Assembly: GCA_021787335.1 (NCBI GenBank) | Contig: JAJYMC010000049.1 | Location: 14,053 to 78,052, forward strand | DNA length: 64,000 nucleotides | Reading direction: 5' to 3' | From: Bacillota bacterium | GTDB taxonomy: Bacteria > Bacillota > Sulfobacillia > JAJYWN01 > JAJZPE01 | Part shown: positions 1-64,000 of the stretch, one piece after another | Layout: each line of letters starts with the position of its first letter | Position numbering within the stretch: the first letter of the stretch is position 1 | Notes under the pieces: generated by a model | Seen by the model: the letters and a program-made list of their open reading frames with translations, nothing else | The model's database searches: none | Told to the model about the DNA's origin: nothing | Translations under genes and position numbers: made by a program

Positions 1-860
1 GCGAAGGCCAGCAACTTCATCCGGACGACCGGGATGCCCATGGCCGCCGCGGCCGTCTCGTCCTCGCGGATGGCCTCCCAGGCCCGGCCGGTGCGCGAGT
101 GCTCGAGCCGCCGGGCGATGGTGATGATGATCAGCAGGATCAGCAAGACCAGGAAGTAGTAGTGGACGCCCTTGTCGAGCTTGTACCCGAAGATGGCCGG
201 CGCCCGCACGGGGGTTATGCCGTTCGGGCCGTTGGTGATGTTGATGGGCTTGTCGAGGTTGTTGAGGACGATGCGGATGATCTCCCCGAACCCGAGGGTG
301 ACGATGGCCAGATAGTCACCTTTGAGGCGGAGCACCGGGAGACCCAGGAGGATGCCGGCCGTGGCGGCCGCCCCCACGGCCAGGAAGAGGAACAACCAGA
401 ACCAGTCGCCACTCAGGGGGAAGTTGACCCCATGGATGAAGTTGGCCGCCTGGGCGGACCCGAAGATGCCCCAGACATAGGCCCCCGTGGCATAGAAGGC
501 CACGTAGCCAAGGTCGAGGAGGCCGGCGAAGCCGACGACGATGTTGAGCCCAAGGGCCAGCGCCATGTAGATGCCCACCTGGATGGCCACATCGAGGTAG
601 TACCGGTTGAGGAGGCCGATTCCTGGCAGGACGAAGCCCAGGGTGATGATGCCGATAGCCAGTTTGAGCCGGTTCTCGAGACGCGAGTAGTAGACCGCCA
701 GGACCGAGCCGATGAAGAGCAGGAAAGCAATGACAGAGCGGGGGACGAGGGCGACAAGGGACGTCGTCGCGGCGATGAGACCGGCGACGGCCAACGGCTT
801 GTCGTTCATCTTAGTCCACGTCCCGCCGAGCTTTCCGAGGAGAGCTTTGATGGCCGTCAC
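1..860 (-). CDS. livM: Branched-chain amino acid ABC transporter permease, LivM-like. The gene runs off the window start.
   Basis: Reverse-strand translation from GTG at 860 (VTAIKALLGKLGG...PLAVAGLIAATTSLVALVPRSVIAF...) is a LivM-type polytopic permease. GGAGG RBS upstream; the start abuts the livH stop at 864-866. Confidence 0.75.
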   Translation of the reverse strand, partial: MTAIKALLGKLGGTWTKMNDKPLAVAGLIAATTSLVALVPRSVIAFLLFIGSVLAVYYSRLENRLKLAIGIITLGFVLPGIGLLNRYYLDVAIQVGIYMALALGLNIVVGFAGLLDLGYVAFYATGAYVWGIFGSAQAANFIHGVNFPLSGDWFWLFLFLAVGAAATAGILLGLPVLRLKGDYLAIVTLGFGEIIRIVLNNLDKPINITNGPNGITPVRAPAIFGYKLDKGVHYYFLVLLILLIIITIARRLEHSRTGRAWEAIREDETAAAAMGIPVVRMKLLAF

Positions 861-863
861 CTC

Positions 864-1820
864 CTAGGCCTTTTCACTGATGGTCTCACCGAGGAGACCG
901 CTGGGTTTGACGATGAGGACGAGAATCAGGATGACGAAGGCGAAGACGTCCTTGTACTCGGCCCCAAAGGCGCCGTGGGTGAGAATCCCCAGATAGGCCG
1001 AACCGAGCGACTCGACCATGCCCAGGAGCACGCCCCCGAGCATGGCCCCCGGGATGTTGCCGATGCCGCCGAAGACGGCCGCCGTGAAGGCCTTGATCCC
1101 GAGGATGAACCCGACGTAGGGGTGGATCAGTGTGTACTGCATGGCGAACAGCACCCCGGCGGCCCCGCCCAGGGCGCCGCCGATGAGGAAGGTCATGGTG
1201 ATCATGAAGTTGACGTTGACCCCCATGATGCTCGCCGTGGCCTGGTCCTGGGCCACGGCCCGGAGGGCCCGCCCCAGCTTGGTGCGGTTGACGAAGGTCG
1301 TCAGCCCGAACATGATGACGAGGCACACCCCGACCAGGATGAGCGTCCTGATCTGGATGTCGACGTTGGAGAAACGCAGCGTCTGCCGGTAGAGGACGGG
1401 GGTGGTCAGGTAGAAGGCGTTGCGCCACAGACCTTCGAAGAGCCGGACGGCATCCTGGAGGAAGAAGGACACGCCAATGGCCGAGATCAGGGGGACAAGC
1501 CTGGGCGCGCCTCGCAGGGGCCGGTAGGCCACCCGCTCCATGCCCGCGGCCAGAAGGCCGGCCACGATCATCCCGAAGAGCAGGGCAATGACCAGGGAGA
1601 CGAACGGAGGCAGGGCGGCCAGGGCCCCGGTCGACTGCAGGATGAGCAGGGCCTCGGTCCCGGCGAAGGCGCCGACCATGAAGATCTCACTATGGGCGAA
1701 GTTGATGAACTCCAGGACACCATAGACCATCGTGTAGCCCAGGGCGACCAGGGCGTAGACGAAGCCGAGGGTCAACCCATCGATGATGACCTGGGGCAGC
1801 ATGGCCAGGGATTCCGACAT
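864..1820 (-). CDS. livH: Branched-chain amino acid ABC transporter permease, LivH-like
   Basis: 318-aa ORF with LivH hallmark N-terminus (IIDGLTLGFVYALVALGYTMVYG) and BPD permease signature. Confidence 0.85.
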   Translation of the reverse strand: MSESLAMLPQVIIDGLTLGFVYALVALGYTMVYGVLEFINFAHSEIFMVGAFAGTEALLILQSTGALAALPPFVSLVIALLFGMIVAGLLAAGMERVAYRPLRGAPRLVPLISAIGVSFFLQDAVRLFEGLWRNAFYLTTPVLYRQTLRFSNVDIQIRTLILVGVCLVIMFGLTTFVNRTKLGRALRAVAQDQATASIMGVNVNFMITMTFLIGGALGGAAGVLFAMQYTLIHPYVGFILGIKAFTAAVFGGIGNIPGAMLGGVLLGMVESLGSAYLGILTHGAFGAEYKDVFAFVILILVLIVKPSGLLGETISEKA

Positions 1821-1886
1821 TGATCGTTCGTCCTTTCCGGGGGACGCGGCGAGGGGGACGGGCCCCCTCGCCGCCCGCCGCCTCGT

Positions 1887-3053
1887 TTATGGCTTCCCGG
1901 ACAGTTCCGCTGCCAGAGTGCCAGGATACTTGGCTTCTTTGATCTCGAAGATGTAGATCTTGGCGTTGATGTTGTCGCCCTTACTATCGAAGGCGACCGG
2001 ACCGAGGATACCCGTGTACTTGACCTTGCGGGTCTCGGTCGAAACCTGAGCCCGGGTCGGCTTCTTGCCGTTGTTGGCCTTGATCGCCGCTTCGAGGGCC
2101 AGAAGACCGATGTTGGCCGAATCATAGGCCTGCGCCGAGTAGGCGCCGACCTCCTTGCCGAACTTGGCCTTGTAGTTGGCGGCGAAGTTCCTCCCGACCT
2201 CGCTCTTGGTGACGTCCCCGGCGGCGGTCGAGTAGACCACGCCGACGGCGTCCTTGCCGGCGATATCGATGAGGCCCTTGTCGTCGAGGCCGTCAGCGCC
2301 CATGAAGTAGGCGCCGATCTTCTTCTCCCGGGCCTGTTTGAGAATCTGGCCCGCCTCGGGGAACATGCCGCCGAAGTAGATGAGGTCGGGCTTCTTCACC
2401 TTGACCTGATTCAGGACCGCGCTGAAGTCGACCTCGCCCTGGGTGATGCCCTCGAAGCCGAGGACCTTGACCCCAAGGGCTTCGGCCTTCTTGCGGAACT
2501 CGTCGGCCACACCCTGGCCGTAAGTGGTCTTGTCGTGGATGACGAAGACCGACTTCACCTTCAGGGTCTCAACCGCGTACCGGGCGCCCCAGGGGCCCTG
2601 GAAGTCGTCGCGGCCGCAGACGCGGTTGACGTTGGGCAGGTTGCGGTCGGTCACCTTGGGGTTGGTGTTGGCCGGGGAGATCATGGTCAGGTTGTCCTTG
2701 GCGTAGACCTCCGACGAGGGAATGGCCACGCTGGAGTTCAGGTGGCCGATGACGAGCAGGATGTCCTTGTCGGCGATCAGCTTCTCGGCCACGGACACGC
2801 CGACCTTCGGGTCGGCCTGGTCGTCCTGGGGCGTGAACTGCAGGTCGTAGCCGAGTTTCTTGAACTTATCCTTGTTTTCGTCGATGGCCATCTGGACCCC
2901 GAGCTTCATCGCTTCACCCATCGATGACTGCGCCCCGGAGAGCGGACTGACGCTGGCAATCTTGATCACCTTGGGCTTGCCGCAGCCGGCCACGGCCGTG
3001 GACACTAACAGGAGACTGACAACCAGGAGAACGAGCCATCTGTATTTACGCAT
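1887..3053 (-). CDS. livK: Branched-chain amino acid ABC transporter substrate-binding lipoprotein, LivK/LivJ-like
   Basis: Lipoprotein signal with lipobox (LLLVSTAVAGCG) and periplasmic binding protein type I fold motifs. Preferred start is ATG at 3053 (MRKYRW), which has an AGGGAGGTG RBS; the tracked ORF start at 3086 is a GTG without good spacing. Confidence 0.8.
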   Translation of the reverse strand: MRKYRWLVLLVVSLLLVSTAVAGCGKPKVIKIASVSPLSGAQSSMGEAMKLGVQMAIDENKDKFKKLGYDLQFTPQDDQADPKVGVSVAEKLIADKDILLVIGHLNSSVAIPSSEVYAKDNLTMISPANTNPKVTDRNLPNVNRVCGRDDFQGPWGARYAVETLKVKSVFVIHDKTTYGQGVADEFRKKAEALGVKVLGFEGITQGEVDFSAVLNQVKVKKPDLIYFGGMFPEAGQILKQAREKKIGAYFMGADGLDDKGLIDIAGKDAVGVVYSTAAGDVTKSEVGRNFAANYKAKFGKEVGAYSAQAYDSANIGLLALEAAIKANNGKKPTRAQVSTETRKVKYTGILGPVAFDSKGDNINAKIYIFEIKEAKYPGTLAAELSGKP

Positions 3054-3376
3054 AACCGCAACTCGCACCTCCCTCTGTTCATTCACCGTTCACGTTGGGC
3101 TAGAAAGCAGACCGATGGGACGAAGCTGTTTTCCGGTGAGACCCCCTCTCTTAAGCAAGCTAAGGAACCCAAAACTGACTCATCTGACTTGTCTATATTC
3201 AGCCAATAGAGGCAATCTCCTGCCATAACGCCCAATATCCCCCCGGGTAAGAGGTGGCGACACTCCCTTCAGGCGACCAGGAAGATGATGGGAGGAGAAC
3301 GCCGCCCTGGTGTAGTAAGTCTCATCGGGATCCCAGCCGACAGGGACGCCCGCCGACCCAAAGGGGGATGTCTGAC

Positions 3377-4585
3377 ATGAAGCGTATGACCGTCTCCGGC
3401 TGGCTGTTCGGGGCCGCCCTGGCGCTCTCAGTCGTGCTGGCATTGGCCCTCGCGCCGGCCGACAATCGCCTGGCCCTGGCGGCCACGGTGGCCGTGGCCC
3501 TGTTGCTGCTGGTGCCCGTCATCGGCCTGGTCCTCTGGACGCAGGGGCGCAACCCGCAGAAGGGTGACCGGGTGGTGGATCGGCCGGCGCTTCCCAAAGA
3601 CGCGGAGACAGATGCCGCCAGGCCCCGGACCAGCGCCATGCCCCGGCAGGCTCGGCAGGCGACCGACCGTCTCCCGCGGGACCTGACCCGCCAAGAGGCC
3701 GCGTTTTACGGAACGTTGACACCGTACAAATTGCCGACCGGCACCGCCGGGTACCAGACGACCAGGGCGAAGCCGCCCCGCCCGAGGCCGCCCGGCAGCC
3801 CCGCGGAGGGCCGGTTCCTGAGTTTCTTCAAAGAGATGACCCTGGCCAGGCGGCTCATCCTCCTCGTGGCCGTCGACCTCATCATCGTCGGGGTCGTGCT
3901 CCTTCTGACCCTGCCGACGCTCGGACCGGGTCTGGTCATGCTTCTCGCGGCAGTCGTGTCCGCCGTCGTCGTCCTCATCGGCAACGACCGGGCCCGTCAC
4001 ACCGCCGCCCTAAAGACGCTGGCCCGGGACATGGGGCTGGCCTTCATCGCCCGATCCCGCGACGAAGCCGGAGTCGAGGCGGTCCGCGACCTCGGCGCGA
4101 TGTACTCGCCCGACCTGCTGCCCGCTAAGGTGGGTGGGCGCTACCCGTTTGTCGCCGGCCGGGCGCACGGTCAGCTGGTCACGGTCAGGCAGGCTTACTC
4201 CGCCGGGCTGCCCCCGGGCACGATGGAGGCGACCCGGGTCTCCGTCCATCTCCGCTCCGACCTCAAGGGGCTGACCATCTACGATGCCGACGACGCTCCG
4301 TCGGGCTTCCGCTACACGCCCACCGGCGACGACGCCTTCGACCGGCGGTTCAAGGTCCGAGCCCTGGACCCGGCGGCCTTGCCGGCCATCCTTGATCCCA
4401 ACGCCCGGGCGAGGCTCCTCCGGTTCGACCGCGCCGGTCTGACCGGGCTCGAGATCGGACGCTACGGTGTCTACTTCTACGAACGGGGCCTCGTGACTGA
4501 CCCCGCCGCGCTGGCCGGGACCATCGAGTTGCTGTCGTTGCTGGCCGCAAACATCTCCCAGAGCTCAGACCGGAAAGAGGGATGA
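3377..4585 (+). CDS. Hypothetical membrane protein (N-terminal and central TM segments, unknown C-terminal domain)
   Basis: ORF 3254..4585. Preferred start is ATG 3377 (MKRMTVSGWLFGAALAL), preceded by AAGGGGGA RBS. Hydrophobic helices present; no recognisable family. Confidence 0.5.
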   Translation: MKRMTVSGWLFGAALALSVVLALALAPADNRLALAATVAVALLLLVPVIGLVLWTQGRNPQKGDRVVDRPALPKDAETDAARPRTSAMPRQARQATDRLPRDLTRQEAAFYGTLTPYKLPTGTAGYQTTRAKPPRPRPPGSPAEGRFLSFFKEMTLARRLILLVAVDLIIVGVVLLLTLPTLGPGLVMLLAAVVSAVVVLIGNDRARHTAALKTLARDMGLAFIARSRDEAGVEAVRDLGAMYSPDLLPAKVGGRYPFVAGRAHGQLVTVRQAYSAGLPPGTMEATRVSVHLRSDLKGLTIYDADDAPSGFRYTPTGDDAFDRRFKVRALDPAALPAILDPNARARLLRFDRAGLTGLEIGRYGVYFYERGLVTDPAALAGTIELLSLLAANISQSSDRKEG

Positions 4586-4589
4586 CTTA

Positions 4590-5594
4590 GTGCCCAAGCC
4601 AACCGTCGTGCTCTTCGCCACCGGCGGGACCATCGCCATGAACACGCCCAGCGGCCCCAGCGCCGGCGGGGGTGGCGGCGGAGCCATGCCGGCCCTGACC
4701 GGGGCCGACCTCGTGAAGGCGGTCCCGGCCCTCAAGCGGGTCGCCGACGTGGAGTACGAGCAGGTCTGCAACGTGCCCGGCCCGTCAATCAGGTTCGAGA
4801 ACCTGCTGGATCTGCTCGGCCGCATCCGCGAACGCTTCGCCGACGCCAACGTCAGCGGCGGGGTGGTCACCCACGGCACCGATACCATCGAGGAGACGGC
4901 CTACTTCCTCGACCTCGTCCTCGGCCGGGGCAAGCCGGTGGTCGTCACCGGGGCCATGCGCCACGCGGGTCTGCTGAGTTCCGACGGCCCGGCCAACCTC
5001 TATCAGTCGGTGAAGGTGGCTGCCTCGCCGGAGGCCGTCGACCGCGGCGCCCTCGTCGTCCTCAACGGCACCATCCACGCGGCGGCCGAGGTCACGAAGC
5101 TGAACACCCAGAGCGTCGAGACCTTTCACTCGCCCGACTTCGGGCCTATCGGGGGCGTCTTCGAGGAGAGGGTGGTCTTCGTCCGGAGCCCGCGCCGGCG
5201 GCGGGCCCTGCCCGTGACGGCCATCACCCACAAGGTGGCCATGGTCAAGATGGCCGTCGACCCGGACCCCGAGTTCCTCGAGGCCATCATCGGCGCGCGC
5301 CCCGACGGCCTCGTCCTCGAGGCGGTCGGCGGCGGACACGTTCCGCAGACGGCCCTGCCCTTCATCGACCAGGCCATGCGGCAGGGGACGAGGGTGGTCA
5401 TGTGCACCCGCGTCCCGGTGGGGCCGCTCCTCACCGAGACCTACGGCTTCGCCGGCAGCGAGACGGACATGCGCAAGCGCGGCATCCCCTTCAGCCATCA
5501 CAACGCCCAGAAGACGCGGATCAAGCTGCTTGTGGCCCTGGAGCAAAAAGACCCGACGGCCATCGAGGAGGTCCTCGCCGACCCGGATTGGTGA
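4590..5594 (+). CDS. ansA: L-asparaginase (type I, AnsA-like)
   Basis: N-terminal VVLFATGGTIAM threonine motif and asparaginase/glutaminase fold conservation. GTG start with AGAGGGA RBS. Confidence 0.85.
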   Translation: MPKPTVVLFATGGTIAMNTPSGPSAGGGGGGAMPALTGADLVKAVPALKRVADVEYEQVCNVPGPSIRFENLLDLLGRIRERFADANVSGGVVTHGTDTIEETAYFLDLVLGRGKPVVVTGAMRHAGLLSSDGPANLYQSVKVAASPEAVDRGALVVLNGTIHAAAEVTKLNTQSVETFHSPDFGPIGGVFEERVVFVRSPRRRRALPVTAITHKVAMVKMAVDPDPEFLEAIIGARPDGLVLEAVGGGHVPQTALPFIDQAMRQGTRVVMCTRVPVGPLLTETYGFAGSETDMRKRGIPFSHHNAQKTRIKLLVALEQKDPTAIEEVLADPDW

Positions 5595-5677
5595 ATCGCC
5601 GCAGATTGGTGAGTAGCGCGGTGAAGTCACACGCGGTGAATCACCGCGGTGAAGTCGACACGCGGTGAAGTCGCCGC
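5586..5677 (+). repeat. Array of short direct repeats, GGTGA(AGTC) core repeated about 6 times, running from the ansA stop to the -35 of the next promoter
   Basis: attGGTGAatcgccgcagattGGTGAgtagcgcGGTGAagtcacacgcGGTGAatcaccgcGGTGAagtcgacacgcGGTGAagtcgccgc, read directly. Confidence 0.7.
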
Positions 5678-5707
5678 TTGACGGGCGTCCGGCCATCGTG
5701 GTAAGAT
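5678..5707 (+). promoter_or_regulatory. Sigma-70-like promoter (TTGACG - 18 nt - TAAGAT) for the ABC-2 exporter operon leader
   Basis: Hexamers read from sequence. About 280-nt leader follows. Confidence 0.45.
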
Positions 5708-5927
5708 TTAGGCGTTGTGGCGGCCCCCGTGGGGGCAAGCCGAAAAATCGGAGAGGGAGGTGACGCACGTGATCCGCAGCTTCGTACGTCTTCGCAGCAC
5801 CAAGGCAGCGCTTCTGGCAATCGGACGGGACAGCCATGCCCGTTTGACAGGATCACGTGAACCCGGGTCACTTCTGCCTCCGGTCAGTTTCTGACCGGCA
5901 GTCCACAACGGACTATACAGGCATGGA

Positions 5928-5962
5928 CCCCGCGGGTCGCGCGACCCGTGGGGTTTTTGTTT
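5928..5962 (+). terminator. Intrinsic terminator/attenuator hairpin inside the ABC operon leader, about 30 nt before the start codon
   Basis: ccccgcgggtcg/cgacccgtgggg stem followed by tttttgttt. Sits between the promoter and the RBS AAAGGGGAGG. Confidence 0.65.
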
Positions 5963-5991
5963 GGGACCGGTGAAAGGGGAGGAACAAGCAG

Positions 5992-7092
5992 ATGTCAACG
6001 ACCGACACGACCGTCTGGGCCATCCGCACCGAGGCCCTTCGGCGAACCTTCCGTGACAAGAGTCAGGTCAAGAAGAAGAAGGGCGCCAAGAACGGGGACG
6101 GCGCCAACGGCGCGAACGCCGGCAACGGTGCCGCCGAGAAGGCCAAACCCCAGGACTTCGTGGCCCTTGACGGGGTCAGCCTCGAGGTGGGCGAGGGCGA
6201 ACTCTTCGGCCTCCTCGGCCCGAACGGGGCGGGGAAGACCACCCTCATCAAGATCCTCGCGACCCTGATGTACCCGACCTCCGGTCGGGCCTGGGTCTGT
6301 GGCTATGACGTGCAAGAGCGGCCCGGCCAGGTCAAGAAGCTCATCAACATGGTCTCCGGCGGTGAGCATTCCGGGTATGGCTCGTTGACCGTCCGCGAGA
6401 CCCTGTGGATGTTCTCGCAATTCTATGGGCTCGACTCGCGGGAGGCCCTCCGCCGCATCGACGAGCTGATGGAGATCATCGGCTTCAAGGATCAGGCCAA
6501 CACGAAAATCAGCAAGCTGTCCACGGGTATGCGGCAGAAGATGAACTTCATCCGCGGCTTCGTCAGCGACCCGCGGGTCCTCTTCCTCGACGAGCCGACC
6601 CTCGGCCTGGATGTCGGCGTCTCGCGGACCATCCGCGCCTTCGTCCGCGATTGGGTCAAGGCCCGGCCGGACCGCACCGTGCTCCTGACTACGCACTACA
6701 TGGCCGAAGCCGACGAGATGTGTGACCGAGTCGCCATCATCGACAGCGGTCGGGTCCTGGCCTGTGACTCGCCTGCCAATCTGAAGCGTTCCCTGGGTCG
6801 CGACAGCGCCATCGAACTCGAGCTGGCCGGCGGCCAGGTCAGCGAGGGCGGCCTCACCGCCATCCGCGGCGTGCGCCGGGCATCCGTGACCACCGAGCCC
6901 GCCTCGGGCAAGTCCGAAGCCACTTTGATCATCGAAGAAGATGGGGCCGTCCAACCGCTCCTCGGCTACGTCGCCGACTGCGGCGCCCAGGTCCTGGCCT
7001 TCCGCAAGAAGGAAGTGACCCTCGAGGACGTCTTCCTATCCATCGTCGGGAGGAAACTCGATGAGAACGGAAACGCGAATGGAAACCACTGA
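5992..7092 (+). CDS. ABC transporter ATP-binding protein (ABC-2/DrrA-like) with a Lys/Gly/Asn-rich N-terminal insert
   Basis: Walker A GPNGAGKTT, signature LSTGMRQK, Walker B LFLDEPT, H-loop TTHYM. Confidence 0.85.
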   Translation: MSTTDTTVWAIRTEALRRTFRDKSQVKKKKGAKNGDGANGANAGNGAAEKAKPQDFVALDGVSLEVGEGELFGLLGPNGAGKTTLIKILATLMYPTSGRAWVCGYDVQERPGQVKKLINMVSGGEHSGYGSLTVRETLWMFSQFYGLDSREALRRIDELMEIIGFKDQANTKISKLSTGMRQKMNFIRGFVSDPRVLFLDEPTLGLDVGVSRTIRAFVRDWVKARPDRTVLLTTHYMAEADEMCDRVAIIDSGRVLACDSPANLKRSLGRDSAIELELAGGQVSEGGLTAIRGVRRASVTTEPASGKSEATLIIEEDGAVQPLLGYVADCGAQVLAFRKKEVTLEDVFLSIVGRKLDENGNANGNH

Positions 7093-7912
7093 TACAGTCG
7101 CCCAGGCCCTCCGCAACAACCTGCGGGCCTCGTGGGGCCGGGCCTATGTCCGGGTCATCGGCGTCAACCGTGAGCTGTCCTGGCTCTTCCTCGATATCGT
7201 CATGCCCCTCTTCAGCATCGCCGCCTACGTCCTCCTGTACCGGTCGATGAACGCGCCGCGGGAATACGACGGTTTCGTCATCCTCGGCGCCCTGATGACC
7301 GCATACTGGCTGAACGTCCTATGGGCGATGGCCGCCCAGTTCTACTGGGAACGCGAGATGGGCCACCTCGAACTGTACATGATGGCGCCCATCTCCCCGA
7401 TGGCCATCCTCTTCGGGATGTCCTTCGGCGGCATCTTCCAGACGACCGTCCGGGCCGCGGCCACGGTGACCATGGGCGCGCTCATCTTCGGCGTCCACTT
7501 CAGCATCGCCAACCCGCTGGCCGTCCTGGGCATCTTCTTCCTGACCCTGGTCGCCCTCTACGGCCTCGGCATGACCGCCGCCTCCCTGTACCTCGTCTAT
7601 GGGCGCGACGCCCAGAACCTCTCAAACCTGCTCCAGGAGCCGGTCTTCCTGCTCTCCGGGGTCAACTTCCCGGTCAAAGCCCTCGGCTTCTGGACGGCTG
7701 CGACGGCCTGCTTCATCCCGATGACTCTGGGGATGGACGCCCTGCGGCAGCTCGTTTTCGATGACAAGACCACCGGCTTCATGCCGGTCGGCTGGGAGGT
7801 CCTCGGGCTGGTCGTCACCGGGGCGGTGACCCTGATCGGCGCCTACAAGGCCCTCAAGTACCTTGAAGACCTGGCCAAGCGCCAGGGGAGGCTGACTCTC
7901 AAATGGCAATGA
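7061..7912 (+). CDS. ABC-2 family transporter permease
   Basis: 283-aa polytopic membrane protein, overlaps the ATPase stop; ABC-2 type permease features. Confidence 0.75.
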   Translation: MRTETRMETTDTVAQALRNNLRASWGRAYVRVIGVNRELSWLFLDIVMPLFSIAAYVLLYRSMNAPREYDGFVILGALMTAYWLNVLWAMAAQFYWEREMGHLELYMMAPISPMAILFGMSFGGIFQTTVRAAATVTMGALIFGVHFSIANPLAVLGIFFLTLVALYGLGMTAASLYLVYGRDAQNLSNLLQEPVFLLSGVNFPVKALGFWTAATACFIPMTLGMDALRQLVFDDKTTGFMPVGWEVLGLVVTGAVTLIGAYKALKYLEDLAKRQGRLTLKWQ

Positions 7913-8805
7913 GCGAGACCACCATCGACAAGAAGAAAGAAGGGTTCGGGCCGCTCGCGCCCCTGCGGGAGGCCTGGCGGTCCTTCGCCCCGGCCACCTG
8001 GCTCGGCTGGCAGATCGAGTCCAATTGGACCGACCCTTTCACCTTCGCCGTCTTCAACCTCGTCCGGCCGCTTTCGGGGGCCCTCATCCTGGTCGTCATG
8101 TACCTCGTGGCCACCCGGATGAACACCCGGACCGACCTCTTCGCCCAGGTCTACACGGGCAACGCCATGTTCACCTACCTCGGAGGCGTCCTCTTCGGCA
8201 TGTCCTGGGTCATCCACGAGGACCGCGAGCACTACCAGATGATACGGTACGTCTACATCGGCACGTCGCACCTGTACTGGTACCTGCTCGGCCGGGCGGT
8301 CGCCAAGTTCCTGGTGACGACCCTGTCGGTCGTCGTCCTCCTGACCGCGGGCAAGCTGTTCCTCGGCCTGCGCCTGTACTGGTCGGTCATCGACTGGCCG
8401 TATTTCCTGACCGCCTTCAGCCTCGGCCTCATCGGCGCCACCGGGCTCGGCCTGGCCCTGTCCGGGTGGATGATGCTGATGGCCCGGCAGGCCGCGACGG
8501 TCTCCGAAGTCGCGGCCGGGGTGTTCTACCTCGCCTGCGGATTCCTCTTCCCGATCGACGTCCTGCCGACCTGGGCTCAGGCCGTCGCCAGGTGGATCCC
8601 GTTCACCTGGTGGAACGAGGGCATGAGGCGGGGCCTCTTCGGGCACGGCAACAGCCAGGTCCTGGTGAGCCTGTCCAACGGGACCATCCTCAACTGGCTC
8701 GCCATCAGCACGGCCGTCTTCGGGGCCCTGTCCCTGGCCGCCTTTTTCGGCGCCGAGCGCCTGGCCAAGCGGCGCGGGCTCCTGGACCAGATCACCGATT
8801 TCTGA
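7903..8805 (+). CDS. ABC-2 family transporter permease (second subunit)
   Basis: 300-aa polytopic membrane protein overlapping the previous gene by 10 nt. Confidence 0.75.
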   Translation: MAMSETTIDKKKEGFGPLAPLREAWRSFAPATWLGWQIESNWTDPFTFAVFNLVRPLSGALILVVMYLVATRMNTRTDLFAQVYTGNAMFTYLGGVLFGMSWVIHEDREHYQMIRYVYIGTSHLYWYLLGRAVAKFLVTTLSVVVLLTAGKLFLGLRLYWSVIDWPYFLTAFSLGLIGATGLGLALSGWMMLMARQAATVSEVAAGVFYLACGFLFPIDVLPTWAQAVARWIPFTWWNEGMRRGLFGHGNSQVLVSLSNGTILNWLAISTAVFGALSLAAFFGAERLAKRRGLLDQITDF

Positions 8806-8873
8806 AGCACCAGCGCATCGACGACGAAGCACCAGCGCATCGACGACGAAGCACCAGCGCATCGACGACGAAG
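8804..8873 (+). repeat. 22-bp tandem repeat, about 3.2 copies (GAAGCACCAGCGCATCGACGAC), starting inside the permease stop codon
   Basis: Exact copies at 8804-8825, 8826-8847, 8848-8869, then a partial copy. Confidence 0.9.
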
Positions 8874-8905
8874 CCGCCCACGGTGGGCGGCTTTGTTCAT
8901 TTCCC
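8872..8905 (+). terminator. Rho-independent terminator after the ABC-2 operon
   Basis: gccgccc-acggtg-ggcggc hairpin followed by tttgttcatttcc. Confidence 0.7.
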
Positions 8906-9127
8906 CAGGAAATACCACGGCGCGGCGTCACCACGCGGACGGCCGACTCGCTCGCCGCCACCCTTGCTTTTCCAGCGCGACGGGGCCCCAAGAGCCCGCC
9001 CGCGCCGCCGACCGCAGCTATTGGGCCGTCTTAGCGGCCCGCAAAATGGAAGACCGGACCATCCCGCAACCGTATACGGCCAGTTGGCGGCACATATAAT
9101 AGAACAGCGGAAGGGAGCGCGATCGAC

Positions 9128-10048
9128 ATGGAAGTCCTTGCCATCGGGACCATCGAAGATGTCCAGCCGATTCGGGACCGGCTTTCCTCGGAGTTTCGCT
9201 TCCTCGAGGAAGAGGGCCTGAGCGTGTCGGTCAGCGAGAACGACCGAGGGAACCTGCACTTCCTCGATTGCCGTCTCGGCGAGCACCGCAAGCTCAACCG
9301 CCGGGATGCCCTGACCTCCTTCCAGCACTATGTGGCCAACGCCCTCTCGGACGTGATCATCAACGAGTGGGAGCGGAACCTCATCCGCAAGCTCATCCGC
9401 ACCGGCTACTACTATTTCACCGAGGAAGAACAGGACTCGATCTACGACTATGCCCGGCGTGGCCTGACCGGCGAGGCCGGCGGCAAGGACGCCGAGGTCC
9501 TCTACAAGATCAACCGCAAGGGGCGCATTCTCGAGAAACTCCTCGAGTACCTGAAGGGCAACTCGGAACTGGTGGTCGAGGGCTTCGTGACCTTCCGGCT
9601 GCGCGAGTATGTGGCCGAGCTCGAGGAGGCGGTCGACCAGGCGGTCGACGACTTCCTCCTGGAGCGGGAGTATGACGAGTTCATCCGGCTGCTCAAGTAC
9701 TTCGTCGACGCCCAGGAGCCCAAGCTCGACCTGGTCCACGTCTTCCTCAACCAGGATGGTACGTTCAAGCTGGCCGATTCGCAGCAGAACGTGATCAACA
9801 ACGAATACCTCGAGGAGTTCGTGGCCGAGATGGTCGAGAGCGAGGTCAACTACGAGGACCTGCTGGTCAGCGCGCTGATAACGATCGCCCCGAAGACCCT
9901 GACCGTGCACACCCGAAAGACCGGCGACACCGATGAGACCCTGGAGACCATCCGCAACGTCTTCGGCGACCGGGTCAAGTTCTGCTACGGTTGTCTCCTC
10001 TGCGAGGAGCGCGGGCTGTTGAAGCCGGTCCAGGCCAAGGGGAAATAA
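9128..10048 (+). CDS. ytxC: YtxC-like putative sporulation protein
   Basis: 306-aa acidic protein of YtxC-like composition lying upstream of thrS as in Bacillus. Family assignment from memory of the YtxC family; not verified by search. Confidence 0.55.
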   Translation: MEVLAIGTIEDVQPIRDRLSSEFRFLEEEGLSVSVSENDRGNLHFLDCRLGEHRKLNRRDALTSFQHYVANALSDVIINEWERNLIRKLIRTGYYYFTEEEQDSIYDYARRGLTGEAGGKDAEVLYKINRKGRILEKLLEYLKGNSELVVEGFVTFRLREYVAELEEAVDQAVDDFLLEREYDEFIRLLKYFVDAQEPKLDLVHVFLNQDGTFKLADSQQNVINNEYLEEFVAEMVESEVNYEDLLVSALITIAPKTLTVHTRKTGDTDETLETIRNVFGDRVKFCYGCLLCEERGLLKPVQAKGK

Positions 10049-10062
10049 TCGACCGGACCCAC

Positions 10063-10093
10063 CGCCGCCGGGCGACCGGCGGCGTTTCTGTTC
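10063..10093 (+). terminator. Rho-independent terminator after ytxC-like gene
   Basis: gccgccgg-gcga-ccggcggc hairpin + gtttctgtt. Confidence 0.65.
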
Positions 10094-10175
10094 GCCGACG
10101 CCGACCCGGTGATGCCAGGCGTGGCAGCGGTCGGTGTTTGTGGGAATGCTATAGGCACCCACCACGCTCGGAAAG

Positions 10176-11273
10176 GTGAGTCGGAGAATGATCATTCGCA
10201 GTCAAGGCCGGCGTGGGGCGACCCGCGCCGTGTTCATCACGGCGGCCCTCCTGACCGCCGTCCTGGCGATATCCATGCCGCTTGCCGGCGCTTCGGTGGC
10301 TATCGCCTCGGGCACCGTCACGTGGGTCGACGCCGCGCGGGCCTCAGGCCCGGTCTGGGAGCCGGTCAAAGTGCAGGGAGTGAACGGGGTGGTGACCGAG
10401 TTCCTCTGGAACTCACGTCAGCAGGTTGCCGCCGCCGGTTACGTCGAACCGGGCGCGGGCCAGGGATCGCTGGCCGTGGTCCGCAACGGGACGGCCTTCG
10501 TCCTCGCCAAGGCCAGGGTGGACGGCATCATCGGCTGGTCGGTCGATGAGACCCTTCTGGCCTATATCATCTCCTCCAAGGAAGGCCGGCCGTTGCTCTG
10601 CCTCTATAACCCGGTGTCCAGGACCCTCGATTTCAACGATCTCCCGCAGAAGGTCACCGGCAAGGCTCGCGGCGGCGCCTGGGACGCGTCGGGACGCCTG
10701 CTCATCTACACCGATGACGCCCTCTTTGTCCGTCAGGGCACCGGCGAATGGGAGGAGCGGCCTTTCCCGGCGGGGTTCGCCATCCTCGCCGAGCCGCGCT
10801 TCACGAGCGCCTTCAGCGGTGGGACCGGGACCTTGCTGCTGGGCACGGCCAGCGGTCGCCTGGCCCTGTGGGACATCGAGAGCGACAAGGTCACGCGCGG
10901 CCCGCAGGTCGCCGGGGTGAGGACCGGCGGTGTCAACTCGCGAGGGAACCGGGTCTGGACCATCCGCCGCGGCCACCCATGGCGGCTCGACCTCTATGAC
11001 CTCGACTGGCGGTCACTCGGCCACCGCGACGGGCTGATCATCCCCGAGGCGGTCGCGTCGGTCCACGGTTGGCGGCTTTACTTCCTGGCTCGGACGCGCC
11101 GGCAGACCACCCTATGGGCCTGGAACCTGGCCGACCGGCGGCAATCAGCCGTCGGTCCGACACCGAGCGTGACCGGGCCCATCGGTCTGCGGATCTCCGA
11201 TGACGGCAGCCGTCTCTTCATCCTGACCGGGGCAAACCACGCCATCCTGGAAACCCCGGTACCACCCGAATAG
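10176..11273 (+). CDS. Secreted hypothetical protein (signal peptide; possible beta-propeller/TolB-like repeats)
   Basis: N-terminal signal-like hydrophobic segment (AVFITAALLTAVLAISMPLAGASVA), repeated Gly/Trp-rich beta-strand-like segments. Start codon uncertain (GTG 10176 or ATG 10188). Confidence 0.5.
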   Translation: MSRRMIIRSQGRRGATRAVFITAALLTAVLAISMPLAGASVAIASGTVTWVDAARASGPVWEPVKVQGVNGVVTEFLWNSRQQVAAAGYVEPGAGQGSLAVVRNGTAFVLAKARVDGIIGWSVDETLLAYIISSKEGRPLLCLYNPVSRTLDFNDLPQKVTGKARGGAWDASGRLLIYTDDALFVRQGTGEWEERPFPAGFAILAEPRFTSAFSGGTGTLLLGTASGRLALWDIESDKVTRGPQVAGVRTGGVNSRGNRVWTIRRGHPWRLDLYDLDWRSLGHRDGLIIPEAVASVHGWRLYFLARTRRQTTLWAWNLADRRQSAVGPTPSVTGPIGLRISDDGSRLFILTGANHAILETPVPPE

Positions 11274-11278
11274 AGGCC

Positions 11279-11881
11279 GTGGTCCTCCTGGCCTTGCCGG
11301 TCCTCGGGGCCGTCTTCGGCGCCCTGGCGGTCTTCGTCAGCATCAAGGCCCTCTTCTGGCCGGCTCAGCCCCGGCGCGTGCCGCTCTTCGGCTGGCGGCT
11401 GCAGGGGCTCATCCCGGGCCACCAGGAGGCGGTGGCCAAGGCCCTCGGACGGATGGTCGAGGAACGGGTGCTCTCCCGGCCGGACCTCTTCGCCCGCCTG
11501 GTCGACCCGGCCCTGCGGGCGGAGATCGTCGGTTCGCTGACCGTGGCCCTTGAATCGCGGGTGCGGGCGATCATCCCCGGGGTCGTCCCGGCGGTGGCCG
11601 CCGTGGCCGCGGCCGGTCTAGTCCGACGGGTGGCCGAACGCGAACTCGGCCATCTGGTCAACCGCTACCTGGAACAGCTGGCGGAACGGGTCGAGGGGGG
11701 ACTCGGCCTCGGTAAGCTGGTCGAGGAACGGGTGAGGGGGCTGACTCCCGAAGAGATGGAGGACCTCGTGACCGCCGTCGTCGGCCCACAACTCCGCCGG
11801 ATGCAGGTGCTGGGGGCCCTTTTCGGACTTGTCGTCGGCCTCGGCCAGGCCGCCGTCCTCTGGCCGTTCATGCGCCGCTGA
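11279..11881 (+). CDS. DUF445-like membrane-associated protein
   Basis: 200-aa ORF with N-terminal TM helix then helical domain (LVDPALRAEIV...GPQLRRMQVLGALFG) typical of DUF445/YheB-like proteins; assignment tentative. Confidence 0.5.
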   Translation: MVLLALPVLGAVFGALAVFVSIKALFWPAQPRRVPLFGWRLQGLIPGHQEAVAKALGRMVEERVLSRPDLFARLVDPALRAEIVGSLTVALESRVRAIIPGVVPAVAAVAAAGLVRRVAERELGHLVNRYLEQLAERVEGGLGLGKLVEERVRGLTPEEMEDLVTAVVGPQLRRMQVLGALFGLVVGLGQAAVLWPFMRR

Positions 11882-11927
11882 GGACCGCCGGCCGCTGAGC
11901 CCGTCGGCCGCTGAGCCCGCCGGCCGC

Positions 11928-11957
11928 TTGACAAACCGCATGGCCAAGGGATAAAAT
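11928..11957 (+). promoter_or_regulatory. Promoter of thrS leader (TTGACA - 18 nt - TAAAAT)
   Basis: Consensus-like hexamers read from sequence. Confidence 0.6.
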
Positions 11958-11963
11958 CCATCT

Positions 11964-12262
11964 ATAAAGTTTTTCCAAGGCTGTGATGGGGAGAGTAGGG
12001 AAGTAAGACCTCTCAGAGAAACGGGCCTGGCCTCGTGCCAGGGTGCGAGCCCGTTGAGGTCCGGCGGCCCGAACACCGCCCCGGAGTCCCTGGCGAAAGG
12101 CCGCTTGGCCGATTAAGCCGGGCGCGAGGCCGCGATACAGGCCTTCTCGAGTGGGCGGTCGCTCGGCCGGGGCTCAGCCGGTCGTGGCCGCCAACCAGGG
12201 TGGAACCGCGAGGAAACCGACCCCTCGTCCCTGTTGCCGGGACGAGGGGTTTTTGTTTTTCC
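11964..12262 (+). promoter_or_regulatory. T-box riboswitch leader of thrS (Thr ACC specifier candidate; terminator 12221-12260)
   Basis: Conserved T-box sequence AACCAGGGTGGAACCGCG at 12193-12210, immediately followed by terminator cccctcgtccc...gggacgagggg + tttttgttttt. GAGAG/AGAGA element near 11989; ACC present in a candidate specifier region (cgaacACCgcc). Confidence 0.8.
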
Positions 12263-12300
12263 TTCGCCCCGGGACTGCGCCGGATCAAGGAGGGATACCC

Positions 12301-14232
12301 GTGGAACAGATCCAGATCACGTTTCCCGACGGATCCAAGCGAGAGTACCCGAAGGGGGTCAAGCCGGGCGAGATCGCCGCTTCGCTGAGCCAGAAGCTGG
12401 CCAAGAACGCCCTGGCGGCCAAGGTCGGCGACAAGCTGGTCGACCTCAACCGCCCCATCAACGGTGACGCCGCGCTGCAACTGGTCACCTTCGAGTCACC
12501 GGAGGGCCAGGCGGTGTACCGGCACACGGCCGCCCACGTCCTGGCCCAGGCGGTCAAGCGCCTCTTCCCGGAGGCCCGGCTGACCATCGGCCCGGCCATC
12601 GAGGACGGCTTCTACTACGACTTCGACGTCGAGAAGCCGTTCACGCCGGAGGACCTCGACAAGATCGAGGCCGAGATGAGGAAGATCATCCAGGAGAACC
12701 TGCCCCTCGAACGCTCGGAGGTCAGCCGGAAGGAGGCCGTCGCCCTCTTCAAGAAGGCCGGCGAGCCCTACAAGGTCGAACTGGCCGAGGAGTTGCCGGA
12801 GGGGGAGATCATCACCCTTTACCGGCAGGACGGATTCGTCGACCTGTGCGCCGGGCCGCACCTGTCCTCGACGGGCCGCGTCAAGGCGGTCAAGCTGCTC
12901 AGCGCGGCCGGGGCTTACTGGCGCGGCGACGAGCATAACCGGATGCTGCAGCGCATCTACGGGACGGCCTTCGAGGCCCAGAAGGACCTCGACGAGTACC
13001 TCCACAAGCTGGAGGAGGCCAAGCGGCGCGACCACCGGCGCCTCGGCAAGGAGCTCGACATCTTCTCCATCCACGAGGAAGCCGGCCCGGGGCTGGTCTT
13101 CTGGCACCCCAAGGGCGGCCTCATCCGCGAACTGGTCGAGAACTTCTGGCGAGAGGAGCACCGCAAGCGCGGCTACGACATCGTCTACTCGCCGCACATC
13201 GCCAAGGTCGATCTCTGGAAGACGAGCGGCCACTGGGGTTGGTACCGTGAGAACATGTACTCGCCGATGCCCATCGACGAGGTCGAGTACCTCCTCAAGC
13301 CGATGAACTGCCCGTTCCACATCCTCATGTTCAGGTCACAGACCCGCAGTTACCGTGACCTGCCCCTGCGCTGGGGCGAGCTGGGGACGGTCTACCGCTA
13401 CGAGCGTTCCGGCGTCCTCCATGGCCTGCTCCGGGTGCGCGGCTTCACTCAGGACGATGCCCACATCTTCTGCCGCCCAGACCAGCTCCAGCAGGAGATC
13501 ATGGGGGTCATCGACCTGGCCCGGTTCATGATGAAGTCCTTCGGCTACAAGGAGTATGACGTCAAGTTGTCGGTCCGCGACCCGAAGAACAAGGAGAAAT
13601 ACGCCGGGTCTGAAGAAGTATGGCAGGCGGCCGAGGGTGCCCTCGTCGGGGCCCTGACGTCGCTGGGCATCCCCTACGAGGTCGATGAGGGTGAGGCCAA
13701 GTTCTATGGCCCGGCCATCGACATCAAGGTCAAGGACGCCCTGGGCCGGGGTTGGCAGGGGCCGACCATCCAGTGCGACTTCAACCTGCCGGAGCGCTTC
13801 GACATCAATTACGTCGGCGAGGACGGGGCCCCGCACCGGCCGGTGATGATCCACCGGACCGTGCTCGGCTCGATGGAGCGCTTCGTCGGCGGGCTCATCG
13901 AACACTACGCCGGGGCCTTCCCGATGTGGCTGGCGCCGGTCCAGGCGCGGCTGATGCCGATCACCGACCGGCACCATGAATACGCCCTCCGGGTGACCGA
14001 GGAACTGCGGGCGTCCGGCCTACGGGCCGAGGTCGACACGCGGAACGAGAAGGTCAACTACAAGATCCGTCAGGCCCAGGTGGAAAAGGTCCCGTACATG
14101 CTGGTCGTCGGGGACAAGGAAGTGGAGGCCGGCACGGTCTCCGTTCGCCATCGCGAGGCCGGCGACCTCGGCCCGATCAAGGTCGAGGACTTCAAGCAAA
14201 AAGCCAAGAAGGAAATCGAAGAGAAGGTGTGA
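12301..14232 (+). CDS. thrS: Threonine--tRNA ligase
   Basis: Full-length ThrRS: TGS/second-additional domain, class II core and anticodon-binding domain (HIAKVDLWKTSGHW, FNLPERF, RFVGGLIEHY). GTG start 12301 after GGAGGGA RBS. Confidence 0.95.
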   Translation: MEQIQITFPDGSKREYPKGVKPGEIAASLSQKLAKNALAAKVGDKLVDLNRPINGDAALQLVTFESPEGQAVYRHTAAHVLAQAVKRLFPEARLTIGPAIEDGFYYDFDVEKPFTPEDLDKIEAEMRKIIQENLPLERSEVSRKEAVALFKKAGEPYKVELAEELPEGEIITLYRQDGFVDLCAGPHLSSTGRVKAVKLLSAAGAYWRGDEHNRMLQRIYGTAFEAQKDLDEYLHKLEEAKRRDHRRLGKELDIFSIHEEAGPGLVFWHPKGGLIRELVENFWREEHRKRGYDIVYSPHIAKVDLWKTSGHWGWYRENMYSPMPIDEVEYLLKPMNCPFHILMFRSQTRSYRDLPLRWGELGTVYRYERSGVLHGLLRVRGFTQDDAHIFCRPDQLQQEIMGVIDLARFMMKSFGYKEYDVKLSVRDPKNKEKYAGSEEVWQAAEGALVGALTSLGIPYEVDEGEAKFYGPAIDIKVKDALGRGWQGPTIQCDFNLPERFDINYVGEDGAPHRPVMIHRTVLGSMERFVGGLIEHYAGAFPMWLAPVQARLMPITDRHHEYALRVTEELRASGLRAEVDTRNEKVNYKIRQAQVEKVPYMLVVGDKEVEAGTVSVRHREAGDLGPIKVEDFKQKAKKEIEEKV

Positions 14233-14233
14233 C

Positions 14234-14749
14234 ATGAGCAACATGAACCGCGAGCAGCGGCGGCACGACGCGCGGTCCAGGCGCGAGATGCTGGCCCGCG
14301 ATCGGCGCCGCCGCGGCCGCGGGCGTGGGGTGAGGCGCCCGGCCGGAACCGGGGGCGCCAAGGCCCCAGGCGTCCGGCCCGCCGGTCCGCCGCCCCTGCG
14401 GGGCGCGGCGGTCATGGCCGGCACCATGTTCGTCTGGACCCTGGTGATGACCGTTGTCAACCTGGCCGGGCTGGGCGAGTCGACCATCCTCATCCTGCCC
14501 ATCATGGTCGTGCTCTCGTTCGGCACCACCTACGTCGCGCAGAACTGGGCCAAACGATCCGTGCTCGGGCTCATCGGATTCGTCCTTTACGCCCTGGCCG
14601 AACTGACCCGGACCGGTTCGCTGCGGCTCGAGGGGCCGCAGGTGAACTGGTGGATTTACTTCTTCCTGCCGGTCGTTCTGTTCTATCTGGCGGCCATCGG
14701 TTGGGTCGGTCGCAAACTTCCAACGAAGGGCCAGCCAGGGGGTAGTTGA
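14234..14749 (+). CDS. Hypothetical membrane protein with Arg-rich N-terminus
   Basis: 171-aa ORF starting 1 nt after the thrS stop; 4 predicted TM helices; no family recognised. Confidence 0.45.
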   Translation: MSNMNREQRRHDARSRREMLARDRRRRGRGRGVRRPAGTGGAKAPGVRPAGPPPLRGAAVMAGTMFVWTLVMTVVNLAGLGESTILILPIMVVLSFGTTYVAQNWAKRSVLGLIGFVLYALAELTRTGSLRLEGPQVNWWIYFFLPVVLFYLAAIGWVGRKLPTKGQPGGS

Positions 14750-14874
14750 AGTTTTCTATTTTTTGGATTATAATTGACGTGCATCTAGGGGAAGGTTGAT
14801 TCGGCCGGTTGCCCGGGGACCGTTCCGTTGAGACTCCCAGTGCACATCCGTACCAGAGGGAGTGTGTTCCAAGA

Positions 14875-15171
14875 GTGCCGAAGACCCTGTATGTTGGCAA
14901 CCTGCCGTGGTCCGCTACTGAGGATGACCTGTCCCGCGTGTTCTCGCAGCATGCCCAGGTCGTCTCCGCCCGTGTCGTGACTGACCGTGAAACCGGTCGT
15001 TCGCGCGGGTTCGGGTTCGTCGAGGTTGAGGATGATGGCGCCCAGACGGCTATCGACGCCCTGAACGGTTTCATGTTCGGGGGCCGGCCCCTGACCGTCA
15101 ACGAAGCCAAGCCTCGCGAGACCAGCGGTGGCGGCGGCGGCGGCGGGCGTGGCGGCTACGGCCGTCGGTAA
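14875..15171 (+). CDS. RNA-binding protein (single RRM domain, Gly-rich C-terminus)
   Basis: RNP motifs LYVGNLPW and RGFGFVEV plus a GGGGGGRGGYGRR tail. Likely start is GTG 14875 (VPKTLYVGNL); the tracked ORF starts at 14809. Confidence 0.8.
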   Translation: MPKTLYVGNLPWSATEDDLSRVFSQHAQVVSARVVTDRETGRSRGFGFVEVEDDGAQTAIDALNGFMFGGRPLTVNEAKPRETSGGGGGGGRGGYGRR

Positions 15172-15204
15172 CCGTCTCGTTAAAAGAGACAGGTGACCAA
15201 GAAT

Positions 15205-15235
15205 GAAAGCCCCCTAAAGGGCTTTCATTTTCTTG
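15205..15235 (+). terminator. Rho-independent terminator after RRM gene
   Basis: gaaagcccc-ctaaa-gggctttc + attttctt. Confidence 0.7.
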
Positions 15236-15299
15236 CCGGTCCGAATCGGGCCGGTCTTGTTCCCGCTCGTCATGCGGCCGGCGCCCGCGGCCGAACCGC

Positions 15300-15540
15300 A
15301 TGAAAGGCTTGTCGGCGACGCGGTTCCATGCTATACTTTAGCTGTTTCAACCGAATAGCCGTTCGTCCATAAAGCAGAAGCACCCGCTTCTCACCCCCTT
15401 GCACCGGGCCCCGGCCGGTTGTTCAGAGGGTTCGCGGACCAAGTCTGGTCAATGCGTCTGTAACCGCCCTTAAACAGTGCGGGAAGAAGCGGGTTCTTGT
15501 AAGAGAACCCGCTTTTCTTTTTGGCGAGCGCATCAAACCT
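15300..15540 (+). promoter_or_regulatory. infC-rpmI-rplT leader (L20-type autoregulatory leader) with promoter TTGTCG...TATACT and internal terminator 15483-15525
   Basis: Promoter-like hexamers at about 15308-15340. Hairpin aagcgggttctc...gagaacccgctt + ttctttttgg upstream of infC, as in Firmicute L20 leaders. Confidence 0.5.
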
Positions 15541-15554
15541 GGAGGTGAAGGGTC

Positions 15555-16082
15555 ATCGCCAAAGACTTAAGGATCAACGACGAAATCCGGGCTCGTGAGG
15601 TGCTGGTCATCAACGCCAACGGCGATAAGCTGGGCGTGATGCCGCTTCGGGAGGCCATTCGCACGGCCTTCGATCAGAACCTGGATCTAGTCGAGGTGGC
15701 CCCGAGCGCCAAGCCGCCCGTCTGCCGAGTCCTCGACTACGGCAGGTTCAAGTACGAGATGGCCAAGCGCGAGCGGGAGACCAAGAAGAAACAAAAGGTC
15801 CTCGAGATGAAGGAAGTCCGGATGCGGCCGAACATCGAGGAGCATGACTTCCTGGTCAGGCTCCGGAGCGCCCAGAAGTTCCTCCGCGAGGGGGACAAGG
15901 TCAAGGCGACCATCATGTTCCGCGGCCGCGAAATCGTCCATGCCGATATCGGGCAGGCCCTCCTACGGCGGATGGTCGAGGACTGCGCCGATCTGTGCAT
16001 CGTCGAGCGGGACCCCCATCTCGAGGGACGCCACCTCATCATGATCCTCGCCCCGAAGCAGGCTCAGCAGCAGGCGGAGTAG
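15555..16082 (+). CDS. infC: Translation initiation factor IF-3, with a non-AUG start (ATC at 15555)
   Basis: IF3 N-terminus (I)AKDLRINDEIRAREVLVINANGDKLGV aligns with Bacillus MISKDMLINDGIRAREVRLI. The only in-frame codon with a proper RBS (GGAGGTGA, 6-nt spacing) is ATC. The tracked ORF starts at internal GTG 15600. Confidence 0.8.
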   Translation: MAKDLRINDEIRAREVLVINANGDKLGVMPLREAIRTAFDQNLDLVEVAPSAKPPVCRVLDYGRFKYEMAKRERETKKKQKVLEMKEVRMRPNIEEHDFLVRLRSAQKFLREGDKVKATIMFRGREIVHADIGQALLRRMVEDCADLCIVERDPHLEGRHLIMILAPKQAQQQAE

Positions 16083-16200
16083 CCGGGGCGGGCTTTGGAG
16101 ACGTGCCCTTTCGGCGGACCTTGGGCCCGGTGGTTAGCCGTGCGCCCGGGACGTCGCCATGATTTGTCCAAGCGTCGGTCAGAAGACAGGAGGTCGGGAT

Positions 16201-16398
16201 ATGCCCAAGATGAAGAGGCACAAGGGCGCCGTCAAGCGGATGAAGGTCACCGCGTCCGGGAAGGTCAAGCGGACCAGGGCTTACAAGGCTCACAAGCTCG
16301 AGGTCAAGAGCGCCAAGCGGCGTCGCTCCCTGCGTCAGGACGGCATGGTCAGTTCGGCCGACCGCAAGCGGGTCAGCAAGCTTCTGCCTTACCGTTGA
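16201..16398 (+). CDS. rpmI: 50S ribosomal protein L35
   Basis: MPKMKRHKGAVKRMKVTASGKVKR... 65 aa; AGGAGG RBS. Confidence 0.95.
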   Translation: MPKMKRHKGAVKRMKVTASGKVKRTRAYKAHKLEVKSAKRRRSLRQDGMVSSADRKRVSKLLPYR

Positions 16399-16460
16399 TC
16401 GGCCCCGAGGTTCACTGAGGGGTCCTTAGCGGCCCCAAGGTTCCAGGAGGTGTCTAGTCC

Positions 16461-16820
16461 ATGGCAAGAATTAAGAGAGGCGTAGCCGCCAGGAGGCGCC
16501 ACAAGAAGATCCTTCGCCTCGCCCGCGGCTTCCGGGGGACCAAGTCCAAGCTCTACCGGGTGGCCAATGAGGCCGTCATGCACGCGCTGTCCTACGCGCG
16601 GGCGCACCGCCGGAAGAAGAAGGGCGACTTCCGCAAGCTCTGGATCGCCCGCATCAACGCCGCGGCGCGGAGCAACGGGATGTCCTACAGCCGGATGATC
16701 AACGGGCTCAAGAAGGCCGGGGTCGAGGTCAACCGCAAGATGTTGGCCGACCTGGCCGTCAACGACGGCCACGCCTTCGGTCAGCTGGTCGAACGGGCGA
16801 AGCAAGCCCTGGGGGCTTGA
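16461..16820 (+). CDS. rplT: 50S ribosomal protein L20
   Basis: [26 protein letters not shown]... Confidence 0.95.
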
Positions 16821-16842
16821 GACCCATAGAAACGTAACGGAA

Positions 16843-16873
16843 AGTTGTGCCCCCGGCACAACTTTCTTTGTTG
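16843..16873 (+). terminator. Rho-independent terminator after rplT
   Basis: aaagttgtgcc-ccc-ggcacaacttt + ctttgtt. Confidence 0.7.
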
Positions 16874-16932
16874 AAGGAGGCTCCCGCGGGGGAGGCTCCG
16901 ACGCAGCAGGCTCCGACGAAGGAGGCCGGGTC

Positions 16933-17763
16933 ATGCGTTCCCTGGCGAGCCGACAGAACCCCTTCATAAAGGGACTCATGAAGCTGAAGGGCGTCCACGG
17001 CCGGGAGAAGGACGGCCGTTTCCTCGTGGAAGGCGTCCGCCTGGTCGAGGAGGCCCTCAGAGCGCGGGTGCCGCTGGAGGCGGCGGTGGTGGCCGAGGGG
17101 GCCGCGGGCGAACGCGGTGGGCGGTTGGCCGCCCTCCTCGTCGACCTGGAACAGGCGGGCGTAAACGTGATCGAGGTGCCGACGGCGGTCTTCCGCGAGT
17201 TGGCCGAGACGGAGACGCCGCAGGGCGTCATCGCCGTTGCCCGGGAGGGCGCGGCCGGGCGTTCAACCCCGGCCGACCTGGCCGCCAGGCCTGGAGCGGG
17301 GGGGCCGCCGCTGGTCGTCGTGCTCGACGGCGTCCAGGACCCCGGCAACGTCGGGACCATCCTGCGCTCGGCCGCGGCCTTCGGAGCCGGCGGGGTCGTG
17401 GTCGGCCAGGGAACGGCGGCCCTGAACCAGCCGAAGGTGCTCCGGGCGAGCATGGGGGCCGCCTTCAGGATGCCAACCGCCGGGGGCCGTGAGGCCGTCG
17501 CCGTCGCCGACGCGTTCAGGCAGGCCGGGCTGACCACGGTCGCGGCCATCGCCGAGGGCGGCGAGAGGCTGACAACCATCAACCTGCGCCGCCCGGTGGC
17601 CATCATCGTCGGAAACGAGGGGGGCGGGGTCTCCCAGGAGTGGCTATCCCTTGTTGACCGGAAGGCGACCATTTCCATGCCCGGGCCGACCGAGTCGCTC
17701 AATGCTGCCGTAGCTGCATCAATCTTGCTCTACGAGGTGGTCCGCCAGCGCAATTTGACATAA
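16933..17763 (+). CDS. TrmH/SpoU-family RNA 2'-O-methyltransferase
   Basis: SPOUT motifs LVVVLDGVQDPGNVGTILRSAAAFGAGGVVV and IIVGNEGGGV. Confidence 0.8.
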   Translation: MRSLASRQNPFIKGLMKLKGVHGREKDGRFLVEGVRLVEEALRARVPLEAAVVAEGAAGERGGRLAALLVDLEQAGVNVIEVPTAVFRELAETETPQGVIAVAREGAAGRSTPADLAARPGAGGPPLVVVLDGVQDPGNVGTILRSAAAFGAGGVVVGQGTAALNQPKVLRASMGAAFRMPTAGGREAVAVADAFRQAGLTTVAAIAEGGERLTTINLRRPVAIIVGNEGGGVSQEWLSLVDRKATISMPGPTESLNAAVAASILLYEVVRQRNLT

Positions 17764-17768
17764 CCAAA

Positions 17769-17798
17769 CTTGCCAGCCCGAAGAGCGGCATGATATAA
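17769..17798 (+). promoter_or_regulatory. Strong sigma-A-type promoter with extended -10 (TTGCCA - 18 - TGaTATAAT)
   Basis: cttgccagcccgaagagcggcaTGATATAATc read directly. Confidence 0.6.
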
Positions 17799-17841
17799 TC
17801 ATTCTCGTCGGAACCAAAAAGCGCGGAAGGGTAGTGAGGCA

Positions 17842-17931
17842 ATGGTCTTGATGGCCCAGTTATTCTGGAAAATCTTTGAGACCACCGGATCTATCACCGC
17901 CTACCTGCTCTACAAACGGTTCTCAATCCAA
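17842..17931 (+). CDS. Candidate 29-aa small protein (MVLMAQLFWKIFETTGSITAYLLYKRFSIQ) in an orphan mini transcription unit
   Basis: Lies between the extended -10 promoter (17769-17798) and a 17-bp-stem terminator (17952-17995). Hydrophobic/amphipathic peptide; could instead be an sRNA. Confidence 0.3.
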
Positions 17932-17951
17932 TAGATCGCTAAGCGCGGGGA

Positions 17952-17995
17952 GAAGGCGAACCACAGACCTGAGTCTGTGGTTCGCCTTCTTACTG
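17952..17995 (+). terminator. Strong hairpin terminator of the orphan mini-unit
   Basis: gaaggcgaaccacagac-ctga-gtctgtggttcgccttc. Confidence 0.6.
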
Positions 17996-18029
17996 GAGTG
18001 ACAAGGTCAAGGCCGTCCCGTCCGACGGA

Positions 18030-18856
18030 TCAAGCCGGCAATCGGCCCATTCGCCATCGACCTGCCAGAGCAGTCCGCGCTGCCTCTGCGCCAGCAGCGA
18101 TGGCACGTTCCACATACTCCCGGCCCATGGGCGAGGGATCATCCAGGGCTGGGCGGATCACCAGGTCGGCGTCAGCCGCGAGGGCAGTGTCGCTCATCTC
18201 GTTGACCATGAGACCCGTTACCTCCTCCAGAACCGCCAGAGGGGTACGGGGCGGCGTTCCATGGCTCCGCGGTTTTCTGACATCAACCGCTATCACGAAG
18301 TCGGCGCCCATCTTTCGGACGATGTGCGCCGGCACGTTATCAAGAACGCCCCCGTCCACAAGGATGTGGCCCCCAACCTCCTCCGGTTCAAACACACCAG
18401 GGACCGCGCTACTGGCCCTGACCGATGTGGCAACCCCGACCCCCGTCAGGAACTGGCACTTCCCGTCGCAATCCCGTACGCGCTCGGCGACGGCTCGGCT
18501 GGTGAGGATGACTTTCCGGCCAGTCGTAAGGTCCGTGGCCACGGCGGCATAGGGGATGCGAAGCTCATCCACCGTGGCGTTCTTCGTCCAGGCGCCCGCA
18601 TCGCTCGCAAGGCCCAGCGAAGGACGCCCCAGAATCCAAGCGCGCCCTCGTACAGGTCCACCGTCGATAAGTCGAGGGCCACACGTTCCATCGCCTCGGC
18701 CGTCCAGCCCGTTGCCCAAAGGGCACCGATCAGGCTGCCGATACTGGTTCCGGAGATTACTTCCACCGGAATGCGCTCCTGCTCAAAGACCTTCAATACG
18801 CCGATGTGCGCCAGACCTCTCCAACCGCCGCCCCCCAGGGCCAACCCGGTCGACAT
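18030..18856 (-). pseudogene. Patatin-like phospholipase, disrupted by a frameshift (N-part frame 18446-18856, C-part frame 18030-18719)
   Basis: N-terminal [19 protein letters not shown] and [11 protein letters not shown] motifs in one frame; C-terminal [10 protein letters not shown]...SAVPGVF...VDGGVLDNVP (DGG catalytic motif) in another. Junction is near 18600-18650. Confidence 0.55.
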
Positions 18857-18874
18857 AGTCCTCCCCCCTTGGGC

Positions 18875-19474
18875 TTAAGCTCGTGGCTTCAGGATTCCCC
18901 CCAGGAAAACATCGGTGACGGCGCGGTGCGCCCGTGAAAACTGGGGCTTCGGTGAGTCCAGGACGACCTGCAGAGTGACGTGACTGATCAAGCCGAACAA
19001 GGCAGGGGCCGCCATTTCCACGTCGATGTCCGGTCTCAGGGCTCCGGCCGTCTGGCCGGCCTGGATGGCCTCTTCCAGGATGGAGAGATAAGACTTCCGG
19101 ATCTTCTGCAGGTCCTCATGCTGTCTGGCTTCCAGCCACCAGATTTCGGACATGAGCACCTTGTAGAAATCGGGGTGGTCGATGAACAGGCGGACTTGCG
19201 TGGCAATAATAGTATCAAGTCTTCTTATGGGATCTGACTCACCGACGGCTGCTTCCCGGATCGCCTCGTTTAGAAAATCCACGCCGCTCTTCATCAGCAT
19301 GAGGAAGAGGTCATCCTTGCCTTTGAAATGATAGTAGATTGTGCCCTTGGCGACTCCGGCGCGATCGACGATTTCATCAACGGAGGTATTCGCAAAACCC
19401 TTTTCCGCGAACAACTCCAAGGCTACCTGGAAGATTCTTGTCTTCTTGTCCTCACCGCTGAACAAGTCTCTCAC
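18875..19474 (-). CDS. TetR/AcrR-family transcriptional regulator
   Basis: N-terminal HTH FAEKGFANTSVDEIVDRAGVAKGTIYYHF; about 200 aa. Confidence 0.85.
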   Translation of the reverse strand: MRDLFSGEDKKTRIFQVALELFAEKGFANTSVDEIVDRAGVAKGTIYYHFKGKDDLFLMLMKSGVDFLNEAIREAAVGESDPIRRLDTIIATQVRLFIDHPDFYKVLMSEIWWLEARQHEDLQKIRKSYLSILEEAIQAGQTAGALRPDIDVEMAAPALFGLISHVTLQVVLDSPKPQFSRAHRAVTDVFLGGILKPRA

Positions 19475-19569
19475 CTCAATTGCATCTTAAGTTCCGCGGT
19501 AGGTAGATTAGACAAACCCGGCAGGGATTTCCTCCCTGCCGGGCCTCTGGACGCCGGGTCGCCGTGGAA

Positions 19570-19734
19570 TCAGGCCTTACGAGATGTCGTCCCGATGAAC
19601 GCAAGAATGCCGACCGCAAGCCCAACGATGATGTCGTTCCACAGGGCTCCGGCCGACGTTTTGCTGTACCCGATAAGGAACGGAGCGACGATTAACCAGA
19701 GACCCAGAAGCACGTTCAACCAGTTCGTCCACAT
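19570..19734 (-). CDS. Small membrane protein (54 aa; SPW-repeat-like: MWTNWLNVLLGLWLIVAPFLIGYS...LWNDIIVGLAVGILAF)
   Basis: Own translation of the reverse strand. ATG preceded by AAAGGAG RBS at 9-nt spacing. Two hydrophobic helices. Below the 60-aa track threshold. First gene of an apparent operon with the TetR and patatin genes. Confidence 0.45.
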   Translation of the reverse strand: MWTNWLNVLLGLWLIVAPFLIGYSKTSAGALWNDIIVGLAVGILAFIGTTSRKA

Positions 19735-19801
19735 GATGACATGCTCCTTTCCAAACTTCTTCAGTTTCCTTCAATCCGGCGCCCCGAGGAAGAGCTGTTA
19801 G

Positions 19802-19815
19802 ACTGACCGGTCAGT
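19802..19815. promoter_or_regulatory. Perfect 14-bp palindrome ACTGACCGGTCAGT (candidate TetR operator) upstream of the small-protein/TetR/patatin operon
   Basis: Read directly; located about 70 nt upstream of the operon's first start codon. Confidence 0.45.
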
Positions 19816-19852
19816 TTAGTTAGAGGTTACCATATTCCCCTGTTCGTGTCAA

Positions 19853-19931
19853 GAGTGCCTACCCGCCCATGTGCCTACCCGCCCAGTGCCTACCCGCCCA
19901 GTGCCTACCCGCCCATGTGCCTACCCGCCCC
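19853..19931. repeat. 15-bp tandem repeat, 5 copies (GTGCCTACCCGCCCA with 0/1-nt spacers)
   Basis: gtgcctacccgccca t gtgcctacccgccca gtgcctacccgccca gtgcctacccgccca t gtgcctacccgcccc. Abuts a TTGACA-like -35 on the minus strand. Confidence 0.9.
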
Positions 19932-19958
19932 AATCGGCGTTCCCGGTCTCTTCTTTGT

Positions 19959-20852
19959 TCAATCGACGAAATAGGCCACCCCGACCAATCCCGGGCCCGT
20001 ATGTGCGCCCATCGCCGGGGTGAAGTCGGTGAGATAGCTTTCGACCGGCGTCAGCTTGTCTCGCACGAGCGCCAGGAGTTGCCTGGCCCGCCCCGCCGCC
20101 CCGGCGTGCATGACCGCCACGTGTAACCTGGCGGAACGACCGGATTGCTGAGTTGCCCCACGCTCATCGGTGATTCGGCGGAGCATGACATCAAAGGCGT
20201 GGTCGATGCTCAGGGCCACCCCGGCGGGAACGGCCTCGCCCTCAACGAGTTCGACCATTGGCTTCAGCCGGAGGGCCGCCGCCGCCATTCCGGCCAGTTT
20301 GGGCACATGGCCGCCACGGATCAAATACTCCAGGGTGTCGACGACGACCAACAACCGGGCGCGTTCCGCCACGTGGCATGAGCGTAACAGGACCTGGTCC
20401 CAGGTTGCCCCGGCCCGAACCGCCCGGGCTACCTCAGCGACCACAAGTCCAGCTGCGGCCGCCGCAACCCGGGTGTCGACGACCTGCACCGGCGGGCGGG
20501 CGGCCCCGGGAGGAGCGTCCTCGCTGAAGATTCTCGCCGCCTGCAGGGCGCTGTTGAACGTTCCGCTGAGCTCCTTGCTGAGGGTCAGGCAGAGAATTCG
20601 GTCGACGGCGGGGGCCATTCTGGAGAAAACCTCGATGAAGGCGCCGGGTGCCGGCTGTGACGTCCTCGGCACGCTCTTGGCCGTGGCCATCTTCTCGTAG
20701 AACTCATCGGGAGCAAGGTCCACTCCGTCACGATAGCTGCGACCATCAATCTCAAGGTCAAGGGGAACAACCTCGACCTTGAGTTCTCGCCGCACTTCAT
20801 CAGGTATCACGCAGGAGCTGTCAGCGACCAAGCCGATGCGGTCTGCGCTCAT
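19959..20852 (-). CDS. DegV-family fatty-acid-binding protein
   Basis: DegV signature. Start is the second ATG (MSADRIGLVADSSCVIP), preceded by GGTGAGGAGG RBS. Confidence 0.8.
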   Translation of the reverse strand: MSADRIGLVADSSCVIPDEVRRELKVEVVPLDLEIDGRSYRDGVDLAPDEFYEKMATAKSVPRTSQPAPGAFIEVFSRMAPAVDRILCLTLSKELSGTFNSALQAARIFSEDAPPGAARPPVQVVDTRVAAAAAGLVVAEVARAVRAGATWDQVLLRSCHVAERARLLVVVDTLEYLIRGGHVPKLAGMAAAALRLKPMVELVEGEAVPAGVALSIDHAFDVMLRRITDERGATQQSGRSARLHVAVMHAGAAGRARQLLALVRDKLTPVESYLTDFTPAMGAHTGPGLVGVAYFVD

Positions 20853-20901
20853 GGATTCTTCCTCCTCACCAGAGTTCACGTTGCCCCATGCTGGGTGTCA
20901 G

Positions 20902-21858
20902 TCATAGAGAGGGCGCCGTGAGAACCCCGGAGGCCGCCAGAAGCCCGGAGCAGCCGGCGAGCATGACGTCCCCGTAAGGGGCGGCCTGATAGTAGCCGGC
21001 TCCATCCGCGATCCGGCGATTGGGGCCGATCAGGGCGACGAAGCGGAAGCCCCCATCGGCCCGGTAGTCGGGGTGATAGAAGCAGCCGTGCCCGCCGCGG
21101 GCATAGACGCGCTCGTGGGAAAGGCGTCCCTCGCGGAATTCCACGACGTAGGCCGCAAGTTCGTCGGCGGTGAGCGAGGCGGTATGCTCCTCGAAGAGTC
21201 CCCACATGCGCTCGCCTCGGATCAGGGCGCCGAAGGTGTGGCCGTTGCCCACGTTGAGGACGATGACACCCTCGTCGGCCCGTTCAGCGACCCGCGGGTC
21301 GAGAAGGGCCCCCAGGATGGCCGCGGGTCCCGTGTCCATCAGCAGGGCCCCGGGGGCGTGCTCACGAACGGCCAGCATTCGGGTAAAGTACGGGGGAACG
21401 TCGTTCGAGTAGGCCAACTCGCGCAGGTCTCCGCCGCCTTCGATGAAGCCTCGCCAATGCCGGCCGCGGGTATCGCGGTTGCTGACCCCGATGCTTTGGC
21501 CGTGGTCATGCACGGCCACGGCGACCCGCCGGGGAAGGGGCACCCCATAGAGATCGAGGGCGCTCGAGAGGCGCTCGACATCGAGATCCTGGCAGACGAT
21601 GACCTCCGCGTCGCGCGGGGGGTCTTCGGTGAGGACGACCCCCAATCCCTGGACGACCCTGAGGTCATCGTGAACCGTCAGGGCGGCCGGCGGCGTGGCA
21701 TAGACCCGGAAGCCGGCGCGAAGATGCTCCTTCAAGGCGGCCGTCAACGGCCAGCCGCCCATGAGGCCGCCGCTGAGGAAGATGTCTCGGCCGCGCCTGG
21801 TCGCCTCCCGCGCCCGTTCGGCCGCCATGGCGACGGGGGAGGGCAGGATAAGCTGCAC
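20902..21858 (-). CDS. DUF1786-like ASKHA-superfamily protein; the true start is probably upstream of the annotated GTG
   Basis: Conserved-looking N-terminal phosphate-1 motif (TVDIGAGTQD) lies in-frame upstream of the first ATG/GTG/TTG. Only CTG/ATT candidates follow the GGGAGGGA RBS near 21945. C-terminal GGxGxx-type adenosine motif present. Confidence 0.55.
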   Translation of the reverse strand: MQLILPSPVAMAAERAREATRRGRDIFLSGGLMGGWPLTAALKEHLRAGFRVYATPPAALTVHDDLRVVQGLGVVLTEDPPRDAEVIVCQDLDVERLSSALDLYGVPLPRRVAVAVHDHGQSIGVSNRDTRGRHWRGFIEGGGDLRELAYSNDVPPYFTRMLAVREHAPGALLMDTGPAAILGALLDPRVAERADEGVIVLNVGNGHTFGALIRGERMWGLFEEHTASLTADELAAYVVEFREGRLSHERVYARGGHGCFYHPDYRADGGFRFVALIGPNRRIADGAGYYQAAPYGDVMLAGCSGLLAASGVLTAPSL

Positions 21859-21979
21859 GTTGTTCTCCGGGGGGCGTTTCGGGTCATAGATATAGATGTC
21901 CTGGGTCCCGGCTCCGATGTCGACCGTGAGGATCTGCCTGCCGTCTCTCTCCAGGTTAATTCCCTCCCTGTCTGAGGAG

Positions 21980-22008
21980 TTGACTTTCGGCCTTCTTAAC
22001 TATATTAT
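21980..22008 (+). promoter_or_regulatory. Promoter (TTGACT - 17 - TATTAT) for the ArsR-family regulator gene at 22047
   Basis: Read directly from the AT-rich divergent intergenic region. Confidence 0.5.
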
Positions 22009-22046
22009 AATAATATGATTTAAGCAAGATGGGAGTTGAAGGTCCC

Positions 22047-22427
22047 ATGAAGCGTTTCGTCAAGGTCTTCAGAGCTCTGGGAGAACCCACCCGCCAACGG
22101 ATGATCAAGCTTCTGAGTTCCCGGGACCTCTACGTTTGCGAACTGGCGGAGGTCCTTGACATGAAACAATCGCGGGTGTCCCAGCACCTCAGAATCCTGA
22201 AAGAGGCTGGTGTCGTCCGGGAGGGGAGGGAAGGCACCTGGACAAGGTATTCTCTTGATCGGGCCCTCCTCAAAGAAGCCTGGGGAGACTACCTATCTTT
22301 CCTCCAAAGTCCGCTCGAGACGTTGGAGGGCTTCGGTCCCGAAGCCGCTCGCCTGAAGACGCTGCAACTCGGCCCAACCCTTGCGGTCTGCAAGGTGAAG
22401 CCAGGAGCAAAAAAGGGAAGGGGATAA
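22047..22427 (+). CDS. ArsR/SmtB-family transcriptional regulator
   Basis: HTH segment LGEPTRQRMIKLLSSRDLYVCELAEVLDMKQSRVSQHLRILKEAG. Confidence 0.75.
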   Translation: MKRFVKVFRALGEPTRQRMIKLLSSRDLYVCELAEVLDMKQSRVSQHLRILKEAGVVREGREGTWTRYSLDRALLKEAWGDYLSFLQSPLETLEGFGPEAARLKTLQLGPTLAVCKVKPGAKKGRG

Positions 22428-22431
22428 GAGA

Positions 22432-22782
22432 ATGGATCTTGAACAGCTTCTCACCAAGATGGCGGAAGAGTTGGGCGAGGAGCCCAAGCCCATGAAACTT
22501 CTCAGCCAGATCGCCCCAGACGCCGTCTTTGAGCACGCCGCCAACAAAAACTTCGTTTTCGCCAAGGACGCGATCCCCGCCAAGTACAAGCTTCTCACAA
22601 GCATCGCCATTTCGGCCGCGCTCGGGTCCGAGACCTGCACCACCACCTATGTCAAGTCGGCGCTGCGAAAGGGCATCACCCGAGCCGAGATCGCCGAGGC
22701 CATTCTCCTGGCCCGTTTTGTCAAGGCAACGACTGTCGTGGCTGCTTCCGTGCCGGCCATGGAGCTATTGACCGAGCGGTAA
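22432..22782 (+). CDS. Carboxymuconolactone decarboxylase (AhpD-like) family protein
   Basis: 116-aa all-helical protein with CMD-family core (LLTSIAISAALGSETCTTTYVKSALRKG). Confidence 0.65.
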   Translation: MDLEQLLTKMAEELGEEPKPMKLLSQIAPDAVFEHAANKNFVFAKDAIPAKYKLLTSIAISAALGSETCTTTYVKSALRKGITRAEIAEAILLARFVKATTVVAASVPAMELLTER

Positions 22783-23383
22783 GGCGGCCGGATTGCCCGC
22801 CCATGGGTGCCCCCGCGCACCGGCGGCATCGACCCATGATACCCTGCTCTGCAAGAGGAGGCCCGCCGACCGTTTCGGCGGGCCTCCTGTAGATGGCGTT
22901 CGCTAACTCGGCGGCCTGCTCTCCGCAACCCATTGGCTTGGGGAAATCCAGCGGCGAAATGGGCGGTCTTTCCACTTTCAGGACACCCTTTGGCTCGACG
23001 CCGTGAAGCAACGTGTTGGTGACGGTCCCCCACTTGACGCTGAGCTCATGCAGTTGGCGTAGCTTGTCCTCGGGTTCAGGGCTCTCCAGGGTCAAGACGT
23101 ACGAGAGTTCAACGATGCCAGGCGGGTCGTCAAAGCGCACGGCGTCAATGACGATCCGGATGTCGTCGACGTGGAGACGCATCTTCTCAGAGAGACTCGT
23201 GAGGTTGGTCATCAAACAAGCGCCGAGAGCAGCCATCAGTGTCTCGGCGGCGTTGAAGCCGAAGCGCGCCTCACCTTTCTTCGTGCTCAGGATGAGGCTG
23301 TGTTCCCTCGCTTTGGCCTCGCCTTGGAAGTCTCCGTGGCGGTTGATGGTCACCCTGTACCTTTGAACTGAGTTTTCGCTCAT
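22721..23383 (-). CDS. OsmC/Ohr-family peroxiredoxin-like protein; the ORF lacks a stop at the expected position and reads on through a hairpin
   Basis: OsmC core (AAETLMAALGACLMTNL...WGTVTNTLLHGVEPKGVLKVE). Start ATG 23383 (MSENSVQRYRV). The expected C-terminus is near 22980, but the ORF runs to 22721 across the 22855-22888 hairpin and into the convergent gene. Confidence 0.6.
   Translation of the reverse strand: MSENSVQRYRVTINRHGDFQGEAKAREHSLILSTKKGEARFGFNAAETLMAALGACLMTNLTSLSEKMRLHVDDIRIVIDAVRFDDPPGIVELSYVLTLESPEPEDKLRQLHELSVKWGTVTNTLLHGVEPKGVLKVERPPISPLDFPKPMGCGEQAAELANAIYRRPAETVGGPPLAEQGIMGRCRRCAGAPMGGQSGRLTARSIAPWPARKQPRQSLP
22855..22888. terminator. Perfect 14-bp-stem hairpin between convergent genes (aggaggcccgccga-ccgtt-tcggcgggcctcct)
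   Basis: Read directly; no U-tract. Confidence 0.4.
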
Positions 23384-23476
23384 GACCCAATCGGCCCCCT
23401 TTGAGCCGGATTTCTGGTTGTCCAGAAGACTGCCGGCCGGTGGGAGGCCTGCAGGCCCCAAACGGGTGGAAGCACC

Positions 23477-23803
23477 CTAGGCTTGCAACTGTTGCACACG
23501 GATGGTCGCGAGCTCTTGCTTCACGGTGACCAGGACCTTCTGCTTGCGCATGAATTGGCGCAGGCCTTCCACGGACGGGAAGCTTATCGCGTCGAACAGG
23601 CAGGTATTGGCACAGGTGATGCATCCGACCATGCAGGCCTGGGGTTGACTGACCACTGCCTTCTTGAGCCCGAAATCGAACCCGTAGACCTTCTTGCCGC
23701 AGCTGGTGAAGCAGACCCCGCAACCGGTGCACTTCTCGACGTCGATTACTGGATGCCATTCAATGTTTTCTCTGGGAATGCTATGCCATGCGGGGAGAGT
23801 CAT
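23477..23803 (-). CDS. 4Fe-4S dicluster ferredoxin-like protein
   Basis: Two cluster motifs: CTGCGVCFTSC and CMVGCITCANTC. Confidence 0.75.
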   Translation of the reverse strand: MTLPAWHSIPRENIEWHPVIDVEKCTGCGVCFTSCGKKVYGFDFGLKKAVVSQPQACMVGCITCANTCLFDAISFPSVEGLRQFMRKQKVLVTVKQELATIRVQQLQA

Positions 23804-23949
23804 TTTACTTTTCCTCCTGTGTTAGTTGTTGGGCGCTAAAATCAATATATAACTATATACGAATATAGTCAAGACTTAATTGCGGGCGAACCTAACTCTG
23901 GGCAACCGGGCCGGACGAGAACGATCATCAGTATTGGAGGTGAAGGGAC

Positions 23950-24666
23950 ATGAGACTCGTCGTTTTCTCTGATGTTCACGGCAACCTTCCGGCTTTGCGG
24001 GCAGTGCTGGACGACATGAGGCACGAGAGACCCGAATGGGTGGTCTGTGCGGGCGATCTGGTCGGGTACGGCCCGTTTCCGAACGAGGTCATCGAGCTGA
24101 TCCGGGAGGAACGCATCCTGACGGTGACGGGGAATTACGATGACGGCGTTGGCCACGACCGCCCTGACTGCGGGTGCGCTTATCGAACGGAGCGAGCCAG
24201 GGAGAACGGACAGAAGTCGCTCGAATGGACCAAAGCACACACGACGCCCGAGAACAAGGCCTTCCTGAAATCCTTGCCGTTGTCGACCAGCCTATCGTTT
24301 GAAGGCCGGAGGGTTCTTGTCGTCCACGGGAGCCCCCGCCGGATGAATGAGTACCTCTACGAGGACAGGCCCGAGGCGACCATCAAGAGAATCCTGGACG
24401 CCGCCGAGGCCGATGTCCTCATCGTGGGGCACACCCACATTCCGTACCATCGGGTGTTTGGCAATAAGCACCTGGTGAACGTGGGGAGCGTCGGCAAGCC
24501 AAAGCACGGGCGGCCTACAGCGGTGTACGCAGTCCTCAGCCTGGCCGACCGGGTGTCGGTGAGTTTCAATGAGGTGCCGTACGATGTCGAAGCCGCCGCC
24601 CGGGCGGTCGAGGCGGCCGGGCTCCCGGGCGATTTCGCGGACGCTCTCCGGAGCGGCCAGGATTAA
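23950..24666 (+). CDS. Calcineurin-like metallophosphoesterase (YfcE-like)
   Basis: MRLVVFSDVHGN...GDLVGYGP...GNYD...VVHGSP...GHTHIP metallophosphatase motifs. Confidence 0.8.
   Translation: MRLVVFSDVHGNLPALRAVLDDMRHERPEWVVCAGDLVGYGPFPNEVIELIREERILTVTGNYDDGVGHDRPDCGCAYRTERARENGQKSLEWTKAHTTPENKAFLKSLPLSTSLSFEGRRVLVVHGSPRRMNEYLYEDRPEATIKRILDAAEADVLIVGHTHIPYHRVFGNKHLVNVGSVGKPKHGRPTAVYAVLSLADRVSVSFNEVPYDVEAAARAVEAAGLPGDFADALRSGQD
24232..24299 (+). repeat. 68-bp segment of the phosphoesterase gene that is duplicated at 28943-29010
   Basis: aagtcgctcgaatggaccaaagcacacacgacgcc[c/t]gagaacaaggccttcctgaaatcc[t/a]tgccgtt; 2 mismatches. Confidence 0.9.
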
Positions 24667-24709
24667 GTCGCCTTCCCTCGACTCTTTGCGGCAGGGGGGT
24701 CAATTTGGC

Positions 24710-24738
24710 TTGACACAACCTAAGCCATAGGCATAATA
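24710..24738 (+). promoter_or_regulatory. Promoter (TTGACA - 16/17 - CATAAT) for the arsD-like gene cluster
   Basis: Read directly in the AT-rich intergenic region 24667-24793. Confidence 0.5.
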
Positions 24739-24793
24739 TGATGCATAGGCGTATAGCGATTGACGGATATGCTGGACGGATGGCGATGAACCC

Positions 24794-25195
24794 TTGGGGG
24801 CAGTGGGGGAGGTGGCCGAATCGAACGGCAAGGCCATTGAGATCCAGGTCTTTGATTCCGGAATGAAGGGTAATCTCTCGCCGTGTGACGCTCGGCAATC
24901 ACCTGAGGAGAGGACGCGGGCAGTCGCCCGTGCCTTGGCCCGTAAGCACGGGGACAAGGTACGGGTCGCGTTCATCGACCTGTTCTCCGAAAGGGGGCAG
25001 CGGATGGCCGGCGTATGGGAGGAGATCACCCGGCGAAATCTCAGCCTTCCCGTGGTCACGATGGACGGCCGGGTGGTGATGGCGGGCGAGCTGTCCTACG
25101 CCAAGCTCGGCCGGGAGGTGGAGCGGTGGCTGGGGGACGCCCATGGTGCCGTGCTGGGGACAGAGAGAAATCGCGGAAAGGGGGATGCGCAGTGA
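24794..25195 (+). CDS. ArsD-family thioredoxin-fold paralog 1 (single conserved Cys; start uncertain)
   Basis: Core IEIQVFDSG...SPCDARQ...AVARALARKHGD...NLSLPVVTMDGRVVMAGELSYAKL parallels ArsD. The tracked ORF begins with TTG 24794. Confidence 0.5.
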   Translation: MGAVGEVAESNGKAIEIQVFDSGMKGNLSPCDARQSPEERTRAVARALARKHGDKVRVAFIDLFSERGQRMAGVWEEITRRNLSLPVVTMDGRVVMAGELSYAKLGREVERWLGDAHGAVLGTERNRGKGDAQ

Positions 25196-25539
25196 GTCAA
25201 CAGCCCGTCGTCATTCGGGTCTTCGACGCGCCTGGCAAACCCTGCGGGTGAGGATCGAAAGGAGTGACCGCTGGATGCGGTCCAACGATTCAGGACCAGA
25301 CGTCGGCCATCGCCAGGGCGTTGGCGCAGAAGTACGGTGACAACGTGACGGTCGAATATGTCAACCTCGTGTCTCCCCGGGGGGCGAGCTTTCGCGACGC
25401 CTGGGGGGTCATCATGGCTCACAATCTCGCGCTGCCAGTGGTGACGGTCAACAATCGGGTAAGGCTATCCGGCGTCCTTTCCCTCGCCGAACTGGACCGG
25501 GAAGCCGGAAGCCTGCTGAGTCACGGAGGTGCGCAATGA
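25192..25539 (+). CDS. ArsD-family paralog 2 with in-frame TGA at 25249-25251 (candidate selenocysteine protein): VSQQPVVIRVFDAPGKPCG-U-GSKGVTAGCGPTIQDQ...
   Basis: GTG 25192 with AAAGGGGGA RBS overlaps the previous stop (GTGA). The ORF continues in the same frame across a single TGA into the tracked ORF 25264..25539. The UGA lies beside a Cys and upstream of GCGPT, aligning with ArsD's C12-C13/C18 region (MCCPGGLCGPT). Hairpin gaccgc-tggat-gcggtc begins 14 nt after the UGA. Confidence 0.45.
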
Positions 25540-25877
25540 ACGGGGATTCGGCCGCGGCGACGTCGGTGGAAGTCGACCTCTACGACCCACCAATGTGCTG
25601 CCCAGGCGGGCTGTGCGGTCCCACCGTCGACCCGGAACTGCTGAAGATCCACGAGGCTCTCCTGGCGGTCGAAAGAGAGTTCGGCGACCGGGTGGTCGTT
25701 CATCGTCACGTCCTGAGCCAGACGCCCGCCAAGTTCATGGCCAACCCGGACATAGTTGCCATCCTGACATCCGACGGTGTTGACGCCCTGCCGGTGACCG
25801 TGGTGAACGGCAGGATCATCAAGAAGGGTGTTTACCCCAGTCTTGACGAGATCCGGCAAGCGATTGTCTCAGGTTGA
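25536..25877 (+). CDS. arsD: ArsD arsenical metallochaperone/repressor
   Basis: LYDPPMCCPGGLCGPTVDPELL matches the ArsD FDPAMCCSTGVCG Cys triad and fold. Confidence 0.8.
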   Translation: MNGDSAAATSVEVDLYDPPMCCPGGLCGPTVDPELLKIHEALLAVEREFGDRVVVHRHVLSQTPAKFMANPDIVAILTSDGVDALPVTVVNGRIIKKGVYPSLDEIRQAIVSG

Positions 25878-25957
25878 CCGCGGCAAGGCCGCCGGCTAAC
25901 CATTAAGCCCGCAGTTCATTCTGATCGACGTCCGGGTCGTCTATTCGCTGGTAAACG

Positions 25958-26381
25958 GGCCGCCGGGTGGAGGGATATCCTCACCAGCGTTCCCGGGGTG
26001 GGAATGGTGACCGCGGCCGGTTTTCTTGGGGAGATCGGGGATCCCACCGCCTTCTCAGACTGGCGGCAAGTGCAGAAGCTGGCGGAGTTGAACCTGGTCG
26101 AGCAGGGTTCCGGGGAGAAACGGTGGCAGCGTACCATTTCGAAGCGTGGCCGGCCCGGCCTCAGGGCCCTGCTGTATCAGGCGGCGCTGGCCGCCGTCGC
26201 CAAGGATCCGGTGTTCGGCTCATTGTACCGCTACTTCTTAGGTCGAGCCCAGAACCCGTTGCAGAAGAAGCAAGCCCTGATAGCCGTAGCTCTGAAGCTC
26301 TTACGGGTGATGCTCCGGCTCGTCCAGAGCCGCCAGTTCTACGATCCGGTAGGCCGAGGGCGAAGGCTTGGGGACACCTAA
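25958..26381 (+). pseudogene. IS110-family transposase remnant (C-terminal transposase_20 region only)
   Basis: ILTSVPGVGMVTAAGFLGEIGDPTAFSDWRQVQKLAELNLVEQGSG...ISKRGRPGLRALLYQAALAAV matches the IS110 C-terminal domain. The N-terminal DEDD domain is absent. Confidence 0.65.
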
Positions 26382-26452
26382 GACGCAAACCTGCAAGAGA
26401 ATGAGATTCAACGTCTCTAAGCTCAAAAACATGTAGACAGGAGGAACCGCTC

Positions 26453-26638
26453 ATGGAAAAGAAGAACAGCGAAGTGAAATCAGGCAAAAAGGGACTTTGG
26501 GCCATGCTCAAGGAGTCCATGAACAAGGCTAGCAGCGGTTGCGGCCCGGGGTGCGGTTGCCATGTCGAGAATCAAGATAGCGAGAATCAACGGAAGGATG
26601 CGCCGGAGAATCCGGAAAAGGAGAAGGAAGAAGCATGA
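26453..26638 (+). CDS. Small Cys-rich protein (61 aa; SSGCGPGCGCH motif), translationally coupled to the P-type ATPase
   Basis: CAGGAGGA RBS; its stop overlaps the ATPase ATG (ATGA). Lys/Glu-rich tails flank a CxxxCxC cluster. Confidence 0.55.
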   Translation: MEKKNSEVKSGKKGLWAMLKESMNKASSGCGPGCGCHVENQDSENQRKDAPENPEKEKEEA

Positions 26639-28581
26639 TGGTTCGACCCAATGATTCTCGAAACTGGCAACAGATACTGATCTTTGCGCTTGTTCCGGTG
26701 ATAGTGGGCGCATTGACACTGGCCTCTTGGCTCCTGGGCCGCTGGCAGGTCGGGCCTTGGCTTCTCGTTGGCCCCTGGCAGGTCGGTCCGGGAATTCCGG
26801 CTGCGGGACTTGCTCTGGTCGCCACCTTATTTGGCGGATGGCAGCGGTTTTTGGCAGGCTTTCGGGATGTCGCACACCGCAGGATCACGGTCAACGTCTT
26901 TGTGACCGTGGCGATTTTTGTCACCATAGCCGTCGGCGAGTTTTTGCCTGCTGCGGTGATCATTCTGATCATGGCCGTCGTCGGGGCTTTGGAGTCTTAC
27001 ACGCTCGACAGGACGCGCCGGAGTATCCGCAACCTGCTCGATCTCACCCCTCCGATGGCAAACGTGCGACGTGGCGAAGAGGAAGTCCCCGTTTCCGTGG
27101 CCGAGCTTCAGTACGGAGATGTCGTGATCATACGGCCGGGTGAGCGAATCCCGGTGGACGGCGTGGTTATTGCGGGTGCTGCCACCGTCAATCAAGCCCC
27201 CATTACAGGTGAATCCATGCCGGTGGGAAAGCTTAAGGGCCACGAGGTGTTCGCAGGCACCCTAAATGAGGATGGCCGCCTTGAAATTCGAACAATCAAG
27301 ATCGGCGCGGATACCACTCTTGCCAGAATCGTTCACTTGGTCGAGGAAGCGCAGGAGTCCAAAGCGCCCATCCAGGGGGTCGCCGACCGCTTCACCGTGT
27401 GGTTCCTCCCTACAGTCCTCGTCCTTGCGATTGTCGGCTATCTGATTTCGGGTGATGTGAAGGTAGCTGTCGCCATCTTGCTGGTGGCATGTCCATGCGC
27501 CTTCGCCATCGCGACTCCCTCGGCTATGGCCGCCGGAATTGCGAACATGGCCCGACGAGCCGTACTCATCAAGGGTGGTATTTTCTTCGAAATCGCAGGT
27601 AGGATTGACTCCCTGGTCGTTGACAAAACCGGTACCCTCACCCTGGGCCGTCCGAAAGTCCTGGAGGTCATCAGCGGCGATGGCATGCCGAAAGACGAAG
27701 TGCTTAATCTGGCTGCCATCGCTGAAAAGTACTCAGAGCATCCTTTGGCAAAAGCGGTAATGGCTATAGCCAAAGAAAGGGCACTTGAGGTGCCGGACCC
27801 CGATGAGTTTAGAATCGAGGTTGGCAAGGGGATCGTGTCTTCCCACAATGGACAGGAGATCGTGGTTGGGAGGGATGTTTTTCTGAGGGAACAGGGGATC
27901 GTCATTCCTGCTTGGATTGAGCAGGCCGTGACGGACCAATCCGACCTCGGAAGGACGGCGATTTTGGTCGCACGAGACCGCGAAGCCATTGGACTTCTGT
28001 CCATCGCGGACGAAATTAGAGCCGAGACAGTGGGTGCAATTGAATCGTTGAAGTCGCTTGGCGTGGGCAAAACCACCATGTTGACCGGCGATAACTCCAA
28101 AATTGCGCAAGCCGTAGCATCCCAGATCGGCGTGGATGAATTCCGGGCCGAGCTCTTGCCGGAGGATAAGGAGTCTGCCATCAAAGAGATGAAAAACAAA
28201 GGGAAGATCGTCGCCATGGTCGGTGACGGGATCAACGACGCGCCTGCCCTGGCGCTGGCCGATGTCGGCATCGTGATGGGGGGGACCGGCGCAGACGTCG
28301 CCATTGAGGCGGCTGATGTAACACTCATGGACGGCAACCTCTCACGCTTGGTCGAATTCGTGCAGATGTCCCGGAAGGTGCTGCGGCGGATCAAGCTCAA
28401 TATCTTCTTCTCAATAATCTATAACGTTATCGGTCTGACCCTGGCGATGCTTGGACACCTGACGCCCGTTATGGCCGTCATTTTCCAAGAAGCCGGCTGT
28501 GTCACCGTGGTCCTCAGCTCCACGTTGCTGCTCTGGGCCAAGGTCCCGGACCTGAAAAGCTCCGGGGCCAAACTGTCGTAA
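26635..28581 (+). CDS. Heavy-metal-translocating P1B-type ATPase without an N-terminal metal-binding domain
   Basis: TGES, CPC (VACPCAFAIATP), DKTGTLT, GDGINDAP motifs. Starts directly with TM helices and a WQVGP x2 repeat. Metal specificity not assignable from sequence alone. Confidence 0.9.
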   Translation: MMVRPNDSRNWQQILIFALVPVIVGALTLASWLLGRWQVGPWLLVGPWQVGPGIPAAGLALVATLFGGWQRFLAGFRDVAHRRITVNVFVTVAIFVTIAVGEFLPAAVIILIMAVVGALESYTLDRTRRSIRNLLDLTPPMANVRRGEEEVPVSVAELQYGDVVIIRPGERIPVDGVVIAGAATVNQAPITGESMPVGKLKGHEVFAGTLNEDGRLEIRTIKIGADTTLARIVHLVEEAQESKAPIQGVADRFTVWFLPTVLVLAIVGYLISGDVKVAVAILLVACPCAFAIATPSAMAAGIANMARRAVLIKGGIFFEIAGRIDSLVVDKTGTLTLGRPKVLEVISGDGMPKDEVLNLAAIAEKYSEHPLAKAVMAIAKERALEVPDPDEFRIEVGKGIVSSHNGQEIVVGRDVFLREQGIVIPAWIEQAVTDQSDLGRTAILVARDREAIGLLSIADEIRAETVGAIESLKSLGVGKTTMLTGDNSKIAQAVASQIGVDEFRAELLPEDKESAIKEMKNKGKIVAMVGDGINDAPALALADVGIVMGGTGADVAIEAADVTLMDGNLSRLVEFVQMSRKVLRRIKLNIFFSIIYNVIGLTLAMLGHLTPVMAVIFQEAGCVTVVLSSTLLLWAKVPDLKSSGAKLS

Positions 28582-28942
28582 CATCTCCCTTCCTCATCAT
28601 TCAGGCCTCGAGGGAACATATACAAACAAAGGCAAGGTAGGGGAAATGTCCCATTCATGACCATGCCTGCCGTACCAAGACCTTCAAGAACAAGGATGGC
28701 GTCGCCCCGGAAGCCAGGTGGGCCAAGGCGTGGGGCCCGGCGCGGATTTTCCGTCGGCTCTGGAAGGCCCTCGGCCTTCAGGATGTGTTCCAGCGCCTTC
28801 TCTCGGATGCGGCCATCGTCTCGGACCTGGCCGAGGCCGCCTTCGCCATGGTTGAACCGCCTTGTGGACCCCATGTCCAAGCTCGGAGTGAGCGAGTGGA
28901 TGAAGACCGTTCACCGCCCCCGAGTGGGCGCTTGAGTTGCAC

Positions 28943-29010
28943 AAGTCGCTCGAATGGACCAAAGCACACACGACGCCTGAGAACAAGGCCTTCCTGAAAT
29001 CCATGCCGTT
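28943..29010 (+). repeat. Second copy of the 68-bp phosphoesterase-gene fragment (see 24232-24299); supplies the arsA upstream region and RBS
   Basis: Near-identical to 24232-24299; followed by AACAAGGAGGG and arsA ATG 29034. Confidence 0.9.
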
Positions 29011-29033
29011 AACAAGGAGGGAAATGGAAGATA

Positions 29034-30980
29034 ATGTCCGAACTTGACCAGGAACGCGGCGCCGAACGACGAGAGACGCAGTTCATCTTCTTTTCGGGCA
29101 AGGGCGGAGTCGGCAAGACGTCCATGGCCTGCGCGACCGCGGTTCACCTGGCCATGGAAGGCAAGGCCACGCTCATTGTGACCACCGATCCGGCTTCGAA
29201 CCTGGCCGACGTCTTCGGTCAGGAAATCGGCCACCGGGAGGCGCCGATAAGGGGGACCCCTCGACTCTGGGCGATGGAGATTGATCCGGACCGGGCCACC
29301 GAGGAGTACCGGGAACGAATCGTCGGCCCGATGCGCCTGGTGATGCCGTCGGAGATCACGCGGGTGATTGAAGAGCAGTTCCGCTCGCCGTGCACGACGG
29401 AGATCGCCGCCTTCGACCGCTTCGTTGACTTCATGGACGACTCTTCCTACGACATGGTCATCTTTGACACCGCGCCCACGGGACACACGATCAGACTGCT
29501 TGAACTGCCGGTGGACTGGAGCAAACACATTGAGGAGAGCGCTCAGCACGGTGGGCAGACCTGCATGGGGCCGGTGGAGGCGATTCAAGGCTCCAAGGCC
29601 AAGTACGACCGGGCTATTCGCTTCCTGCGGGATCCGGGCCGGACCACCTTCATCTTTGTGATTCAGGCCGAGCAGACGCCCGTTTTCGAGGCCGAAAGGG
29701 CAATGAAAGAACTGGCCACGATCGGTGTCAAGTCGACCTGGCTGATTGTCAATGGGCTCATCCCCCAAGATGCCGCTGATAACCCTCTCTTCGCCAAGCG
29801 CCTGACGATGCAGCAGAGGTACCTGAAGGATATCGCCCGGCGGTTCCCCATGACGACGACGATGATGCCCTTGCTACCCGTGGAAATACGGGGCACCGCC
29901 ATTCTGTCCAAAGTGGGCGACCTGCTGTACCGCAGTCCGGCCGAAACGCCTCCGACGCATGGGCCATGGACCGCCGCGGGGATGGACGGCCACACAGCGC
30001 CGGTCTCCGGCAAGGGAGAGTCGGACCACGCCGGCTCCAGATCTCCGACCGACTGGGCGGGCGTGCGAGCCGCCCTGACCCCCGGCCCCACTGGGCGGAG
30101 GCTGCTGTTTTTCACGGGGAAGGGAGGGGCCGGCAAGACTACCATCGCTTCCGTCACCGCCGTGCGGTTGGCTGAGCTTGGGTATCGGACCCTTCTGGTC
30201 TCGACCGACCCAGCCTCGCACCTCAGCCAGTCTTTCGCCCAGGAGATCGGGGCCGAGGTGACCCCCGTGGTCGGCCAGCCTGGCCTGTATGCCGCTCGGG
30301 TAGACCAGAAGGAAGCGGTGGAGGAATACCGAGAGCGAATTCTCTCTGAAGCCAGAGGGAAGTATTCAGCCGACATGCTCGAGGCGATGCGGGAGGAGTT
30401 GAATTCTCCGTGCACCGAGGAGATGGCCGCCTTCGAGAAGTTCGTCAGGTATACCACTCTGACGGACTACGACGTGACGGTCTTTGACACGGCCCCGACC
30501 GGTCACACCCTGCGCCTTCTCGAATTGCCGATGGAATGGGACAGGCAGGTTGAGATCATGGTCTCAACGAAGCCCGGGACGCAGGCCTTCGCGGAAACGA
30601 AGGCCCGCTTTGACGATGCCATCAAGACCCTGCGCGACCCCGCCGAGACCACCTTTGTCTTCGTGGTCTATCCGGAATACACGCCCATAATTGAAGCCTT
30701 TCGGGCGAGCCAGGATCTCTCCCAGAGCGGCATCAAGACCGGCTTGGTGGTTGCCAATCTCGTCCTTCCCCATGGGCATCGGTCGACCCCGCTGTATGAC
30801 AGCCGGTACGGGCTTCAACAGAAGTATCTGGGCGGAATCCAAGAGAAGTTCGGCGTGCCCATGTTGGTCATGCCGCTCTTGGACGAGGAGATTAACGGGC
30901 TACCTCGGCTCAAGGAGGCGGCCGCGATTCTGTATGGGGAGGAGCTGGGGGATGGCCGCAAAGCCGACGCAGGATCATGA
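29034..30980 (+). CDS. arsA: Arsenical pump-driving ATPase ArsA (two homologous halves)
   Basis: Two P-loops (GKGGVGKTS, GKGGAGKTT), two DTAPTGHT motifs, and conserved metalloid-binding Cys (SPCTTEIA, GQTCMGP, SPCTEEMA). Confidence 0.9.
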   Translation: MSELDQERGAERRETQFIFFSGKGGVGKTSMACATAVHLAMEGKATLIVTTDPASNLADVFGQEIGHREAPIRGTPRLWAMEIDPDRATEEYRERIVGPMRLVMPSEITRVIEEQFRSPCTTEIAAFDRFVDFMDDSSYDMVIFDTAPTGHTIRLLELPVDWSKHIEESAQHGGQTCMGPVEAIQGSKAKYDRAIRFLRDPGRTTFIFVIQAEQTPVFEAERAMKELATIGVKSTWLIVNGLIPQDAADNPLFAKRLTMQQRYLKDIARRFPMTTTMMPLLPVEIRGTAILSKVGDLLYRSPAETPPTHGPWTAAGMDGHTAPVSGKGESDHAGSRSPTDWAGVRAALTPGPTGRRLLFFTGKGGAGKTTIASVTAVRLAELGYRTLLVSTDPASHLSQSFAQEIGAEVTPVVGQPGLYAARVDQKEAVEEYRERILSEARGKYSADMLEAMREELNSPCTEEMAAFEKFVRYTTLTDYDVTVFDTAPTGHTLRLLELPMEWDRQVEIMVSTKPGTQAFAETKARFDDAIKTLRDPAETTFVFVVYPEYTPIIEAFRASQDLSQSGIKTGLVVANLVLPHGHRSTPLYDSRYGLQQKYLGGIQEKFGVPMLVMPLLDEEINGLPRLKEAAAILYGEELGDGRKADAGS

Positions 30981-30996
30981 TTTCAGAGGTCGGAAG

Positions 30997-31416
30997 ATGA
31001 GTGATGCGCTTGGACTTCAGGGTCGATTGTCCGTCAAACCGCGGGAGGCTGGTGACCAACGTATGGAAGCCCTTTTGGAGCAGATCAAGGCCATGTCCGA
31101 CGGGACCCGGCTCAAGATCCTCAAGCTGGTCGAGCGGCAGGAGCTCTGTGTCTGCCAGATCGTTCCCATCATGGGGCTTTCACAACCCACCATCTCCACC
31201 CATCTCGGCAAGCTGAAACGGGCTGGACTGGTCAAGGAACGACGTCGGGGTCAGTGGGCCTATTACTCGATGAACCGTGAGAGCTTGGCTCAGTTCGGCA
31301 AAGCATTGGAAGCATTCTTTTCGGCTCAGCTTGAGGAGATCCCGGAGATGCGGGCGAATGCTCTCCGGCTGGCCGAAGAGCTCGCGAAAGGGGACCCGTG
31401 CCCAAAGGACCCCTGA
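30997..31416 (+). CDS. arsR: ArsR-family arsenic-responsive repressor (CVC motif)
   Basis: [31 protein letters not shown]. Start ATG 30997 or 31063; the tracked ORF is extended upstream artificially. Confidence 0.75.
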
Positions 31417-31481
31417 ATCGGGGCCCCTTAAGGCCGTGTTTCCGGCTGCGCCAAGAACCTGACAGACCAAAGGAATGGAGG

Positions 31482-32558
31482 GCCTCGCAATTGAATAACG
31501 GGAAGACCACCGCGGCCAAGCTGTCGCTGCTTGATCAACTCCTGACCGTCTGGATTCTCCTCGCCATGGCCCTGGGGGTGGGCCTCGGCTACCTCTTTCC
31601 GGGGGTGGCGGCGCTCCTTGACCGGCTATCCGTCGGTACGACTTCCATCCCCATCGCCGTCGGCCTGATCGTCATGATGTACCCACCCCTGACCAAGGTC
31701 CGGTACCGTGAACTGGGGAAGGTCTTCAAGAACGGCAAGGTTCTCACCCTTTCGTTGGTCCAGAACTGGCTCATCGGGCCGGTGTTGATGTTCCTCCTGG
31801 CCATCATCTTCCTCCGCGGGTATCCCGAGTACATGGTCGGCCTCATCCTCATCGGGCTGGCCCGCTGCATCGCCATGGTCATCGTTTGGAACAGCCTGGC
31901 CAGGGGGGACACCGAGTACGCGGCCGCCCTGGTCGCTTTCAACTCGCTGTTCCAGGTCTTCTTCTATTCGGTCTATGCTTACGTCTTCATAGCGGTCCTC
32001 CCCGCGTGGATGGGCCTCAAGGGCGCCGTGGTCCACGTGACCATCGGACAGGTGGCCGAGAGCGTGGCGATTTATCTGGGAATCCCGTTCCTGGCCGGCT
32101 TCTTGACCCGGACCATCCTGGCTCCGCTCAAGGGCGAGGAGTGGTACGAGAAGCGCTTCGTTCCCAAGGTCAGCCCCCTGGCCCTGATCGCCCTGCTGTT
32201 CACGATCATCGTCATGTTCTCGCTGAAAGGGCGGTACATCGTCGGGCTTCCACTGGACGTGGTCCGGATCGCCGTCCCCCTCATCATCTACTTCGTGGTC
32301 ATGTTCATGGTCTCGTTCTTCCTGAGCCACCGGTTCGGGGTGGATTACCCGAAGACGGCGAGCCTGTCTTTCACGGCGGCCAGCAATAACTTCGAGCTGG
32401 CCATCGCCGTGGCCGTGGCGGTCTTCGGTCTGAACTCCGGCCAGGCCTTCGCCGCGGTCATCGGCCCGCTCATCGAGGTCCCGGTGATGCTGGCTTTGGT
32501 CAATGTATCCCTGGGCTTTTCCAGGCGATACTTCCGAACCCAGGGAGGCAACGGATGA
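31482..32558 (+). CDS. acr3: ACR3-family arsenite efflux transporter
   Basis: [33 protein letters not shown] and a 10-TM profile typical of Acr3. Likely TTG start 31482 after GGAGGG RBS. Confidence 0.85.
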
Positions 32559-32568
32559 ACCGGCCGAC

Positions 32569-32602
32569 GGCCCCCGCGCTGGACCGCGGGGGCCGTTTTC
32601 CG
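32569..32602 (+). terminator. Rho-independent terminator after acr3
   Basis: ggcccccgcg-ctggac-cgcgggggcc + gttttcc. Confidence 0.7.
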
Positions 32603-32801
32603 CTATCCCGAGACCGGGGCGGTGGTTGAGGGGGTTCGCGAAGGCTGGCTGATGGTCGTCCCGCCCTGGGCGGCGTGGTGACAAGCCTGGGGCCATACAA
32701 GCTCTTGGCCACCGCCTTTGCCGCTAGAGGCTGAACTCAATTGGGGTAAGGGTTGTTGCCCCAGACGGCCATACGCCGGTCGGTCACAGCCCAAGAGTCT
32801 A

Positions 32802-32830
32802 TTGACACCACTATATTAGGATATTAGAAT
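32802..32830 (+). promoter_or_regulatory. Promoter (TTGACA - 17 - TAGAAT) for the second ArsR-family gene; the spacer contains a TATTAG direct repeat
   Basis: Read directly. Confidence 0.55.
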
Positions 32831-32848
32831 AAAGGCGAGGCGAGGTGT

Positions 32849-33115
32849 TTGACTTTGAACGAACGTTTCTTGTCCCTGGAAGCTAGGCTGACCAAGGCGA
32901 TGGGTCACGCGACCAGGCTAAAGATTCTTCACCTCATCGCTGAAAACGGGCCGCGGTGTGTCTGCGAACTGGTTCCGGTGTTGCGCGTGGACCAATCCAA
33001 CGTGTCCCAGCACCTGTCGGTGCTGCGGCAGGCCGGGGTCGTGGTGGCGCGACGGGATGGCGCCCGGGTCGTCTATTCGCTGGCAAACCCGAGGACGTCC
33101 GCGACGAACATTTGA
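32849..33115 (+). CDS. ArsR-family regulator (CVC metal-binding motif)
   Basis: GPRCVCELVPVLRVDQSNVSQHLSVLRQAGVV. Start TTG 32849/32855 or ATG 32900. Confidence 0.7.
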   Translation: MTLNERFLSLEARLTKAMGHATRLKILHLIAENGPRCVCELVPVLRVDQSNVSQHLSVLRQAGVVVARRDGARVVYSLANPRTSATNI

Positions 33116-33312
33116 TGCGCAACCAGATCCTGAAGGTCCTGGCGGCCGGGCCGCGGACCATCCCTCAGATCGCCGCCGCCCTCGGCTACCCGGCCCATGA
33201 AGTCGTCTTCTGGGTGATGGGGATGCGCAAGTATGGCTTCGTGGCCGAGATCAAAGAGGTCACCGGTGAGGGTTACTATCAGTACCAGGCCGTGCCGAGG
33301 GAGGGAGCCTGA
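33115..33312 (+). CDS. Small winged-helix-like protein (65 aa)
   Basis: ATG overlaps the preceding stop (TGATG). MRNQILKVLAAGPRTIPQIAAALGYPAHEVVFWVMGMRKYGFVAEI... has a HTH-like profile. Confidence 0.4.
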   Translation: MRNQILKVLAAGPRTIPQIAAALGYPAHEVVFWVMGMRKYGFVAEIKEVTGEGYYQYQAVPREGA

Positions 33313-33635
33313 TGGCCCTTTTGAACCCCGACCTGGCGGACCAGGTCCGCCAGGCAACCCCGTGGAGCTCAAGCGGTCACGAGTTCAACGCCTCGGCCTG
33401 CATGAACTGCGGGGTCTGCGGCGCGGTCTGCCCGATGGGCATCGAACTCTTGCCCCGCAAGCTGTTCCGCTACGTCCTCCTGGGGATGGAGGACCAGGTC
33501 AAGGAGAACACCGAGACCATCTATTCCTGCCTCCTGTGCAAGATGTGCGAGGTGAACTGCCCGGCGGGGGTGCATATCGCGGAAAACGTGCGCTCTCTGC
33601 GGCACTTCATCAACCGCCAAGTCTTCAGGCTTTAA
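33312..33635 (+). CDS. HdrC-like 2x[4Fe-4S] ferredoxin-domain protein
   Basis: CMNCGVCGAVCP and CLLCKMCEVNCP motifs. Confidence 0.7.
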   Translation: MALLNPDLADQVRQATPWSSSGHEFNASACMNCGVCGAVCPMGIELLPRKLFRYVLLGMEDQVKENTETIYSCLLCKMCEVNCPAGVHIAENVRSLRHFINRQVFRL

Positions 33636-33647
33636 GGAGCGAAGACC

Positions 33648-34623
33648 ATGCCACTACCTATCGGCGATACCATCGGCATCCTGGCCGACAACCTCCGCCT
33701 GCGCGGGTCGGTCCTGCCCATCAGCGCCCGCAACGCCACCAGGTGGGCCAGGGGCCTCAACCTGCCCCGCGGCGGGGAGACCGTGCTCTACACCGGGCTG
33801 ATGTTCCAGCTCATCCCGTACATCGAGGAGATGAGCCAGGCCGAGGAGAAGCTCGGGGATTCCTGGCTGGCCGGCTTCGTCGGCCTCGGACGGCAAGTGA
33901 ACAAAGTGGTGAACATCTCGGCCCTCATGGCGCGGCCTTCCGCCCCAGGTGCGGGCGGCCTATGACCAGGTCCTGGTCAACGTGGCCAGTCTGCTGAAAC
34001 AGGCGGGGGTCGACTTCGGGTACCTCTATGAGGAGGAGCTCTATTCCGGGGCCCTGATCTACGACCTCGGCGTGGATGAGGCCCTCGAGCGTCACGCTCG
34101 CAAGGTCTACGGCCTTCTGAAGAAGCGCGGGGTCAAGAAGCTCATCACGGTCGACCCGCACACCACCAACATGCTGCGCTCGGTCTACCCGACCATGATC
34201 GAGGGCTATGACCTACAGGTGCAGAGCTATCTGGAGGTCCTGGCCGAGCGGGGGCTGAAACCGGCGCGGAACCTGGCCGGCGAGGTGGCCATCCACGATT
34301 CCTGCGTCTTCGCCCGGTACGAGGGCGTCGTCGACCAGCCCAGGGAACTCCTCGGCCAGGCCGGGCTGACGGTCAAGGAGCCGGAGGACGCCGGCAAGTT
34401 CACCTGGTGCTGCGGTGGGCCGGCCGAATCCCTCTACCCCAGGAAGGCCCTGGCCAACGCCCAGAGGAGGGTGGAGCAGTTGAAGTGGGCGGCTCCGGAC
34501 GGGGTGACGATGTGCCCCATCTGCTACGTTAATCTACAGAAGGCGGCCGGTGAAACCATGCGTTTCCAGGACATCTCCCATTACTTGCGGCAGGCTTACG
34601 GGCCGCATAAGGACGTGAAATAG
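33648..34623 (+). CDS. HdrB-like CCG-domain Fe-S protein, split across two frames (33648-33965 and 33949-34623). Frameshift or assembly indel.
   Basis: The C-terminal segment carries canonical CCG motifs (HDSC, FTWCCGGP, CPICYVNL). The N-terminal segment is a degenerate CCG half. The two frames overlap at 33913-33965. Confidence 0.6.
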
Positions 34624-34624
34624 G

Positions 34625-35101
34625 GTGGATAAGACTAAGAAGACGATCATCGTCTTCAGCGGCGACCTGGATAAGGCCATGGCGGCGTTCATCATCGCCA
34701 ACGGCGCGGCGGCCATGGGGGACGACGTGACCATGTTCTTCACCTTCTGGGGCCTCAACATCTTGCGCAAGCGGGAGAAGATCAGCGCCAAGAAGAGCTT
34801 CCTGCAGGGCATGTTCGGCTGGATGATGCCCCGCGGCGCCGGCCGGCTGGGGTTGTCCAGGATGAACTTCGGGGGCATGGGCGCGACGATGATGAAAATG
34901 GTCATGAAGCAGCAGAACGTCTCCTCGATAGAAGAGTTGATCGCCACCGCCAAGGAGCAGGGCATTAAGATGGTGGCCTGCACCATGTCCATGGACGTGA
35001 TGGGCTTCAAGCCTGAAGAGATGATCGACGGCCTGGAGTATGCCGGGGTGGCCACCTACCTGGGCGAGGCCGACGAGGCCAACGTCAACCTGTTCATCTG
35101 A
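34625..35101 (+). CDS. DsrE/DsrF-like (DsrE2-type) sulfur-relay family protein
   Basis: TIIVFSGDLDKAMAAFIIANGAAAMG...VACTMSMDVMG fold pattern of DsrE-like proteins. Confidence 0.65.
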   Translation: MDKTKKTIIVFSGDLDKAMAAFIIANGAAAMGDDVTMFFTFWGLNILRKREKISAKKSFLQGMFGWMMPRGAGRLGLSRMNFGGMGATMMKMVMKQQNVSSIEELIATAKEQGIKMVACTMSMDVMGFKPEEMIDGLEYAGVATYLGEADEANVNLFI

Positions 35102-35221
35102 CCGCCCGAGGCGGAGGAAGGGCATGTGCACCGGGCGGCGGTCCTCGAACGGTAGCTTTCTGTAGACGAGGAGGCTCAACCCGGGTAGAATGTTAGTCAA
35201 GGGTCTTGTCGACCCGGTGGG

Positions 35222-35605
35222 ATGTACAGGTCTGGAGGTGTTGGCTTGAAGCCGGATGACTGTGGAATGGTCGCCGACCTCGTGAAGGCGTTGACCAACC
35301 CCACCAGGTTGAGGATCCTGTGCGCGTTGAGCGGCGGGCGGGAGCTGCGGGTCTCGGACGTTGTCGCCAAGACCCGCATGAGGCAGGCCAACGTCTCCAT
35401 CCAACTCGGTCTCCTGCGTTCCAAGGGCATCCTCGCGTCCAGGCGCGAGGAAGTGAATGTCTACTATAGCATCGCCGATCACCGGGTCCTCGAGGCCCTT
35501 GAGCTATTGCTCTCGGTGGCCGAGACCAACTCCCTGAAGCCCGCCCGCTCAAGGTCGGAGGACGGGACTAAATCCCTCGGCAAGCTGCAGGATTTCACCC
35601 CGTAG
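35222..35605 (+). CDS. ArsR-family transcriptional regulator (third in the island)
   Basis: LTNPTRLRILCALSGGRELRVSDVVAKTRMRQANVSIQLGLLRSKGIL. Start more likely TTG 35246 or ATG 35267. Confidence 0.7.
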   Translation: MYRSGGVGLKPDDCGMVADLVKALTNPTRLRILCALSGGRELRVSDVVAKTRMRQANVSIQLGLLRSKGILASRREEVNVYYSIADHRVLEALELLLSVAETNSLKPARSRSEDGTKSLGKLQDFTP

Positions 35606-35614
35606 ACGTCAAAT

Positions 35615-35872
35615 AGCTGTCACCGGCGAGGACGGGGAGAAGTACGCCGCCAGCCATCCTTCAGGGAGAAGGCGCCATGGACTGCAAGCGCCTTCAGGAC
35701 TGGCCCGGCCGAAATTCGCCCCCGAGCTTCTGGGTTGAAGGGCCGCGCGGCCTGGTAGGCTCAGACGGATTTCCCCCGTTAGCGGGAATGGATATCGTTC
35801 GGTATCCACCCGGGTGGTTCGCGGAAGCATGGGCTTTCGTCCTAGGGACGGGGGCTCTTTCCTTTTTTCGGG
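35615..35872 (+). promoter_or_regulatory. Probable T-box riboswitch leader of pheS-pheT (Phe UUC candidate)
   Basis: T-box-like CCGGGTGGTTCGCGG at 35808-35823, followed by a GU-rich terminator gggctttcgtcc/ggacgggggctc + tttccttttttc. GGGAGAAGG near the 5' end; TTC in a candidate specifier region. Confidence 0.5.
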
Positions 35873-35932
35873 GTTTCTTCACCGAAGCTGGGGTCACGGG
35901 ACCTCGGCTGCTCAACGGGGAGGCAACGAGAT

Positions 35933-36956
35933 GCGCGAGGAACTCAAGCGGTTGAAGGACGAGGCCCTGGCGGCCATCGAAGAGACGGCCACGGCCGCCG
36001 GCCTGCAGGACCTGAGGGTCAGGTACCTCGGGAAGAAGGGCGCCTTGACGGGCATCCTGCGCGGGATGGGAACCGTCCCGGCCGACGAGCGGCCGGCCCT
36101 CGGCCAGCTCGCCAACGAGGCGCGCGACGCCATCGAGGCCCGCCTGACCGACCGGGCGGCGGCCCTGGAGTCGACCGAGCTCGACGCCCGCCTGGGGGCC
36201 GAGAAGGTCGACCTGACCCTGCCCGGGACCTGGCTGCCGCGGGGCTCCGAGCACCCGATGTCCCAGGTCACCGAAGAGGTCAAGGCCATCTTCACGAACA
36301 TGGGCTTCCAGGTCGTCGACGGGCCCGAGGTCGAGACGGATTATTACAACTTCGAGGCCCTGAACATCCCCAAGGACCACCCGGCCCGCGACACGCAGGA
36401 TTCCTTCTTCATCAACCCGGAGATCCTCTTGCGCACGCAGACCTCGCCGGTGCAGATACGGACGATGGAGAAGATGACCCCGCGCCTGCCGGTACGGATC
36501 ATCACCATCGGCCGGGTCTATCGCCGCGACGAGTCTGACCCGACCCACGGCTCGGTCTTCCACCAGCTCGAGGGGCTCGTCGTCGACCGCGGCATTACCA
36601 TGGGCGACCTCAAGGGGACGCTGACCCTGATGGCCCGCAGCCTCTTCGGCGAGGGCGTCCGCATCCGCCTGCGCCCGAGCTACTTCCCGTTCACCGAGCC
36701 GAGCGCCGAGACCGACGTCTCGTGCCCGGTCTGCGACGGCGCCGGCTGCCGCGTTTGCAAGGGCAGTGGCTGGATCGAGCTGGGCGGCTCGGGGATGGTC
36801 CACCCGCGCGTGCTGACCGCTGGCGGGTACGACCCCGAGGTCGTCTCCGGCTTCGCCTGGGGGTTCGGGATCGAGCGGATGACGATGCGCAAGTATGGCA
36901 TCGAGGACCTCCGGCACCTTTACTCCAACGACGTGCGCTTCCTGCGCCAGTTCTGA
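35933..36956 (+). CDS. pheS: Phenylalanine--tRNA ligase alpha subunit (with Cys4 insertion CPVCDGAGCRVC)
   Basis: Class II motifs (FRPSYFPFTEPSAE, GFAWGFGIERM). ATG 35933 after GGAGG. Confidence 0.95.
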
Positions 36957-36971
36957 CGGGAGGAAGAACCG

Positions 36972-39518
36972 ATGCCGATGCTCGTCTCCTACCAATGGCT
37001 CAACGAACTGGTTCCCGTCGGCGATATCGCCCCCGATGAACTGGCCAGCCGGCTGACCATGGCCGGGGTGACCGTCGAGAAGGTCGTCCCGGCCGACCAG
37101 GGCGTCCGCGGCGTGGTCGTCGGCGAGGTCAAGGCCATCGAGAAGCACCCGCAGGCCGACAAGCTCTGGGTGACCACGGTCGACGTGGCCGCGGCCGACG
37201 GGCGTCCCCTGACCATCGTCACCGGCGCCGACAACCTGACCGTGGGCTGCCGCGTCCCGGTGGCCGTCCACGGCTCGCGGTTGCCGGGCGGGCGCAAGAT
37301 CGAGCGCTCCAAGCTCCGGGGGGTGGCCTCCGAGGGCATGCTGTGCGCCTGGACCGAGCTCATCAAGGGCGAGGGCCATGACGAGGACGAGGGCATCCTC
37401 ATCCTCTGGGCCGACGCGCCCCTGGGCGTGGATGTGGTGCCGCTCCTGGGCCTCGATGACCACGTCCTCGAACTGGACCTGACGGTCAACTACGCCTCGC
37501 ACTGCCAGAGCATGCTCGGGGTGGCCCGCGAGGTCGCCGCCGTCCTGGACCGGCCGTATCAGCCGCCGCGCGTGTACGTCAATCAGGAAGGGGTCAAGCG
37601 GGCCGTCGACCTGGTCAAGATCGAGGTCCCGGACCCGGACCTGTGCCCGGCCTACGCGGCCCGGGTCGTCACCGACATCCGCCTCGGGCCCTCGCCCGAC
37701 TGGCTGCGGCGCCGGCTTCAGCGGGCCGGCATCCGGCCAATCAATAACATCGTCGACATCACCAACTACGTGATGGTCGAATACGGACAGCCGCTCCACG
37801 CCTTCAACTACGACCAGGTGGCCGACAGCCGGGTCATCGTGCGGCGGGCGCGGCCCGGTGAGAAGCTGGTCACCCTCGACGGCGTCGAGCGTGAGCTGGA
37901 CCCGGAGATGCTGTGCATCACCGACCCCGCGAAGGTCCTCGGCCTGGCCGGGGTGATGGGCGGGCTGAACTCGGAGGTCACCGGGGCCACCCGGAACATC
38001 CTCCTCGAGTCGGCTTACTTCACGGGGAGCGGCATCCGCCGGACGTCGCGGGCCCTCGGCCTTCGCTCCGAGGCCTCGGCGCGCTTCGAGAAGGGCCTCG
38101 ACCCCAACGGCAACGTGCCCGCGGTGGACCGCGCGGCCATGCTCATCGAAGAGATGAAGGCCGGCGTGGTCGCCCCGGGCGTGGCCGAGTTCCGAGTCAA
38201 GCCGTTCCTGCCGGTGAACATCCGGCTGCGGCCGGAACGCGTCAACAGCCTGCTCGGGACGAGGCTTTCCGCCGTCGACATGGCCCGTTACCTGAAGCGC
38301 CTCGGCTTCGAGACGGACGGCGTGGCCGACGGCCGGAAACACTTCACCGTGACCGTGCCGACGCGGCGCCCCGACGTGAGCGAGGAGGTCGACCTGGTCG
38401 AGGAGGTCGCCCGGCTCTATGGCTACGATGAGATAGCCACGACCCTGCCGCAGGGGGCGATGACCAGCGGCGGCCAGCCGGTCCTCGAGGACTGGCGGGT
38501 CAGCGCGCGACGCGTCCTGGCCGGGGCCGGGCTCAACGAGATCCTCACCGACTCGCGGCAGACACCCAAGGCCCACGGGGCCTCCCGCTGGCCGGCGCCC
38601 CTTCCGATTTCGCCGGCTGAAGCGGCGGCCATCCCCGGCGGCATCCCCATCGCCAACCCGATGACCGTCGAGGAGAGCGTCCTGCGGTCCTCGCTGGTGC
38701 CGAAGATGCTCGAGGTGATGGCCTACAACACCAACCGCCGCCAGACGGACATCGGCGTGTTCGAGATCAACCGGGTGTACTGGGCCAAGCAGTGGCCCTT
38801 GACCGAGCTGCCCGTGGAGCCCTTGATGCTCTGCATCGGCGCGGTCGGGCGGTTCGCCCCGAAGACCTGGAACCGTCCGGCGGAGGAGGGCGACTTCTTC
38901 TACCTGAAGGGCCTCCTGGAGCGGCTGGCCGACGGCTTGGGCCTGCGGGCCCCGCGCCTCGCCCCGTCGAACCTGGAGACGTTGCACCCAGCCCGCCAGG
39001 CGGCCATCGTGGCCGACCTGGGAGGGGAGAGCGGAAAGAACGAGAACGGCGGCAAGAACGCTGCCGGAGCGCCCGCCGTCAGCAGCGATGCCGACATGAC
39101 GCCCATCGGTTGGCTCGGCGAGGTTCACCCGGCCGTGGCCAAGGCGTATGAACTGCCCGGCCGTCCGCTCATCCTGGAGCTGAACTTCGAACGGTTCGTG
39201 ACCCTCTCCGAGCCGCGGACATACAGGGCGCTGCCGCCGTTCCCACAGGTCGAGCGCGACCTGGCCCTGGTCGTCGGGGATGACGTCCCGGCCGAAAAGG
39301 TGGCCGAGGCCATCACGGCGGCCGGCGGCAAGCTTCTGCGGTCGGTCCGGCTGTTCGACCGCTACGCCGGCGCCCCGGTGCCCGTGGGCCAGGTCAGCCT
39401 GGCCTACTCGCTGGTCTACCAGGCCGACCGGACCCTCACCGACACCGAGGTCAACGCGGCCCACGAGAAGATCCTCGCCGCGCTGGAGAAGAAGTTCGGG
39501 GCCAAGCTGCGCGGCTGA
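36972..39518 (+). CDS. pheT: Phenylalanine--tRNA ligase beta subunit
   Basis: 848 aa; tRNA-binding, B3/B4, B5 and FDX-ACB domain order. Confidence 0.95.
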   Translation: MPMLVSYQWLNELVPVGDIAPDELASRLTMAGVTVEKVVPADQGVRGVVVGEVKAIEKHPQADKLWVTTVDVAAADGRPLTIVTGADNLTVGCRVPVAVHGSRLPGGRKIERSKLRGVASEGMLCAWTELIKGEGHDEDEGILILWADAPLGVDVVPLLGLDDHVLELDLTVNYASHCQSMLGVAREVAAVLDRPYQPPRVYVNQEGVKRAVDLVKIEVPDPDLCPAYAARVVTDIRLGPSPDWLRRRLQRAGIRPINNIVDITNYVMVEYGQPLHAFNYDQVADSRVIVRRARPGEKLVTLDGVERELDPEMLCITDPAKVLGLAGVMGGLNSEVTGATRNILLESAYFTGSGIRRTSRALGLRSEASARFEKGLDPNGNVPAVDRAAMLIEEMKAGVVAPGVAEFRVKPFLPVNIRLRPERVNSLLGTRLSAVDMARYLKRLGFETDGVADGRKHFTVTVPTRRPDVSEEVDLVEEVARLYGYDEIATTLPQGAMTSGGQPVLEDWRVSARRVLAGAGLNEILTDSRQTPKAHGASRWPAPLPISPAEAAAIPGGIPIANPMTVEESVLRSSLVPKMLEVMAYNTNRRQTDIGVFEINRVYWAKQWPLTELPVEPLMLCIGAVGRFAPKTWNRPAEEGDFFYLKGLLERLADGLGLRAPRLAPSNLETLHPARQAAIVADLGGESGKNENGGKNAAGAPAVSSDADMTPIGWLGEVHPAVAKAYELPGRPLILELNFERFVTLSEPRTYRALPPFPQVERDLALVVGDDVPAEKVAEAITAAGGKLLRSVRLFDRYAGAPVPVGQVSLAYSLVYQADRTLTDTEVNAAHEKILAALEKKFGAKLRG

Positions 39519-39559
39519 GCCTACGCGGCACCCTGGGTAGCCCTTGGGCCATCCGAAGG

Positions 39560-39610
39560 CCTCGCCCGTCGCGACACCTCGCCCGTCACGACACACCTCG
39601 CCCGTCACGG
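39560..39610 (+). repeat. Three direct repeats (CCTCGCCCGTC[G/A]CGACAC) immediately upstream of the ABC-F promoter
   Basis: cctcgcccgtcgcgacac ctcgcccgtcacgacacac ctcgcccgtcacgg, then TTGACA. Confidence 0.8.
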
Positions 39611-39611
39611 C

Positions 39612-39641
39612 TTGACAGGACGCGCCGCCCCAGGATAGAAT
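39612..39641 (+). promoter_or_regulatory. Promoter TTGACA - 18 - TAGAAT for the ABC-F gene, with a structured 5' leader of about 270 nt
   Basis: Read directly. Confidence 0.6.
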
Positions 39642-39919
39642 GCCAATGGAGCTTTGACATCGCCCGCAAGGGCGACCGACTGAAAGGAAGACCAACCATG
39701 GCGCCCAGTCCGTGCCTGATGCAGAAAGGGTTTCGAGGCTAAAGGGGTCAGTCTACCCTTTTGCCGCGGAAGCCAGTTGCATCGCACGGGAGTTGGGCGA
39801 CAGGTATCCAGGCCACAAGACCACGGACATCACCTGTCCGTGGCCTTCATGCGTCGCAGGCCCACCTCCCATGAAAGGACCCGGCCGAACCGGGTCCATC
39901 GAGCGGGGAGGTTTTTCTT

Positions 39920-41866
39920 ATGTCCATCCTGACCATCAACAATGTCAGCAAATACTACGGGGCCCAGCGAGTCCTCGATAACGTCAGCTTCGCCATCGCC
40001 CGTGGCGAGCGGGTCGGCCTGGTCGGCCGGAACGGGGTGGGGAAGACCACCCTCCTGCGCCTGATCATGGGCCAGGAGGAGCCGGACGGCGGCCAGATCA
40101 CCCTGGCCCACGGCACGCGCCTCGGCTATCTCGAACAGGAGGCCACCTTTGACCCCGAGCGGTCGCTGGCGGCCGAGGTCGGGCGGGTCTTCGACCCGCT
40201 CCGAGCCAAGGAGGCCGAGCTGCGTGCGGCCGAGGCGGAGATGGCCAGCCCCGAGGTGACCGCCGATCCGGCCCGCCTGGAGAAGGTCATGGCCCGCTAC
40301 ACGCGGCTGACCCACGAGTTCGAGGCGGCCGGCGGCTACGATTACGAGGCCGAGGTCAAGGCGACCCTGGGCGGCCTGGGCTTCGCGCCCGACGAAGGCG
40401 CCCTGCCCATGAAGGCCCTCTCGGGCGGCCAGAAGACCCGGGCCTTCCTGGCCCGCATGCTCCTGGGCCGGCCCGACGTGATGCTCCTCGACGAGCCCAC
40501 CAACCACCTGGACATCCAGGCGGCCGAGTGGCTCGAGGAGTACCTGGCCGACTTCCCGGGGTGCATCCTCATCGTCTCCCACGACCGCTATTTCCTGGAC
40601 GCCGTGGCCCAGAAGATAATCGAACTCGATGACAGCGGCGCCCGCCTTTACAGCGGCAACTTCAGTTCGTACGTGACCCAGCGTGAGGAGCGGCGGCGCC
40701 GCCAGGCCGAGGAGTTCCGGCGGCAGCAGGAAGAGATCTCCGACCTCAAAGCCTACATCCGTAAGTACAAGGCTGGCAACCGCGCGACCATGGCCAAGAG
40801 CCGCGAGAAGTGGCTGGCCCGCATCGAACCGGTGGGGCGGCCACGCACCCCGGTCTCCTTCAGGCTTCACTTCAGCGCCGGAGAGGCCGGCGGCCGCGAG
40901 GTCCTCCGTCTGCGCGGGCTGGCCAAGGCCTACCCGGGCCGCGAGCTCTTCCACGACGTCGAGGCCACGGTGATGCGCGGCGACCGGGTCTGCCTCATCG
41001 GCAAGAACGGTTGCGGCAAGACCACCCTCCTGAAGATCGCCCTCGGCCTGGTCGAGCCGGACCTGGGCAAGGCCACCTTCGGGGGCGGGGTCGAGGTCGG
41101 CTACTTCTCCCAGGACATCGACGACCTCAACGACGAGAAGACCATCCTCGACGAGATCATGGACGCCAGCGGCATGCTGCCCGCCGAAGCCCGCAACTAC
41201 CTGGGCCGCTTCCTCTTCCGCGGGGACGACGTGAACAAGGTCGTCGGGACCCTCAGCGGGGGTGAGCGAAGCCGCCTCTATCTGGCCAAGCTGGTCATGG
41301 GCGAGGCCAACACGCTGCTCCTCGACGAGCCCACCAACCACCTGGACCTGGAATCCAAGGAGGCCCTCGAAGAGGCCCTCAAGGACTACGGGGGGACGGT
41401 CATCGTCGTCAGCCACGACCGCTATTTCATCGACCGGTTGGCCACCCGCGTCTTCGAGTTCGCGAACGGCCGGATCCATCAGTACCGCGGCAACTACTCG
41501 GCCTACCGGATGGAGAAGATCAGGCAGGCTCAGGCGACGCTGGGCGGGGCGGCCCAGGCGGCGGCCCCGGGCAGGTCGGCCCCAGGGAAGTCGGCCCGGG
41601 CCGGTGCTGCCGCGCCCGGCTCCCGGAATCGGGCCCCGGCCCGCGGCGGCGCGAACAGAAGCCGCGACCGCCAGGAGAAGGACCTCGAACTGGCCATCCT
41701 GGCCCTGGAGAAAGAAAAGGAGTCGCTGGAGAAGGCCATCAGCGCCCCGGACTTCTATCGCCGGGACGGCGCCCAGGTCCGCGAGACCATGCACCGCTAT
41801 GAACAGCTCATGGTCGAGCTGGACGAGGCCTACCGGCGGTGGAGCGAGTTAGCGGGGGGCGAGTAG
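39920..41866 (+). CDS. ABC-F family ATPase (Uup/EttA-like, two ABC domains, C-terminal coiled-coil extension)
   Basis: Two Walker A/B + signature sets, no TM domain. Ala/Arg-rich linker, then a charged coiled-coil C-terminus. Confidence 0.9.
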   Translation: MSILTINNVSKYYGAQRVLDNVSFAIARGERVGLVGRNGVGKTTLLRLIMGQEEPDGGQITLAHGTRLGYLEQEATFDPERSLAAEVGRVFDPLRAKEAELRAAEAEMASPEVTADPARLEKVMARYTRLTHEFEAAGGYDYEAEVKATLGGLGFAPDEGALPMKALSGGQKTRAFLARMLLGRPDVMLLDEPTNHLDIQAAEWLEEYLADFPGCILIVSHDRYFLDAVAQKIIELDDSGARLYSGNFSSYVTQREERRRRQAEEFRRQQEEISDLKAYIRKYKAGNRATMAKSREKWLARIEPVGRPRTPVSFRLHFSAGEAGGREVLRLRGLAKAYPGRELFHDVEATVMRGDRVCLIGKNGCGKTTLLKIALGLVEPDLGKATFGGGVEVGYFSQDIDDLNDEKTILDEIMDASGMLPAEARNYLGRFLFRGDDVNKVVGTLSGGERSRLYLAKLVMGEANTLLLDEPTNHLDLESKEALEEALKDYGGTVIVVSHDRYFIDRLATRVFEFANGRIHQYRGNYSAYRMEKIRQAQATLGGAAQAAAPGRSAPGKSARAGAAAPGSRNRAPARGGANRSRDRQEKDLELAILALEKEKESLEKAISAPDFYRRDGAQVRETMHRYEQLMVELDEAYRRWSELAGGE

Positions 41867-41895
41867 GAGGCCTTGGAATTAAGTGCGCTAGTCAA

Positions 41896-41930
41896 CCCAG
41901 CACCCACATGGGGCTGGGCTTTTCTTTGCC
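41896..41930 (+). terminator. Terminator after the ABC-F gene, at the left edge of the low-GC island
   Basis: cccagc...gctggg hairpin + cttttctttgcc. Confidence 0.55.
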
Positions 41931-42043
41931 TTCCCAGTCAACATGCCTTGTAGACTGCCGGAGCATCTTATGGGGAGGGGAGGATTCCTACCCTTGGATG
42001 CTGAAAGGAAACCGGGACAGGTTGGAGGTGGATACGCACATCC

Positions 42044-45000
42044 ATGGCGACTACGTTCGCGTCCGTCACATCTGAGCTAATTGAGGCTCTGAATGACGAA
42101 ATCCGTGCCATCAAAGAAAAGGGTGGCACGGAACAGGTGGGACTACATGATGGTGAGGCGAGAGGGTCCCTTGCCGGGCGGGTTCTGTATACTTTCCTTG
42201 CCGACTCTGAGCTCAACCTGCCTTCTGACACTCCGGGGCAGCTAAAGGTCGGAAACTCGGTCTATGACGTTGAGGTTGTGAGCATAGCAGGCTTTGAGAT
42301 CACGGTGGCGGTCACCGAAGACCTTGGCTCCCGAATACCCAATGCGGCGCTGCTCTTATCCCCGTATTACCTTCTTGAAATGCTCAAAACACGTCTCGCA
42401 GAGGTCAAAGAGGGTAGAATCACGACGGATCGAGTAATGCCCTTGAGGCTCTTCGGATACGTGGGCAATGAGCCGCTAAACGGGGCAGTTGTCTCCGACA
42501 GGTGCGGCGACCTAAACCTAGTGCAGAGGCAGGCTGTGGCTAAGTGCTTAGCCCAAAGGGTTACATTCGTCTGGGGACCACCTGGAACGGGAAAGACCAG
42601 GACCATTGGAGCTCTGTCCCGCGAGCTGGTAGGGCTCGGGGAGAGGATGCTAGTAACGTCCCACACGAACGTGGCGGTTGACACGGCTCTTCTTAAGGTT
42701 ATTGATGCCATGACCGAAAGTCAGATCCTAGAAGGCACCGTTGTCCGCATAGGCCAGCCCGCCCTCGGAGATCCCCGCCTACAAGCCGTCACATTGGAGG
42801 TGGTCTCAGACCGTAAGAGTGAGCCACTTAGGCAAGAGAGGGCCCGCGTCGTGGCTCAACGCGAGCCTCTCCTGGGAGAACGGCGGGACCTTGAAGCGAA
42901 GGCGCGGTGGGTGGAAGGAATCCAGGAGCAGGTAGATGAGATTGAGAAGCTCAAAGCACAAGTCGAGGAATCGTCCAGAGCAATAGGGGAGCTCGACTCA
43001 GACGTCCAGTCAGTTGAATCTATCATAGGGGACCTGGAGGAGCGATTGACGGCCGCCGAGGCCGCTAGCTTCATCAAGAGGCTCCTTAACGGTCTATACC
43101 CGGAGCGTATCCGGAGGACGATAGAGGTTAGGCGCAGTCAGCTTGCCGACACCAAGGCGAGGAGAGCTAAGGCGGAATCGGCAAAGGTGCAGATGCTCGT
43201 CAATCTCGAGGTGGCGAACCAGAGACTCCTGCAGTTGAATGCTCATAGACCCTCAAATGGCCCGATATCACCTCTCGCTGAACTAAGGAATCAGATTGGA
43301 CGCCTTAATGAGAGCATCGGAGAACTAGACAGGCAGGTCGCAGGGATTGACAAACAGATAGCTGAAATCGTCCTGACGGTGATCCGGGAAGCCAAAGCGA
43401 TAGGAGCGACGCTCTATAGGCTAGTGCTACTGGAGGACCTCTACAAGTCGCTCTACGATACTGTAGTCGTCGACGAAGCGAGTGCAGTACCCCTCCCTAA
43501 CCTTTGGTTCGCAAGCGCTCTTGCCACCAAGCGAGTTGTTGTCACTGGGGACTTCAGGCAGTTAGGGACAATAGTGACGGCGGATGACCCCTCCGCCTAC
43601 CCTAATGCCTCCAAATGGCTGATTCCTGACGTCTTCCAGCAAGCCGGTATAGTCAGAGACGCCACGGTGGAGATCAAGGATACACGTCTTTCAGTCCTAA
43701 GGCAGCAGTATAGGATGCACCCAGACATCGGGGAGTTGGCTAACCTCCTAGTCTATCGTGCCGACGGCAATCCTCTCGACCATGTGGCCAGACCCGAAGA
43801 CTATGAATCCGCTACCCAATCCGACCCGGAGCCGGGGGCCCCCTTGGTGCTCTGCGATGTTTCTGAAGTCAACCCGTGGTGTGCTCGATTGTCACCGGGC
43901 TACAGTAGGTACAACATATATACCGCCTTGGTTGCGACCAAGTTAGCCGAAAAGGCGCTTCTAGGAGGGGCAGACCAAGTGGGCCTAGCGGCCCCCTACC
44001 GAGCCCAAGTGAAACTCCTTCAACGGCTAGTTGAGGAGCAAGGACTCGACCGGCATCGCATCGAGGTTGCTACCGTTCACAGGTTTCAGGGTAACGAGAG
44101 AAGCGTAATGATTTTCGACCTCGTTGATAGTCCCCCGTTTGACATAGGGAAACTGCTTAAGGGCGGTAGGGGTTCGGGGGCGATGAGGCTTCTCAACGTG
44201 GCTTGCACAAGGGCCAAGGGGAAGCTTGTCCTCGTGGCCCACTACGGTCACCTTACGGAGAAGCTGCCGGGGGAGGCTTCCCTGCGTACCACCCTGGAGT
44301 ACGTCAGTCGTAAGGGGCGCATTGTCGAAGGGTCTGGCGCATTACGCGACTACGGAGACCCTGCGGTCCCTCGGGCGATAAAGCTGGCCAAGCAGATGCC
44401 AGATGCGACCCTGGCAGGAATGGCCCACTACAACGAGTCGACATTCTACCCAGCTTTCCAGACAGACCTTATAAACGCGCAGAAGCAAGTCGTGCTCTTC
44501 AGCCCATTCATTTGGGAGCAACGCCTAGCGGATCTCATGCCTACGATACGGCATGTCCTTGACAGAGGTGTTGAAGTAATCCTACTAACCAGACAGCTTA
44601 AGAACTCGACCCTCTCGTCTCAGCTATCCGAAATAGGCGTTAGAGTCATCTGGAGGAGCGAACTACACGAGAAGTTGGCCTTCATAGACGGCAGGATAGC
44701 TTGGTTTGGTAGCCTCAATATCCTGTCGCAGAGCAAGTCCACTGAGCAGATGCTCCGCTTCTCTCAACAGGGAATCGTATCACACCTTCTTGAGGTATCG
44801 GGAGTCGTAGCTCTCATCTCGAGAGAGGACAGGAAAGCCCAGCAGCAAGCCAGGTTAACGGCGCTCGCGGCGGCCATATCGAGGCACATGGAGACTCCGA
44901 GATGTCCCGAGTGCGGCGCAAAGACGGAACTGCGAACCAGTAAGTACGGCCCATTCTTCGGGTGCATCAACTTCGGGACTACCGAGTGCAAAGGCATAGT

Positions 45001-45154
45001 CAACGTTCCGCAGAAGGCCCTAGAGTTAGCTGTGGAAGACCTCAAGCTGGAGTGCCCCCATCATGGCAGAACAGTGGTACTGAAGCGGGGAAGAAACGGA
45101 CTTTTCTTGGGATGCAACAGATACCCCGACTGCAAGTGGACGAGTAACCTCTAG
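42044..45154 (+). CDS. SF1 (Upf1/DNA2-like) helicase fused to a PLD-family (HKD) nuclease domain and two C-terminal topoisomerase-type C4 zinc ribbons. Candidate defence protein (Mokosh type II-like).
   Basis: Walker A GPPGTGKT (about 42575), Ia LVTSHTNVAVD, coiled-coil insert, II VVVDEASAV, III VTGDFRQLGTIV, IV LRQQYRMHPDIG, V VHRFQGNERSVMIFDLV, VI LLNVACTRAKG. HKD motif HEKLAFIDGRIAWFGSLN (about 44666). Zn ribbons CPECG...GCINFGTTEC and CPHHG...GCNRYPDC. The gene is markedly AT-richer than its flanks, with rare codons AGA/ATA/TTA. Confidence 0.85.
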   Translation: MATTFASVTSELIEALNDEIRAIKEKGGTEQVGLHDGEARGSLAGRVLYTFLADSELNLPSDTPGQLKVGNSVYDVEVVSIAGFEITVAVTEDLGSRIPNAALLLSPYYLLEMLKTRLAEVKEGRITTDRVMPLRLFGYVGNEPLNGAVVSDRCGDLNLVQRQAVAKCLAQRVTFVWGPPGTGKTRTIGALSRELVGLGERMLVTSHTNVAVDTALLKVIDAMTESQILEGTVVRIGQPALGDPRLQAVTLEVVSDRKSEPLRQERARVVAQREPLLGERRDLEAKARWVEGIQEQVDEIEKLKAQVEESSRAIGELDSDVQSVESIIGDLEERLTAAEAASFIKRLLNGLYPERIRRTIEVRRSQLADTKARRAKAESAKVQMLVNLEVANQRLLQLNAHRPSNGPISPLAELRNQIGRLNESIGELDRQVAGIDKQIAEIVLTVIREAKAIGATLYRLVLLEDLYKSLYDTVVVDEASAVPLPNLWFASALATKRVVVTGDFRQLGTIVTADDPSAYPNASKWLIPDVFQQAGIVRDATVEIKDTRLSVLRQQYRMHPDIGELANLLVYRADGNPLDHVARPEDYESATQSDPEPGAPLVLCDVSEVNPWCARLSPGYSRYNIYTALVATKLAEKALLGGADQVGLAAPYRAQVKLLQRLVEEQGLDRHRIEVATVHRFQGNERSVMIFDLVDSPPFDIGKLLKGGRGSGAMRLLNVACTRAKGKLVLVAHYGHLTEKLPGEASLRTTLEYVSRKGRIVEGSGALRDYGDPAVPRAIKLAKQMPDATLAGMAHYNESTFYPAFQTDLINAQKQVVLFSPFIWEQRLADLMPTIRHVLDRGVEVILLTRQLKNSTLSSQLSEIGVRVIWRSELHEKLAFIDGRIAWFGSLNILSQSKSTEQMLRFSQQGIVSHLLEVSGVVALISREDRKAQQQARLTALAAAISRHMETPRCPECGAKTELRTSKYGPFFGCINFGTTECKGIVNVPQKALELAVEDLKLECPHHGRTVVLKRGRNGLFLGCNRYPDCKWTSNL

Positions 45155-45326
45155 TTCCCTTTGCTTAGAAACGGACCGCGGCACCGGTGTGCCCCGCCGG
45201 CGCCTTCTTCGTTTCACCTGAAGGAATCCCGGCCGGTCCCGGGGAATCGAAGGATGGCCCGGTGGCGCCTGGCCCCCGGGGCCTGGCCAGACTGGTCCCA
45301 GACATGCCTCAGGAGGTGCCCTTCTC

Positions 45327-46019
45327 TTGCTGACCACGGACGACCTGCAGGTCTTCACGGACCACGTCAGACGGACGATGTTCGAGTGCGCCGTCACCCT
45401 GGACCGGCCCCAGGCGGCTGAGTTCTGGCCGCTCTCGACGCCGGAGTATCGCTTCCAGCACACCCTTCACGTCAGGCGGTTCGTCGAGCGCCTTCAGGCC
45501 GAGGAGGGCGGCGACCTGGAACTGCTCCAGACGTCGGCTATCTTCCACGACATCTCCCATTTCAGCACGACCTACGACCAGCACGGACGGGTCTCGGCCG
45601 AGATGGCCCGGGACTACCTGACCTCCCACCGCAGCTCCACGGGGGAGCCGTTCCCGGCGGACTTCATCGACCGGGTCTTCCTGACCATCGACGACCACGC
45701 CTCGGACAAGCCGTCCAGCTACTACCTTGACGAGGTCCCCCTCGAGTCGATGCTCCTCATCGAGGCCGACCTCCTCGACAAGCTGGGGCCGAACGGGGCC
45801 TTCGCCCATCTGCTCCTATCCGGCGCCAACCACCGCCTCTGGCAGGCCGCCCTGGCGACCATCGAAAGGGACGTCATCGGGCGCGGCGAGCGGGCACTGG
45901 GGAACGACGGTAAGCGGTTCCACCTGACCCCGGTCGCGCGGCGGATGATCGAGGAACGCCTGGCCTGGACCAAGCATTTCCTGGCCGAGGTCCGGGAGGA
46001 CGTCGCCTGCTTGTTCTAG
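45327..46019 (+). CDS. HD-domain phosphohydrolase
   Basis: H...HD (IFHDISHF) ... D motif pattern. TTG start after CAGGAGGTG. Confidence 0.7.
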   Translation: MLTTDDLQVFTDHVRRTMFECAVTLDRPQAAEFWPLSTPEYRFQHTLHVRRFVERLQAEEGGDLELLQTSAIFHDISHFSTTYDQHGRVSAEMARDYLTSHRSSTGEPFPADFIDRVFLTIDDHASDKPSSYYLDEVPLESMLLIEADLLDKLGPNGAFAHLLLSGANHRLWQAALATIERDVIGRGERALGNDGKRFHLTPVARRMIEERLAWTKHFLAEVREDVACLF

Positions 46020-46112
46020 CCGCGGGGCGCGGGCCGACGCAAGGAGGATTCTCCCATTCCCGGGCCGAAGAATAGAACGACCGCTCACTTTGCCCTAGGA
46101 GGCCTCGACCGC

Positions 46113-46409
46113 ATGAGTGGGGAGCCTGTCGACGATCAGAACAGGGTCGTGGTGAACATCTTCGGGGAAGAATACCCCATCAGGGGCGCGGGCCGGCCGG
46201 AGTACATCCAAGAGGTCGCGGCCGCCGTCGACCGGAAGATGCGCCAGGTTTCCGAGGCCCACCCGCGGCTGTCGATGAGCCGGGTGGCCGTGATGGCTGC
46301 CCTGCTGCTCGCCGACGACCTTTTCAAGCTGCGGGAGCAGCACGAGCACCTGACCCAGATATACGAACAGGAATGGGAGCGACGAAAGGACCGCAAGCCA
46401 GACGATTGA
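46113..46409 (+). CDS. zapA: Cell division protein ZapA
   Basis: VNIFGEEYPIRG... ZapA-like 98-aa protein, positioned before polX-mutS2 as in Bacillus. Confidence 0.7.
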   Translation: MSGEPVDDQNRVVVNIFGEEYPIRGAGRPEYIQEVAAAVDRKMRQVSEAHPRLSMSRVAVMAALLLADDLFKLREQHEHLTQIYEQEWERRKDRKPDD

Positions 46410-46420
46410 CGGACTGGAGC

Positions 46421-46453
46421 CGGCGGGAGACGAAGGTCGCCCGCCGTTTCCTT
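46421..46453 (+). terminator. Terminator after zapA
   Basis: cggcggg...cccgccg + tttccttt. Confidence 0.55.
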
Positions 46454-46509
46454 TCGGGCCCGGTTGTTCGGCCCTGCGTCTCGACCCGCCCGCTCACGGG
46501 GGTGATCAA

Positions 46510-48357
46510 GTGAAGAACGCCGCCATCGCCGCCATGTTCCAAGAGATCGCCGACCTGCTGGCCATCAAGGGCGACGACTCGTTCAAGATAATGGCCTACA
46601 ACCGGGCCGCCCGGAGCGTGGCCGAGCTGACCGAGGACATCGCCGTGGTCGCCGCCGAGGACCGCCTGAAGGACATCCCCGGCATCGGGGAGGCCCTGGC
46701 GGCCAAGATCCGCGAGGGCCTGGAGACGGGCACGTGCTCGTTCCTCGAGGAGCTGCGGCGGGAGTTCCCGGCCGGACTCCTCGAGATGCTGCAGGTGCCG
46801 GGCGTGGGGGCGAAGACCGTCGCCCGCGTCTATCACGACCTGCACATCCAGAGCCTGCCCGAACTGGAGGCGGCGGCCCGGGCCGGACGGCTGGAGGGCC
46901 TGCCGAAGATCGGCCCCAAGACGCAACAGAACATCCTCGAGGGCATCGAGCGGCTGAAGCGCTCGCAGGGGCGCGTCCCCATGTGGAGCGCCCTGCCCCT
47001 GGCGATGAGCATGGTCGAGCGGTTGAACGTCCTGCCCGAGGTGGAGCGGATCGAGGTAGCCGGGAGCCTGCGGCGCTGGAAGGAGTCCGTCGGCGACCTG
47101 GACCTCGTGGCGGCGTCGCGCCAGGCGGACCGGGTCATCCAGGAGTTCACCCACCTGCCCGAGGTCACCAAGGTGACCGGGGCGGGGGAGACCAAGGCCA
47201 GCATCGTGGCCGTGGGCGGGGTCAACGTCGACCTGCGCGTGCTGCCGCCTGAGGACTATTTCACCGCTCTGCACCATTTCACGGGGTCCAAGGAACACAA
47301 CGTCCGCCTGCGCGGGCGGGCCAAGCAGATGGGCCTGAAGATCAATGAATACGGGCTTTTCCGCGTGCCAGGCGACCCCGGCGGGGGTGCGGCCGGCGAG
47401 ACCGGTGCCGAGGACAGCGCTCCGCCTGACGGCGCCGCCGAGAAGCTCAAGGTCGAGAGCGAGGAGGACCTCTACCGCTGGCTCGGCCTGCCTTACATTC
47501 CGCCCGAGCTGCGCGAGGACCGCGGGGAGGTCGAGGCCGCCGAGGCCGGCCGCCTGCCCGCGCTCATCGAGCAGAAGGACATCCGTGGCGACCTGCATAA
47601 TCACACCGATTGGAGCGACGGCCGGGCGACCATCGCCGTCATGGCCGAGGCCGGGCGGGCCCGCGGCTACGAGTACCTGGCCATCGCCGACCACACCAAG
47701 TCGCTGGCCTTCGCCCGCGGCCTCGACGAGACCCGCCTGCGGCAGCAGATGAAGGACATCGCCGCCTACAACGCGGCCCTGGCCGACGGGTCCGAGGCCG
47801 ACGGGTCCGAGGCCGACGACTCCGAGGCCGGCAACTCCCGGGCCGCCGGCGGCCTGCGCCTTCTGGCCGCCACGGAGGTCGACATCCTGCCCGACGGCCG
47901 CCTTGACCTGCCCGACGAAGTCCTGTCGGAACTGGATTTCGTCACCGCCTCCGTGCACAGCAACTTCCGCCAGACCCGCGAGCAGATGACTGAACGGGTC
48001 TGTCAAGCGATGAAGAACCCGAACGTGGACTCCATCGGCCATCCGACCGGGCGGCTCATCGGCCGCCGGGAGCCCTACGAGATCGACATGGAGAAGGTCA
48101 TCGACGGCGCCCGGGCCACCGGGACGTTCCTCGAGATGAACGCCTCGCCTGACCGCCTCGACCTGTCGGACCGGCACGCCCGCGAGGCCAAGGAGGCCGG
48201 GGTCAAGATGGTCATCAACACGGATGCCCACGACCCGAGGCGGCTCGACGAAATGCTCTACGGGGTCCACAACGCCCGCCGGGCCTGGCTCGAGCTGGAT
48301 GACGTGGTTAACGCCCATCCCTGGGAGGAAGTGCGCCGTTGGCTCAAGAAGGCTTGA
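46510..48357 (+). CDS. polX: DNA polymerase/3'-5' exonuclease PolX (Pol-beta-like domain + PHP domain)
   Basis: HhH/Pol X N-terminus, DLD catalytic aspartates, C-terminal PHP (DLHNHTDWSDG, ADHT...). Confidence 0.85.
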   Translation: MKNAAIAAMFQEIADLLAIKGDDSFKIMAYNRAARSVAELTEDIAVVAAEDRLKDIPGIGEALAAKIREGLETGTCSFLEELRREFPAGLLEMLQVPGVGAKTVARVYHDLHIQSLPELEAAARAGRLEGLPKIGPKTQQNILEGIERLKRSQGRVPMWSALPLAMSMVERLNVLPEVERIEVAGSLRRWKESVGDLDLVAASRQADRVIQEFTHLPEVTKVTGAGETKASIVAVGGVNVDLRVLPPEDYFTALHHFTGSKEHNVRLRGRAKQMGLKINEYGLFRVPGDPGGGAAGETGAEDSAPPDGAAEKLKVESEEDLYRWLGLPYIPPELREDRGEVEAAEAGRLPALIEQKDIRGDLHNHTDWSDGRATIAVMAEAGRARGYEYLAIADHTKSLAFARGLDETRLRQQMKDIAAYNAALADGSEADGSEADDSEAGNSRAAGGLRLLAATEVDILPDGRLDLPDEVLSELDFVTASVHSNFRQTREQMTERVCQAMKNPNVDSIGHPTGRLIGRREPYEIDMEKVIDGARATGTFLEMNASPDRLDLSDRHAREAKEAGVKMVINTDAHDPRRLDEMLYGVHNARRAWLELDDVVNAHPWEEVRRWLKKA

Positions 48358-49358
48358 GGGGCCGGGGACAGGGCGCGGTCGAGCCCCGCGGCCCCGCCGT
48401 TTCCCGCGTCTTCCTCTTCTTCATCGATGGCCTGGGCATCGGCCCCGCCGACCCGGGCATCAACCCGTTCCTGGCGGCCAAACTGCCGACCTTCGACCGG
48501 CTCCTCGGCGGGCGGCGGCCGGTGTTGCCCGCGCCGGAGGTCATCCGCGCCCCGGAGGCCATCCTCGTCCCGACCGACGCCAACCTCGGCGTCCCCGGCC
48601 TGCCGCAGAGCGCGACCGGCCAGACGGCCCTCTTCTCCGGGGTCAACGCCCCGGCCCTCATCGGACGCCACCTCAACGCCTACCCCAACGAGGCCCTGCG
48701 CCAGGTCCTGAAGGAGAAGGGTCTCCTGCGCCGGGCGGTCGACCGCGGTTACCCGGCCACCTTCATCAACGCCTTCACCCACTTCTACACGGACATGGTC
48801 GAGTCCGGCGCCCGCAAGCCCTCGGCCTCGACGGTGACCGCCCTCGGGGCTGGCCTGGCCCTCCGCACCGTCGACGACCTCCTCGCCGGTCGGGCGGTCT
48901 ACCACGACGTCACCAACGAATGGCTCATCGCCCGCGGCTTCGACGTTCCGGTCATCGACCCGGAGACCGCCGGCCGGCGGGCCGCGGCCATCGCCCGGGA
49001 CCACAAGGTGGCCATGTTCGAGCACTTCCTGACTGACTTCGCCGGCCACGCTCAGGACCTGGCCGAGGCGGTCAGGATCCTCGAGCGCATCGACGCCTTC
49101 CTCGGCGCCTTCCTGGCCGACTACCCGCTGGGCGACTCACTCGCGGTCATCTCCAGCGACCACGGCAACGTCGAGGACCTCAGCGTCAAGACGCACACCC
49201 GCAACCCTGTCCCGACCATCGCCATCGGCGCTGGCCGCGAGGCGTTCGCCGGTCGCGTCACCGCCATCACCGACGTCACCCCCGCCCTGATGGACCTCCT
49301 CGGCGGGGACCAGCCCGTCGCCTCCATCCAAACGAGAGGGGTTCAACCCACCCGATGA
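48339..49358 (+). CDS. Alkaline-phosphatase-superfamily metalloenzyme (cofactor-independent phosphoglycerate mutase/phosphopentomutase-like)
   Basis: FIDGLGIG N-terminal metal-binding Asp motif and SSDHGN motif. TTG start overlaps the polX end. Confidence 0.6.
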   Translation: MAQEGLRGRGQGAVEPRGPAVSRVFLFFIDGLGIGPADPGINPFLAAKLPTFDRLLGGRRPVLPAPEVIRAPEAILVPTDANLGVPGLPQSATGQTALFSGVNAPALIGRHLNAYPNEALRQVLKEKGLLRRAVDRGYPATFINAFTHFYTDMVESGARKPSASTVTALGAGLALRTVDDLLAGRAVYHDVTNEWLIARGFDVPVIDPETAGRRAAAIARDHKVAMFEHFLTDFAGHAQDLAEAVRILERIDAFLGAFLADYPLGDSLAVISSDHGNVEDLSVKTHTRNPVPTIAIGAGREAFAGRVTAITDVTPALMDLLGGDQPVASIQTRGVQPTR

Positions 49359-51727
49359 TCGAAGACAGGACCCTCCGCTCCCTTGAATTCGATAAAGTCC
49401 GCGCCCTCCTGGTCGACCAGGCCTCCTGCTCGCTCGGGAAGGCCCTGGCGGCCGAACTCGCCCCGTCGGACGATGTCGGGACGGTCCGCCGCTGGCAGAC
49501 CGAGACCACCGAGGCCCGCGAGATTCTCCGCGGCCGCAATGAGGTCCCCCTCGGCGGCCTCCATGACGTGCGCCAGTACCTCCGCCAGGCGGCGGTCGGC
49601 TCGCTCCTGACCCCACCCGACTTCCTGGCCGTGGGCGACACCATCCGCGCCTCGCGCCGGCTGAAGCGGTTCTTCGCCGACGACCACGTGGTCGCCCCGG
49701 TCCTCGAGGAACTGGCCGCCGGCCTCGGGACCTTCGACCGGCTCGACGCGGAGATCCGCCGCGTCATCACCGAGCAGGGCGAGGTGGCCGACGACGCCAG
49801 CCCCGAACTGGCCAAGGTCCGCCGGACCATGCGTACCGTGCAGGACCGCATCCGCGACCGGCTCGAGTCCATCATCCACTCGCCCGAGTTCGGCAAGTAC
49901 CTGCAGGACCCGATCATCACCATGCGCGGCGAGCGCTACGTGGTCCCCATCAAGCAGGAATACCGCGGCCAGTTCGGCGGGGTCATCCACGACCAGTCGT
50001 CCAGCGGGGCGACCCTCTTCATCGAGCCGATGGCCGTGGTCGAGCTGAACAACGACCTCCGCCAGGCCGAACTGAAGGAGCGCGACGAGGTCATCCGCAT
50101 CCTCCGCGCCCTCACGGCGGTCCTGGCCGGTGAGGCCGAGGCCATCGGCTTCAGCCTTGACATCATGGCCCGCCTGGATTTCGCCTTCGCCAAGGGCAAG
50201 CTCAGCCTGGCTATGGAGGGCACCGAACCCTTCCTCAGCGCCACCGGGCGCCTGGAGATACTCCACGGCCGGCACCCGCTCCTGCGCGGCGACGTCGTCC
50301 CCGTGGACGTGCCGTTGGGCAAGGCCTTCGACACGATGGTCATCACCGGGCCGAACACCGGCGGCAAGACCGTCACCCTGAAGACCATCGGCCTGTTGAC
50401 CCTGATGGCCCAGGCCGGCCTGCATGTGCCGGCCAAGGACGGGACCGAGCTGGCCGTGTTCACCAGCATCTTCTGCGACATCGGCGACGAGCAGAGCATC
50501 GAGCAGAGCCTGTCGACCTTCTCCTCGCACATGACCAACATCGTCACCATCCTCGGCCACGTCGACGGCGAGTCCCTGGTCCTCCTGGACGAGCTGGGCG
50601 CGGGCACCGACCCCACCGAGGGCGCCGCCCTGGGCATGGCCATCCTCGAGCACCTCCACGCCCGCGGGGCCAAGACCGCCGCCACCACGCACTACAGCGA
50701 GCTGAAGGCCTTCGCCTACACGCGGCCGCGGGTGGTCAACGCCTCGGTCGAATTCAACGTCGAGACCCTGTGCCCGACCTACCGGCTGATGGTCGGGCTC
50801 CCCGGCCGCTCCAACGCCTTCGAGATCGCCCAGCGGCTCGGCCTCGAACCGGACATCATCAGCCGGGCCCGCGAGTTCATCTCCCGCGAGGAGCTGCGGG
50901 TCGAGGACCTCATCGTCAACATGCAGACCGATAAGGTGATGCTGGAGAAGGAACGCGAGGACGCGAAGCTCCTCCGGGAGCGCGCTGCCAAGCTGACCCG
51001 GGACCTGGAGATGCGCGAGGCCGAGACCCGCCAGAAGGAGCGGGAGGTCCTCGACCGCGCCCGCCAGGAGGCTTCGAACATCGTCGGGCGGGTCAAGCGC
51101 GAGGCCGATGAGGCCATGCGGCAGCTCAAGGCGGCGGCCTCGGCCGGCGACGAGAAGTCCCGGCTGCAGGCCATCGAGGCCGCCCGGACGCGGCTCCGCG
51201 AGCTCAAGGGGGAGGTCCGGGACAAGACCGCCGGGCCGGCCGAGCCCGTCCGCGAGGGGGGAGGGCCCGAAGGGCTGCGCCCCGGGGAGATGGTCCACTG
51301 CTTCAGTCTGCGACAGCGCGGTCAGGTCCTCGCCGAGCCCTCCGACGGCCGGGTCCAGATCCAGGTCGGGGTCATCCGGACGACGGTGCCCCTATATGAC
51401 CTCGCCCGCGTGGAGGACGAGGCCAGGGCGGCCGAGCGCTCGAACGTCGGCCAGATGGCCACGGCCAAGGCCCAGGCCATCTCGAATGAGCTCGACCTGC
51501 GCGGGCACACGGTCGACGAGGCCCTGGACGCGGTGGAGAAGTACCTTGACGACGCCTCCCTGGCCGGCCTGAAAAAGGTCTTCATCATTCACGGGAAGGG
51601 CACGGGCGCCCTCCGCCAGGCGGTCGGCAGCTACCTCCGGACCCACCCGGCGGTGAAGGGCACGCGCTTCGGCGACCAGCACGAGGGCGGCGACGGCGTG
51701 ACGGTGGCCGAGCTCGGGGAGGAGTAG
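49355..51727 (+). CDS. mutS2: Endonuclease MutS2 (MutS domains III-V + C-terminal Smr domain)
   Basis: Walker A GPNTGGKT, long coiled-coil, C-terminal Smr (LDLRGHTVDEALDAVEKYLDDA...IIHGKGTGALR). Confidence 0.9.
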   Translation: MIEDRTLRSLEFDKVRALLVDQASCSLGKALAAELAPSDDVGTVRRWQTETTEAREILRGRNEVPLGGLHDVRQYLRQAAVGSLLTPPDFLAVGDTIRASRRLKRFFADDHVVAPVLEELAAGLGTFDRLDAEIRRVITEQGEVADDASPELAKVRRTMRTVQDRIRDRLESIIHSPEFGKYLQDPIITMRGERYVVPIKQEYRGQFGGVIHDQSSSGATLFIEPMAVVELNNDLRQAELKERDEVIRILRALTAVLAGEAEAIGFSLDIMARLDFAFAKGKLSLAMEGTEPFLSATGRLEILHGRHPLLRGDVVPVDVPLGKAFDTMVITGPNTGGKTVTLKTIGLLTLMAQAGLHVPAKDGTELAVFTSIFCDIGDEQSIEQSLSTFSSHMTNIVTILGHVDGESLVLLDELGAGTDPTEGAALGMAILEHLHARGAKTAATTHYSELKAFAYTRPRVVNASVEFNVETLCPTYRLMVGLPGRSNAFEIAQRLGLEPDIISRAREFISREELRVEDLIVNMQTDKVMLEKEREDAKLLRERAAKLTRDLEMREAETRQKEREVLDRARQEASNIVGRVKREADEAMRQLKAAASAGDEKSRLQAIEAARTRLRELKGEVRDKTAGPAEPVREGGGPEGLRPGEMVHCFSLRQRGQVLAEPSDGRVQIQVGVIRTTVPLYDLARVEDEARAAERSNVGQMATAKAQAISNELDLRGHTVDEALDAVEKYLDDASLAGLKKVFIIHGKGTGALRQAVGSYLRTHPAVKGTRFGDQHEGGDGVTVAELGEE

Positions 51728-51728
51728 G

Positions 51729-52409
51729 GTGGAAGCGGGGAGCGGGGTGGGACCGAAGAGCGGGGCGGAACCGGCGCTGGTCCACGAATACCGGCCCGAG
51801 GACGAGGGCCAATGGCTGAGGTGCCGCGTCCTGGCCTTCCTGGACACCGCCTACTTCGACAACGTGCTCCGGGAGAAGGAGCGGTACGGCAACCCCGCCA
51901 TCGAGCTCGTCGCCGAAAGCGAGGGGACGGTCGTGGGGCTGATCGACCTGGAGTGTGAGACTGCGCCGGGGACGGTCTGTTCTGCTCGTCCAGGCCTGGG
52001 CGCGATGATCTGGCACCTGGCGGTCCATCCGGACCATCGGCGGCTGGGCATCGCCGGCGCCCTGCTCACCGAGGCGACCAAGAGAGCCGCGGGGCGGGGC
52101 ATCGCCCGGCTGGAAGCCTGGACCCGGGATGACGCCTGGGTCCAGAAATGGTACGAAGCCGAAGGGTTCAGGCCGGTCGAGTCCTACCTCCACGTCTTTC
52201 TGGACGGCGGGCGGGAACTGAAGGGCGCCGTGCGCAACGAGATTCCCGGCCTGCTGCCCGTGCAGGCCTTCGCCCACTATGTCGGCGAGGACCCGGAGGG
52301 GATGAGGACCCGCTTTAAACGAGTGCATCAGTGCGTCCTCTATGAGCTGGGCATCATAGAACCCGGTGATGCGCTCGGCCCGGGTCTTCATCGAAGAAAG
52401 AGCCCTTGA
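51729..52409 (+). CDS. GNAT-family N-acetyltransferase
   Basis: Acetyl-CoA binding motif A region HRRLGIAGALLTEATKRAAGRGI. Confidence 0.6.
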   Translation: MEAGSGVGPKSGAEPALVHEYRPEDEGQWLRCRVLAFLDTAYFDNVLREKERYGNPAIELVAESEGTVVGLIDLECETAPGTVCSARPGLGAMIWHLAVHPDHRRLGIAGALLTEATKRAAGRGIARLEAWTRDDAWVQKWYEAEGFRPVESYLHVFLDGGRELKGAVRNEIPGLLPVQAFAHYVGEDPEGMRTRFKRVHQCVLYELGIIEPGDALGPGLHRRKSP

Positions 52410-53394
52410 ATACCCGCTCGGCAAGGAGCTATGGGACCGCTTCAGCGCCCGCGGCCCGGCGCCGACCCTCATCGGCTCGCACAATCGGGTCGGCCTGCCC
52501 AGCCTGAAAGGCTTCAAGGCCTACGCCGAGGCCAAGCGGACGCTGGTCGTCGGGGTCCGCAAGACCCTGTCCTTCCAGAGCTGCAAGCCTTCGGCCCACT
52601 ATCAACTGCCGCTGGTCACCAGCTGCCCCGGGATGTGCGAGTACTGCTACCTCATGACGACCCTCGGGCCGCGCCCGTACGTCCGGGTCTACGTGAACCT
52701 GGACGAGATTCTTGGGCGGGCCCTTGACTATGTGGAGAAGCGGGCGCCAGAGGTGACCGTCTTCGAGGGGGCGGCGACCTCGGACCCGCTGCCCCTGGAG
52801 ACGCTCACCGGCGCGCTGGCCAAGGTCATCACCGCCTTCGGGCGGACGGCCCTGGCCCGTTTTCGTTTCGCCACCAAGGACGACGGGGTCGGGCCGCTTC
52901 TCGACCTGCCCCATGAAGGCCACACCGAGGTCAGGTTCAGCCTCAATACGCGGACCGTCATCCGGCGACACGAGCACCGCGTGCCGGACCTGGAGCGGCG
53001 GGTCGCGGCGGCGGCCCGGACGGCCGCGGCCGGCTATCCCGTGGGCTTTCTCATCGCCCCGATCATCCTCGACAGCGACTGGCGGGCCGACTACGGCGAC
53101 CTCCTCGAGGAGCTGGCCACGGCCCTTCGCGAGGCCGGGTTGCCCGGCGGGACGCCGCCGACCACCTTCGAGCTCATCACCCACCGTTTCACCCCCAAGG
53201 CCAAGCAGACCATCCGGGGCATCTTCCCCGGGACCACCCTCCCCCTCGATGAGACCAGGCGCCGGTGGAAGATGGGGCAGTTCGGTTACGGCAAGTACCT
53301 CTACCGCGCGGAGGAGATGGAGGAGGTGCGGTCCTTCTTCGAGGAACGCATCGCCGCCCTCTTCCCGGAGGCGAAGATCCTGTATCTCGTCTGA
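52366..53394 (+). CDS. splB: Spore photoproduct lyase (radical SAM)
   Basis: N-terminus VFIEERALEYPLG and CPGMCEYCYL radical-SAM-type Cys cluster. Overall SplB-like length and profile. Confidence 0.75.
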   Translation: MMRSARVFIEERALEYPLGKELWDRFSARGPAPTLIGSHNRVGLPSLKGFKAYAEAKRTLVVGVRKTLSFQSCKPSAHYQLPLVTSCPGMCEYCYLMTTLGPRPYVRVYVNLDEILGRALDYVEKRAPEVTVFEGAATSDPLPLETLTGALAKVITAFGRTALARFRFATKDDGVGPLLDLPHEGHTEVRFSLNTRTVIRRHEHRVPDLERRVAAAARTAAAGYPVGFLIAPIILDSDWRADYGDLLEELATALREAGLPGGTPPTTFELITHRFTPKAKQTIRGIFPGTTLPLDETRRRWKMGQFGYGKYLYRAEEMEEVRSFFEERIAALFPEAKILYLV

Positions 53395-53464
53395 GTTGGG
53401 CCAAGCCCCGCCTGGCCCCGTCTGATTGAGTCACCTTCTCTGAACCCGGCACCGAAACACAAAC

Positions 53465-53493
53465 AAGCCCGGACCTGGTGTTGGTCCGGGCTT
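53465..53493. terminator. Bidirectional terminator between splB and the convergent PBP gene
   Basis: aagcccggacc-tggtgttg-gtccgggctt, flanked by an A-run (U-run on the minus strand). Confidence 0.7.
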
Positions 53494-53568
53494 TGCCATC
53501 CTGAACATGGGTTGTCCGCGGGGGCGCTTCAGAGGGTCGGCTGAGGCGGGCGGGGGGCGGGGAGCGTC

Positions 53569-55890
53569 TTACGGCCCCTTCTTCGGCCCGTGCAGGTCGC
53601 AGAACTCGGTCGGCGCGGCCTGCGCGGCGTCCTCGGGGACGTAGACCTGACCGGTCTTCTCGTCCACGTACGGGATCCACTTGGGCCGCTTCAGCATGAC
53701 CTTGGTCTCCACGTCGGCCGGCGGGCAGTACGGCGTGGCCAGCTTGCCCGATAGGCGATCGATCTTCACCAGCACGTGCACGGTGCAGGTCTGGGTGGGC
53801 TGGGTCCCGGGGAGGAAGACCTCGTCGTAGAGGTCCTCGGGCGGGCAGTACGGTCCGGCCAGCTCGCCGGACTTGCGGCAGACGGTGGCGTGGACGAGGT
53901 CCTTGGGCTCGGGGAAGTCCTCGACCGGCTTGCCGTCGTGGTAGGCCAGCATGCCGGCTTTCCAGACCTGGGCCGGGTAGGTCGAGCCGTAGACGTTCTT
54001 CATCGCCTTGGGCTGGTCGTAGCCCATCCAGACGGCCCCGGCGAGGTTCGGCGTATAACCCACGAACCAGGCGTCGACGAGGTCGGTGGTGGTCCCGGTC
54101 TTGCCGGCGGCCGGCCGGCCGATGTCCGCCGGGCGGCCGGTGCCGTTCTTGATGACCCCTTCAAGGATATTGGTCATCATCCAGGCCGTCTCGGGCTTGA
54201 GGACGACCGAGGTCTGCGGGTGGTGCTCCTCGAGGACGGTGCCGTTGCGGTCGACGACCTTGAGGATGGAGATGGGCTCGGCACGGATGCCGCCGTTGGC
54301 CAGGACGCCGTAGGCCGACGCCATCTCCAGCGGGATGACCCCGTCGGTCACGCCGCCGAGGGCCAGGGCCAGGGTGACGTCGTTGAGCTTGCCCGAGTCG
54401 TGAAGGGTGGTGATGCCCATCCTTTGGGCGTTCTCCAGGCCGACCTTGGGTCCGATCTGTTCCAGCATCTTCACGGCGACGACGTTGACCGACTGCTCGA
54501 CGGCCGCGCGGATGGTCATCAGGCCGCGGAAGCGCTTGTCGAAGTTCTGCGGCCACCAGGGCGACCCGTCGGGCTGGGTGTACATCACCGGCGAGTCGTC
54601 GACCACATAGGACGGCGGGTAGCCGGCGTCGATGGCCGGGGTGTAGACGGCCAAGGGCTTCATCGCCGAACCCGGCTGCCGCTTGGAGGCCACCGCGCGG
54701 TCCAGCCCGAGCCGGCGGTCGTAGGTCCGGCCGCCGATGATGGCCTTGATGTACCCGGTCTGCGGGTCGATGAAGGCCGCGGCCATGTCCGGCTGCGGAG
54801 GCCCGCCCTCCTTGATCGGGTAGTCGGCGTTGAGCATCTCCCGCATCCGCTCTTGCGCGGCCACCTGGGTCTTGAGGTTCAGGGTGGTGTAGACGCGCAG
54901 CCCGCCGCGGTAGACCTTCTCTTCGCCGTACTTCTTGAGCAGTTGCTGCAGGACGTAGTCGACGAACCAGTCGCCCGGGTACGACGTCGACTTCTTGCTG
55001 ACGATGGTGATCTTGTCTTTCTTGGCCTGGTCGGCGGCGGCCTTGTCGATGTACTTGTAGGCGACCATCTGGTCGAGGATCGTGTCGCGCCGCGCCAGGG
55101 CCGTCTTCAGATTGGCCACCGGGTTGTAGTTCTCGGGCGACCTGACGACGCCGGCCAGGAGGGCCGACTCGCCCAAGGTGAGCTGTCCGACGTCCTTCCC
55201 GAAGTAGTTCTGGGCGGCTGCCTGGACGCCGTAGTTGCCCCGGCCGAAGTTGATCTGGTTCAGGTACATCTCCAAGATCTCTTTCTTGGTGTAGCGCCGC
55301 TCGAGTTCGAGGGCGACGATGGCATCCTGAACCTTGCGCTTGAGGGTCCGGTCCATGGTCAGGAAGGCGGTCTTGGCCAACTGTTGGGTGATGGTGCTGG
55401 CCCCTTCGATGATCCCGCCGCCGGTGACGTCGACCCACAGGGCCCGCATGATGCCCCGCAGGTCGATCCCGTGGTGCTGGTAGAAACGATGGTCCTCGCC
55501 GGCGAGGAAGGCATCCTGTAGGCTCAGGGGGATGTCGCTGAGCTTGACCGGCATGCGGTTCTCGACCCCGTGGATCTGCCCGACGAGCTGGTTCTGGTCG
55601 TCGTAGACGAGGGTCGAGAGGTCCGGGTTGGGCCCGATATCGGCCAGGCTGGGCAGGCCCCGCAGGCTTGCGGCGACGAAGCCGAGCCCGGAAAGCCCGA
55701 TGAGGACGACGAGCACCAGGGCGACGAGCGCGGTCGCCCGGAAGACGTTCACTCCACGGCTGCCGGGGCTGACGAATTCACGCCAGTGGTCCAGGCTGAG
55801 CCAGCTTTTCGAGGAGCTCTTCGAGGACCGGGCCGAGCGGCCGGTGCCCTTCTTTCGCTTCGAACGGTTTCTTCTGACCCAGGTATCCAA
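53569..55890 (-). CDS. Class A penicillin-binding protein (PBP1A-type transglycosylase/transpeptidase)
   Basis: GT51 motifs (EDHRFYQHHGID, GASTITQQLAK, RKVQDAIVALELE) and transpeptidase SxxK/KTG motifs. The tracked ORF reaches 56082, but the likely start is TTG 55890 after GGAGGGAAGGG. Confidence 0.85.
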   Translation of the reverse strand: MDTWVRRNRSKRKKGTGRSARSSKSSSKSWLSLDHWREFVSPGSRGVNVFRATALVALVLVVLIGLSGLGFVAASLRGLPSLADIGPNPDLSTLVYDDQNQLVGQIHGVENRMPVKLSDIPLSLQDAFLAGEDHRFYQHHGIDLRGIMRALWVDVTGGGIIEGASTITQQLAKTAFLTMDRTLKRKVQDAIVALELERRYTKKEILEMYLNQINFGRGNYGVQAAAQNYFGKDVGQLTLGESALLAGVVRSPENYNPVANLKTALARRDTILDQMVAYKYIDKAAADQAKKDKITIVSKKSTSYPGDWFVDYVLQQLLKKYGEEKVYRGGLRVYTTLNLKTQVAAQERMREMLNADYPIKEGGPPQPDMAAAFIDPQTGYIKAIIGGRTYDRRLGLDRAVASKRQPGSAMKPLAVYTPAIDAGYPPSYVVDDSPVMYTQPDGSPWWPQNFDKRFRGLMTIRAAVEQSVNVVAVKMLEQIGPKVGLENAQRMGITTLHDSGKLNDVTLALALGGVTDGVIPLEMASAYGVLANGGIRAEPISILKVVDRNGTVLEEHHPQTSVVLKPETAWMMTNILEGVIKNGTGRPADIGRPAAGKTGTTTDLVDAWFVGYTPNLAGAVWMGYDQPKAMKNVYGSTYPAQVWKAGMLAYHDGKPVEDFPEPKDLVHATVCRKSGELAGPYCPPEDLYDEVFLPGTQPTQTCTVHVLVKIDRLSGKLATPYCPPADVETKVMLKRPKWIPYVDEKTGQVYVPEDAAQAAPTEFCDLHGPKKGP

Positions 55891-56044
55891 GAGAGGAATC
55901 CCTTCCCTCCACGTGTTGGATGTGTTCACGGCGTGGTTGAGGGCGGAAAGCTGCAATGTAACATGCCTTAATTCCACGTCGGCGGGGGTTCTCCTGCCGG
56001 ATGGCAGGGCGCCGACCGCGCCCGACCTCGCTGAACCGCGCCAC

Positions 56045-56074
56045 TTCCCGCGGCGCGGCCCGGTGTGGTATAAT
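56045..56074 (+). promoter_or_regulatory. Promoter with extended -10 (TGgTATAAT) for the tyrS T-box leader
   Basis: Read directly. Confidence 0.55.
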
Positions 56075-56080
56075 AGCGCC

Positions 56081-56404
56081 AAACGATGAGGGAGAAGAGC
56101 GACCGGGCGATACGCCGTCTCAAGAGAGGCCGTGGCTGGTGCGAACGGTCCGGCGGCCGGGTCGCGTACCCTCCCGAGTTCCGCCCGAACGGCCCATCGT
56201 CTCGCCGTGCGTCGGCGCCGGCGAAGTCGGCCCGGTAGGCGCGGACGTCCGCCGGACGTTAACCCGGCTTCAAGAGGACGACGCCCGCGGGGCGGTCGCG
56301 ACGCGACCGAACTCCCTGCTAGAAGTAATTCGAGGCGGGCGCGTCAACTAGGGTGGTACCACGAAGGCCTTTCGTCCCTAAGACGGGATGAAAGGCCTAT
56401 TTGT
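56081..56404 (+). promoter_or_regulatory. T-box riboswitch leader of tyrS (Tyr UAC candidate)
   Basis: T-box sequence CAACTAGGGTGGTACCACG at 56344-56362, directly followed by terminator aggcctttc...gaaaggcct + atttgtt. AGAGA and GTGCGAA elements upstream; TAC in cgcgTACCctcc. Confidence 0.8.
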
Positions 56405-56420
56405 TCCGGGAGGGATAGAC

Positions 56421-57689
56421 ATGCCGGGAAAGAGCCGGGCGGTCGAAGCTGAAGTCAAGCGCCAGATGGAGATCATCCGCCGGGGCGCGGCCGAGATCAT
56501 CACCGAGACCGACCTGCGGGCCAAGCTGGGCAAGGCCCTTGAAGAGGGTAGGCCCCTGCGGATCAAGTTCGGCGCGGACCCGACGGCCCCCCACGTCCAC
56601 CTGGGGCACACCGTCGTCATCCGCAAGATGCGCCAGTTCCAGGACCTCGGGCATGAGGTCTGGTTCGTCATCGGCGACTTCACCGGCCGCATCGGCGACC
56701 CCAGCGGCCGCTCGGAGACGCGCCGCCAGATGACCTCCGAGGAGGTCCGGGAGAACGCCAAGACCTACGAGACCCAGATCTTCAGGCTCCTCGACCCGGC
56801 GAAGACCCGCATCGTCTTCAACAGCGAGTGGTCCGAGAAGCTCAGCTTCGCCGACGTCATCCGCCTGGCCTCGAAGTACACCGTGGCCCGGATGCTCGAG
56901 CGGGACGACTTCGCCAAGCGCCTCCACGAGGGGCTGCCGATCGGCGTCCACGAACTGCTCTACCCCTTGGCCCAAGCCCACGACTCGGTGGCGATGAAGG
57001 CCGACGTGGAGCTCGGCGGGACCGACCAGACCTTCAACTTCGTCCTCACCCGCGACATCATGCGGGAGTATGGCCTCGAACCGCAGGCCGTCTTGACCAT
57101 GCCCATCCTCGAGGGGCTCGACGGTGTGCAGAAGATGTCCAAGAGCCTGAAGAACTACATCGGCGTCGCCGAGCCGCCCAAGGAGATGTACGGCAAGACG
57201 ATGTCCATCCCGGACGCGCTCATCGCCAAGTACTTCGAACTCCTGACGGACGTGCCCGTCGCCGATGTCAAGGTGGTCGCCGCCGACATGGCCGCCGGGC
57301 GGCTCAACCCGCGCGACGCCAAGATGCGGCTCGGCCGGGAGCTGGTCGCCCGGTACCACGGCGCGGATGCCGCCGCGGCCGCCGAGGAGGAGTTCGTTCG
57401 CGTCTTCCGCCAGAAGGAACTGCCGGAAGACCTGGCCGAGCTGACCGTGAAGACCGGCGACCTGTCCGGCGGCCGCCTGACCTTTGACGACCTGGCCCGC
57501 ATCCTCAAGGACGGCGGGTTGGTGGCCAGCGCCGGGGAGTTCCGGCGGTTGGTCGAGGGCGGCGGGATCAGGGTCGGGGAGGACAAGGTGACCGGCCGCG
57601 ACTTCGCCCTCGACGCCAGCACCCTGCCCGCCGATGGTGTCGTCGTCCGGGTCGGTAAGCGGCGCTTCGCCAAGCTGCGCGTGGTCTGA
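56421..57689 (+). CDS. tyrS: Tyrosine--tRNA ligase
   Basis: HIGH (APHVHLGH) and KMSKS motifs, C-terminal S4 domain. ATG 56421 after GGGAGGGA; the tracked ORF start at 56388 lies inside the T-box terminator. Confidence 0.9.
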   Translation: MPGKSRAVEAEVKRQMEIIRRGAAEIITETDLRAKLGKALEEGRPLRIKFGADPTAPHVHLGHTVVIRKMRQFQDLGHEVWFVIGDFTGRIGDPSGRSETRRQMTSEEVRENAKTYETQIFRLLDPAKTRIVFNSEWSEKLSFADVIRLASKYTVARMLERDDFAKRLHEGLPIGVHELLYPLAQAHDSVAMKADVELGGTDQTFNFVLTRDIMREYGLEPQAVLTMPILEGLDGVQKMSKSLKNYIGVAEPPKEMYGKTMSIPDALIAKYFELLTDVPVADVKVVAADMAAGRLNPRDAKMRLGRELVARYHGADAAAAAEEEFVRVFRQKELPEDLAELTVKTGDLSGGRLTFDDLARILKDGGLVASAGEFRRLVEGGGIRVGEDKVTGRDFALDASTLPADGVVVRVGKRRFAKLRVV

Positions 57690-57725
57690 GCGGTCTGAGC
57701 GGTCTGAGCGGTCTGAGCGGTCTGA
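57681..57725 (+). repeat. Five tandem 9-bp repeats (GCGGTCTGA) beginning at the tyrS stop; each carries an in-frame TGA
   Basis: gtg gtc tga gcg gtc tga gcg gtc tga gcg gtc tga gcg gtc tga. Confidence 0.9.
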
Positions 57726-57828
57726 ACCGAAGGGCGGGCCGGAAGGCCCACGCCGAACCCTCGCACCGGAAGGCGCTCCTCGCATATGATGGAGGGCGTC
57801 CCAATCCGGTGCCGGGGGGGCTTCACAG

Positions 57829-58491
57829 ATGCGCCTGAGGAAGAGACGGGCCCGTCGCAAGGCGGGCTTTGCCCTTGTGGGCGTCCTGGTCGTCCTCGTC
57901 CTCACCGTCGCCTTCACCTTCGTCGAGCGGGCCATCGGCCCGATCATCTACGCCCTTGTCGAGGTGGAGGCGCAACAGATCGCCGTCGAGCAGATTAACC
58001 GGGTGGTGGCCGACCTGGCCGGCGACCTGCAATACCTGGACCTCTACCGCATCGAACGTGACAGTCAGGACCGCATCGTCCTGATGCAGCCGAACACGGC
58101 CCTCATCAACCGCCTGTCGGCCGAGGCCAACATCAAGATCGTCCAGGCCATGAAGCAGGTGGATGGCCACACCGTCTACATCCCCGTTGGCGCCCTCAGT
58201 GGCTCGCGACTCCTGGCCAACTGGGGTCCACGCATCCCGGTCCACATCTGGCTGACCGGCCGGGTCCAGGCCGACATCGGCGACAAGTTCGAGTCGGCCG
58301 GCGTCAACCAGACCCGCCACGTGCTCTATCTGGACACGAAAGCGGCGATGCGGATGGCCATCCCGCTGTGGACGTCGGACATCACCGTCAGCGCCTACAA
58401 CCCGTTGGCCGAGGCGATCATCGCCGGACAGGTCCCGCAGTCGTACTTGAACCTGGTCATGCCCGGGGCGAGCCCGCAGAAGGGCCCCTGA
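57829..58491 (+). CDS. yunB: YunB-like sporulation protein
   Basis: N-terminal TM anchor followed by a YunB-family profile; assignment from memory, not searched. Confidence 0.55.
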   Translation: MRLRKRRARRKAGFALVGVLVVLVLTVAFTFVERAIGPIIYALVEVEAQQIAVEQINRVVADLAGDLQYLDLYRIERDSQDRIVLMQPNTALINRLSAEANIKIVQAMKQVDGHTVYIPVGALSGSRLLANWGPRIPVHIWLTGRVQADIGDKFESAGVNQTRHVLYLDTKAAMRMAIPLWTSDITVSAYNPLAEAIIAGQVPQSYLNLVMPGASPQKGP

Positions 58492-58588
58492 CCTCAGCAA
58501 GAACCGGCCGGAATTTCGCCGGAATCTCCTTGACTCCCAAGGTAAGCCGTGCTAGTATTGGGCCAATAACCGAATAGCTGACGGATAG

Positions 58589-58797
<209 letters not shown>

Positions 58798-58827
58798 ATC
58801 TATCCATGGTGACGAGGGGGAATCCGC

Positions 58828-60072
58828 GTGTCCTATGTCAGGGGGCTCCGCTGCCGGGAGTGCGGGGCGACCTACCCGGTGAGCCCGGTCAGCATCTGTC
58901 CGGAGTGCTTCGGGCCGCTCGAGGTAGACTACAACTACGACGCCATGCGCCAGGCGATCAGCCGTTTCTCCATCGAGTCGGGGCCGGCGACGATGTGGCG
59001 CTACCGGTCGTTCCTGCCCATCGACGGGGACCGGGTGATCGACCTCGGCACCGGCTTCACGCCGCTGATCAAGGCCGACCGGTTGGGCAAGGAGCTTGGC
59101 CTGAAGCGGCTTTATGTCAAGAACGACGCGGTCAACCCGACCTACTCCTTCAAGGACCGAGTCGTCAGCGTGGCCGTCTCGAAGGCCCTCGAGTTCGGCT
59201 TCGACACGGTGGCCTGCGCCTCCACGGGCAACCTGGCCAACTCGGTGGCCGCCCACGCCGCCCGGGCCGGGCTGAAGTGCTACATCTTCATCCCAAGCGA
59301 CCTGGAGCTGGGCAAGGTCCTGGGGACGATGATCTACGAGCCCAACGTCATCACCGTCCGCGGCTCGTACGATGAGGTCAACCGGTTGTCCAGCGAGGTC
59401 GCCGACCGCTACGGATGGGCCTTCGTCAACATCAACCTGAGGACGTTCTACTCCGAGGGCTCGAAGACGCTCGCCTACGAGACCGCCGAGCAGCTCGGCT
59501 GGACCCTGCCGGGCCAGTACGTCTCGCCCATCGCCGGGGGCTCGGTGCTGACCAAGATCGCCAAAGGCTTCGGCGAACTGCTCCGCCTGGGACTCGTCCA
59601 GGGACGCGAGCCGAAGGTCTTCGGGGCGCAGGCCACCGGCTGCGCGCCGGTCGCCCGGGCCTTCAAATCCGGCGCCGACGTCATCACCCCGGTCAAGCCG
59701 AACACCATCGCCAAGTCGCTGGCCATCGGCAGCCCGGCCGACGGCGAGTACGCCATCGCCACGGTCAAGCGGGCCGGCGGTTACATCGACGACGTCAGCG
59801 ATGAGGAGATCGTCCAGGGCATGCGGCTCCTGGCGCGGACCGAGGGCGTCTTCACCGAGACGGCCGGCGGCGTGACCGTGGCCACCTTGGCCAAGCTGGC
59901 CCGGGAAGGGCGGCTGGACCCGGAGGAGGTCACCGTCGTCTACATCACCGGGAACGGCCTGAAGACGATGGAGGCCGTCGAAGGTTCGCTCGGGCAGGCG
60001 CCCGGGGCCATCGCCCCGAAGTTCGAGGAGTTCGAGGGGAGAATCCGCGCCCTGGCCGTCGCGCCGGCCTGA
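58828..60072 (+). CDS. Threonine-synthase-like PLP enzyme with N-terminal Cys4 zinc ribbon (MetM-like homocysteine synthase candidate)
   Basis: CRECG...CPEC ribbon, then fold-type II PLP core (SFKDR lysine motif, TGNLANS). Sits behind a SAM riboswitch and before a ThiS-like carrier. Confidence 0.8.
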   Translation: MSYVRGLRCRECGATYPVSPVSICPECFGPLEVDYNYDAMRQAISRFSIESGPATMWRYRSFLPIDGDRVIDLGTGFTPLIKADRLGKELGLKRLYVKNDAVNPTYSFKDRVVSVAVSKALEFGFDTVACASTGNLANSVAAHAARAGLKCYIFIPSDLELGKVLGTMIYEPNVITVRGSYDEVNRLSSEVADRYGWAFVNINLRTFYSEGSKTLAYETAEQLGWTLPGQYVSPIAGGSVLTKIAKGFGELLRLGLVQGREPKVFGAQATGCAPVARAFKSGADVITPVKPNTIAKSLAIGSPADGEYAIATVKRAGGYIDDVSDEEIVQGMRLLARTEGVFTETAGGVTVATLAKLAREGRLDPEEVTVVYITGNGLKTMEAVEGSLGQAPGAIAPKFEEFEGRIRALAVAPA

Positions 60073-60115
60073 GTCCGGCGGCCAGCGGGTGCTTCAACCA
60101 TGGGAGGGTTCCACA

Positions 60116-60435
60116 TGAGCTGTAAAGTGCGCATCCCGGCGCCGCTCCGCCGGTACACCGGCGACGCCGCCGAGCTTCATCTCGACGCGGCCACCGTCGG
60201 CGACCTGGTCAAGACGATCGAGGCCGGTCACCCCGGCTTCGCGGCCAAGGTCCTCGACGACAAGGGCCAGCTACGGCGGTTCATCAACATCTACGTCAAC
60301 CAGGAGGACATCCGGTTCGCCGGGGGGCTGGGCACGCCGCTCAAGGACGGCGACGAGGTCTCCATCATCCCGGCCATCGCCGGCGGCGACACATCGCCGG
60401 CGGCGCCGGTTGACAGCCCAGCCTGGGGCCGATAG
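60116..60435 (+). CDS. ThiS/MoaD-like sulfur-carrier protein with a 15-aa extension after the Gly-Gly (MetO/CysO/HcyS-like proprotein)
   Basis: Beta-grasp length and profile, ...EVSIIPAIAGG followed by DTSPAAPVDSPAWGR. ATG 60116 after GGGAGGG. Confidence 0.7.
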
Positions 60436-60498
60436 TATCTAGGCGGATACGAAACAGGGCCCCGTCCGGCGCGGCCGGCGGGGAAGGGAGAGAGGCAG

Positions 60499-61350
60499 AT
60501 GGCAGAGCGAAAGGCCGTGAACGGATTCGGCGGCCTGACCCCGGACCAGATTCGCCGGTACTCTCGGCATATGCTGATTCCAGAGATAGGCCCCTCCGGC
60601 CAGAAGAGGATCTCGCAAGGCAGCGCCCTCGTGGTCGGGACGGGCGGGCTCGGCGCCCCGGCCGCCTACTATCTGGCGGCGGCGGGGGTCGGCCGGCTCG
60701 GCCTCATCGACGGCGACCGGGTCGACGTGTCGAACCTCGGGCGCCAGATCCTCCACTTCACCCCCGACGTCGGCCGGCCCAAGGTCGAGTCGGCCGCGGA
60801 GAAGCTGCGCCAGCTGAACCCGGAGATCGAAGTGGTCACCCACGAGGGCCGGCTGGACTCGTCCAACGCCCTGGACCTCTTCCGGCGCTACGATGTCATC
60901 GTCGACGGCACGGACAACTTCGCCACCCGCTACCTCATCAACGACGCCTGCGTCCTGACCGGCCGCCCGTTCGTCCACGGCAGCGTCCTCCGCTTCGACG
61001 GCCAGGCCAGCACCTTCATCCCCGGGTCGGGCCCGTGTTACCGGTGCCTTTACCCGGACCCGCCGGCCCCGGGGACCGTCCCCAGCTGCCAGGAGGCCGG
61101 AGTGCTCGGCCCGGTGCCCGGGATCATCGGGACCATCCAGGCCCTCGAGGTCCTCAAGCTGCTGAGCGGGGCGGGGAAGACCCTGTCCGGCCGCCTGCTC
61201 CTCTTCGACGGGCTGACCCTCCGCTTCGAGGAGGTCAGGCTGAGGCCCGATCCCGGCTGCGCCGCCTGCGGTAAGAACCCCACCATCAAGGAACTGATCG
61301 ACTATGAACGATTCTGCGGGCTTACTCCTGACCGCGGCCCAGATGCGTGA
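60499..61350 (+). CDS. E1-like sulfur-carrier-activating enzyme (MoeB/ThiF/MoeZ family, no rhodanese domain)
   Basis: GxGxxG nucleotide motif (VVGTGGLGAPAAYYLAAAG), CxxC pair (CYRC...CAAC). Confidence 0.85.
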   Translation: MAERKAVNGFGGLTPDQIRRYSRHMLIPEIGPSGQKRISQGSALVVGTGGLGAPAAYYLAAAGVGRLGLIDGDRVDVSNLGRQILHFTPDVGRPKVESAAEKLRQLNPEIEVVTHEGRLDSSNALDLFRRYDVIVDGTDNFATRYLINDACVLTGRPFVHGSVLRFDGQASTFIPGSGPCYRCLYPDPPAPGTVPSCQEAGVLGPVPGIIGTIQALEVLKLLSGAGKTLSGRLLLFDGLTLRFEEVRLRPDPGCAACGKNPTIKELIDYERFCGLTPDRGPDA

Positions 61351-61741
61351 GATCATCGCCCACTGCCGGTCCGAAAGACCGAACGAGGCCTGCGGCCTCC
61401 TGGCCGGACGGGGCGGCCGGGTGCTGCGTGTCTACCCGGCGCGGAACGCCGAGCGCAGCCCGCAGAGTTTCCTCATCCACCCCGATGACCAGCTCAGGGC
61501 GATGTCCGAGATGGAGCGGGACGGCCTGGAGTTCACGGCCGTCTACCATTCCCACCCGACCAGCGACGCGGTCCCCTCGCACCGCGACATCCAACTGGCC
61601 ACCTACCCTGAGGCGCTCAACCTCATCGTCTCATTGAAACGTGAGCCCGTCGTCTGCCGCGCCTATCGGATCGTCGGCGGCCATCAGAGCGAGGTCCCGT
61701 TGGCCATCGAGAAGGAGGCCCCCGATGTCCGGTCGAAATGA
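61343..61741 (+). CDS. JAMM/MPN+ metalloprotease (Mec+/CysO-hydrolase-like)
   Basis: E...HSHP...S..D JAMM motif (EACGLL ... VYHSHPTSDAVPSHRD). ATG overlaps the E1 stop (ATGCGTGA). Confidence 0.8.
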   Translation: MREIIAHCRSERPNEACGLLAGRGGRVLRVYPARNAERSPQSFLIHPDDQLRAMSEMERDGLEFTAVYHSHPTSDAVPSHRDIQLATYPEALNLIVSLKREPVVCRAYRIVGGHQSEVPLAIEKEAPDVRSK

Positions 61742-63020
61742 AGCCATTGCCCGCCTCAAGGACGGCGGGTTCATAAAGCAGCGGCAGGAAGAGTACTTCG
61801 CCGTCCGGGTCCGCGTGGTCGCCGGCAATCTGGAGGCCGAACAGCTTCCCAAGGTCGCCGAGATCGCCAAGCGCTACGGGCGCGGCTACGTCAGCCTGAC
61901 CGTGCGGCAGGGCATCGAGATCCCCTGGGTCCGGCGCGAGGACCTGGAGGCCTGCAAGGCCGAACTGGTCGCGGCCGACCTGGCGGTGGCCGGCTGCGGG
62001 CCGCGCGTGCGGGCCATCGTCGGCTGCAAGGGCAGCGTCTGCCCGTACGGCCTGGTCGACACGCAGGAGCTGGTGAAGGACTGGGACACCCGTTTCTTCT
62101 CCATCTCCGGCTTCCCACACAAGTTCAAGATCGGCCTGGCGGGCTGTCCGAACTGTTGCAGCAAGCCCCAGTTCAACGACGTCGGCTTGATGGCCCGGGT
62201 CGAGCCCGGGTTGGACGCCGAACGGTGCAACGGCTGCGGGCTGTGCGTCAAGGCCTGCGGCGAAGCGGCCATCGACATGGAGGACAAGCTCCCGGTCCGT
62301 GACGCGAGGCGGTGCCTCGGTTGCGGCGACTGCGTGCGGGTCTGCCCGCGCGACGCCTGGCTCCCGGCGCGGACCGGTCTATCGCTCTTCGTCGGCGGGA
62401 AGTTCGGCCGGCACCCGCGCTACGGGCGGCGCCTGGCCGAGTTCATCCCAGCCGAGCGGGCCTTCGAGGCCATCGAGGCGGTCATGGAATACTACCGCCA
62501 GGATGGCCGCCGCGGCGAGCGGCTCTGGGATACGACCGAGAGGGCGGGGCTGGCGGGCCTGAACGAACGCCTGGCCGCCGTGGGCGGTGAGCCGAGCTTG
62601 CCGGACGCGGGTCCCATGGCGACGGTGGCGGACATTGGCAAGGCCGGTCGGGAGGTGGCGACGACGTCGGTCGGTTGTGGTCAGCGGCAGGACAAGCCCA
62701 GCGACACGGAGAACCCCAGCGCGGAGAACCCCAGCGCGGAGAAGCCCGGCGGGAAGAATCCCGTCCCCGCGGATGACACCGCCGGGGTCCCTGTCCTCGA
62801 CCTCCGGGGCGAGCTCTGCCCGTACACCTTCATCCGGACGATGATCGCCCTCGAGGATGTGCCTTCGGGCAGCCGCCTCTTCGTGCTCCTCGACGACGGC
62901 CAGCCCATCCGCGACGTGCCGCGCAGCCTGAAGGGGGCCGGACACGAGGTCCAGCGGATCACGCCCGAGGGACCGACCTTCCGCCTGCTCGTCAAGAAGG
63001 ACGGGGCGCCCCTCAAGTAG
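61725..63020 (+). CDS. Small sulfite/nitrite-reductase-like domain + 2x[4Fe-4S] ferredoxin + C-terminal TusA-like domain, fused
   Basis: NiR/SiR ferredoxin-like half domain and siroheme-type Cys cluster (CGPRVRAIVGCKGSVCPYG...GCPNCC). CNGCGLCVKACG and CLGCGDCVRVCP. TusA CPYTF motif at the C-terminus. Confidence 0.7.
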   Translation: MSGRNEAIARLKDGGFIKQRQEEYFAVRVRVVAGNLEAEQLPKVAEIAKRYGRGYVSLTVRQGIEIPWVRREDLEACKAELVAADLAVAGCGPRVRAIVGCKGSVCPYGLVDTQELVKDWDTRFFSISGFPHKFKIGLAGCPNCCSKPQFNDVGLMARVEPGLDAERCNGCGLCVKACGEAAIDMEDKLPVRDARRCLGCGDCVRVCPRDAWLPARTGLSLFVGGKFGRHPRYGRRLAEFIPAERAFEAIEAVMEYYRQDGRRGERLWDTTERAGLAGLNERLAAVGGEPSLPDAGPMATVADIGKAGREVATTSVGCGQRQDKPSDTENPSAENPSAEKPGGKNPVPADDTAGVPVLDLRGELCPYTFIRTMIALEDVPSGSRLFVLLDDGQPIRDVPRSLKGAGHEVQRITPEGPTFRLLVKKDGAPLK

Positions 63021-63071
63021 GCGAGGCCGCCGAAGCTCTCCGAAGCCAGCGAATGCCAAGGAGGAACCATC

Positions 63072-63920
63072 TTGAACCGGACTGAAGGCCTTCTGAACCG
63101 GACCGAAGGCGCCGCCAGCGCCGAACAGAGAGCCAAGGAGGCCCGCCTGCATCAGGTCCTGGCCGGACTCGGCGGGGCGGTGGTGGCCTTCTCGGGAGGG
63201 GTCGACAGCACCCTGCTCCTGTCCGAGGCCGTCGAGGTCCTCGGCGACCGGGTCCTGGCGGTGACCGCGTCGTCGGAGACCTACTTCCCCGAGGAGATCG
63301 AGGAAGCCAGGAAGCTGGCCGCGCTGATCGGCGCCAGGTTCGAGGTCATCGAGACGTCTGAACTTGAGAACGAGTCCTTCGCCGCCAACCCGTCGAACCG
63401 TTGCTACTACTGCAAGGGCGAGCTCTTCGGGAAGCTCTCCGAGATCGCCGGGCGGGCGGGGCTGGGGATGGTCCTCGACGGGACCAACGCCGACGACGTC
63501 TCCGACCACCGCCCCGGCCGCCAGGCCGCCCGGGAGATCGGCGTCAGGAGCCCGCTCCTGGAGGCCGGCCTGTCCAAGGACGACATCCGGGCCCTGTCGC
63601 GGGCCCGCGGCCTACCCAACTGGGACAAGCCCGCCCTGGCCTGCCTGGCGTCCCGTTTCCCGTACGGCACCCGGATCACCCGGCCCGAACTGGAGCGGGT
63701 GGGCGCCGCCGAACGGCATCTCCGCAGCCTTGGGTTCAACCAGCTCCGCGTGCGGAACCACGGAGAGATCGCCCGCATCGAGGTCCCCGCGCGTGACCTC
63801 GGCCGGCTCCTCGAGGTCCGGGAGCAGGTCGTCGCCAGGCTCAAGGAACTGGGTTTCCTCTACGTCACCATGGACCTTCAGGGTTACCGATCGGGGAGCA
63901 TGAACGAGGCTCTCCGCTAG
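63072..63920 (+). CDS. PP-loop ATP pyrophosphatase (LarE/COG1606-like sulfur transferase family)
   Basis: SGGVDSTLL PP-loop, conserved Cys (CYYCKGELF), C-terminal LarE-like region. Confidence 0.7.
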   Translation: MNRTEGLLNRTEGAASAEQRAKEARLHQVLAGLGGAVVAFSGGVDSTLLLSEAVEVLGDRVLAVTASSETYFPEEIEEARKLAALIGARFEVIETSELENESFAANPSNRCYYCKGELFGKLSEIAGRAGLGMVLDGTNADDVSDHRPGRQAAREIGVRSPLLEAGLSKDDIRALSRARGLPNWDKPALACLASRFPYGTRITRPELERVGAAERHLRSLGFNQLRVRNHGEIARIEVPARDLGRLLEVREQVVARLKELGFLYVTMDLQGYRSGSMNEALR

Positions 63921-64000
63921 GATTGGGGGAACTGTCGTGACCGCACCATCGCCCGTTTCAACCGGTCCGGCCGGCGCCGCCGGCCCCGCTGAGCGCGTCG

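Follow-up and report, generated by a model that had tools for sequence, protein, structure and literature searches.

A candidate selenoprotein of the YuzD/ArsD-like thioredoxin clade encoded in an arsenic island of an uncultured Bacillota bacterium

The arsenic island and a gene with an in-frame UGA

The DNA analysed here, hereinafter the window, is a stretch of 64 kb from the metagenome-assembled genome of an uncultured member of the Bacillota (65% GC, with spore genes). It contains an arsenic island that extends from about 22.0 to 34.6 kb and is flanked by housekeeping genes (Table 1). The left part of the island consists of an arsR gene, a CMD-family gene, OsmC and ferredoxin genes on the minus strand, and a metallophosphoesterase gene; these are followed by gene 1, gene 2, arsD, an IS110-type transposase fragment and a P-type ATPase gene in the middle part, and by arsA (which encodes the ATPase partner of ArsD), acr3, a second arsR, an unannotated ORF of 254 aa (33233-33997) and a gene for a CCG-domain protein in the right part. 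No arsC was seen in the island.

Table 1. Features of the arsenic island and of the gene 2 locus (window coordinates unless a contig is named)
Feature	Position	Strand	Remarks
ArsR-family regulator	22029-22427	+	left edge of the island
Sigma-70-like promoter, TTGACA-16-CATAAT	24710-24737	+	strong, 11/12 matches; upstream of gene 1
Gene 1	24794-25195	+	tandem paralog, about 40% identical to gene 2; single Cys
Ribosome-binding site (RBS), AAAGGGGG	25177-25184	+	7 nt 5' of the GTG; precedes GTG/GTG/TTG starts in 3/3 orthologs
Gene 2	25192-25539	+	115-codon selenoprotein candidate, YuzD/ArsD-like thioredoxin fold
In-frame UGA, proposed Sec codon (residue 20)	25249-25251	+	kept in L001 (2530-2532) and L004 (4893-4895)
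Possible lower stem of an extended SECIS	25252-25291	+	GGAUCG 25252-25257 with CGAUUC 25286-25291; minimum-energy fold
Proposed bSECIS upper stem-loop	25266-25282	+	GACCGC 25266-25271, UGGAU 25272-25276, GCGGUC 25277-25282
arsD (bona fide)	25536-25877	+	PF06953, 95.1 bits; NF033727, 95.8 bits
arsA	29034-30980	+	directly 3' of arsD in L004
acr3-type arsenite carrier, SBF family	31398-32558	+	
Second ArsR-family regulator	32849-33115		

The order gene 1-gene 2-arsD is common to all three loci in which gene 2 was found, and in one of these (L004) arsD is followed by arsA, a metallophosphoesterase gene, arsR and acr3. A search for promoters and terminators between gene 1, gene 2 and arsD in the window found none. 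The GTG start of gene 2 (25192-25194) overlaps the TGA stop (25193-25195) of gene 1 within a GTGA tetranucleotide, and the stop codon of gene 2 (25537-25539) overlaps the arsD start codon, an ATG at 25536. Between these points, VSQQPVVIRVFDAPGKPCG precedes the TGA at 25249-25251, after which the frame continues with GSKGVTAGCGPT and onwards to the stop. Re-derivation of the reading frame agrees with the preliminary description, which had the middle gene start at GTG 25192 behind an RBS and a GTGA overlap with the upstream stop, pass through an in-frame TGA and stay open to 25539; the hairpin with a 6-bp stem that it had placed 14 nt after the UGA is likewise found, at 25266-25282. With the UGA read as Sec, the gene 2 product has Cys18-Gly-Sec20 and Cys29 in the loop after strand beta1. 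Compared with gene 2, gene 1 lacks exactly the 7-residue module PGKPCGU.

Reassignment of UGA to a sense codon (genetic code 4 or 25) is ruled out by the observation that TGA, the commonest stop in the window, ends 20 of the 35 Pfam-supported ORFs, gene 2 counted. Neither selA, selB or selD (Pfam scan of some of the larger window ORFs, together with precomputed Pfam annotations of the contig extension on the right) nor a tRNA-Sec gene (ARAGORN) was found in the 64-kb window or in the approximately 6 kb past its right end. When the window was searched for other ORFs interrupted by a TGA and with high GC3 both before and after it, nothing convincing was returned and hence no second selenoprotein candidate; the ORFs at 35814 and 36972, a pair considered in this search, are pheS and, behind it in the same frame, pheT.

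Close orthologs and the wider family

Three versions of gene 2 are known, namely that of the window (identical to L002), L001 (about 83% DNA identity) and the version represented in L004-L009 (about 70%), with 70-84% DNA identity among the three. A word-indexed search of 5.8 billion clusters identified two truncated calls of 72 aa (P0001, P0002), an exhaustive HMMER search of 1.8 billion representatives yielded one further call of 90 aa (P0006), and the metagenome contigs scanned contained nothing beyond L001. Gene 2 is very rare. The only match of the ortholog alignment among genome contigs, a 337-aa ORF from Nitrospirales (L010), is a false positive caused by a chance match to AIARALAQKY; the scan being without a true match, gene 2 is therefore either missing or masked in the representative genomes of GTDB.

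All three versions keep the in-frame TGA, the AAAGGGGG RBS and the upstream start (GTG, GTG and TTG), and share the motif VFD-x-P-x-KPCG-U-G-[SA]-KG...AGCGP. On either side of the TGA, changes are biased to third codon positions. Between the window and L001, codons 2-19 before the TGA show 4 synonymous and 1 non-synonymous changes, and the four codons between the TGA and a possible restart at GTG 25264 show 3 synonymous and 0 non-synonymous changes; between the window and L004, the differences by codon position are 6/3/11 before the TGA and, similarly, 27/17/45 in the rest of the gene. This codon, the sole candidate for a restart, is not conserved, being GGG in L001 and ATG in L004. A second, independent run yielded the same assembly of the window version, TGA included (L002, 100% identity across 2174 nt), so that the TGA is not a base-call error, and the L004 version recurs without a difference in six contigs, of which five come from separate sequencing runs and one from an ENA assembly. 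Together, the ortholog data rule out an error of sequencing, a pseudogene and a downstream start that is conserved. Three of the points raised at the outset accordingly favour the Sec candidate: a miscalled TGC or TGG at 25249-25251 is ruled out by L002, relatives in the wider family carry Cys at the position where all close versions keep TGA, and a separate downstream start, which had been named as a possible refutation, is at odds with the GGG of L001.

A profile search started from pieces of the window recovers 105 representatives. They are small proteins whose beta1 is followed by a loop rich in Gly and Cys, and about 20 of them are N-truncated. The DNA of seven truncated or "W"-containing representatives was inspected; an in-frame TGA falls within the same loop in six of them, namely L012-14 (FGGG-U-GSSCGPSC), L015 (GGCG-U-GSKRDSSC), L016 (TGGG-U-GPSC), L017/18 (CFSGG-U-GPSWS), L019 (CCSGG-U-GPHWS) and L023 (CLTGG-U-GPRWS; the source prints W). 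The seventh, L020 (GCG-C-GSK), is a fragment of a Cys form; the truncated match P0047 is rejected as a Sec gene on the ground that it is a fragment of a Cys form. Cysteine occupies the aligned position in P0012 (GGCG-C-GSG), in L020 and, as the near-invariant Cys of C-x3-C-G-x-D-W-S, in the YuzD-like group; in L017, L019 and L023 the U falls on this near-invariant column, whereas for the window gene the U/Cys register is less certain than for L017, because the loop is of low complexity. The relatives are named "disulfide oxidoreductase YuzD", "glutaredoxin" or "hypothetical" in the sources and selenoprotein in none, and each Sec-form database entry examined is either cut at the UGA or printed with W. 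A thioredoxin-reductase-like gene adjoins the L017 and L019 relatives.

When its in-frame stop is replaced by C, gene 2 scores 16.2 bits against the Pfam model of ArsD (PF06953, cut-off 27) and 15.0 bits against the NCBIfam model (NF033727, cut-off 90). Against DUF1462 (PF07315, gathering cut-off 25), it scores 17.2 bits and gene 1 scores 21.6 bits, and the relatives P0007 and P0018 barely pass (25.5 and 25.8 bits); no NCBIfam model is matched by gene 1 or gene 2 at its cut-off. Profile-profile comparison with hhalign matches the clade of gene 1 and gene 2 to the PF07315-positive "YuzD" relatives with a probability of 98.4% (E 5e-15) and to ArsD with one of 90.8% (E 1e-6), and the profile of 66 family sequences to ArsD with one of 97.2% (E 4e-11). 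A PDB profile search started with the family profile identifies as the best structure SA0798 from Staphylococcus aureus (1XG8, DUF1462; E 2e-9). In the AlphaFold model of the paralog, gene 1 (pLDDT 72), strands and helices follow one another as in the thioredoxin fold, and Foldseek matches the model best to ArsD chains, thioredoxins and 1XG8. By the profile comparisons, gene 2 is closer to YuzD/DUF1462 than to ArsD, of which it is a remote homolog. The preliminary description had presented the three tandem genes as ArsD-like; this holds for the third, a true ArsD at 95 bits, but the first two, being below the ArsD and DUF1462 cut-offs and nearer to YuzD/DUF1462, are ArsD-like only at the superfamily level. 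Its placement of the UGA at or next to the Cys12/Cys13 pair of ArsD, with the Cys of CGPT kept, is borne out: in the hhalign alignment, the second residue of the Cys-Cys pair is matched by U20, and the conserved Cys that comes next, the third metalloid-binding one, by C29. A possible counterpart of the ArsD triad Cys12-Cys13-Cys18 is provided by the three chalcogen residues C18, U20 and C29, of which the first two form a CxU and are not adjacent, and which are spaced differently.

The hairpin downstream of the UGA

The consensus for bacterial SECIS elements (bSECIS) comprises a loop of 3-9 nt, a stem of 4-16 bp, a G in the first two loop positions, a distance of 16-37 nt from the UGA to the loop and a minimum free energy of -7.5 kcal/mol or lower (PMC13188914). 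The window hairpin, which starts 14 nt and has its loop 20 nt after the UGA and folds alone with -10.1 kcal/mol, lies within every one of these limits. Of the eight Sec genes tabulated, seven have a stem of 6-7 bp and a 5-nt loop (UGGAU, AGUUG or AGGCA/AGGAA) and L016 has 5 bp and a 7-nt loop; in all eight, the second loop nucleotide is a G and the loop begins at a distance of 16-20 nt from the UGA, in agreement with bSECIS geometry. Folded alone, four hairpins of the distant relatives are weaker than the -7.5 limit (-7.4, -7.2, -7.2 and -4.2 kcal/mol). The stem-loop of L023, the ninth Sec gene, is by eye the same as that of L019.

Among the close orthologs, the upper stem shows a compensatory A-U to U-A swap in L004. 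The possible lower stem shows an A-U to G-C change in L001 and is lost in L004; not being kept there, it is weakly supported. In an alignment of the stems, double changes occur at 6 of the 7 pairs, the observed score was reached by 0 of 500 shuffles, and 92.9% of the cells are paired compared with about 40% when the partner is slid, a percentage that is inflated, partly by construction, because the alignment was anchored on hand-picked hairpins. The independent support is the recurrence of a hairpin at the same distance in three subclades with unrelated stems.

About 0.5% of the window positions have a comparable hairpin (at least 6 bp, a 5-nt loop, G in positions 1-2, the loop 16-20 nt downstream); such a hairpin at one site is uncommon, though it may arise by chance. 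The stability of the window hairpin and its flanks is not exceptional in comparison with shuffled sequences (z = -0.83). Part of the conservation of the hairpin reflects protein coding, because the loop and most of the stem encode AGCGP in the closest orthologs. Rfam searches (the whole window at gathering thresholds, and 25150-25400 with E up to 10) identified no SECIS or other RNA family at the site, a result that is uninformative because bacterial SECIS elements are poorly modelled in Rfam.

Probable selenocysteine in an ArsD-like loop: interpretation and precedents

The conserved UGA, the coding constraint around it, the Cys and Sec homologs, the covarying SECIS-like hairpin and the ars-operon context are together best compatible with gene 2 being a genuine selenoprotein gene, in which UGA 25249 would be read as Sec with the hairpin as its bSECIS; from this comparative evidence, we estimate the probability of this reading at roughly 80%. 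Under this reading, gene 2 would be translated from GTG 25192 within a gene 1-gene 2-arsD(-arsA) operon, the hairpin at 25266-25282 would act as the bacterial SECIS for UGA 25249, and SelB carrying Sec-tRNA(Sec) would bind it and insert selenocysteine, so that termination at the UGA would not occur. The product is predicted to have 115 residues and a thioredoxin fold and to fall within a YuzD/DUF1462-like clade with remote homology to ArsD. The loop after beta1 is where thioredoxins carry their CxxC motif and ArsD its As(III)-binding cysteines; judging by the model of the fold, a stop at the TGA would split beta1 from the rest of the protein.

The alternatives differ in what they make of the UGA. 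It could be read through without Sec machinery, with Trp, Cys or Gly inserted and the hairpin only slowing termination, and the failure to find selA, selB, selD or tRNA-Sec within the window and about 6 kb past its right end is compatible with that. One source did translate the homologous TGA as W (P0064, L023), but this is a table-4 gene call and not evidence; moreover, the residue that homologs have at the aligned position is Cys and neither Trp nor Gly, no codon serves as a true stop more often than TGA in this genome, and SelB-type bSECIS geometry (the loop G, 16-20 nt) is found in three subclades with unrelated stems. We consider such readthrough improbable. A true stop is, in our assessment, slightly less probable again: the first frame would then give a 19-residue peptide, if anything, and the real gene would begin at GTG 25264 or later, or be translated by reinitiation. 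Every database call for gene 2 does begin downstream of the UGA (P0001 and P0002, 72 aa; P0006, 90 aa), and L004 has an ATG at the very codon of GTG 25264. The same codon is, however, GGG in L001, where the start chosen by the caller lies 43 codons later and cuts off the conserved CGPT, and GTG 25264 itself has no RBS, whereas purifying selection in the same frame has kept the upstream start, its RBS and the 19 codons that follow. The product of a downstream start would be without beta1 and the Cys-x-Sec module, and six distant relatives are "truncated" at this very loop as well.

By far the least probable is a pseudogene or an error of sequencing or assembly, that is, a TGA that arose recently by nonsense mutation or a miscall of TGC or TGG. 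A single TGA in an otherwise intact ORF of a very rare gene family could be taken that way, but the identity of the window version with the independent run and of the L004 version across its six contigs argues against an error, and the TGA is kept, with intact flanks, at 70-84% DNA identity.

The selenoprotein reading can be compared with several known systems. ArsD (PF06953/NF033727; PDB 3KGK, 3MWH) resembles the predicted gene 2 product in its thioredoxin-like fold, in the cysteines of the post-beta1 loop and in being encoded in an ars operon near arsA, but in gene 2 C-G-U stands where ArsD has a vicinal CC, the spacer that leads to the third Cys counts 9 rather than 4 residues, and a true ArsD is encoded immediately downstream of the gene. 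We know of no ArsD that uses Sec. YuzD/DUF1462 (PF07315; SA0798, 1XG8; 'disulfide oxidoreductase YuzD') is the closest profile family, with a Cys motif in the same loop; gene 1 and gene 2 nevertheless stay under its 25-bit cut-off, and to our knowledge YuzD proteins are not associated with ars operons. The nearest precedent is provided by the Sec.1 and Sec.2 genes of Brachyspira, which encode small thioredoxin-fold proteins with an N-terminal CxU or UxC and a SECIS just after the UGA, and which form three tandem paralogs that mix Cys and Sec forms and were missed or truncated in annotation (PMC5330540). Tandem thioredoxin-like genes with Sec and a SECIS right after the UGA are common to both cases; in Brachyspira, however, the Sec lies in an N-terminal extension and not in the beta1-alpha1 loop, and the genomic context is another one. 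Gene 2 moreover belongs to another family, since it does not match that of Brachyspira (PF13192/TIGR00412) at E up to 1.

Precedents for Sec in place of Cys in arsenic handling are found among the catalogued selenoproteins, which include an ArsC-type arsenate reductase (UxxS), an arsenate-reductase-like protein (UxxC) and an arsenite methyltransferase (UxxG) (PMC13188914); these belong to unrelated folds and families, and none is ArsD- or YuzD-like or a proposed chaperone. The UGSC family (NF041046) also consists of small, probably thioredoxin-like selenoproteins with U followed by G-S, but the motif of the gene 2 clade is CGUGSK.../GGUGP, not UGSC, and neither gene 2 nor six other members (three Sec, three Cys) matched this model. 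The selenoprotein families of Haft and Tolstoy (2025) are reportedly represented by NCBIfam models. Against the NCBIfam selenoprotein models, gene 2 gave no match at E up to 1, and among six other members (E up to 0.1; L017, L019 and L023 not included) only L015 gave one, with 14.5 bits to NF047660 where the cut-off is 105. The 2026 catalogue of prokaryotic selenoproteins has no ArsD, YuzD or DUF1462 entry and accordingly no Sec member of YuzD/DUF1462 (PMC13188914), and a literature search returned no relevant link between ArsD and selenoproteins, in line with the initial remark that ArsD is not known as an established selenoprotein family. Gene 2 and its relatives thus appear to form an uncatalogued selenoprotein family, included neither in the curated family models nor in the source annotation nor in the 2026 catalogue.

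As for the function, we favour, at somewhat short of even odds, a role of the S-Se-S triad as a high-affinity selenolate site for As(III) or Sb(III) that would feed ArsD and ArsA. A selenylsulfide-cycling oxidoreductase serving the ars system has a lower but substantial probability; such a redox role is suggested by the kinship with YuzD, by the thioredoxin-reductase-like gene beside L017 and L019 and by the absence of arsC from the island. More tentative still is the complete proposition, which we regard as possible but rather unlikely, that a previously unrecognised selenoprotein family exists in the YuzD/ArsD-like clade and that its ars-operon members ligate As(III) or Sb(III) through Sec20, Cys18 and Cys29 and hand the metalloid on to ArsD/ArsA.

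If confirmed, gene 2 and its relatives would represent a new selenoprotein family that is systematically truncated or mistranslated by current gene callers, and would place selenium chemistry within ArsD-ArsA, the best-studied arsenic-efflux pathway. The As-Se bond being stronger than the As-S bond, an As(III) site that contains Sec would be relevant to the capture of metalloids at low concentrations and to the well-known antagonism between arsenic and selenium. The family also offers natural Cys/Sec pairs at two loop positions, so that the contribution of Sec in a minimal thioredoxin fold becomes testable. Should the handover of metalloid by Sec20, Cys18 and Cys29 prove true, it would constitute the first selenium-based metalloid chaperone.

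Organization of the arsenic island

The arsenic island (window 22029-34623) contains two arsR genes, arsD, arsA and acr3; no recognizable arsC is present within the same interval. The island also encodes CMD, OsmC, ferredoxin, metallophosphoesterase and CCG-domain proteins. In L004, a contig carrying an ortholog of gene 2 (the selenoprotein candidate), arsD is followed directly by arsA, whereas in the window a transposase fragment and a P-type ATPase gene intervene (see the table). Furthermore, the window contains a 71-nt direct repeat that is part of the metallophosphoesterase gene and has its second copy just upstream of arsA. Given the uninterrupted arrangement in L004, together with the intervening genes and the repeat, the ars operon in the window has been broken up by an insertion or rearrangement.

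The 61-aa ORF listed in the table encodes the sequence SSGCGPGCGCH, shares the string GCGPGCGCH with the loop of the family member P0007, and has no match in Pfam. Its product may be a small metal-binding peptide.

Features of the window and of two contigs encoding distant family members
Feature	Location	Remarks
Promoter-like site, TTGACA-16-CATAAT	within window 24710-24770	strong; upstream of gene 1
Direct repeat, 71 nt	window 24211-24281 and 28940-29010	96% identical
IS110-family transposase fragment	window 25998-26381	between arsD and arsA
61-aa ORF	window 26453-26638	adjoins P-type ATPase gene start
P-type ATPase gene	window 26635-28581	between arsD and arsA
SAM riboswitch	window 58591-58729	88.9 bits; precedes gene cluster 58828-63020
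PALP enzyme, ThiS, ThiF, JAB protease, sulfite-reductase-like protein fused to TusA	window 58828-63020	gene cluster
Sec-containing YuzD-like gene and thioredoxin-reductase-like gene	L017 3001-4220; L019 1374-2633

Upstream region and the riboswitch-associated cluster

Gene 1, the tandem paralog, and gene 2 overlap by GTGA in the window (25192-25195) and are separated by a spacer of about 180 nt (2290-2472) in L001, another contig with an ortholog, and likewise by a spacer in L004 (4731-4835). The sequence overlapped by the promoter-like site contains repeated ATAGGC/ATAGC motifs and could be an ArsR operator; the arrangement in L001 is similar (TTGACA...TATGATAAC).

Outside the island, the cluster preceded by the SAM riboswitch looks like a sulfur-carrier-based pathway for Cys/Met or homocysteine. 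The NCBI relatives of its PALP enzyme are named threonine synthase.

Distant family members

The stored sequence of the protein representative P0064 (L023 284-655) does not match the table-11 translation of the DNA, with Trp in the source's protein where the DNA has TGA. P0064 is a table-4 gene call that conceals a predicted Sec codon and reads through the real stop region; P0013 is probably the same Trp-for-TGA case.

L017 and L019 are unrelated contigs; in both, the Sec-containing gene of the YuzD-like type is immediately followed by a 323-aa thioredoxin-reductase-like (Pyr_redox_2) gene. In L017, a thioredoxin-domain protein is encoded upstream together with a DUF302 protein; L019 has OsmC upstream and a CsoR-type repressor downstream. 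Thus, the thioredoxin-reductase-like and other neighboring genes hint at a redox role for the L017/L019 subclade.

Follow-up and report, generated by a model that had tools for sequence, protein, structure and literature searches.

The window, a 64,000-nucleotide stretch of DNA from an uncultured high-GC Bacillota bacterium, contains a foreign-looking single gene wedged amid housekeeping genes. This gene (42044..45154, + strand) encodes a 1036-aa protein with an Upf1-like helicase, a PLD nuclease, and two TopA-type zinc ribbons, as annotated with Pfam, PADLOC, and AF2. On balance, the product was considered to be a horizontally acquired, stand-alone Mokosh-type nuclease-helicase, a distant and unnamed sister of MkoC/YjhR, for which we infer a defence role, most likely against phages or other invading DNA.

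Boundaries and composition of the inserted segment

The limits of the insert were determined by a blastn comparison with the empty site of the closest relative, L090 (flank dS of about 0.2), together with junction alignments and a GC profile. Homology to the L090 locus stopped at 41863 and restarted at 45181, and the inserted low-GC segment of ~3.3 kb, which carries one gene, was placed at about 41864..45180. L090 has ~26 bp in its place, and the insert starts immediately 3' of the ABC-F stop codon. The sequence-only reading had described an AT-richer island at 41896–45200 with the 1036-aa ORF as its sole gene. The island, its composition, and its single gene were confirmed, and only its limits had to be corrected.

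The GC content was 0.54–0.59 over 41750–45250 compared to 0.65–0.73 in the flanks. The helicase gene showed a GC of 0.559 and a GC3 of 0.632, compared with flank values of 0.68 and 0.92, and the GC3 of nine neighbouring genes was 0.83–0.95. The claimed enrichment of four codons was borne out by counts per 1000 codons in the helicase gene versus native genes: 16.4 versus 1.3 for AGA, 27.0 versus 4.7 for AGG, 20.3 versus 1.6 for ATA, and 6.8 versus 0.2 for TTA. AT3 was 0.369 in the helicase gene and 0.076 in native genes.

Both flanking genes are native and lie outside the insert: an ABC-F ATPase gene on the left (39920..41866, +; Pfam; GC3 0.92) and an HD-domain gene on the right (45327..46019, +; Pfam; GC3 0.93). 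The HD-domain gene, correctly taken as native in the earlier reading, adjoins ABC-F in L090 and had no PADLOC match. No direct or inverted repeats bracketing 41864/45180 were found, nor any integrase or transposase at the insert, where the adjoining genes are housekeeping genes, and the window contained no tRNA genes.

Two hairpins surround the helicase gene. The upstream one, CCCAGC...GCTGGG followed by CTTTTCTTT (41896..41927, +; RNA fold -17.3 kcal/mol, z -2.0), is shared with the L002 locus and missing from the empty sites of L090 and L092. It had been read as the ABC-F gene's own terminator, which was not upheld, since it is borne by the insert; it probably stops ABC-F transcripts and shields the acquired gene from them. 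The downstream hairpin with a T-rich tail (about 45180..45214, +; fold -25.2 kcal/mol, z -3.3), within which a terminator scan also flagged 45189–45203, aligns with the hairpin directly 3' of the ABC-F stop in L090. It is therefore the ancestral ABC-F terminator, now displaced to the 3' side of the inserted gene. A putative ribosome-binding site, GGAGGTG (42024..42030, +), was read by eye and is present in L002 too; its end lies about 13–15 nt from the ATG, a rather long spacing.

Presence and absence in related lineages

In L090, ABC-F is followed directly by HD-zapA-polX without the helicase gene. The gene was also missing from the empty sites of L091 and L092, and polX and mutS2 were retained in all three. 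Three of six related lineages have the gene in this position; the two besides the window lineage encode proteins of 83% and 67% identity with the same low GC. This finding ruled out a recent strain-specific island. The gene neighbourhood pheST-...-zapA-polX-mutS2 was found in three lineages. The site between ABC-F and zapA is thus variable, and the helicase gene is accessory cargo there, polymorphic at a conserved site rather than fixed in all relatives.

The break in GC, GC3, and codon usage, together with the empty sites of L090, L091, and L092, shows that the gene was acquired horizontally, as the sequence-only reading had proposed. The dN/dS between the window gene and the L002 allele was 0.10, and the gene is under purifying selection. 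By eye, an IS-like ORF was seen adjoining the L004 allele.

Domain organization of the encoded protein

All Pfam matches exceeded their gathering cut-offs: AAA_11 at residues 157–511 (96 bits), AAA_12 at 546–733 (93 bits), PLDc_2 at 810–915 (31 bits), and Zn_ribbon_Top1 (PF01396) in two stretches (58 bits versus a gathering score of 32). The AF2 model of the whole protein had a pLDDT of 89. Residue conservation in the family was assessed on 55 diverse members.

Residues 1–150 (42044..42493, +) were predicted to form a helix, a seven-strand beta-barrel, and a second helix. By AF2 and by Foldseek alignments of about 800 columns to IGHMBP2/Upf1/SETX/Dna2, this region is the counterpart of the stalk and 1B barrel in Upf1-like helicases, and A15, E19, G37, Y49, F51, and P64 are invariant in the family. 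Walker A (motif I, GPPGTGKT) lies at residues 178–185 (42575..42598, +), with K184 as the Walker A lysine, and is invariant in the 55 members. Motif Ia was located at 206–213, II at 477–480, III at 502–507, V at 678–685, and VI at 718–725. The region of residues 477–760 (43472..44323, +; Pfam AAA_11/AAA_12) holds motif II (DEAS), motif III (GDFRQL), and RecA2 with motifs V and VI; D477, E478, Q506, R557, H679, Q682, G683, and R723 are family invariants.

Between motifs Ia and II, RecA1 carries an insertion of roughly 200 aa, modelled by AF2 as a long helical hairpin or coiled-coil arm (residues 251–449; 42794..43390, +) with helices at 251–340, 353–400, and 411–449 and pLDDT mostly >85. The arm, which the earlier reading had anticipated, sits where Upf1 has domain 1C and is missing from Bacillus-type relatives in the same helicase lineage. 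The best Foldseek matches of the helicase were SETX (3e-29), IGHMBP2 (6e-29), Upf1 (2e-26), and Dna2 (3e-26). In the predicted structure, the motor is a complete Upf1-like SF1B helicase: it has two RecA domains, the stalk with the 1B barrel, and an insert in the place of 1C. A complete helicase core had already been read from the motifs, and Pfam, the motif positions, and Foldseek now agree with it.

The PLD domain (residues 795–920; 44426..44803, +) was identified by Pfam PLDc_2 and by the PADLOC models MkoB and MkoC. Its single HKD motif, HEKLAFIDGRIAWFGSLN (residues 875–892; 44666–44719, +), which had been noticed after the helicase, has the perfect HxKxxxxDxxxxxxGSxN form, and H875, K877, D882, G889, S890, and N892 are kept by 90% or more of the family members. 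A Foldseek search with the C-terminal model matched Zucchini/PLD6 (4GGK, 5e-8), Nuc (1BYR, 8e-8), and NucT (6EHI), with Zucchini 4GGK as the best structural match (rmsd 2.4 Å over 120 columns). Both the motif and the modelled fold place the domain in the single-HKD PLD nuclease class, which predicts a dimer. In single-HKD enzymes such as Nuc and Zucchini, a complete active site is formed only by two paired copies.

The two zinc ribbons at the C-terminus were supported by Pfam Zn_ribbon_Top1 and phmmer. Ribbon 1 (residues 953–987; 44900..45004, +) is of the TopA C-terminal type with ligands C954/C957/C974/C982, and ribbon 2 (residues 1003–1036; 45050..45151, +) has C1004/H1007/C1024/C1030. In phmmer they matched the C-terminal domains of E. 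coli topoisomerase I (4RUL) at 7.6e-6; this structure is the ssDNA-bound solved example of such ribbons. Two topoisomerase-I-type C4 ribbons had been proposed. The type of both and the C4 set of ribbon 1 held, but ribbon 2 is C-x2-H...C-x5-C (C3H) in the window clade and C4 (CxxC) in the family consensus. Zn ligands, Walker A, DE, Q, R, and HKD residues are conserved across the 55 diverse members, and from their residues both the ATP-binding site and the PLD active site appear intact.

Relationship to Mokosh systems

Protection of E. coli by Mokosh I and II was demonstrated by Millman et al., who found the ATP site and the PLD site both to be necessary. PADLOC matched the window protein to MkoA (3.8e-53), MkoC (3.8e-32), and MkoB (2.5e-8). 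Mokosh type II (MkoC; the E. coli YjhR type of 1160–1170 aa) is likewise one polypeptide in which an Upf1-like SF1 helicase precedes a single HKD PLD domain, and it is also stand-alone with no fixed partner gene. By hhalign, residues 470–908 aligned to 687–1137 of canonical MkoC (probability 99.8%, E 9e-28), and BLASTP against canonical type II Mokosh gave 25% identity at an E-value of about 1e-10. By these alignments, the module of motif II, RecA2, linker, and PLD is homologous to and collinear with that of canonical MkoC, indicating a common origin of the fusion.

Membership in the modelled MkoC family was ruled out. The window protein scored 109 bits on the MkoC model (PADLOC PDLC03924), covering ~22% of the profile with its best stretch at 858–1105 of 1136, whereas two genuine YjhR-type positive controls (L096 and L097) scored 1387 and 1414 bits over positions 1–1135. 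Canonical MkoC has about 260 additional residues before Walker A and a different RecA1 insert of ~390 residues, and it lacks zinc ribbons because its chain stops about 30 residues past the HKD motif. In contrast, the window protein terminates with the two TopA-type ribbons and has about 130 fewer residues.

The helicase core fits MkoA of Mokosh type I (MkoA + MkoB) best, with 179 bits over profile positions 611–1099 (179–215 bits for other family members), and the PLD domain matches MkoB. A relative, L018, encodes the PLD as a separate downstream gene, as in type I. However, type I has a serine/threonine kinase domain, a long N-terminal region, and a separate nuclease gene, whereas the window protein has neither of the first two, and its nuclease is fused. 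Type I membership was rejected on the missing kinase domain (Pfam) and the fused PLD. The Mokosh assignment made in the sequence-only reading was thus retained as collinear helicase–PLD homology and dropped as membership of type II: the protein lies far from the type II model, and its helicase core is nearer to MkoA.

Comparison with other known systems

CnuH of CoCoNuT type III-C also combines an Upf1-like SF1 helicase, an OB/stalk element, predicted coiled coils, and a PLD fusion with a predicted defence role. However, McrB-like CnuB and McrC-like CnuC accompany CnuH in almost every case, whereas no McrBC-like genes flank the window gene, which has ABC-F and HD instead, or occur at the sampled family loci. 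CoCoNuT (type II/III) membership was rejected for lack of CnuB/CnuC neighbours. Type III-C also has two PLD domains and a wHTH, in contrast to one PLD domain and zinc ribbons here. MOV10L1 with Zucchini/PLD6 likewise pairs an Upf1-like helicase with a single-HKD PLD nuclease, but these are separate, mitochondrial-membrane-anchored, RNA-acting proteins, whereas the window protein is fused and has ssDNA-type ribbons; the likeness is at the domain level only. SauUSI resembles the window protein in carrying a PLD nuclease, an NTP-driven motor, and a nucleic-acid-binding module in one chain, and its PLD domain requires pairing. It differs in its SF2 motor, its domain order, and its SRA-like reader of modified cytosine. 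SauUSI (7CLG) was found at rank 50 among the Foldseek matches of the PLD module.

Distribution and genomic contexts of the family

The module of PLD and two zinc ribbons was found in 786 cluster representatives (50%-identity clusters, E<=1e-10) from many phyla, in most of them as the C-terminal part of a protein of about 1020–1260 aa. They are annotated solely as 'AAA domain-containing protein', and on the window protein no NCBIfam model, including those of housekeeping families, reached its cut-off. By domain searches, the helicase–PLD–zinc ribbon architecture is widespread yet unnamed. The ribbon pair had not been matched to a described family in the earlier reading; it is indeed unnamed, but it is not rare. 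One helicase lineage carries different, swappable C-terminal effector modules in different members.

Defence or mobile-element neighbours were found at about 6 of 15 independent family loci, as a raw count. These neighbours were type III-A CRISPR, Shedu in a conjugative element, an IS with DpnII, GmrSD, type I R-M with HNH, and a type IIG enzyme. Full-length copies lie on two cyanobacterial plasmids, and one copy is inside the conjugative element, beside Shedu. No conserved partner gene was found across the sampled loci. The GC offset from the host ranged from -0.12 to +0.09 across the family, and one distant member sits near thrS-pheST-zapBA. At the window locus, no defence genes adjoin the insert, whose neighbours are housekeeping and repair genes, and a defence-island context was thus not found there. 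Phage records and viral contigs contained no family member, which is neutral for a defence role and removes one common line of support.

Proposed function and alternative explanations

The domain identities suggest that the target of the nuclease-helicase is probably single-stranded DNA. The TopA-type ribbons would grip ssDNA, such as replication, rolling-circle, or transfer intermediates or ssDNA phage genomes. The motor would burn ATP and move along the bound strand 5'->3', a polarity expected from the Upf1-like family. A single-HKD PLD needs two copies for a complete active site, so cutting would be licensed once two molecules come together or dimerise on the substrate, a step that the coiled-coil arm, roughly 13 nm long, may mediate. 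The foreign nucleic acid would then be cleaved without a metal ion, which would halt the invader. In a 2025 preprint, EcMokosh II was reported to be monomeric in solution and, in the tested panel, to protect only against an ssDNA phage, which fits activation by dimerisation.

The alternatives differ in the target or in the role. A defence system that acts on RNA, with the PLD domain cutting RNA and the helicase threading RNA-DNA hybrids or phage transcripts, is unlikely. Upf1-like motors work on both RNA and DNA, the core is nearest to the RNA helicases IGHMBP2, Upf1, and SETX/Sen1, and the PLD domain is structurally closest to Zucchini/PLD6, an ssRNA nuclease. However, the DNA enzyme Dna2 is almost as good a match for the core, the DNA nucleases Nuc and NucT fit the PLD domain no less well than Zucchini, and the added ribbons are of the type found bound to ssDNA. 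An RNA target was the original proposal for Mokosh and also follows the MOV10L1/Zucchini analogy, and Cury et al. drew the parallel with the piRNA machinery; against it stands the protection by EcMokosh II from only an ssDNA phage in one panel. We consider it improbable that the protein is an ATP-dependent, type IV-like restriction enzyme of dsDNA, possibly modified, with a PLD-mediated dimer analogous to SauUSI. The shared logic of nuclease, motor, and DNA-binding modules in one polypeptide, the structural match to SauUSI, and the R-M and type IV systems adjoining several family loci agree with this idea. In contrast, the motor is an SF1B Upf1-like single-strand translocase rather than an SF2 dsDNA translocase, Pfam detected no SRA, EVE, YTH, or similar reader domain, and the ribbons are generic ssDNA binders.

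An accessory repair or replication-restart enzyme, processing ends or flaps in a Dna2-like manner with PolX and MutS2 and without any defence role, was judged improbable to the same degree. The retention of polX and mutS2 in the closest relative and two others that lack the gene argues against it, as do the foreign composition, the patchy phyletic spread in unrelated contexts including plasmids and a conjugative element, the finding that elsewhere among the phyla the gene does not co-occur with polX or mutS2, and the lack of a match to an NCBIfam housekeeping family. These points were set against the pheST-...-zapA-polX-mutS2 neighbourhood in three lineages, the distant member near thrS-pheST-zapBA, the strong Dna2 match, and the purifying selection. 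Finally, a selfish gene that served a mobile element, for example in plasmid or ICE exclusion or addiction, and became stranded in the chromosome with no anti-phage benefit is very improbable. Copies on plasmids, in a conjugative element, and beside IS elements, including the IS-like ORF at the L004 allele, would suit such a gene, but the window clade has no mobility genes, antitoxin-like partner, or repeats, and over substantial divergence the gene has remained intact in a single chromosomal position, at a dN/dS of 0.10.

In the literature searched, there was no report on phage protection or function for the zinc-ribbon sub-family. The Mokosh-like nuclease-helicase described here would represent an unnamed variant, distantly related to the known Mokosh type II proteins, rather than a wholly new kind of system.

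Composition and domain content of the low-GC gene

The open reading frame at 42044-45154 (+) was present exactly as the sequence-only reading had described it and encodes a protein of 1036 aa. The reported fall and return of GC content was also confirmed, with values of 0.54-0.59 over ~41750-45250 compared to 0.65-0.73 in the flanks. The GC3 of the gene was 0.63, compared to 0.83-0.95 in nine neighbouring genes. The four codons named as rare elsewhere were 6- to 30-fold over-represented relative to the native genes: per 1000 codons, AGA reached 16.4 compared to 1.3, AGG 27.0 compared to 4.7, ATA 20.3 compared to 1.6, and TTA 6.8 compared to 0.2. A second stretch of lower GC (0.56-0.62) was found at 22000-33000 and contains a P-type ATPase (26635-28581), ArsA (29034-30980), an ACR3/SBF-type transporter (31398-32558), and ArsR-type regulators. 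This region appears to be an acquired cluster for resistance to metals and arsenic and was ruled out as a defence-island context.

Pfam searches recovered all of the claimed domains above gathering thresholds: AAA_11 (residues 157-511), AAA_12 (546-733), PLDc_2 (810-915), and two C-terminal copies of Zn_ribbon_Top1. The helicase motif set was complete, the Walker A lysine was K184 as claimed, and the HKD motif was a perfect HxKx4Dx6GSxN. Zinc ribbon 2, described earlier as C4, was C3H in the window clade. The catalytic and metal-binding residues were invariant or nearly so in 55 diverse family members. The observation was confirmed; its boundaries, its terminator assignment, and its description of the second ribbon needed small corrections.

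In the AF2 model of the whole protein (mean pLDDT 89.2), residues 1-150 formed a helix, a seven-strand barrel, and a helix; in Upf1-like helicases these elements make up the stalk and the 1B barrel, so they do not represent a separate N-terminal domain. A helical hairpin of ~200 residues (251-449) split RecA1 at the position of Upf1 domain 1C and was followed, after RecA1, by RecA2, a linker, the PLD domain (795-920), a long helix, and the two zinc ribbons. Foldseek searches against the PDB returned SETX, IGHMBP2, Upf1, Dna2, Sen1, Aquarius, ZNFX1, and nsp13, with E-values down to 3e-29. The C-terminal module was modelled separately (pLDDT 88.5) and matched mouse Zucchini/PLD6 best (5e-8), then Salmonella Nuc, H. 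pylori NucT, and fly Zucchini, and then PLD3/4. The top matches were single-HKD enzymes that cleave nucleic acids, and such nucleases act as dimers. The ribbons matched those at the C-terminus of E. coli topoisomerase I (4RUL), whose C-terminal zinc-ribbon domains bind ssDNA.

Insertion site and terminators

The gene occupies a low-GC insert (~41864-45180) between the ABC-F gene (39920-41866) and the HD gene (45327-46019). Housekeeping genes lie on both sides, with pheS, pheT, and ABC-F upstream and HD, zapA, polX, a metalloenzyme gene, mutS2, and a GNAT gene downstream. The gene order, the presence of spore genes, and the names given to close homologues mark the source, a MAG, as a high-GC member of the Bacillota that is uncultured. 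Relatives were located through their PolX orthologues. The closest of them, L090 (flank dS 0.15-0.30), carried pheS-pheT-abcF-HD-zapA-polX without the helicase gene, which upheld the claimed island, and the gene was also absent from L092 (abcF-zapA-polX) and L091.

In blastn comparison with L090, homology ended at 41863 and was picked up again at 45181; therefore, the insert begins directly 3' of the ABC-F stop codon. The position directly 3' of this stop codon is taken in L090 by a GC-rich hairpin, whose counterpart in the window was found at ~45180-45214, downstream of the helicase gene. The insert has its own hairpin and T-run at 41896-41927, shared with the gene-carrying lineage L002, so the feature that had been read as the ABC-F terminator arrived with the incoming DNA and is not native to ABC-F. 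Searches around the insert for att sites, target-site duplications, and terminal inverted repeats gave short chance matches only. No tRNA or integrase was found in the window, and a promoter scan upstream of the gene returned no sigma-70-like site.

The same gene in related lineages

The two nearest homologues (83% and 67% protein identity) occupied the same spot in the MAGs L002 (7562-10672) and L004 (260-3370); a strain-specific insert was ruled out because these two lineages hold the gene there. Flank proteins were 85-98% identical to those of the window in L002 and 80-87% in L004. In all three lineages, the gene kept a GC of ~0.56 and a GC3 of ~0.63, compared to a GC3 of ~0.92 in native genes. 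The dS of the gene relative to L002 was 0.94, compared to 0.34-0.39 for most flank genes, with a dN/dS of 0.10; relative to L004, synonymous sites were saturated. The low dN/dS and high synonymous divergence point to a functional gene that has long been resident in the clade. Its presence was polymorphic (three of the six lineages). GC3 stayed at ~0.63 despite nearly or fully saturated synonymous sites between lineages, with no amelioration towards the host.

The interval between the gene and zapA was variable, with the native HD gene in the window, a degraded copy of HD together with another low-GC gene in L002, and nothing in L004. At L002 10836-11544, the HD gene was broken into short ORFs with continuous DNA homology and is likely a pseudogene; it was intact in the window and L090. 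The extra L002 gene (11930-14122, GC3 0.59) encodes 730 aa without any Pfam or PADLOC match. By eye, its C-terminus shows a CxxC...CxxC ribbon and a D...E-x-K (PD-(D/E)xK-like) motif, and it may encode another defence-type nuclease. Several independent contigs (L004 at 1-260, L006, and L007) break off 175-260 bp upstream of the allele with 67% identity, where the start of a minus-strand ORF (MGKEATPIVLTDAERKTLEAWLRAGSTERRMVERAR) resembles by eye the N-terminus of an IS630-type transposase. In L005 (1894-8399), the helicase-zapA block was present in two inverted copies, which are probably a palindromic assembly artefact.

Relation to Mokosh and other named families

The sequence-only reading had recognised in the protein the architecture of Mokosh systems, whose type II form is a single fused helicase-PLD gene. 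On the PADLOC MkoC model, full-length YjhR-type proteins from Arsenophonus and Vibrio plasmids (1162 and 1172 aa) scored 1387 and 1414 bits end to end, whereas the window protein scored 109 bits, with its best stretch at profile positions 858-1105 only, which places it outside the modelled family. Its helicase core scored higher on MkoA of type I (179 bits), but the protein lacks the kinase domain of that type. Other family members scored like the window protein on the Mokosh models. Profile-profile comparison showed that the helicase-PLD fusion is homologous to that of type II (99.8% probability, E 9e-28), and the MkoC alignment was collinear through motif II, RecA2, the linker, and the HKD motif. 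Canonical MkoC differs in its longer N-terminus and in its RecA1 insert, and its chain stops ~30 residues past the HKD motif, so it has no zinc ribbons. The window protein qualifies as type II Mokosh by architecture but not by sequence.

The Arsenophonus and Vibrio genes served as the MkoC reference. A full-length E. coli reference was sought in K-12 and two other E. coli genomes and rejected: all copies examined there were yjhR fragments truncated by IS elements. This type II remnant was detectable in 1730 of the 5426 complete E. coli genomes, and the copies examined (L093 5016-6032, L094, and L095) were cut or interrupted by IS elements.

None of the NCBIfam models reached its cut-off on the window protein; NF040671, 'PLuB system helicase-like protein', gave a sub-threshold 122 bits for 42044-45151 against a cut-off of 999. 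A literature search on the exact architecture and on the PLuB system found nothing relevant. Membership in Nhi, Hhe, Hna, or Gabija was rejected, the PADLOC matches being marginal or none.

Family distribution and neighbourhoods

The sequence-only reading could not match the pair of ribbons to a described family. The ribbon-bearing form is no singular case but makes up a large family that has no name: the PLD module with two ribbons had 786 representatives of 50%-identity clusters at E<=1e-10 among 1.84 billion, mostly C-terminal in proteins of about 1020-1260 aa. A word-indexed search gave >100 full-length homologues that share the Pfam domains of the window protein, named only in the manner of "AAA domain-containing protein", from Bacillota, Ignavibacteriales, Chloroflexota, Armatimonadota, Atribacterota, and Thermoanaerobaculia. 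Among the matches listed for species-representative genomes, Planctomycetota, Hydrogenedentota, Frankiaceae, Nanopelagicales, and Roseburia also carry the family. The GC offset between gene and host ranged from -0.12 to +0.09 across the family. The earlier interpretation was partly supported: a horizontally acquired one-gene insert with a Mokosh-like helicase-PLD protein stood, but canonical type II membership and a singular ribbon-bearing form did not.

Within the helicase lineage, the C-terminus was modular (L018, L019, L021, L023-L025, L030, L056, and L061). Nocardiopsis and Streptomyces proteins had the PLD only, L018 had it as a separate downstream gene, L030 had the zinc-ribbon region without a PLD match, and the Bacillus type had neither the PLD nor the coiled-coil insert. 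Conflict systems typically swap effectors in this way.

No conserved partner gene was found among ~15 family loci. Defence or mobile-element neighbours were present at ~6 of the 15 independent loci, each of the following at one: type III-A CRISPR-Cas with UvrD/PD-(D/E)xK; Shedu, HipA, and conjugation genes; IS elements with a DpnII-type enzyme; GmrSD; hsdM-S-R with HNH immediately upstream; and a type IIG/DrmMI-like enzyme. The remaining loci look ordinary, and as a raw proportion this is suggestive. At L008 (69-13147), a distant member (32% identity, unknown phylum) lies ~2.4 kb from thrS-infC-rpmI-rplT-pheS-pheT-zapB-zapA; this echo of the pheST/zapA neighbourhood of the window may be a coincidence or a recurrent hotspot. 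In the Nanopelagicales MAG L039, the family gene and a type I R-M + HNH block have just downstream of them a gene (12589-13218) whose product starts with a signal peptide and continues with a near-canonical ubiquitin sequence (MQIFVKTLTGKTITLEVE...).

Proposed mechanism and alternatives

The protein combines an intact SF1B motor and an intact single-HKD PLD domain with TopA-type ribbons and a long coiled-coil arm, and its gene is under purifying selection and behaves as an accessory, horizontally moving one. In the proposed mechanism, the ribbons would bind ssDNA and the motor would translocate 5'->3'. Cutting would need two paired PLD domains, so the nuclease would be licensed through substrate-dependent dimerisation. 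Mokosh defence was reported to depend on the ATP site as well as the PLD site. According to a 2025 preprint, E. coli Mokosh II was monomeric (~132 kDa) and protected, within its panel, only against an ssDNA phage. These data are compatible with the dimerisation and ssDNA picture, but they concern the canonical family.

Several alternatives were weighed against this picture. RNA could be the target, as in the original Mokosh/piRNA analogy; the best structural match of the PLD module, Zucchini, favours this reading, and the TopA-type ribbons speak against it. The protein could also be a SauUSI-like dsDNA restriction enzyme, and SauUSI did appear among the structural matches of the C-terminal module, at a lower rank. 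Other possibilities are an accessory repair nuclease-helicase and a gene that serves a mobile element. Full-length copies were found on two cyanobacterial plasmids; no family member was found in phage records or IMG/VR viral contigs, where the only matches were Walker-A-level ones to other helicases.

A defence role for the window protein is inferred. At a little under an even chance, we consider the family a distinct, widespread third Mokosh form missed by current defence-finding models, with an MkoA-like core bearing a long coiled-coil arm, a fused PLD, and two ssDNA-binding ribbons of the TopA type. These would shift its target from RNA to ssDNA intermediates, such as those of ssDNA phages, rolling-circle replicons, and conjugative transfer strands. 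In the Bacillota clade, the spot between ABC-F and zapA would serve as a minor hotspot for defence genes, with cargo exchanged by flank recombination.

The locus is a clean natural case of a single inserted gene whose empty site is known; the insert brought a terminator with it, and the host terminator was displaced to its downstream side. The ssDNA-type ribbons offer a testable way into the question of which nucleic acid, RNA or single-stranded DNA, the Upf1-like motor and PLD of Mokosh work on. From the single HKD motif, activity is predicted to be licensed by substrate-induced dimerisation, a prediction open to test on this compact protein of 116 kDa, which may be thermostable if it comes from a thermophile. 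The main value lies in an apparently uncatalogued Mokosh-like family. If this family defends, the partial MkoC match suggests that several hundred sequence clusters are probably uncounted as defence genes in Bacillota, Chloroflexota, Planctomycetota, Actinomycetota, Atribacterota, cyanobacterial plasmids, and other groups.
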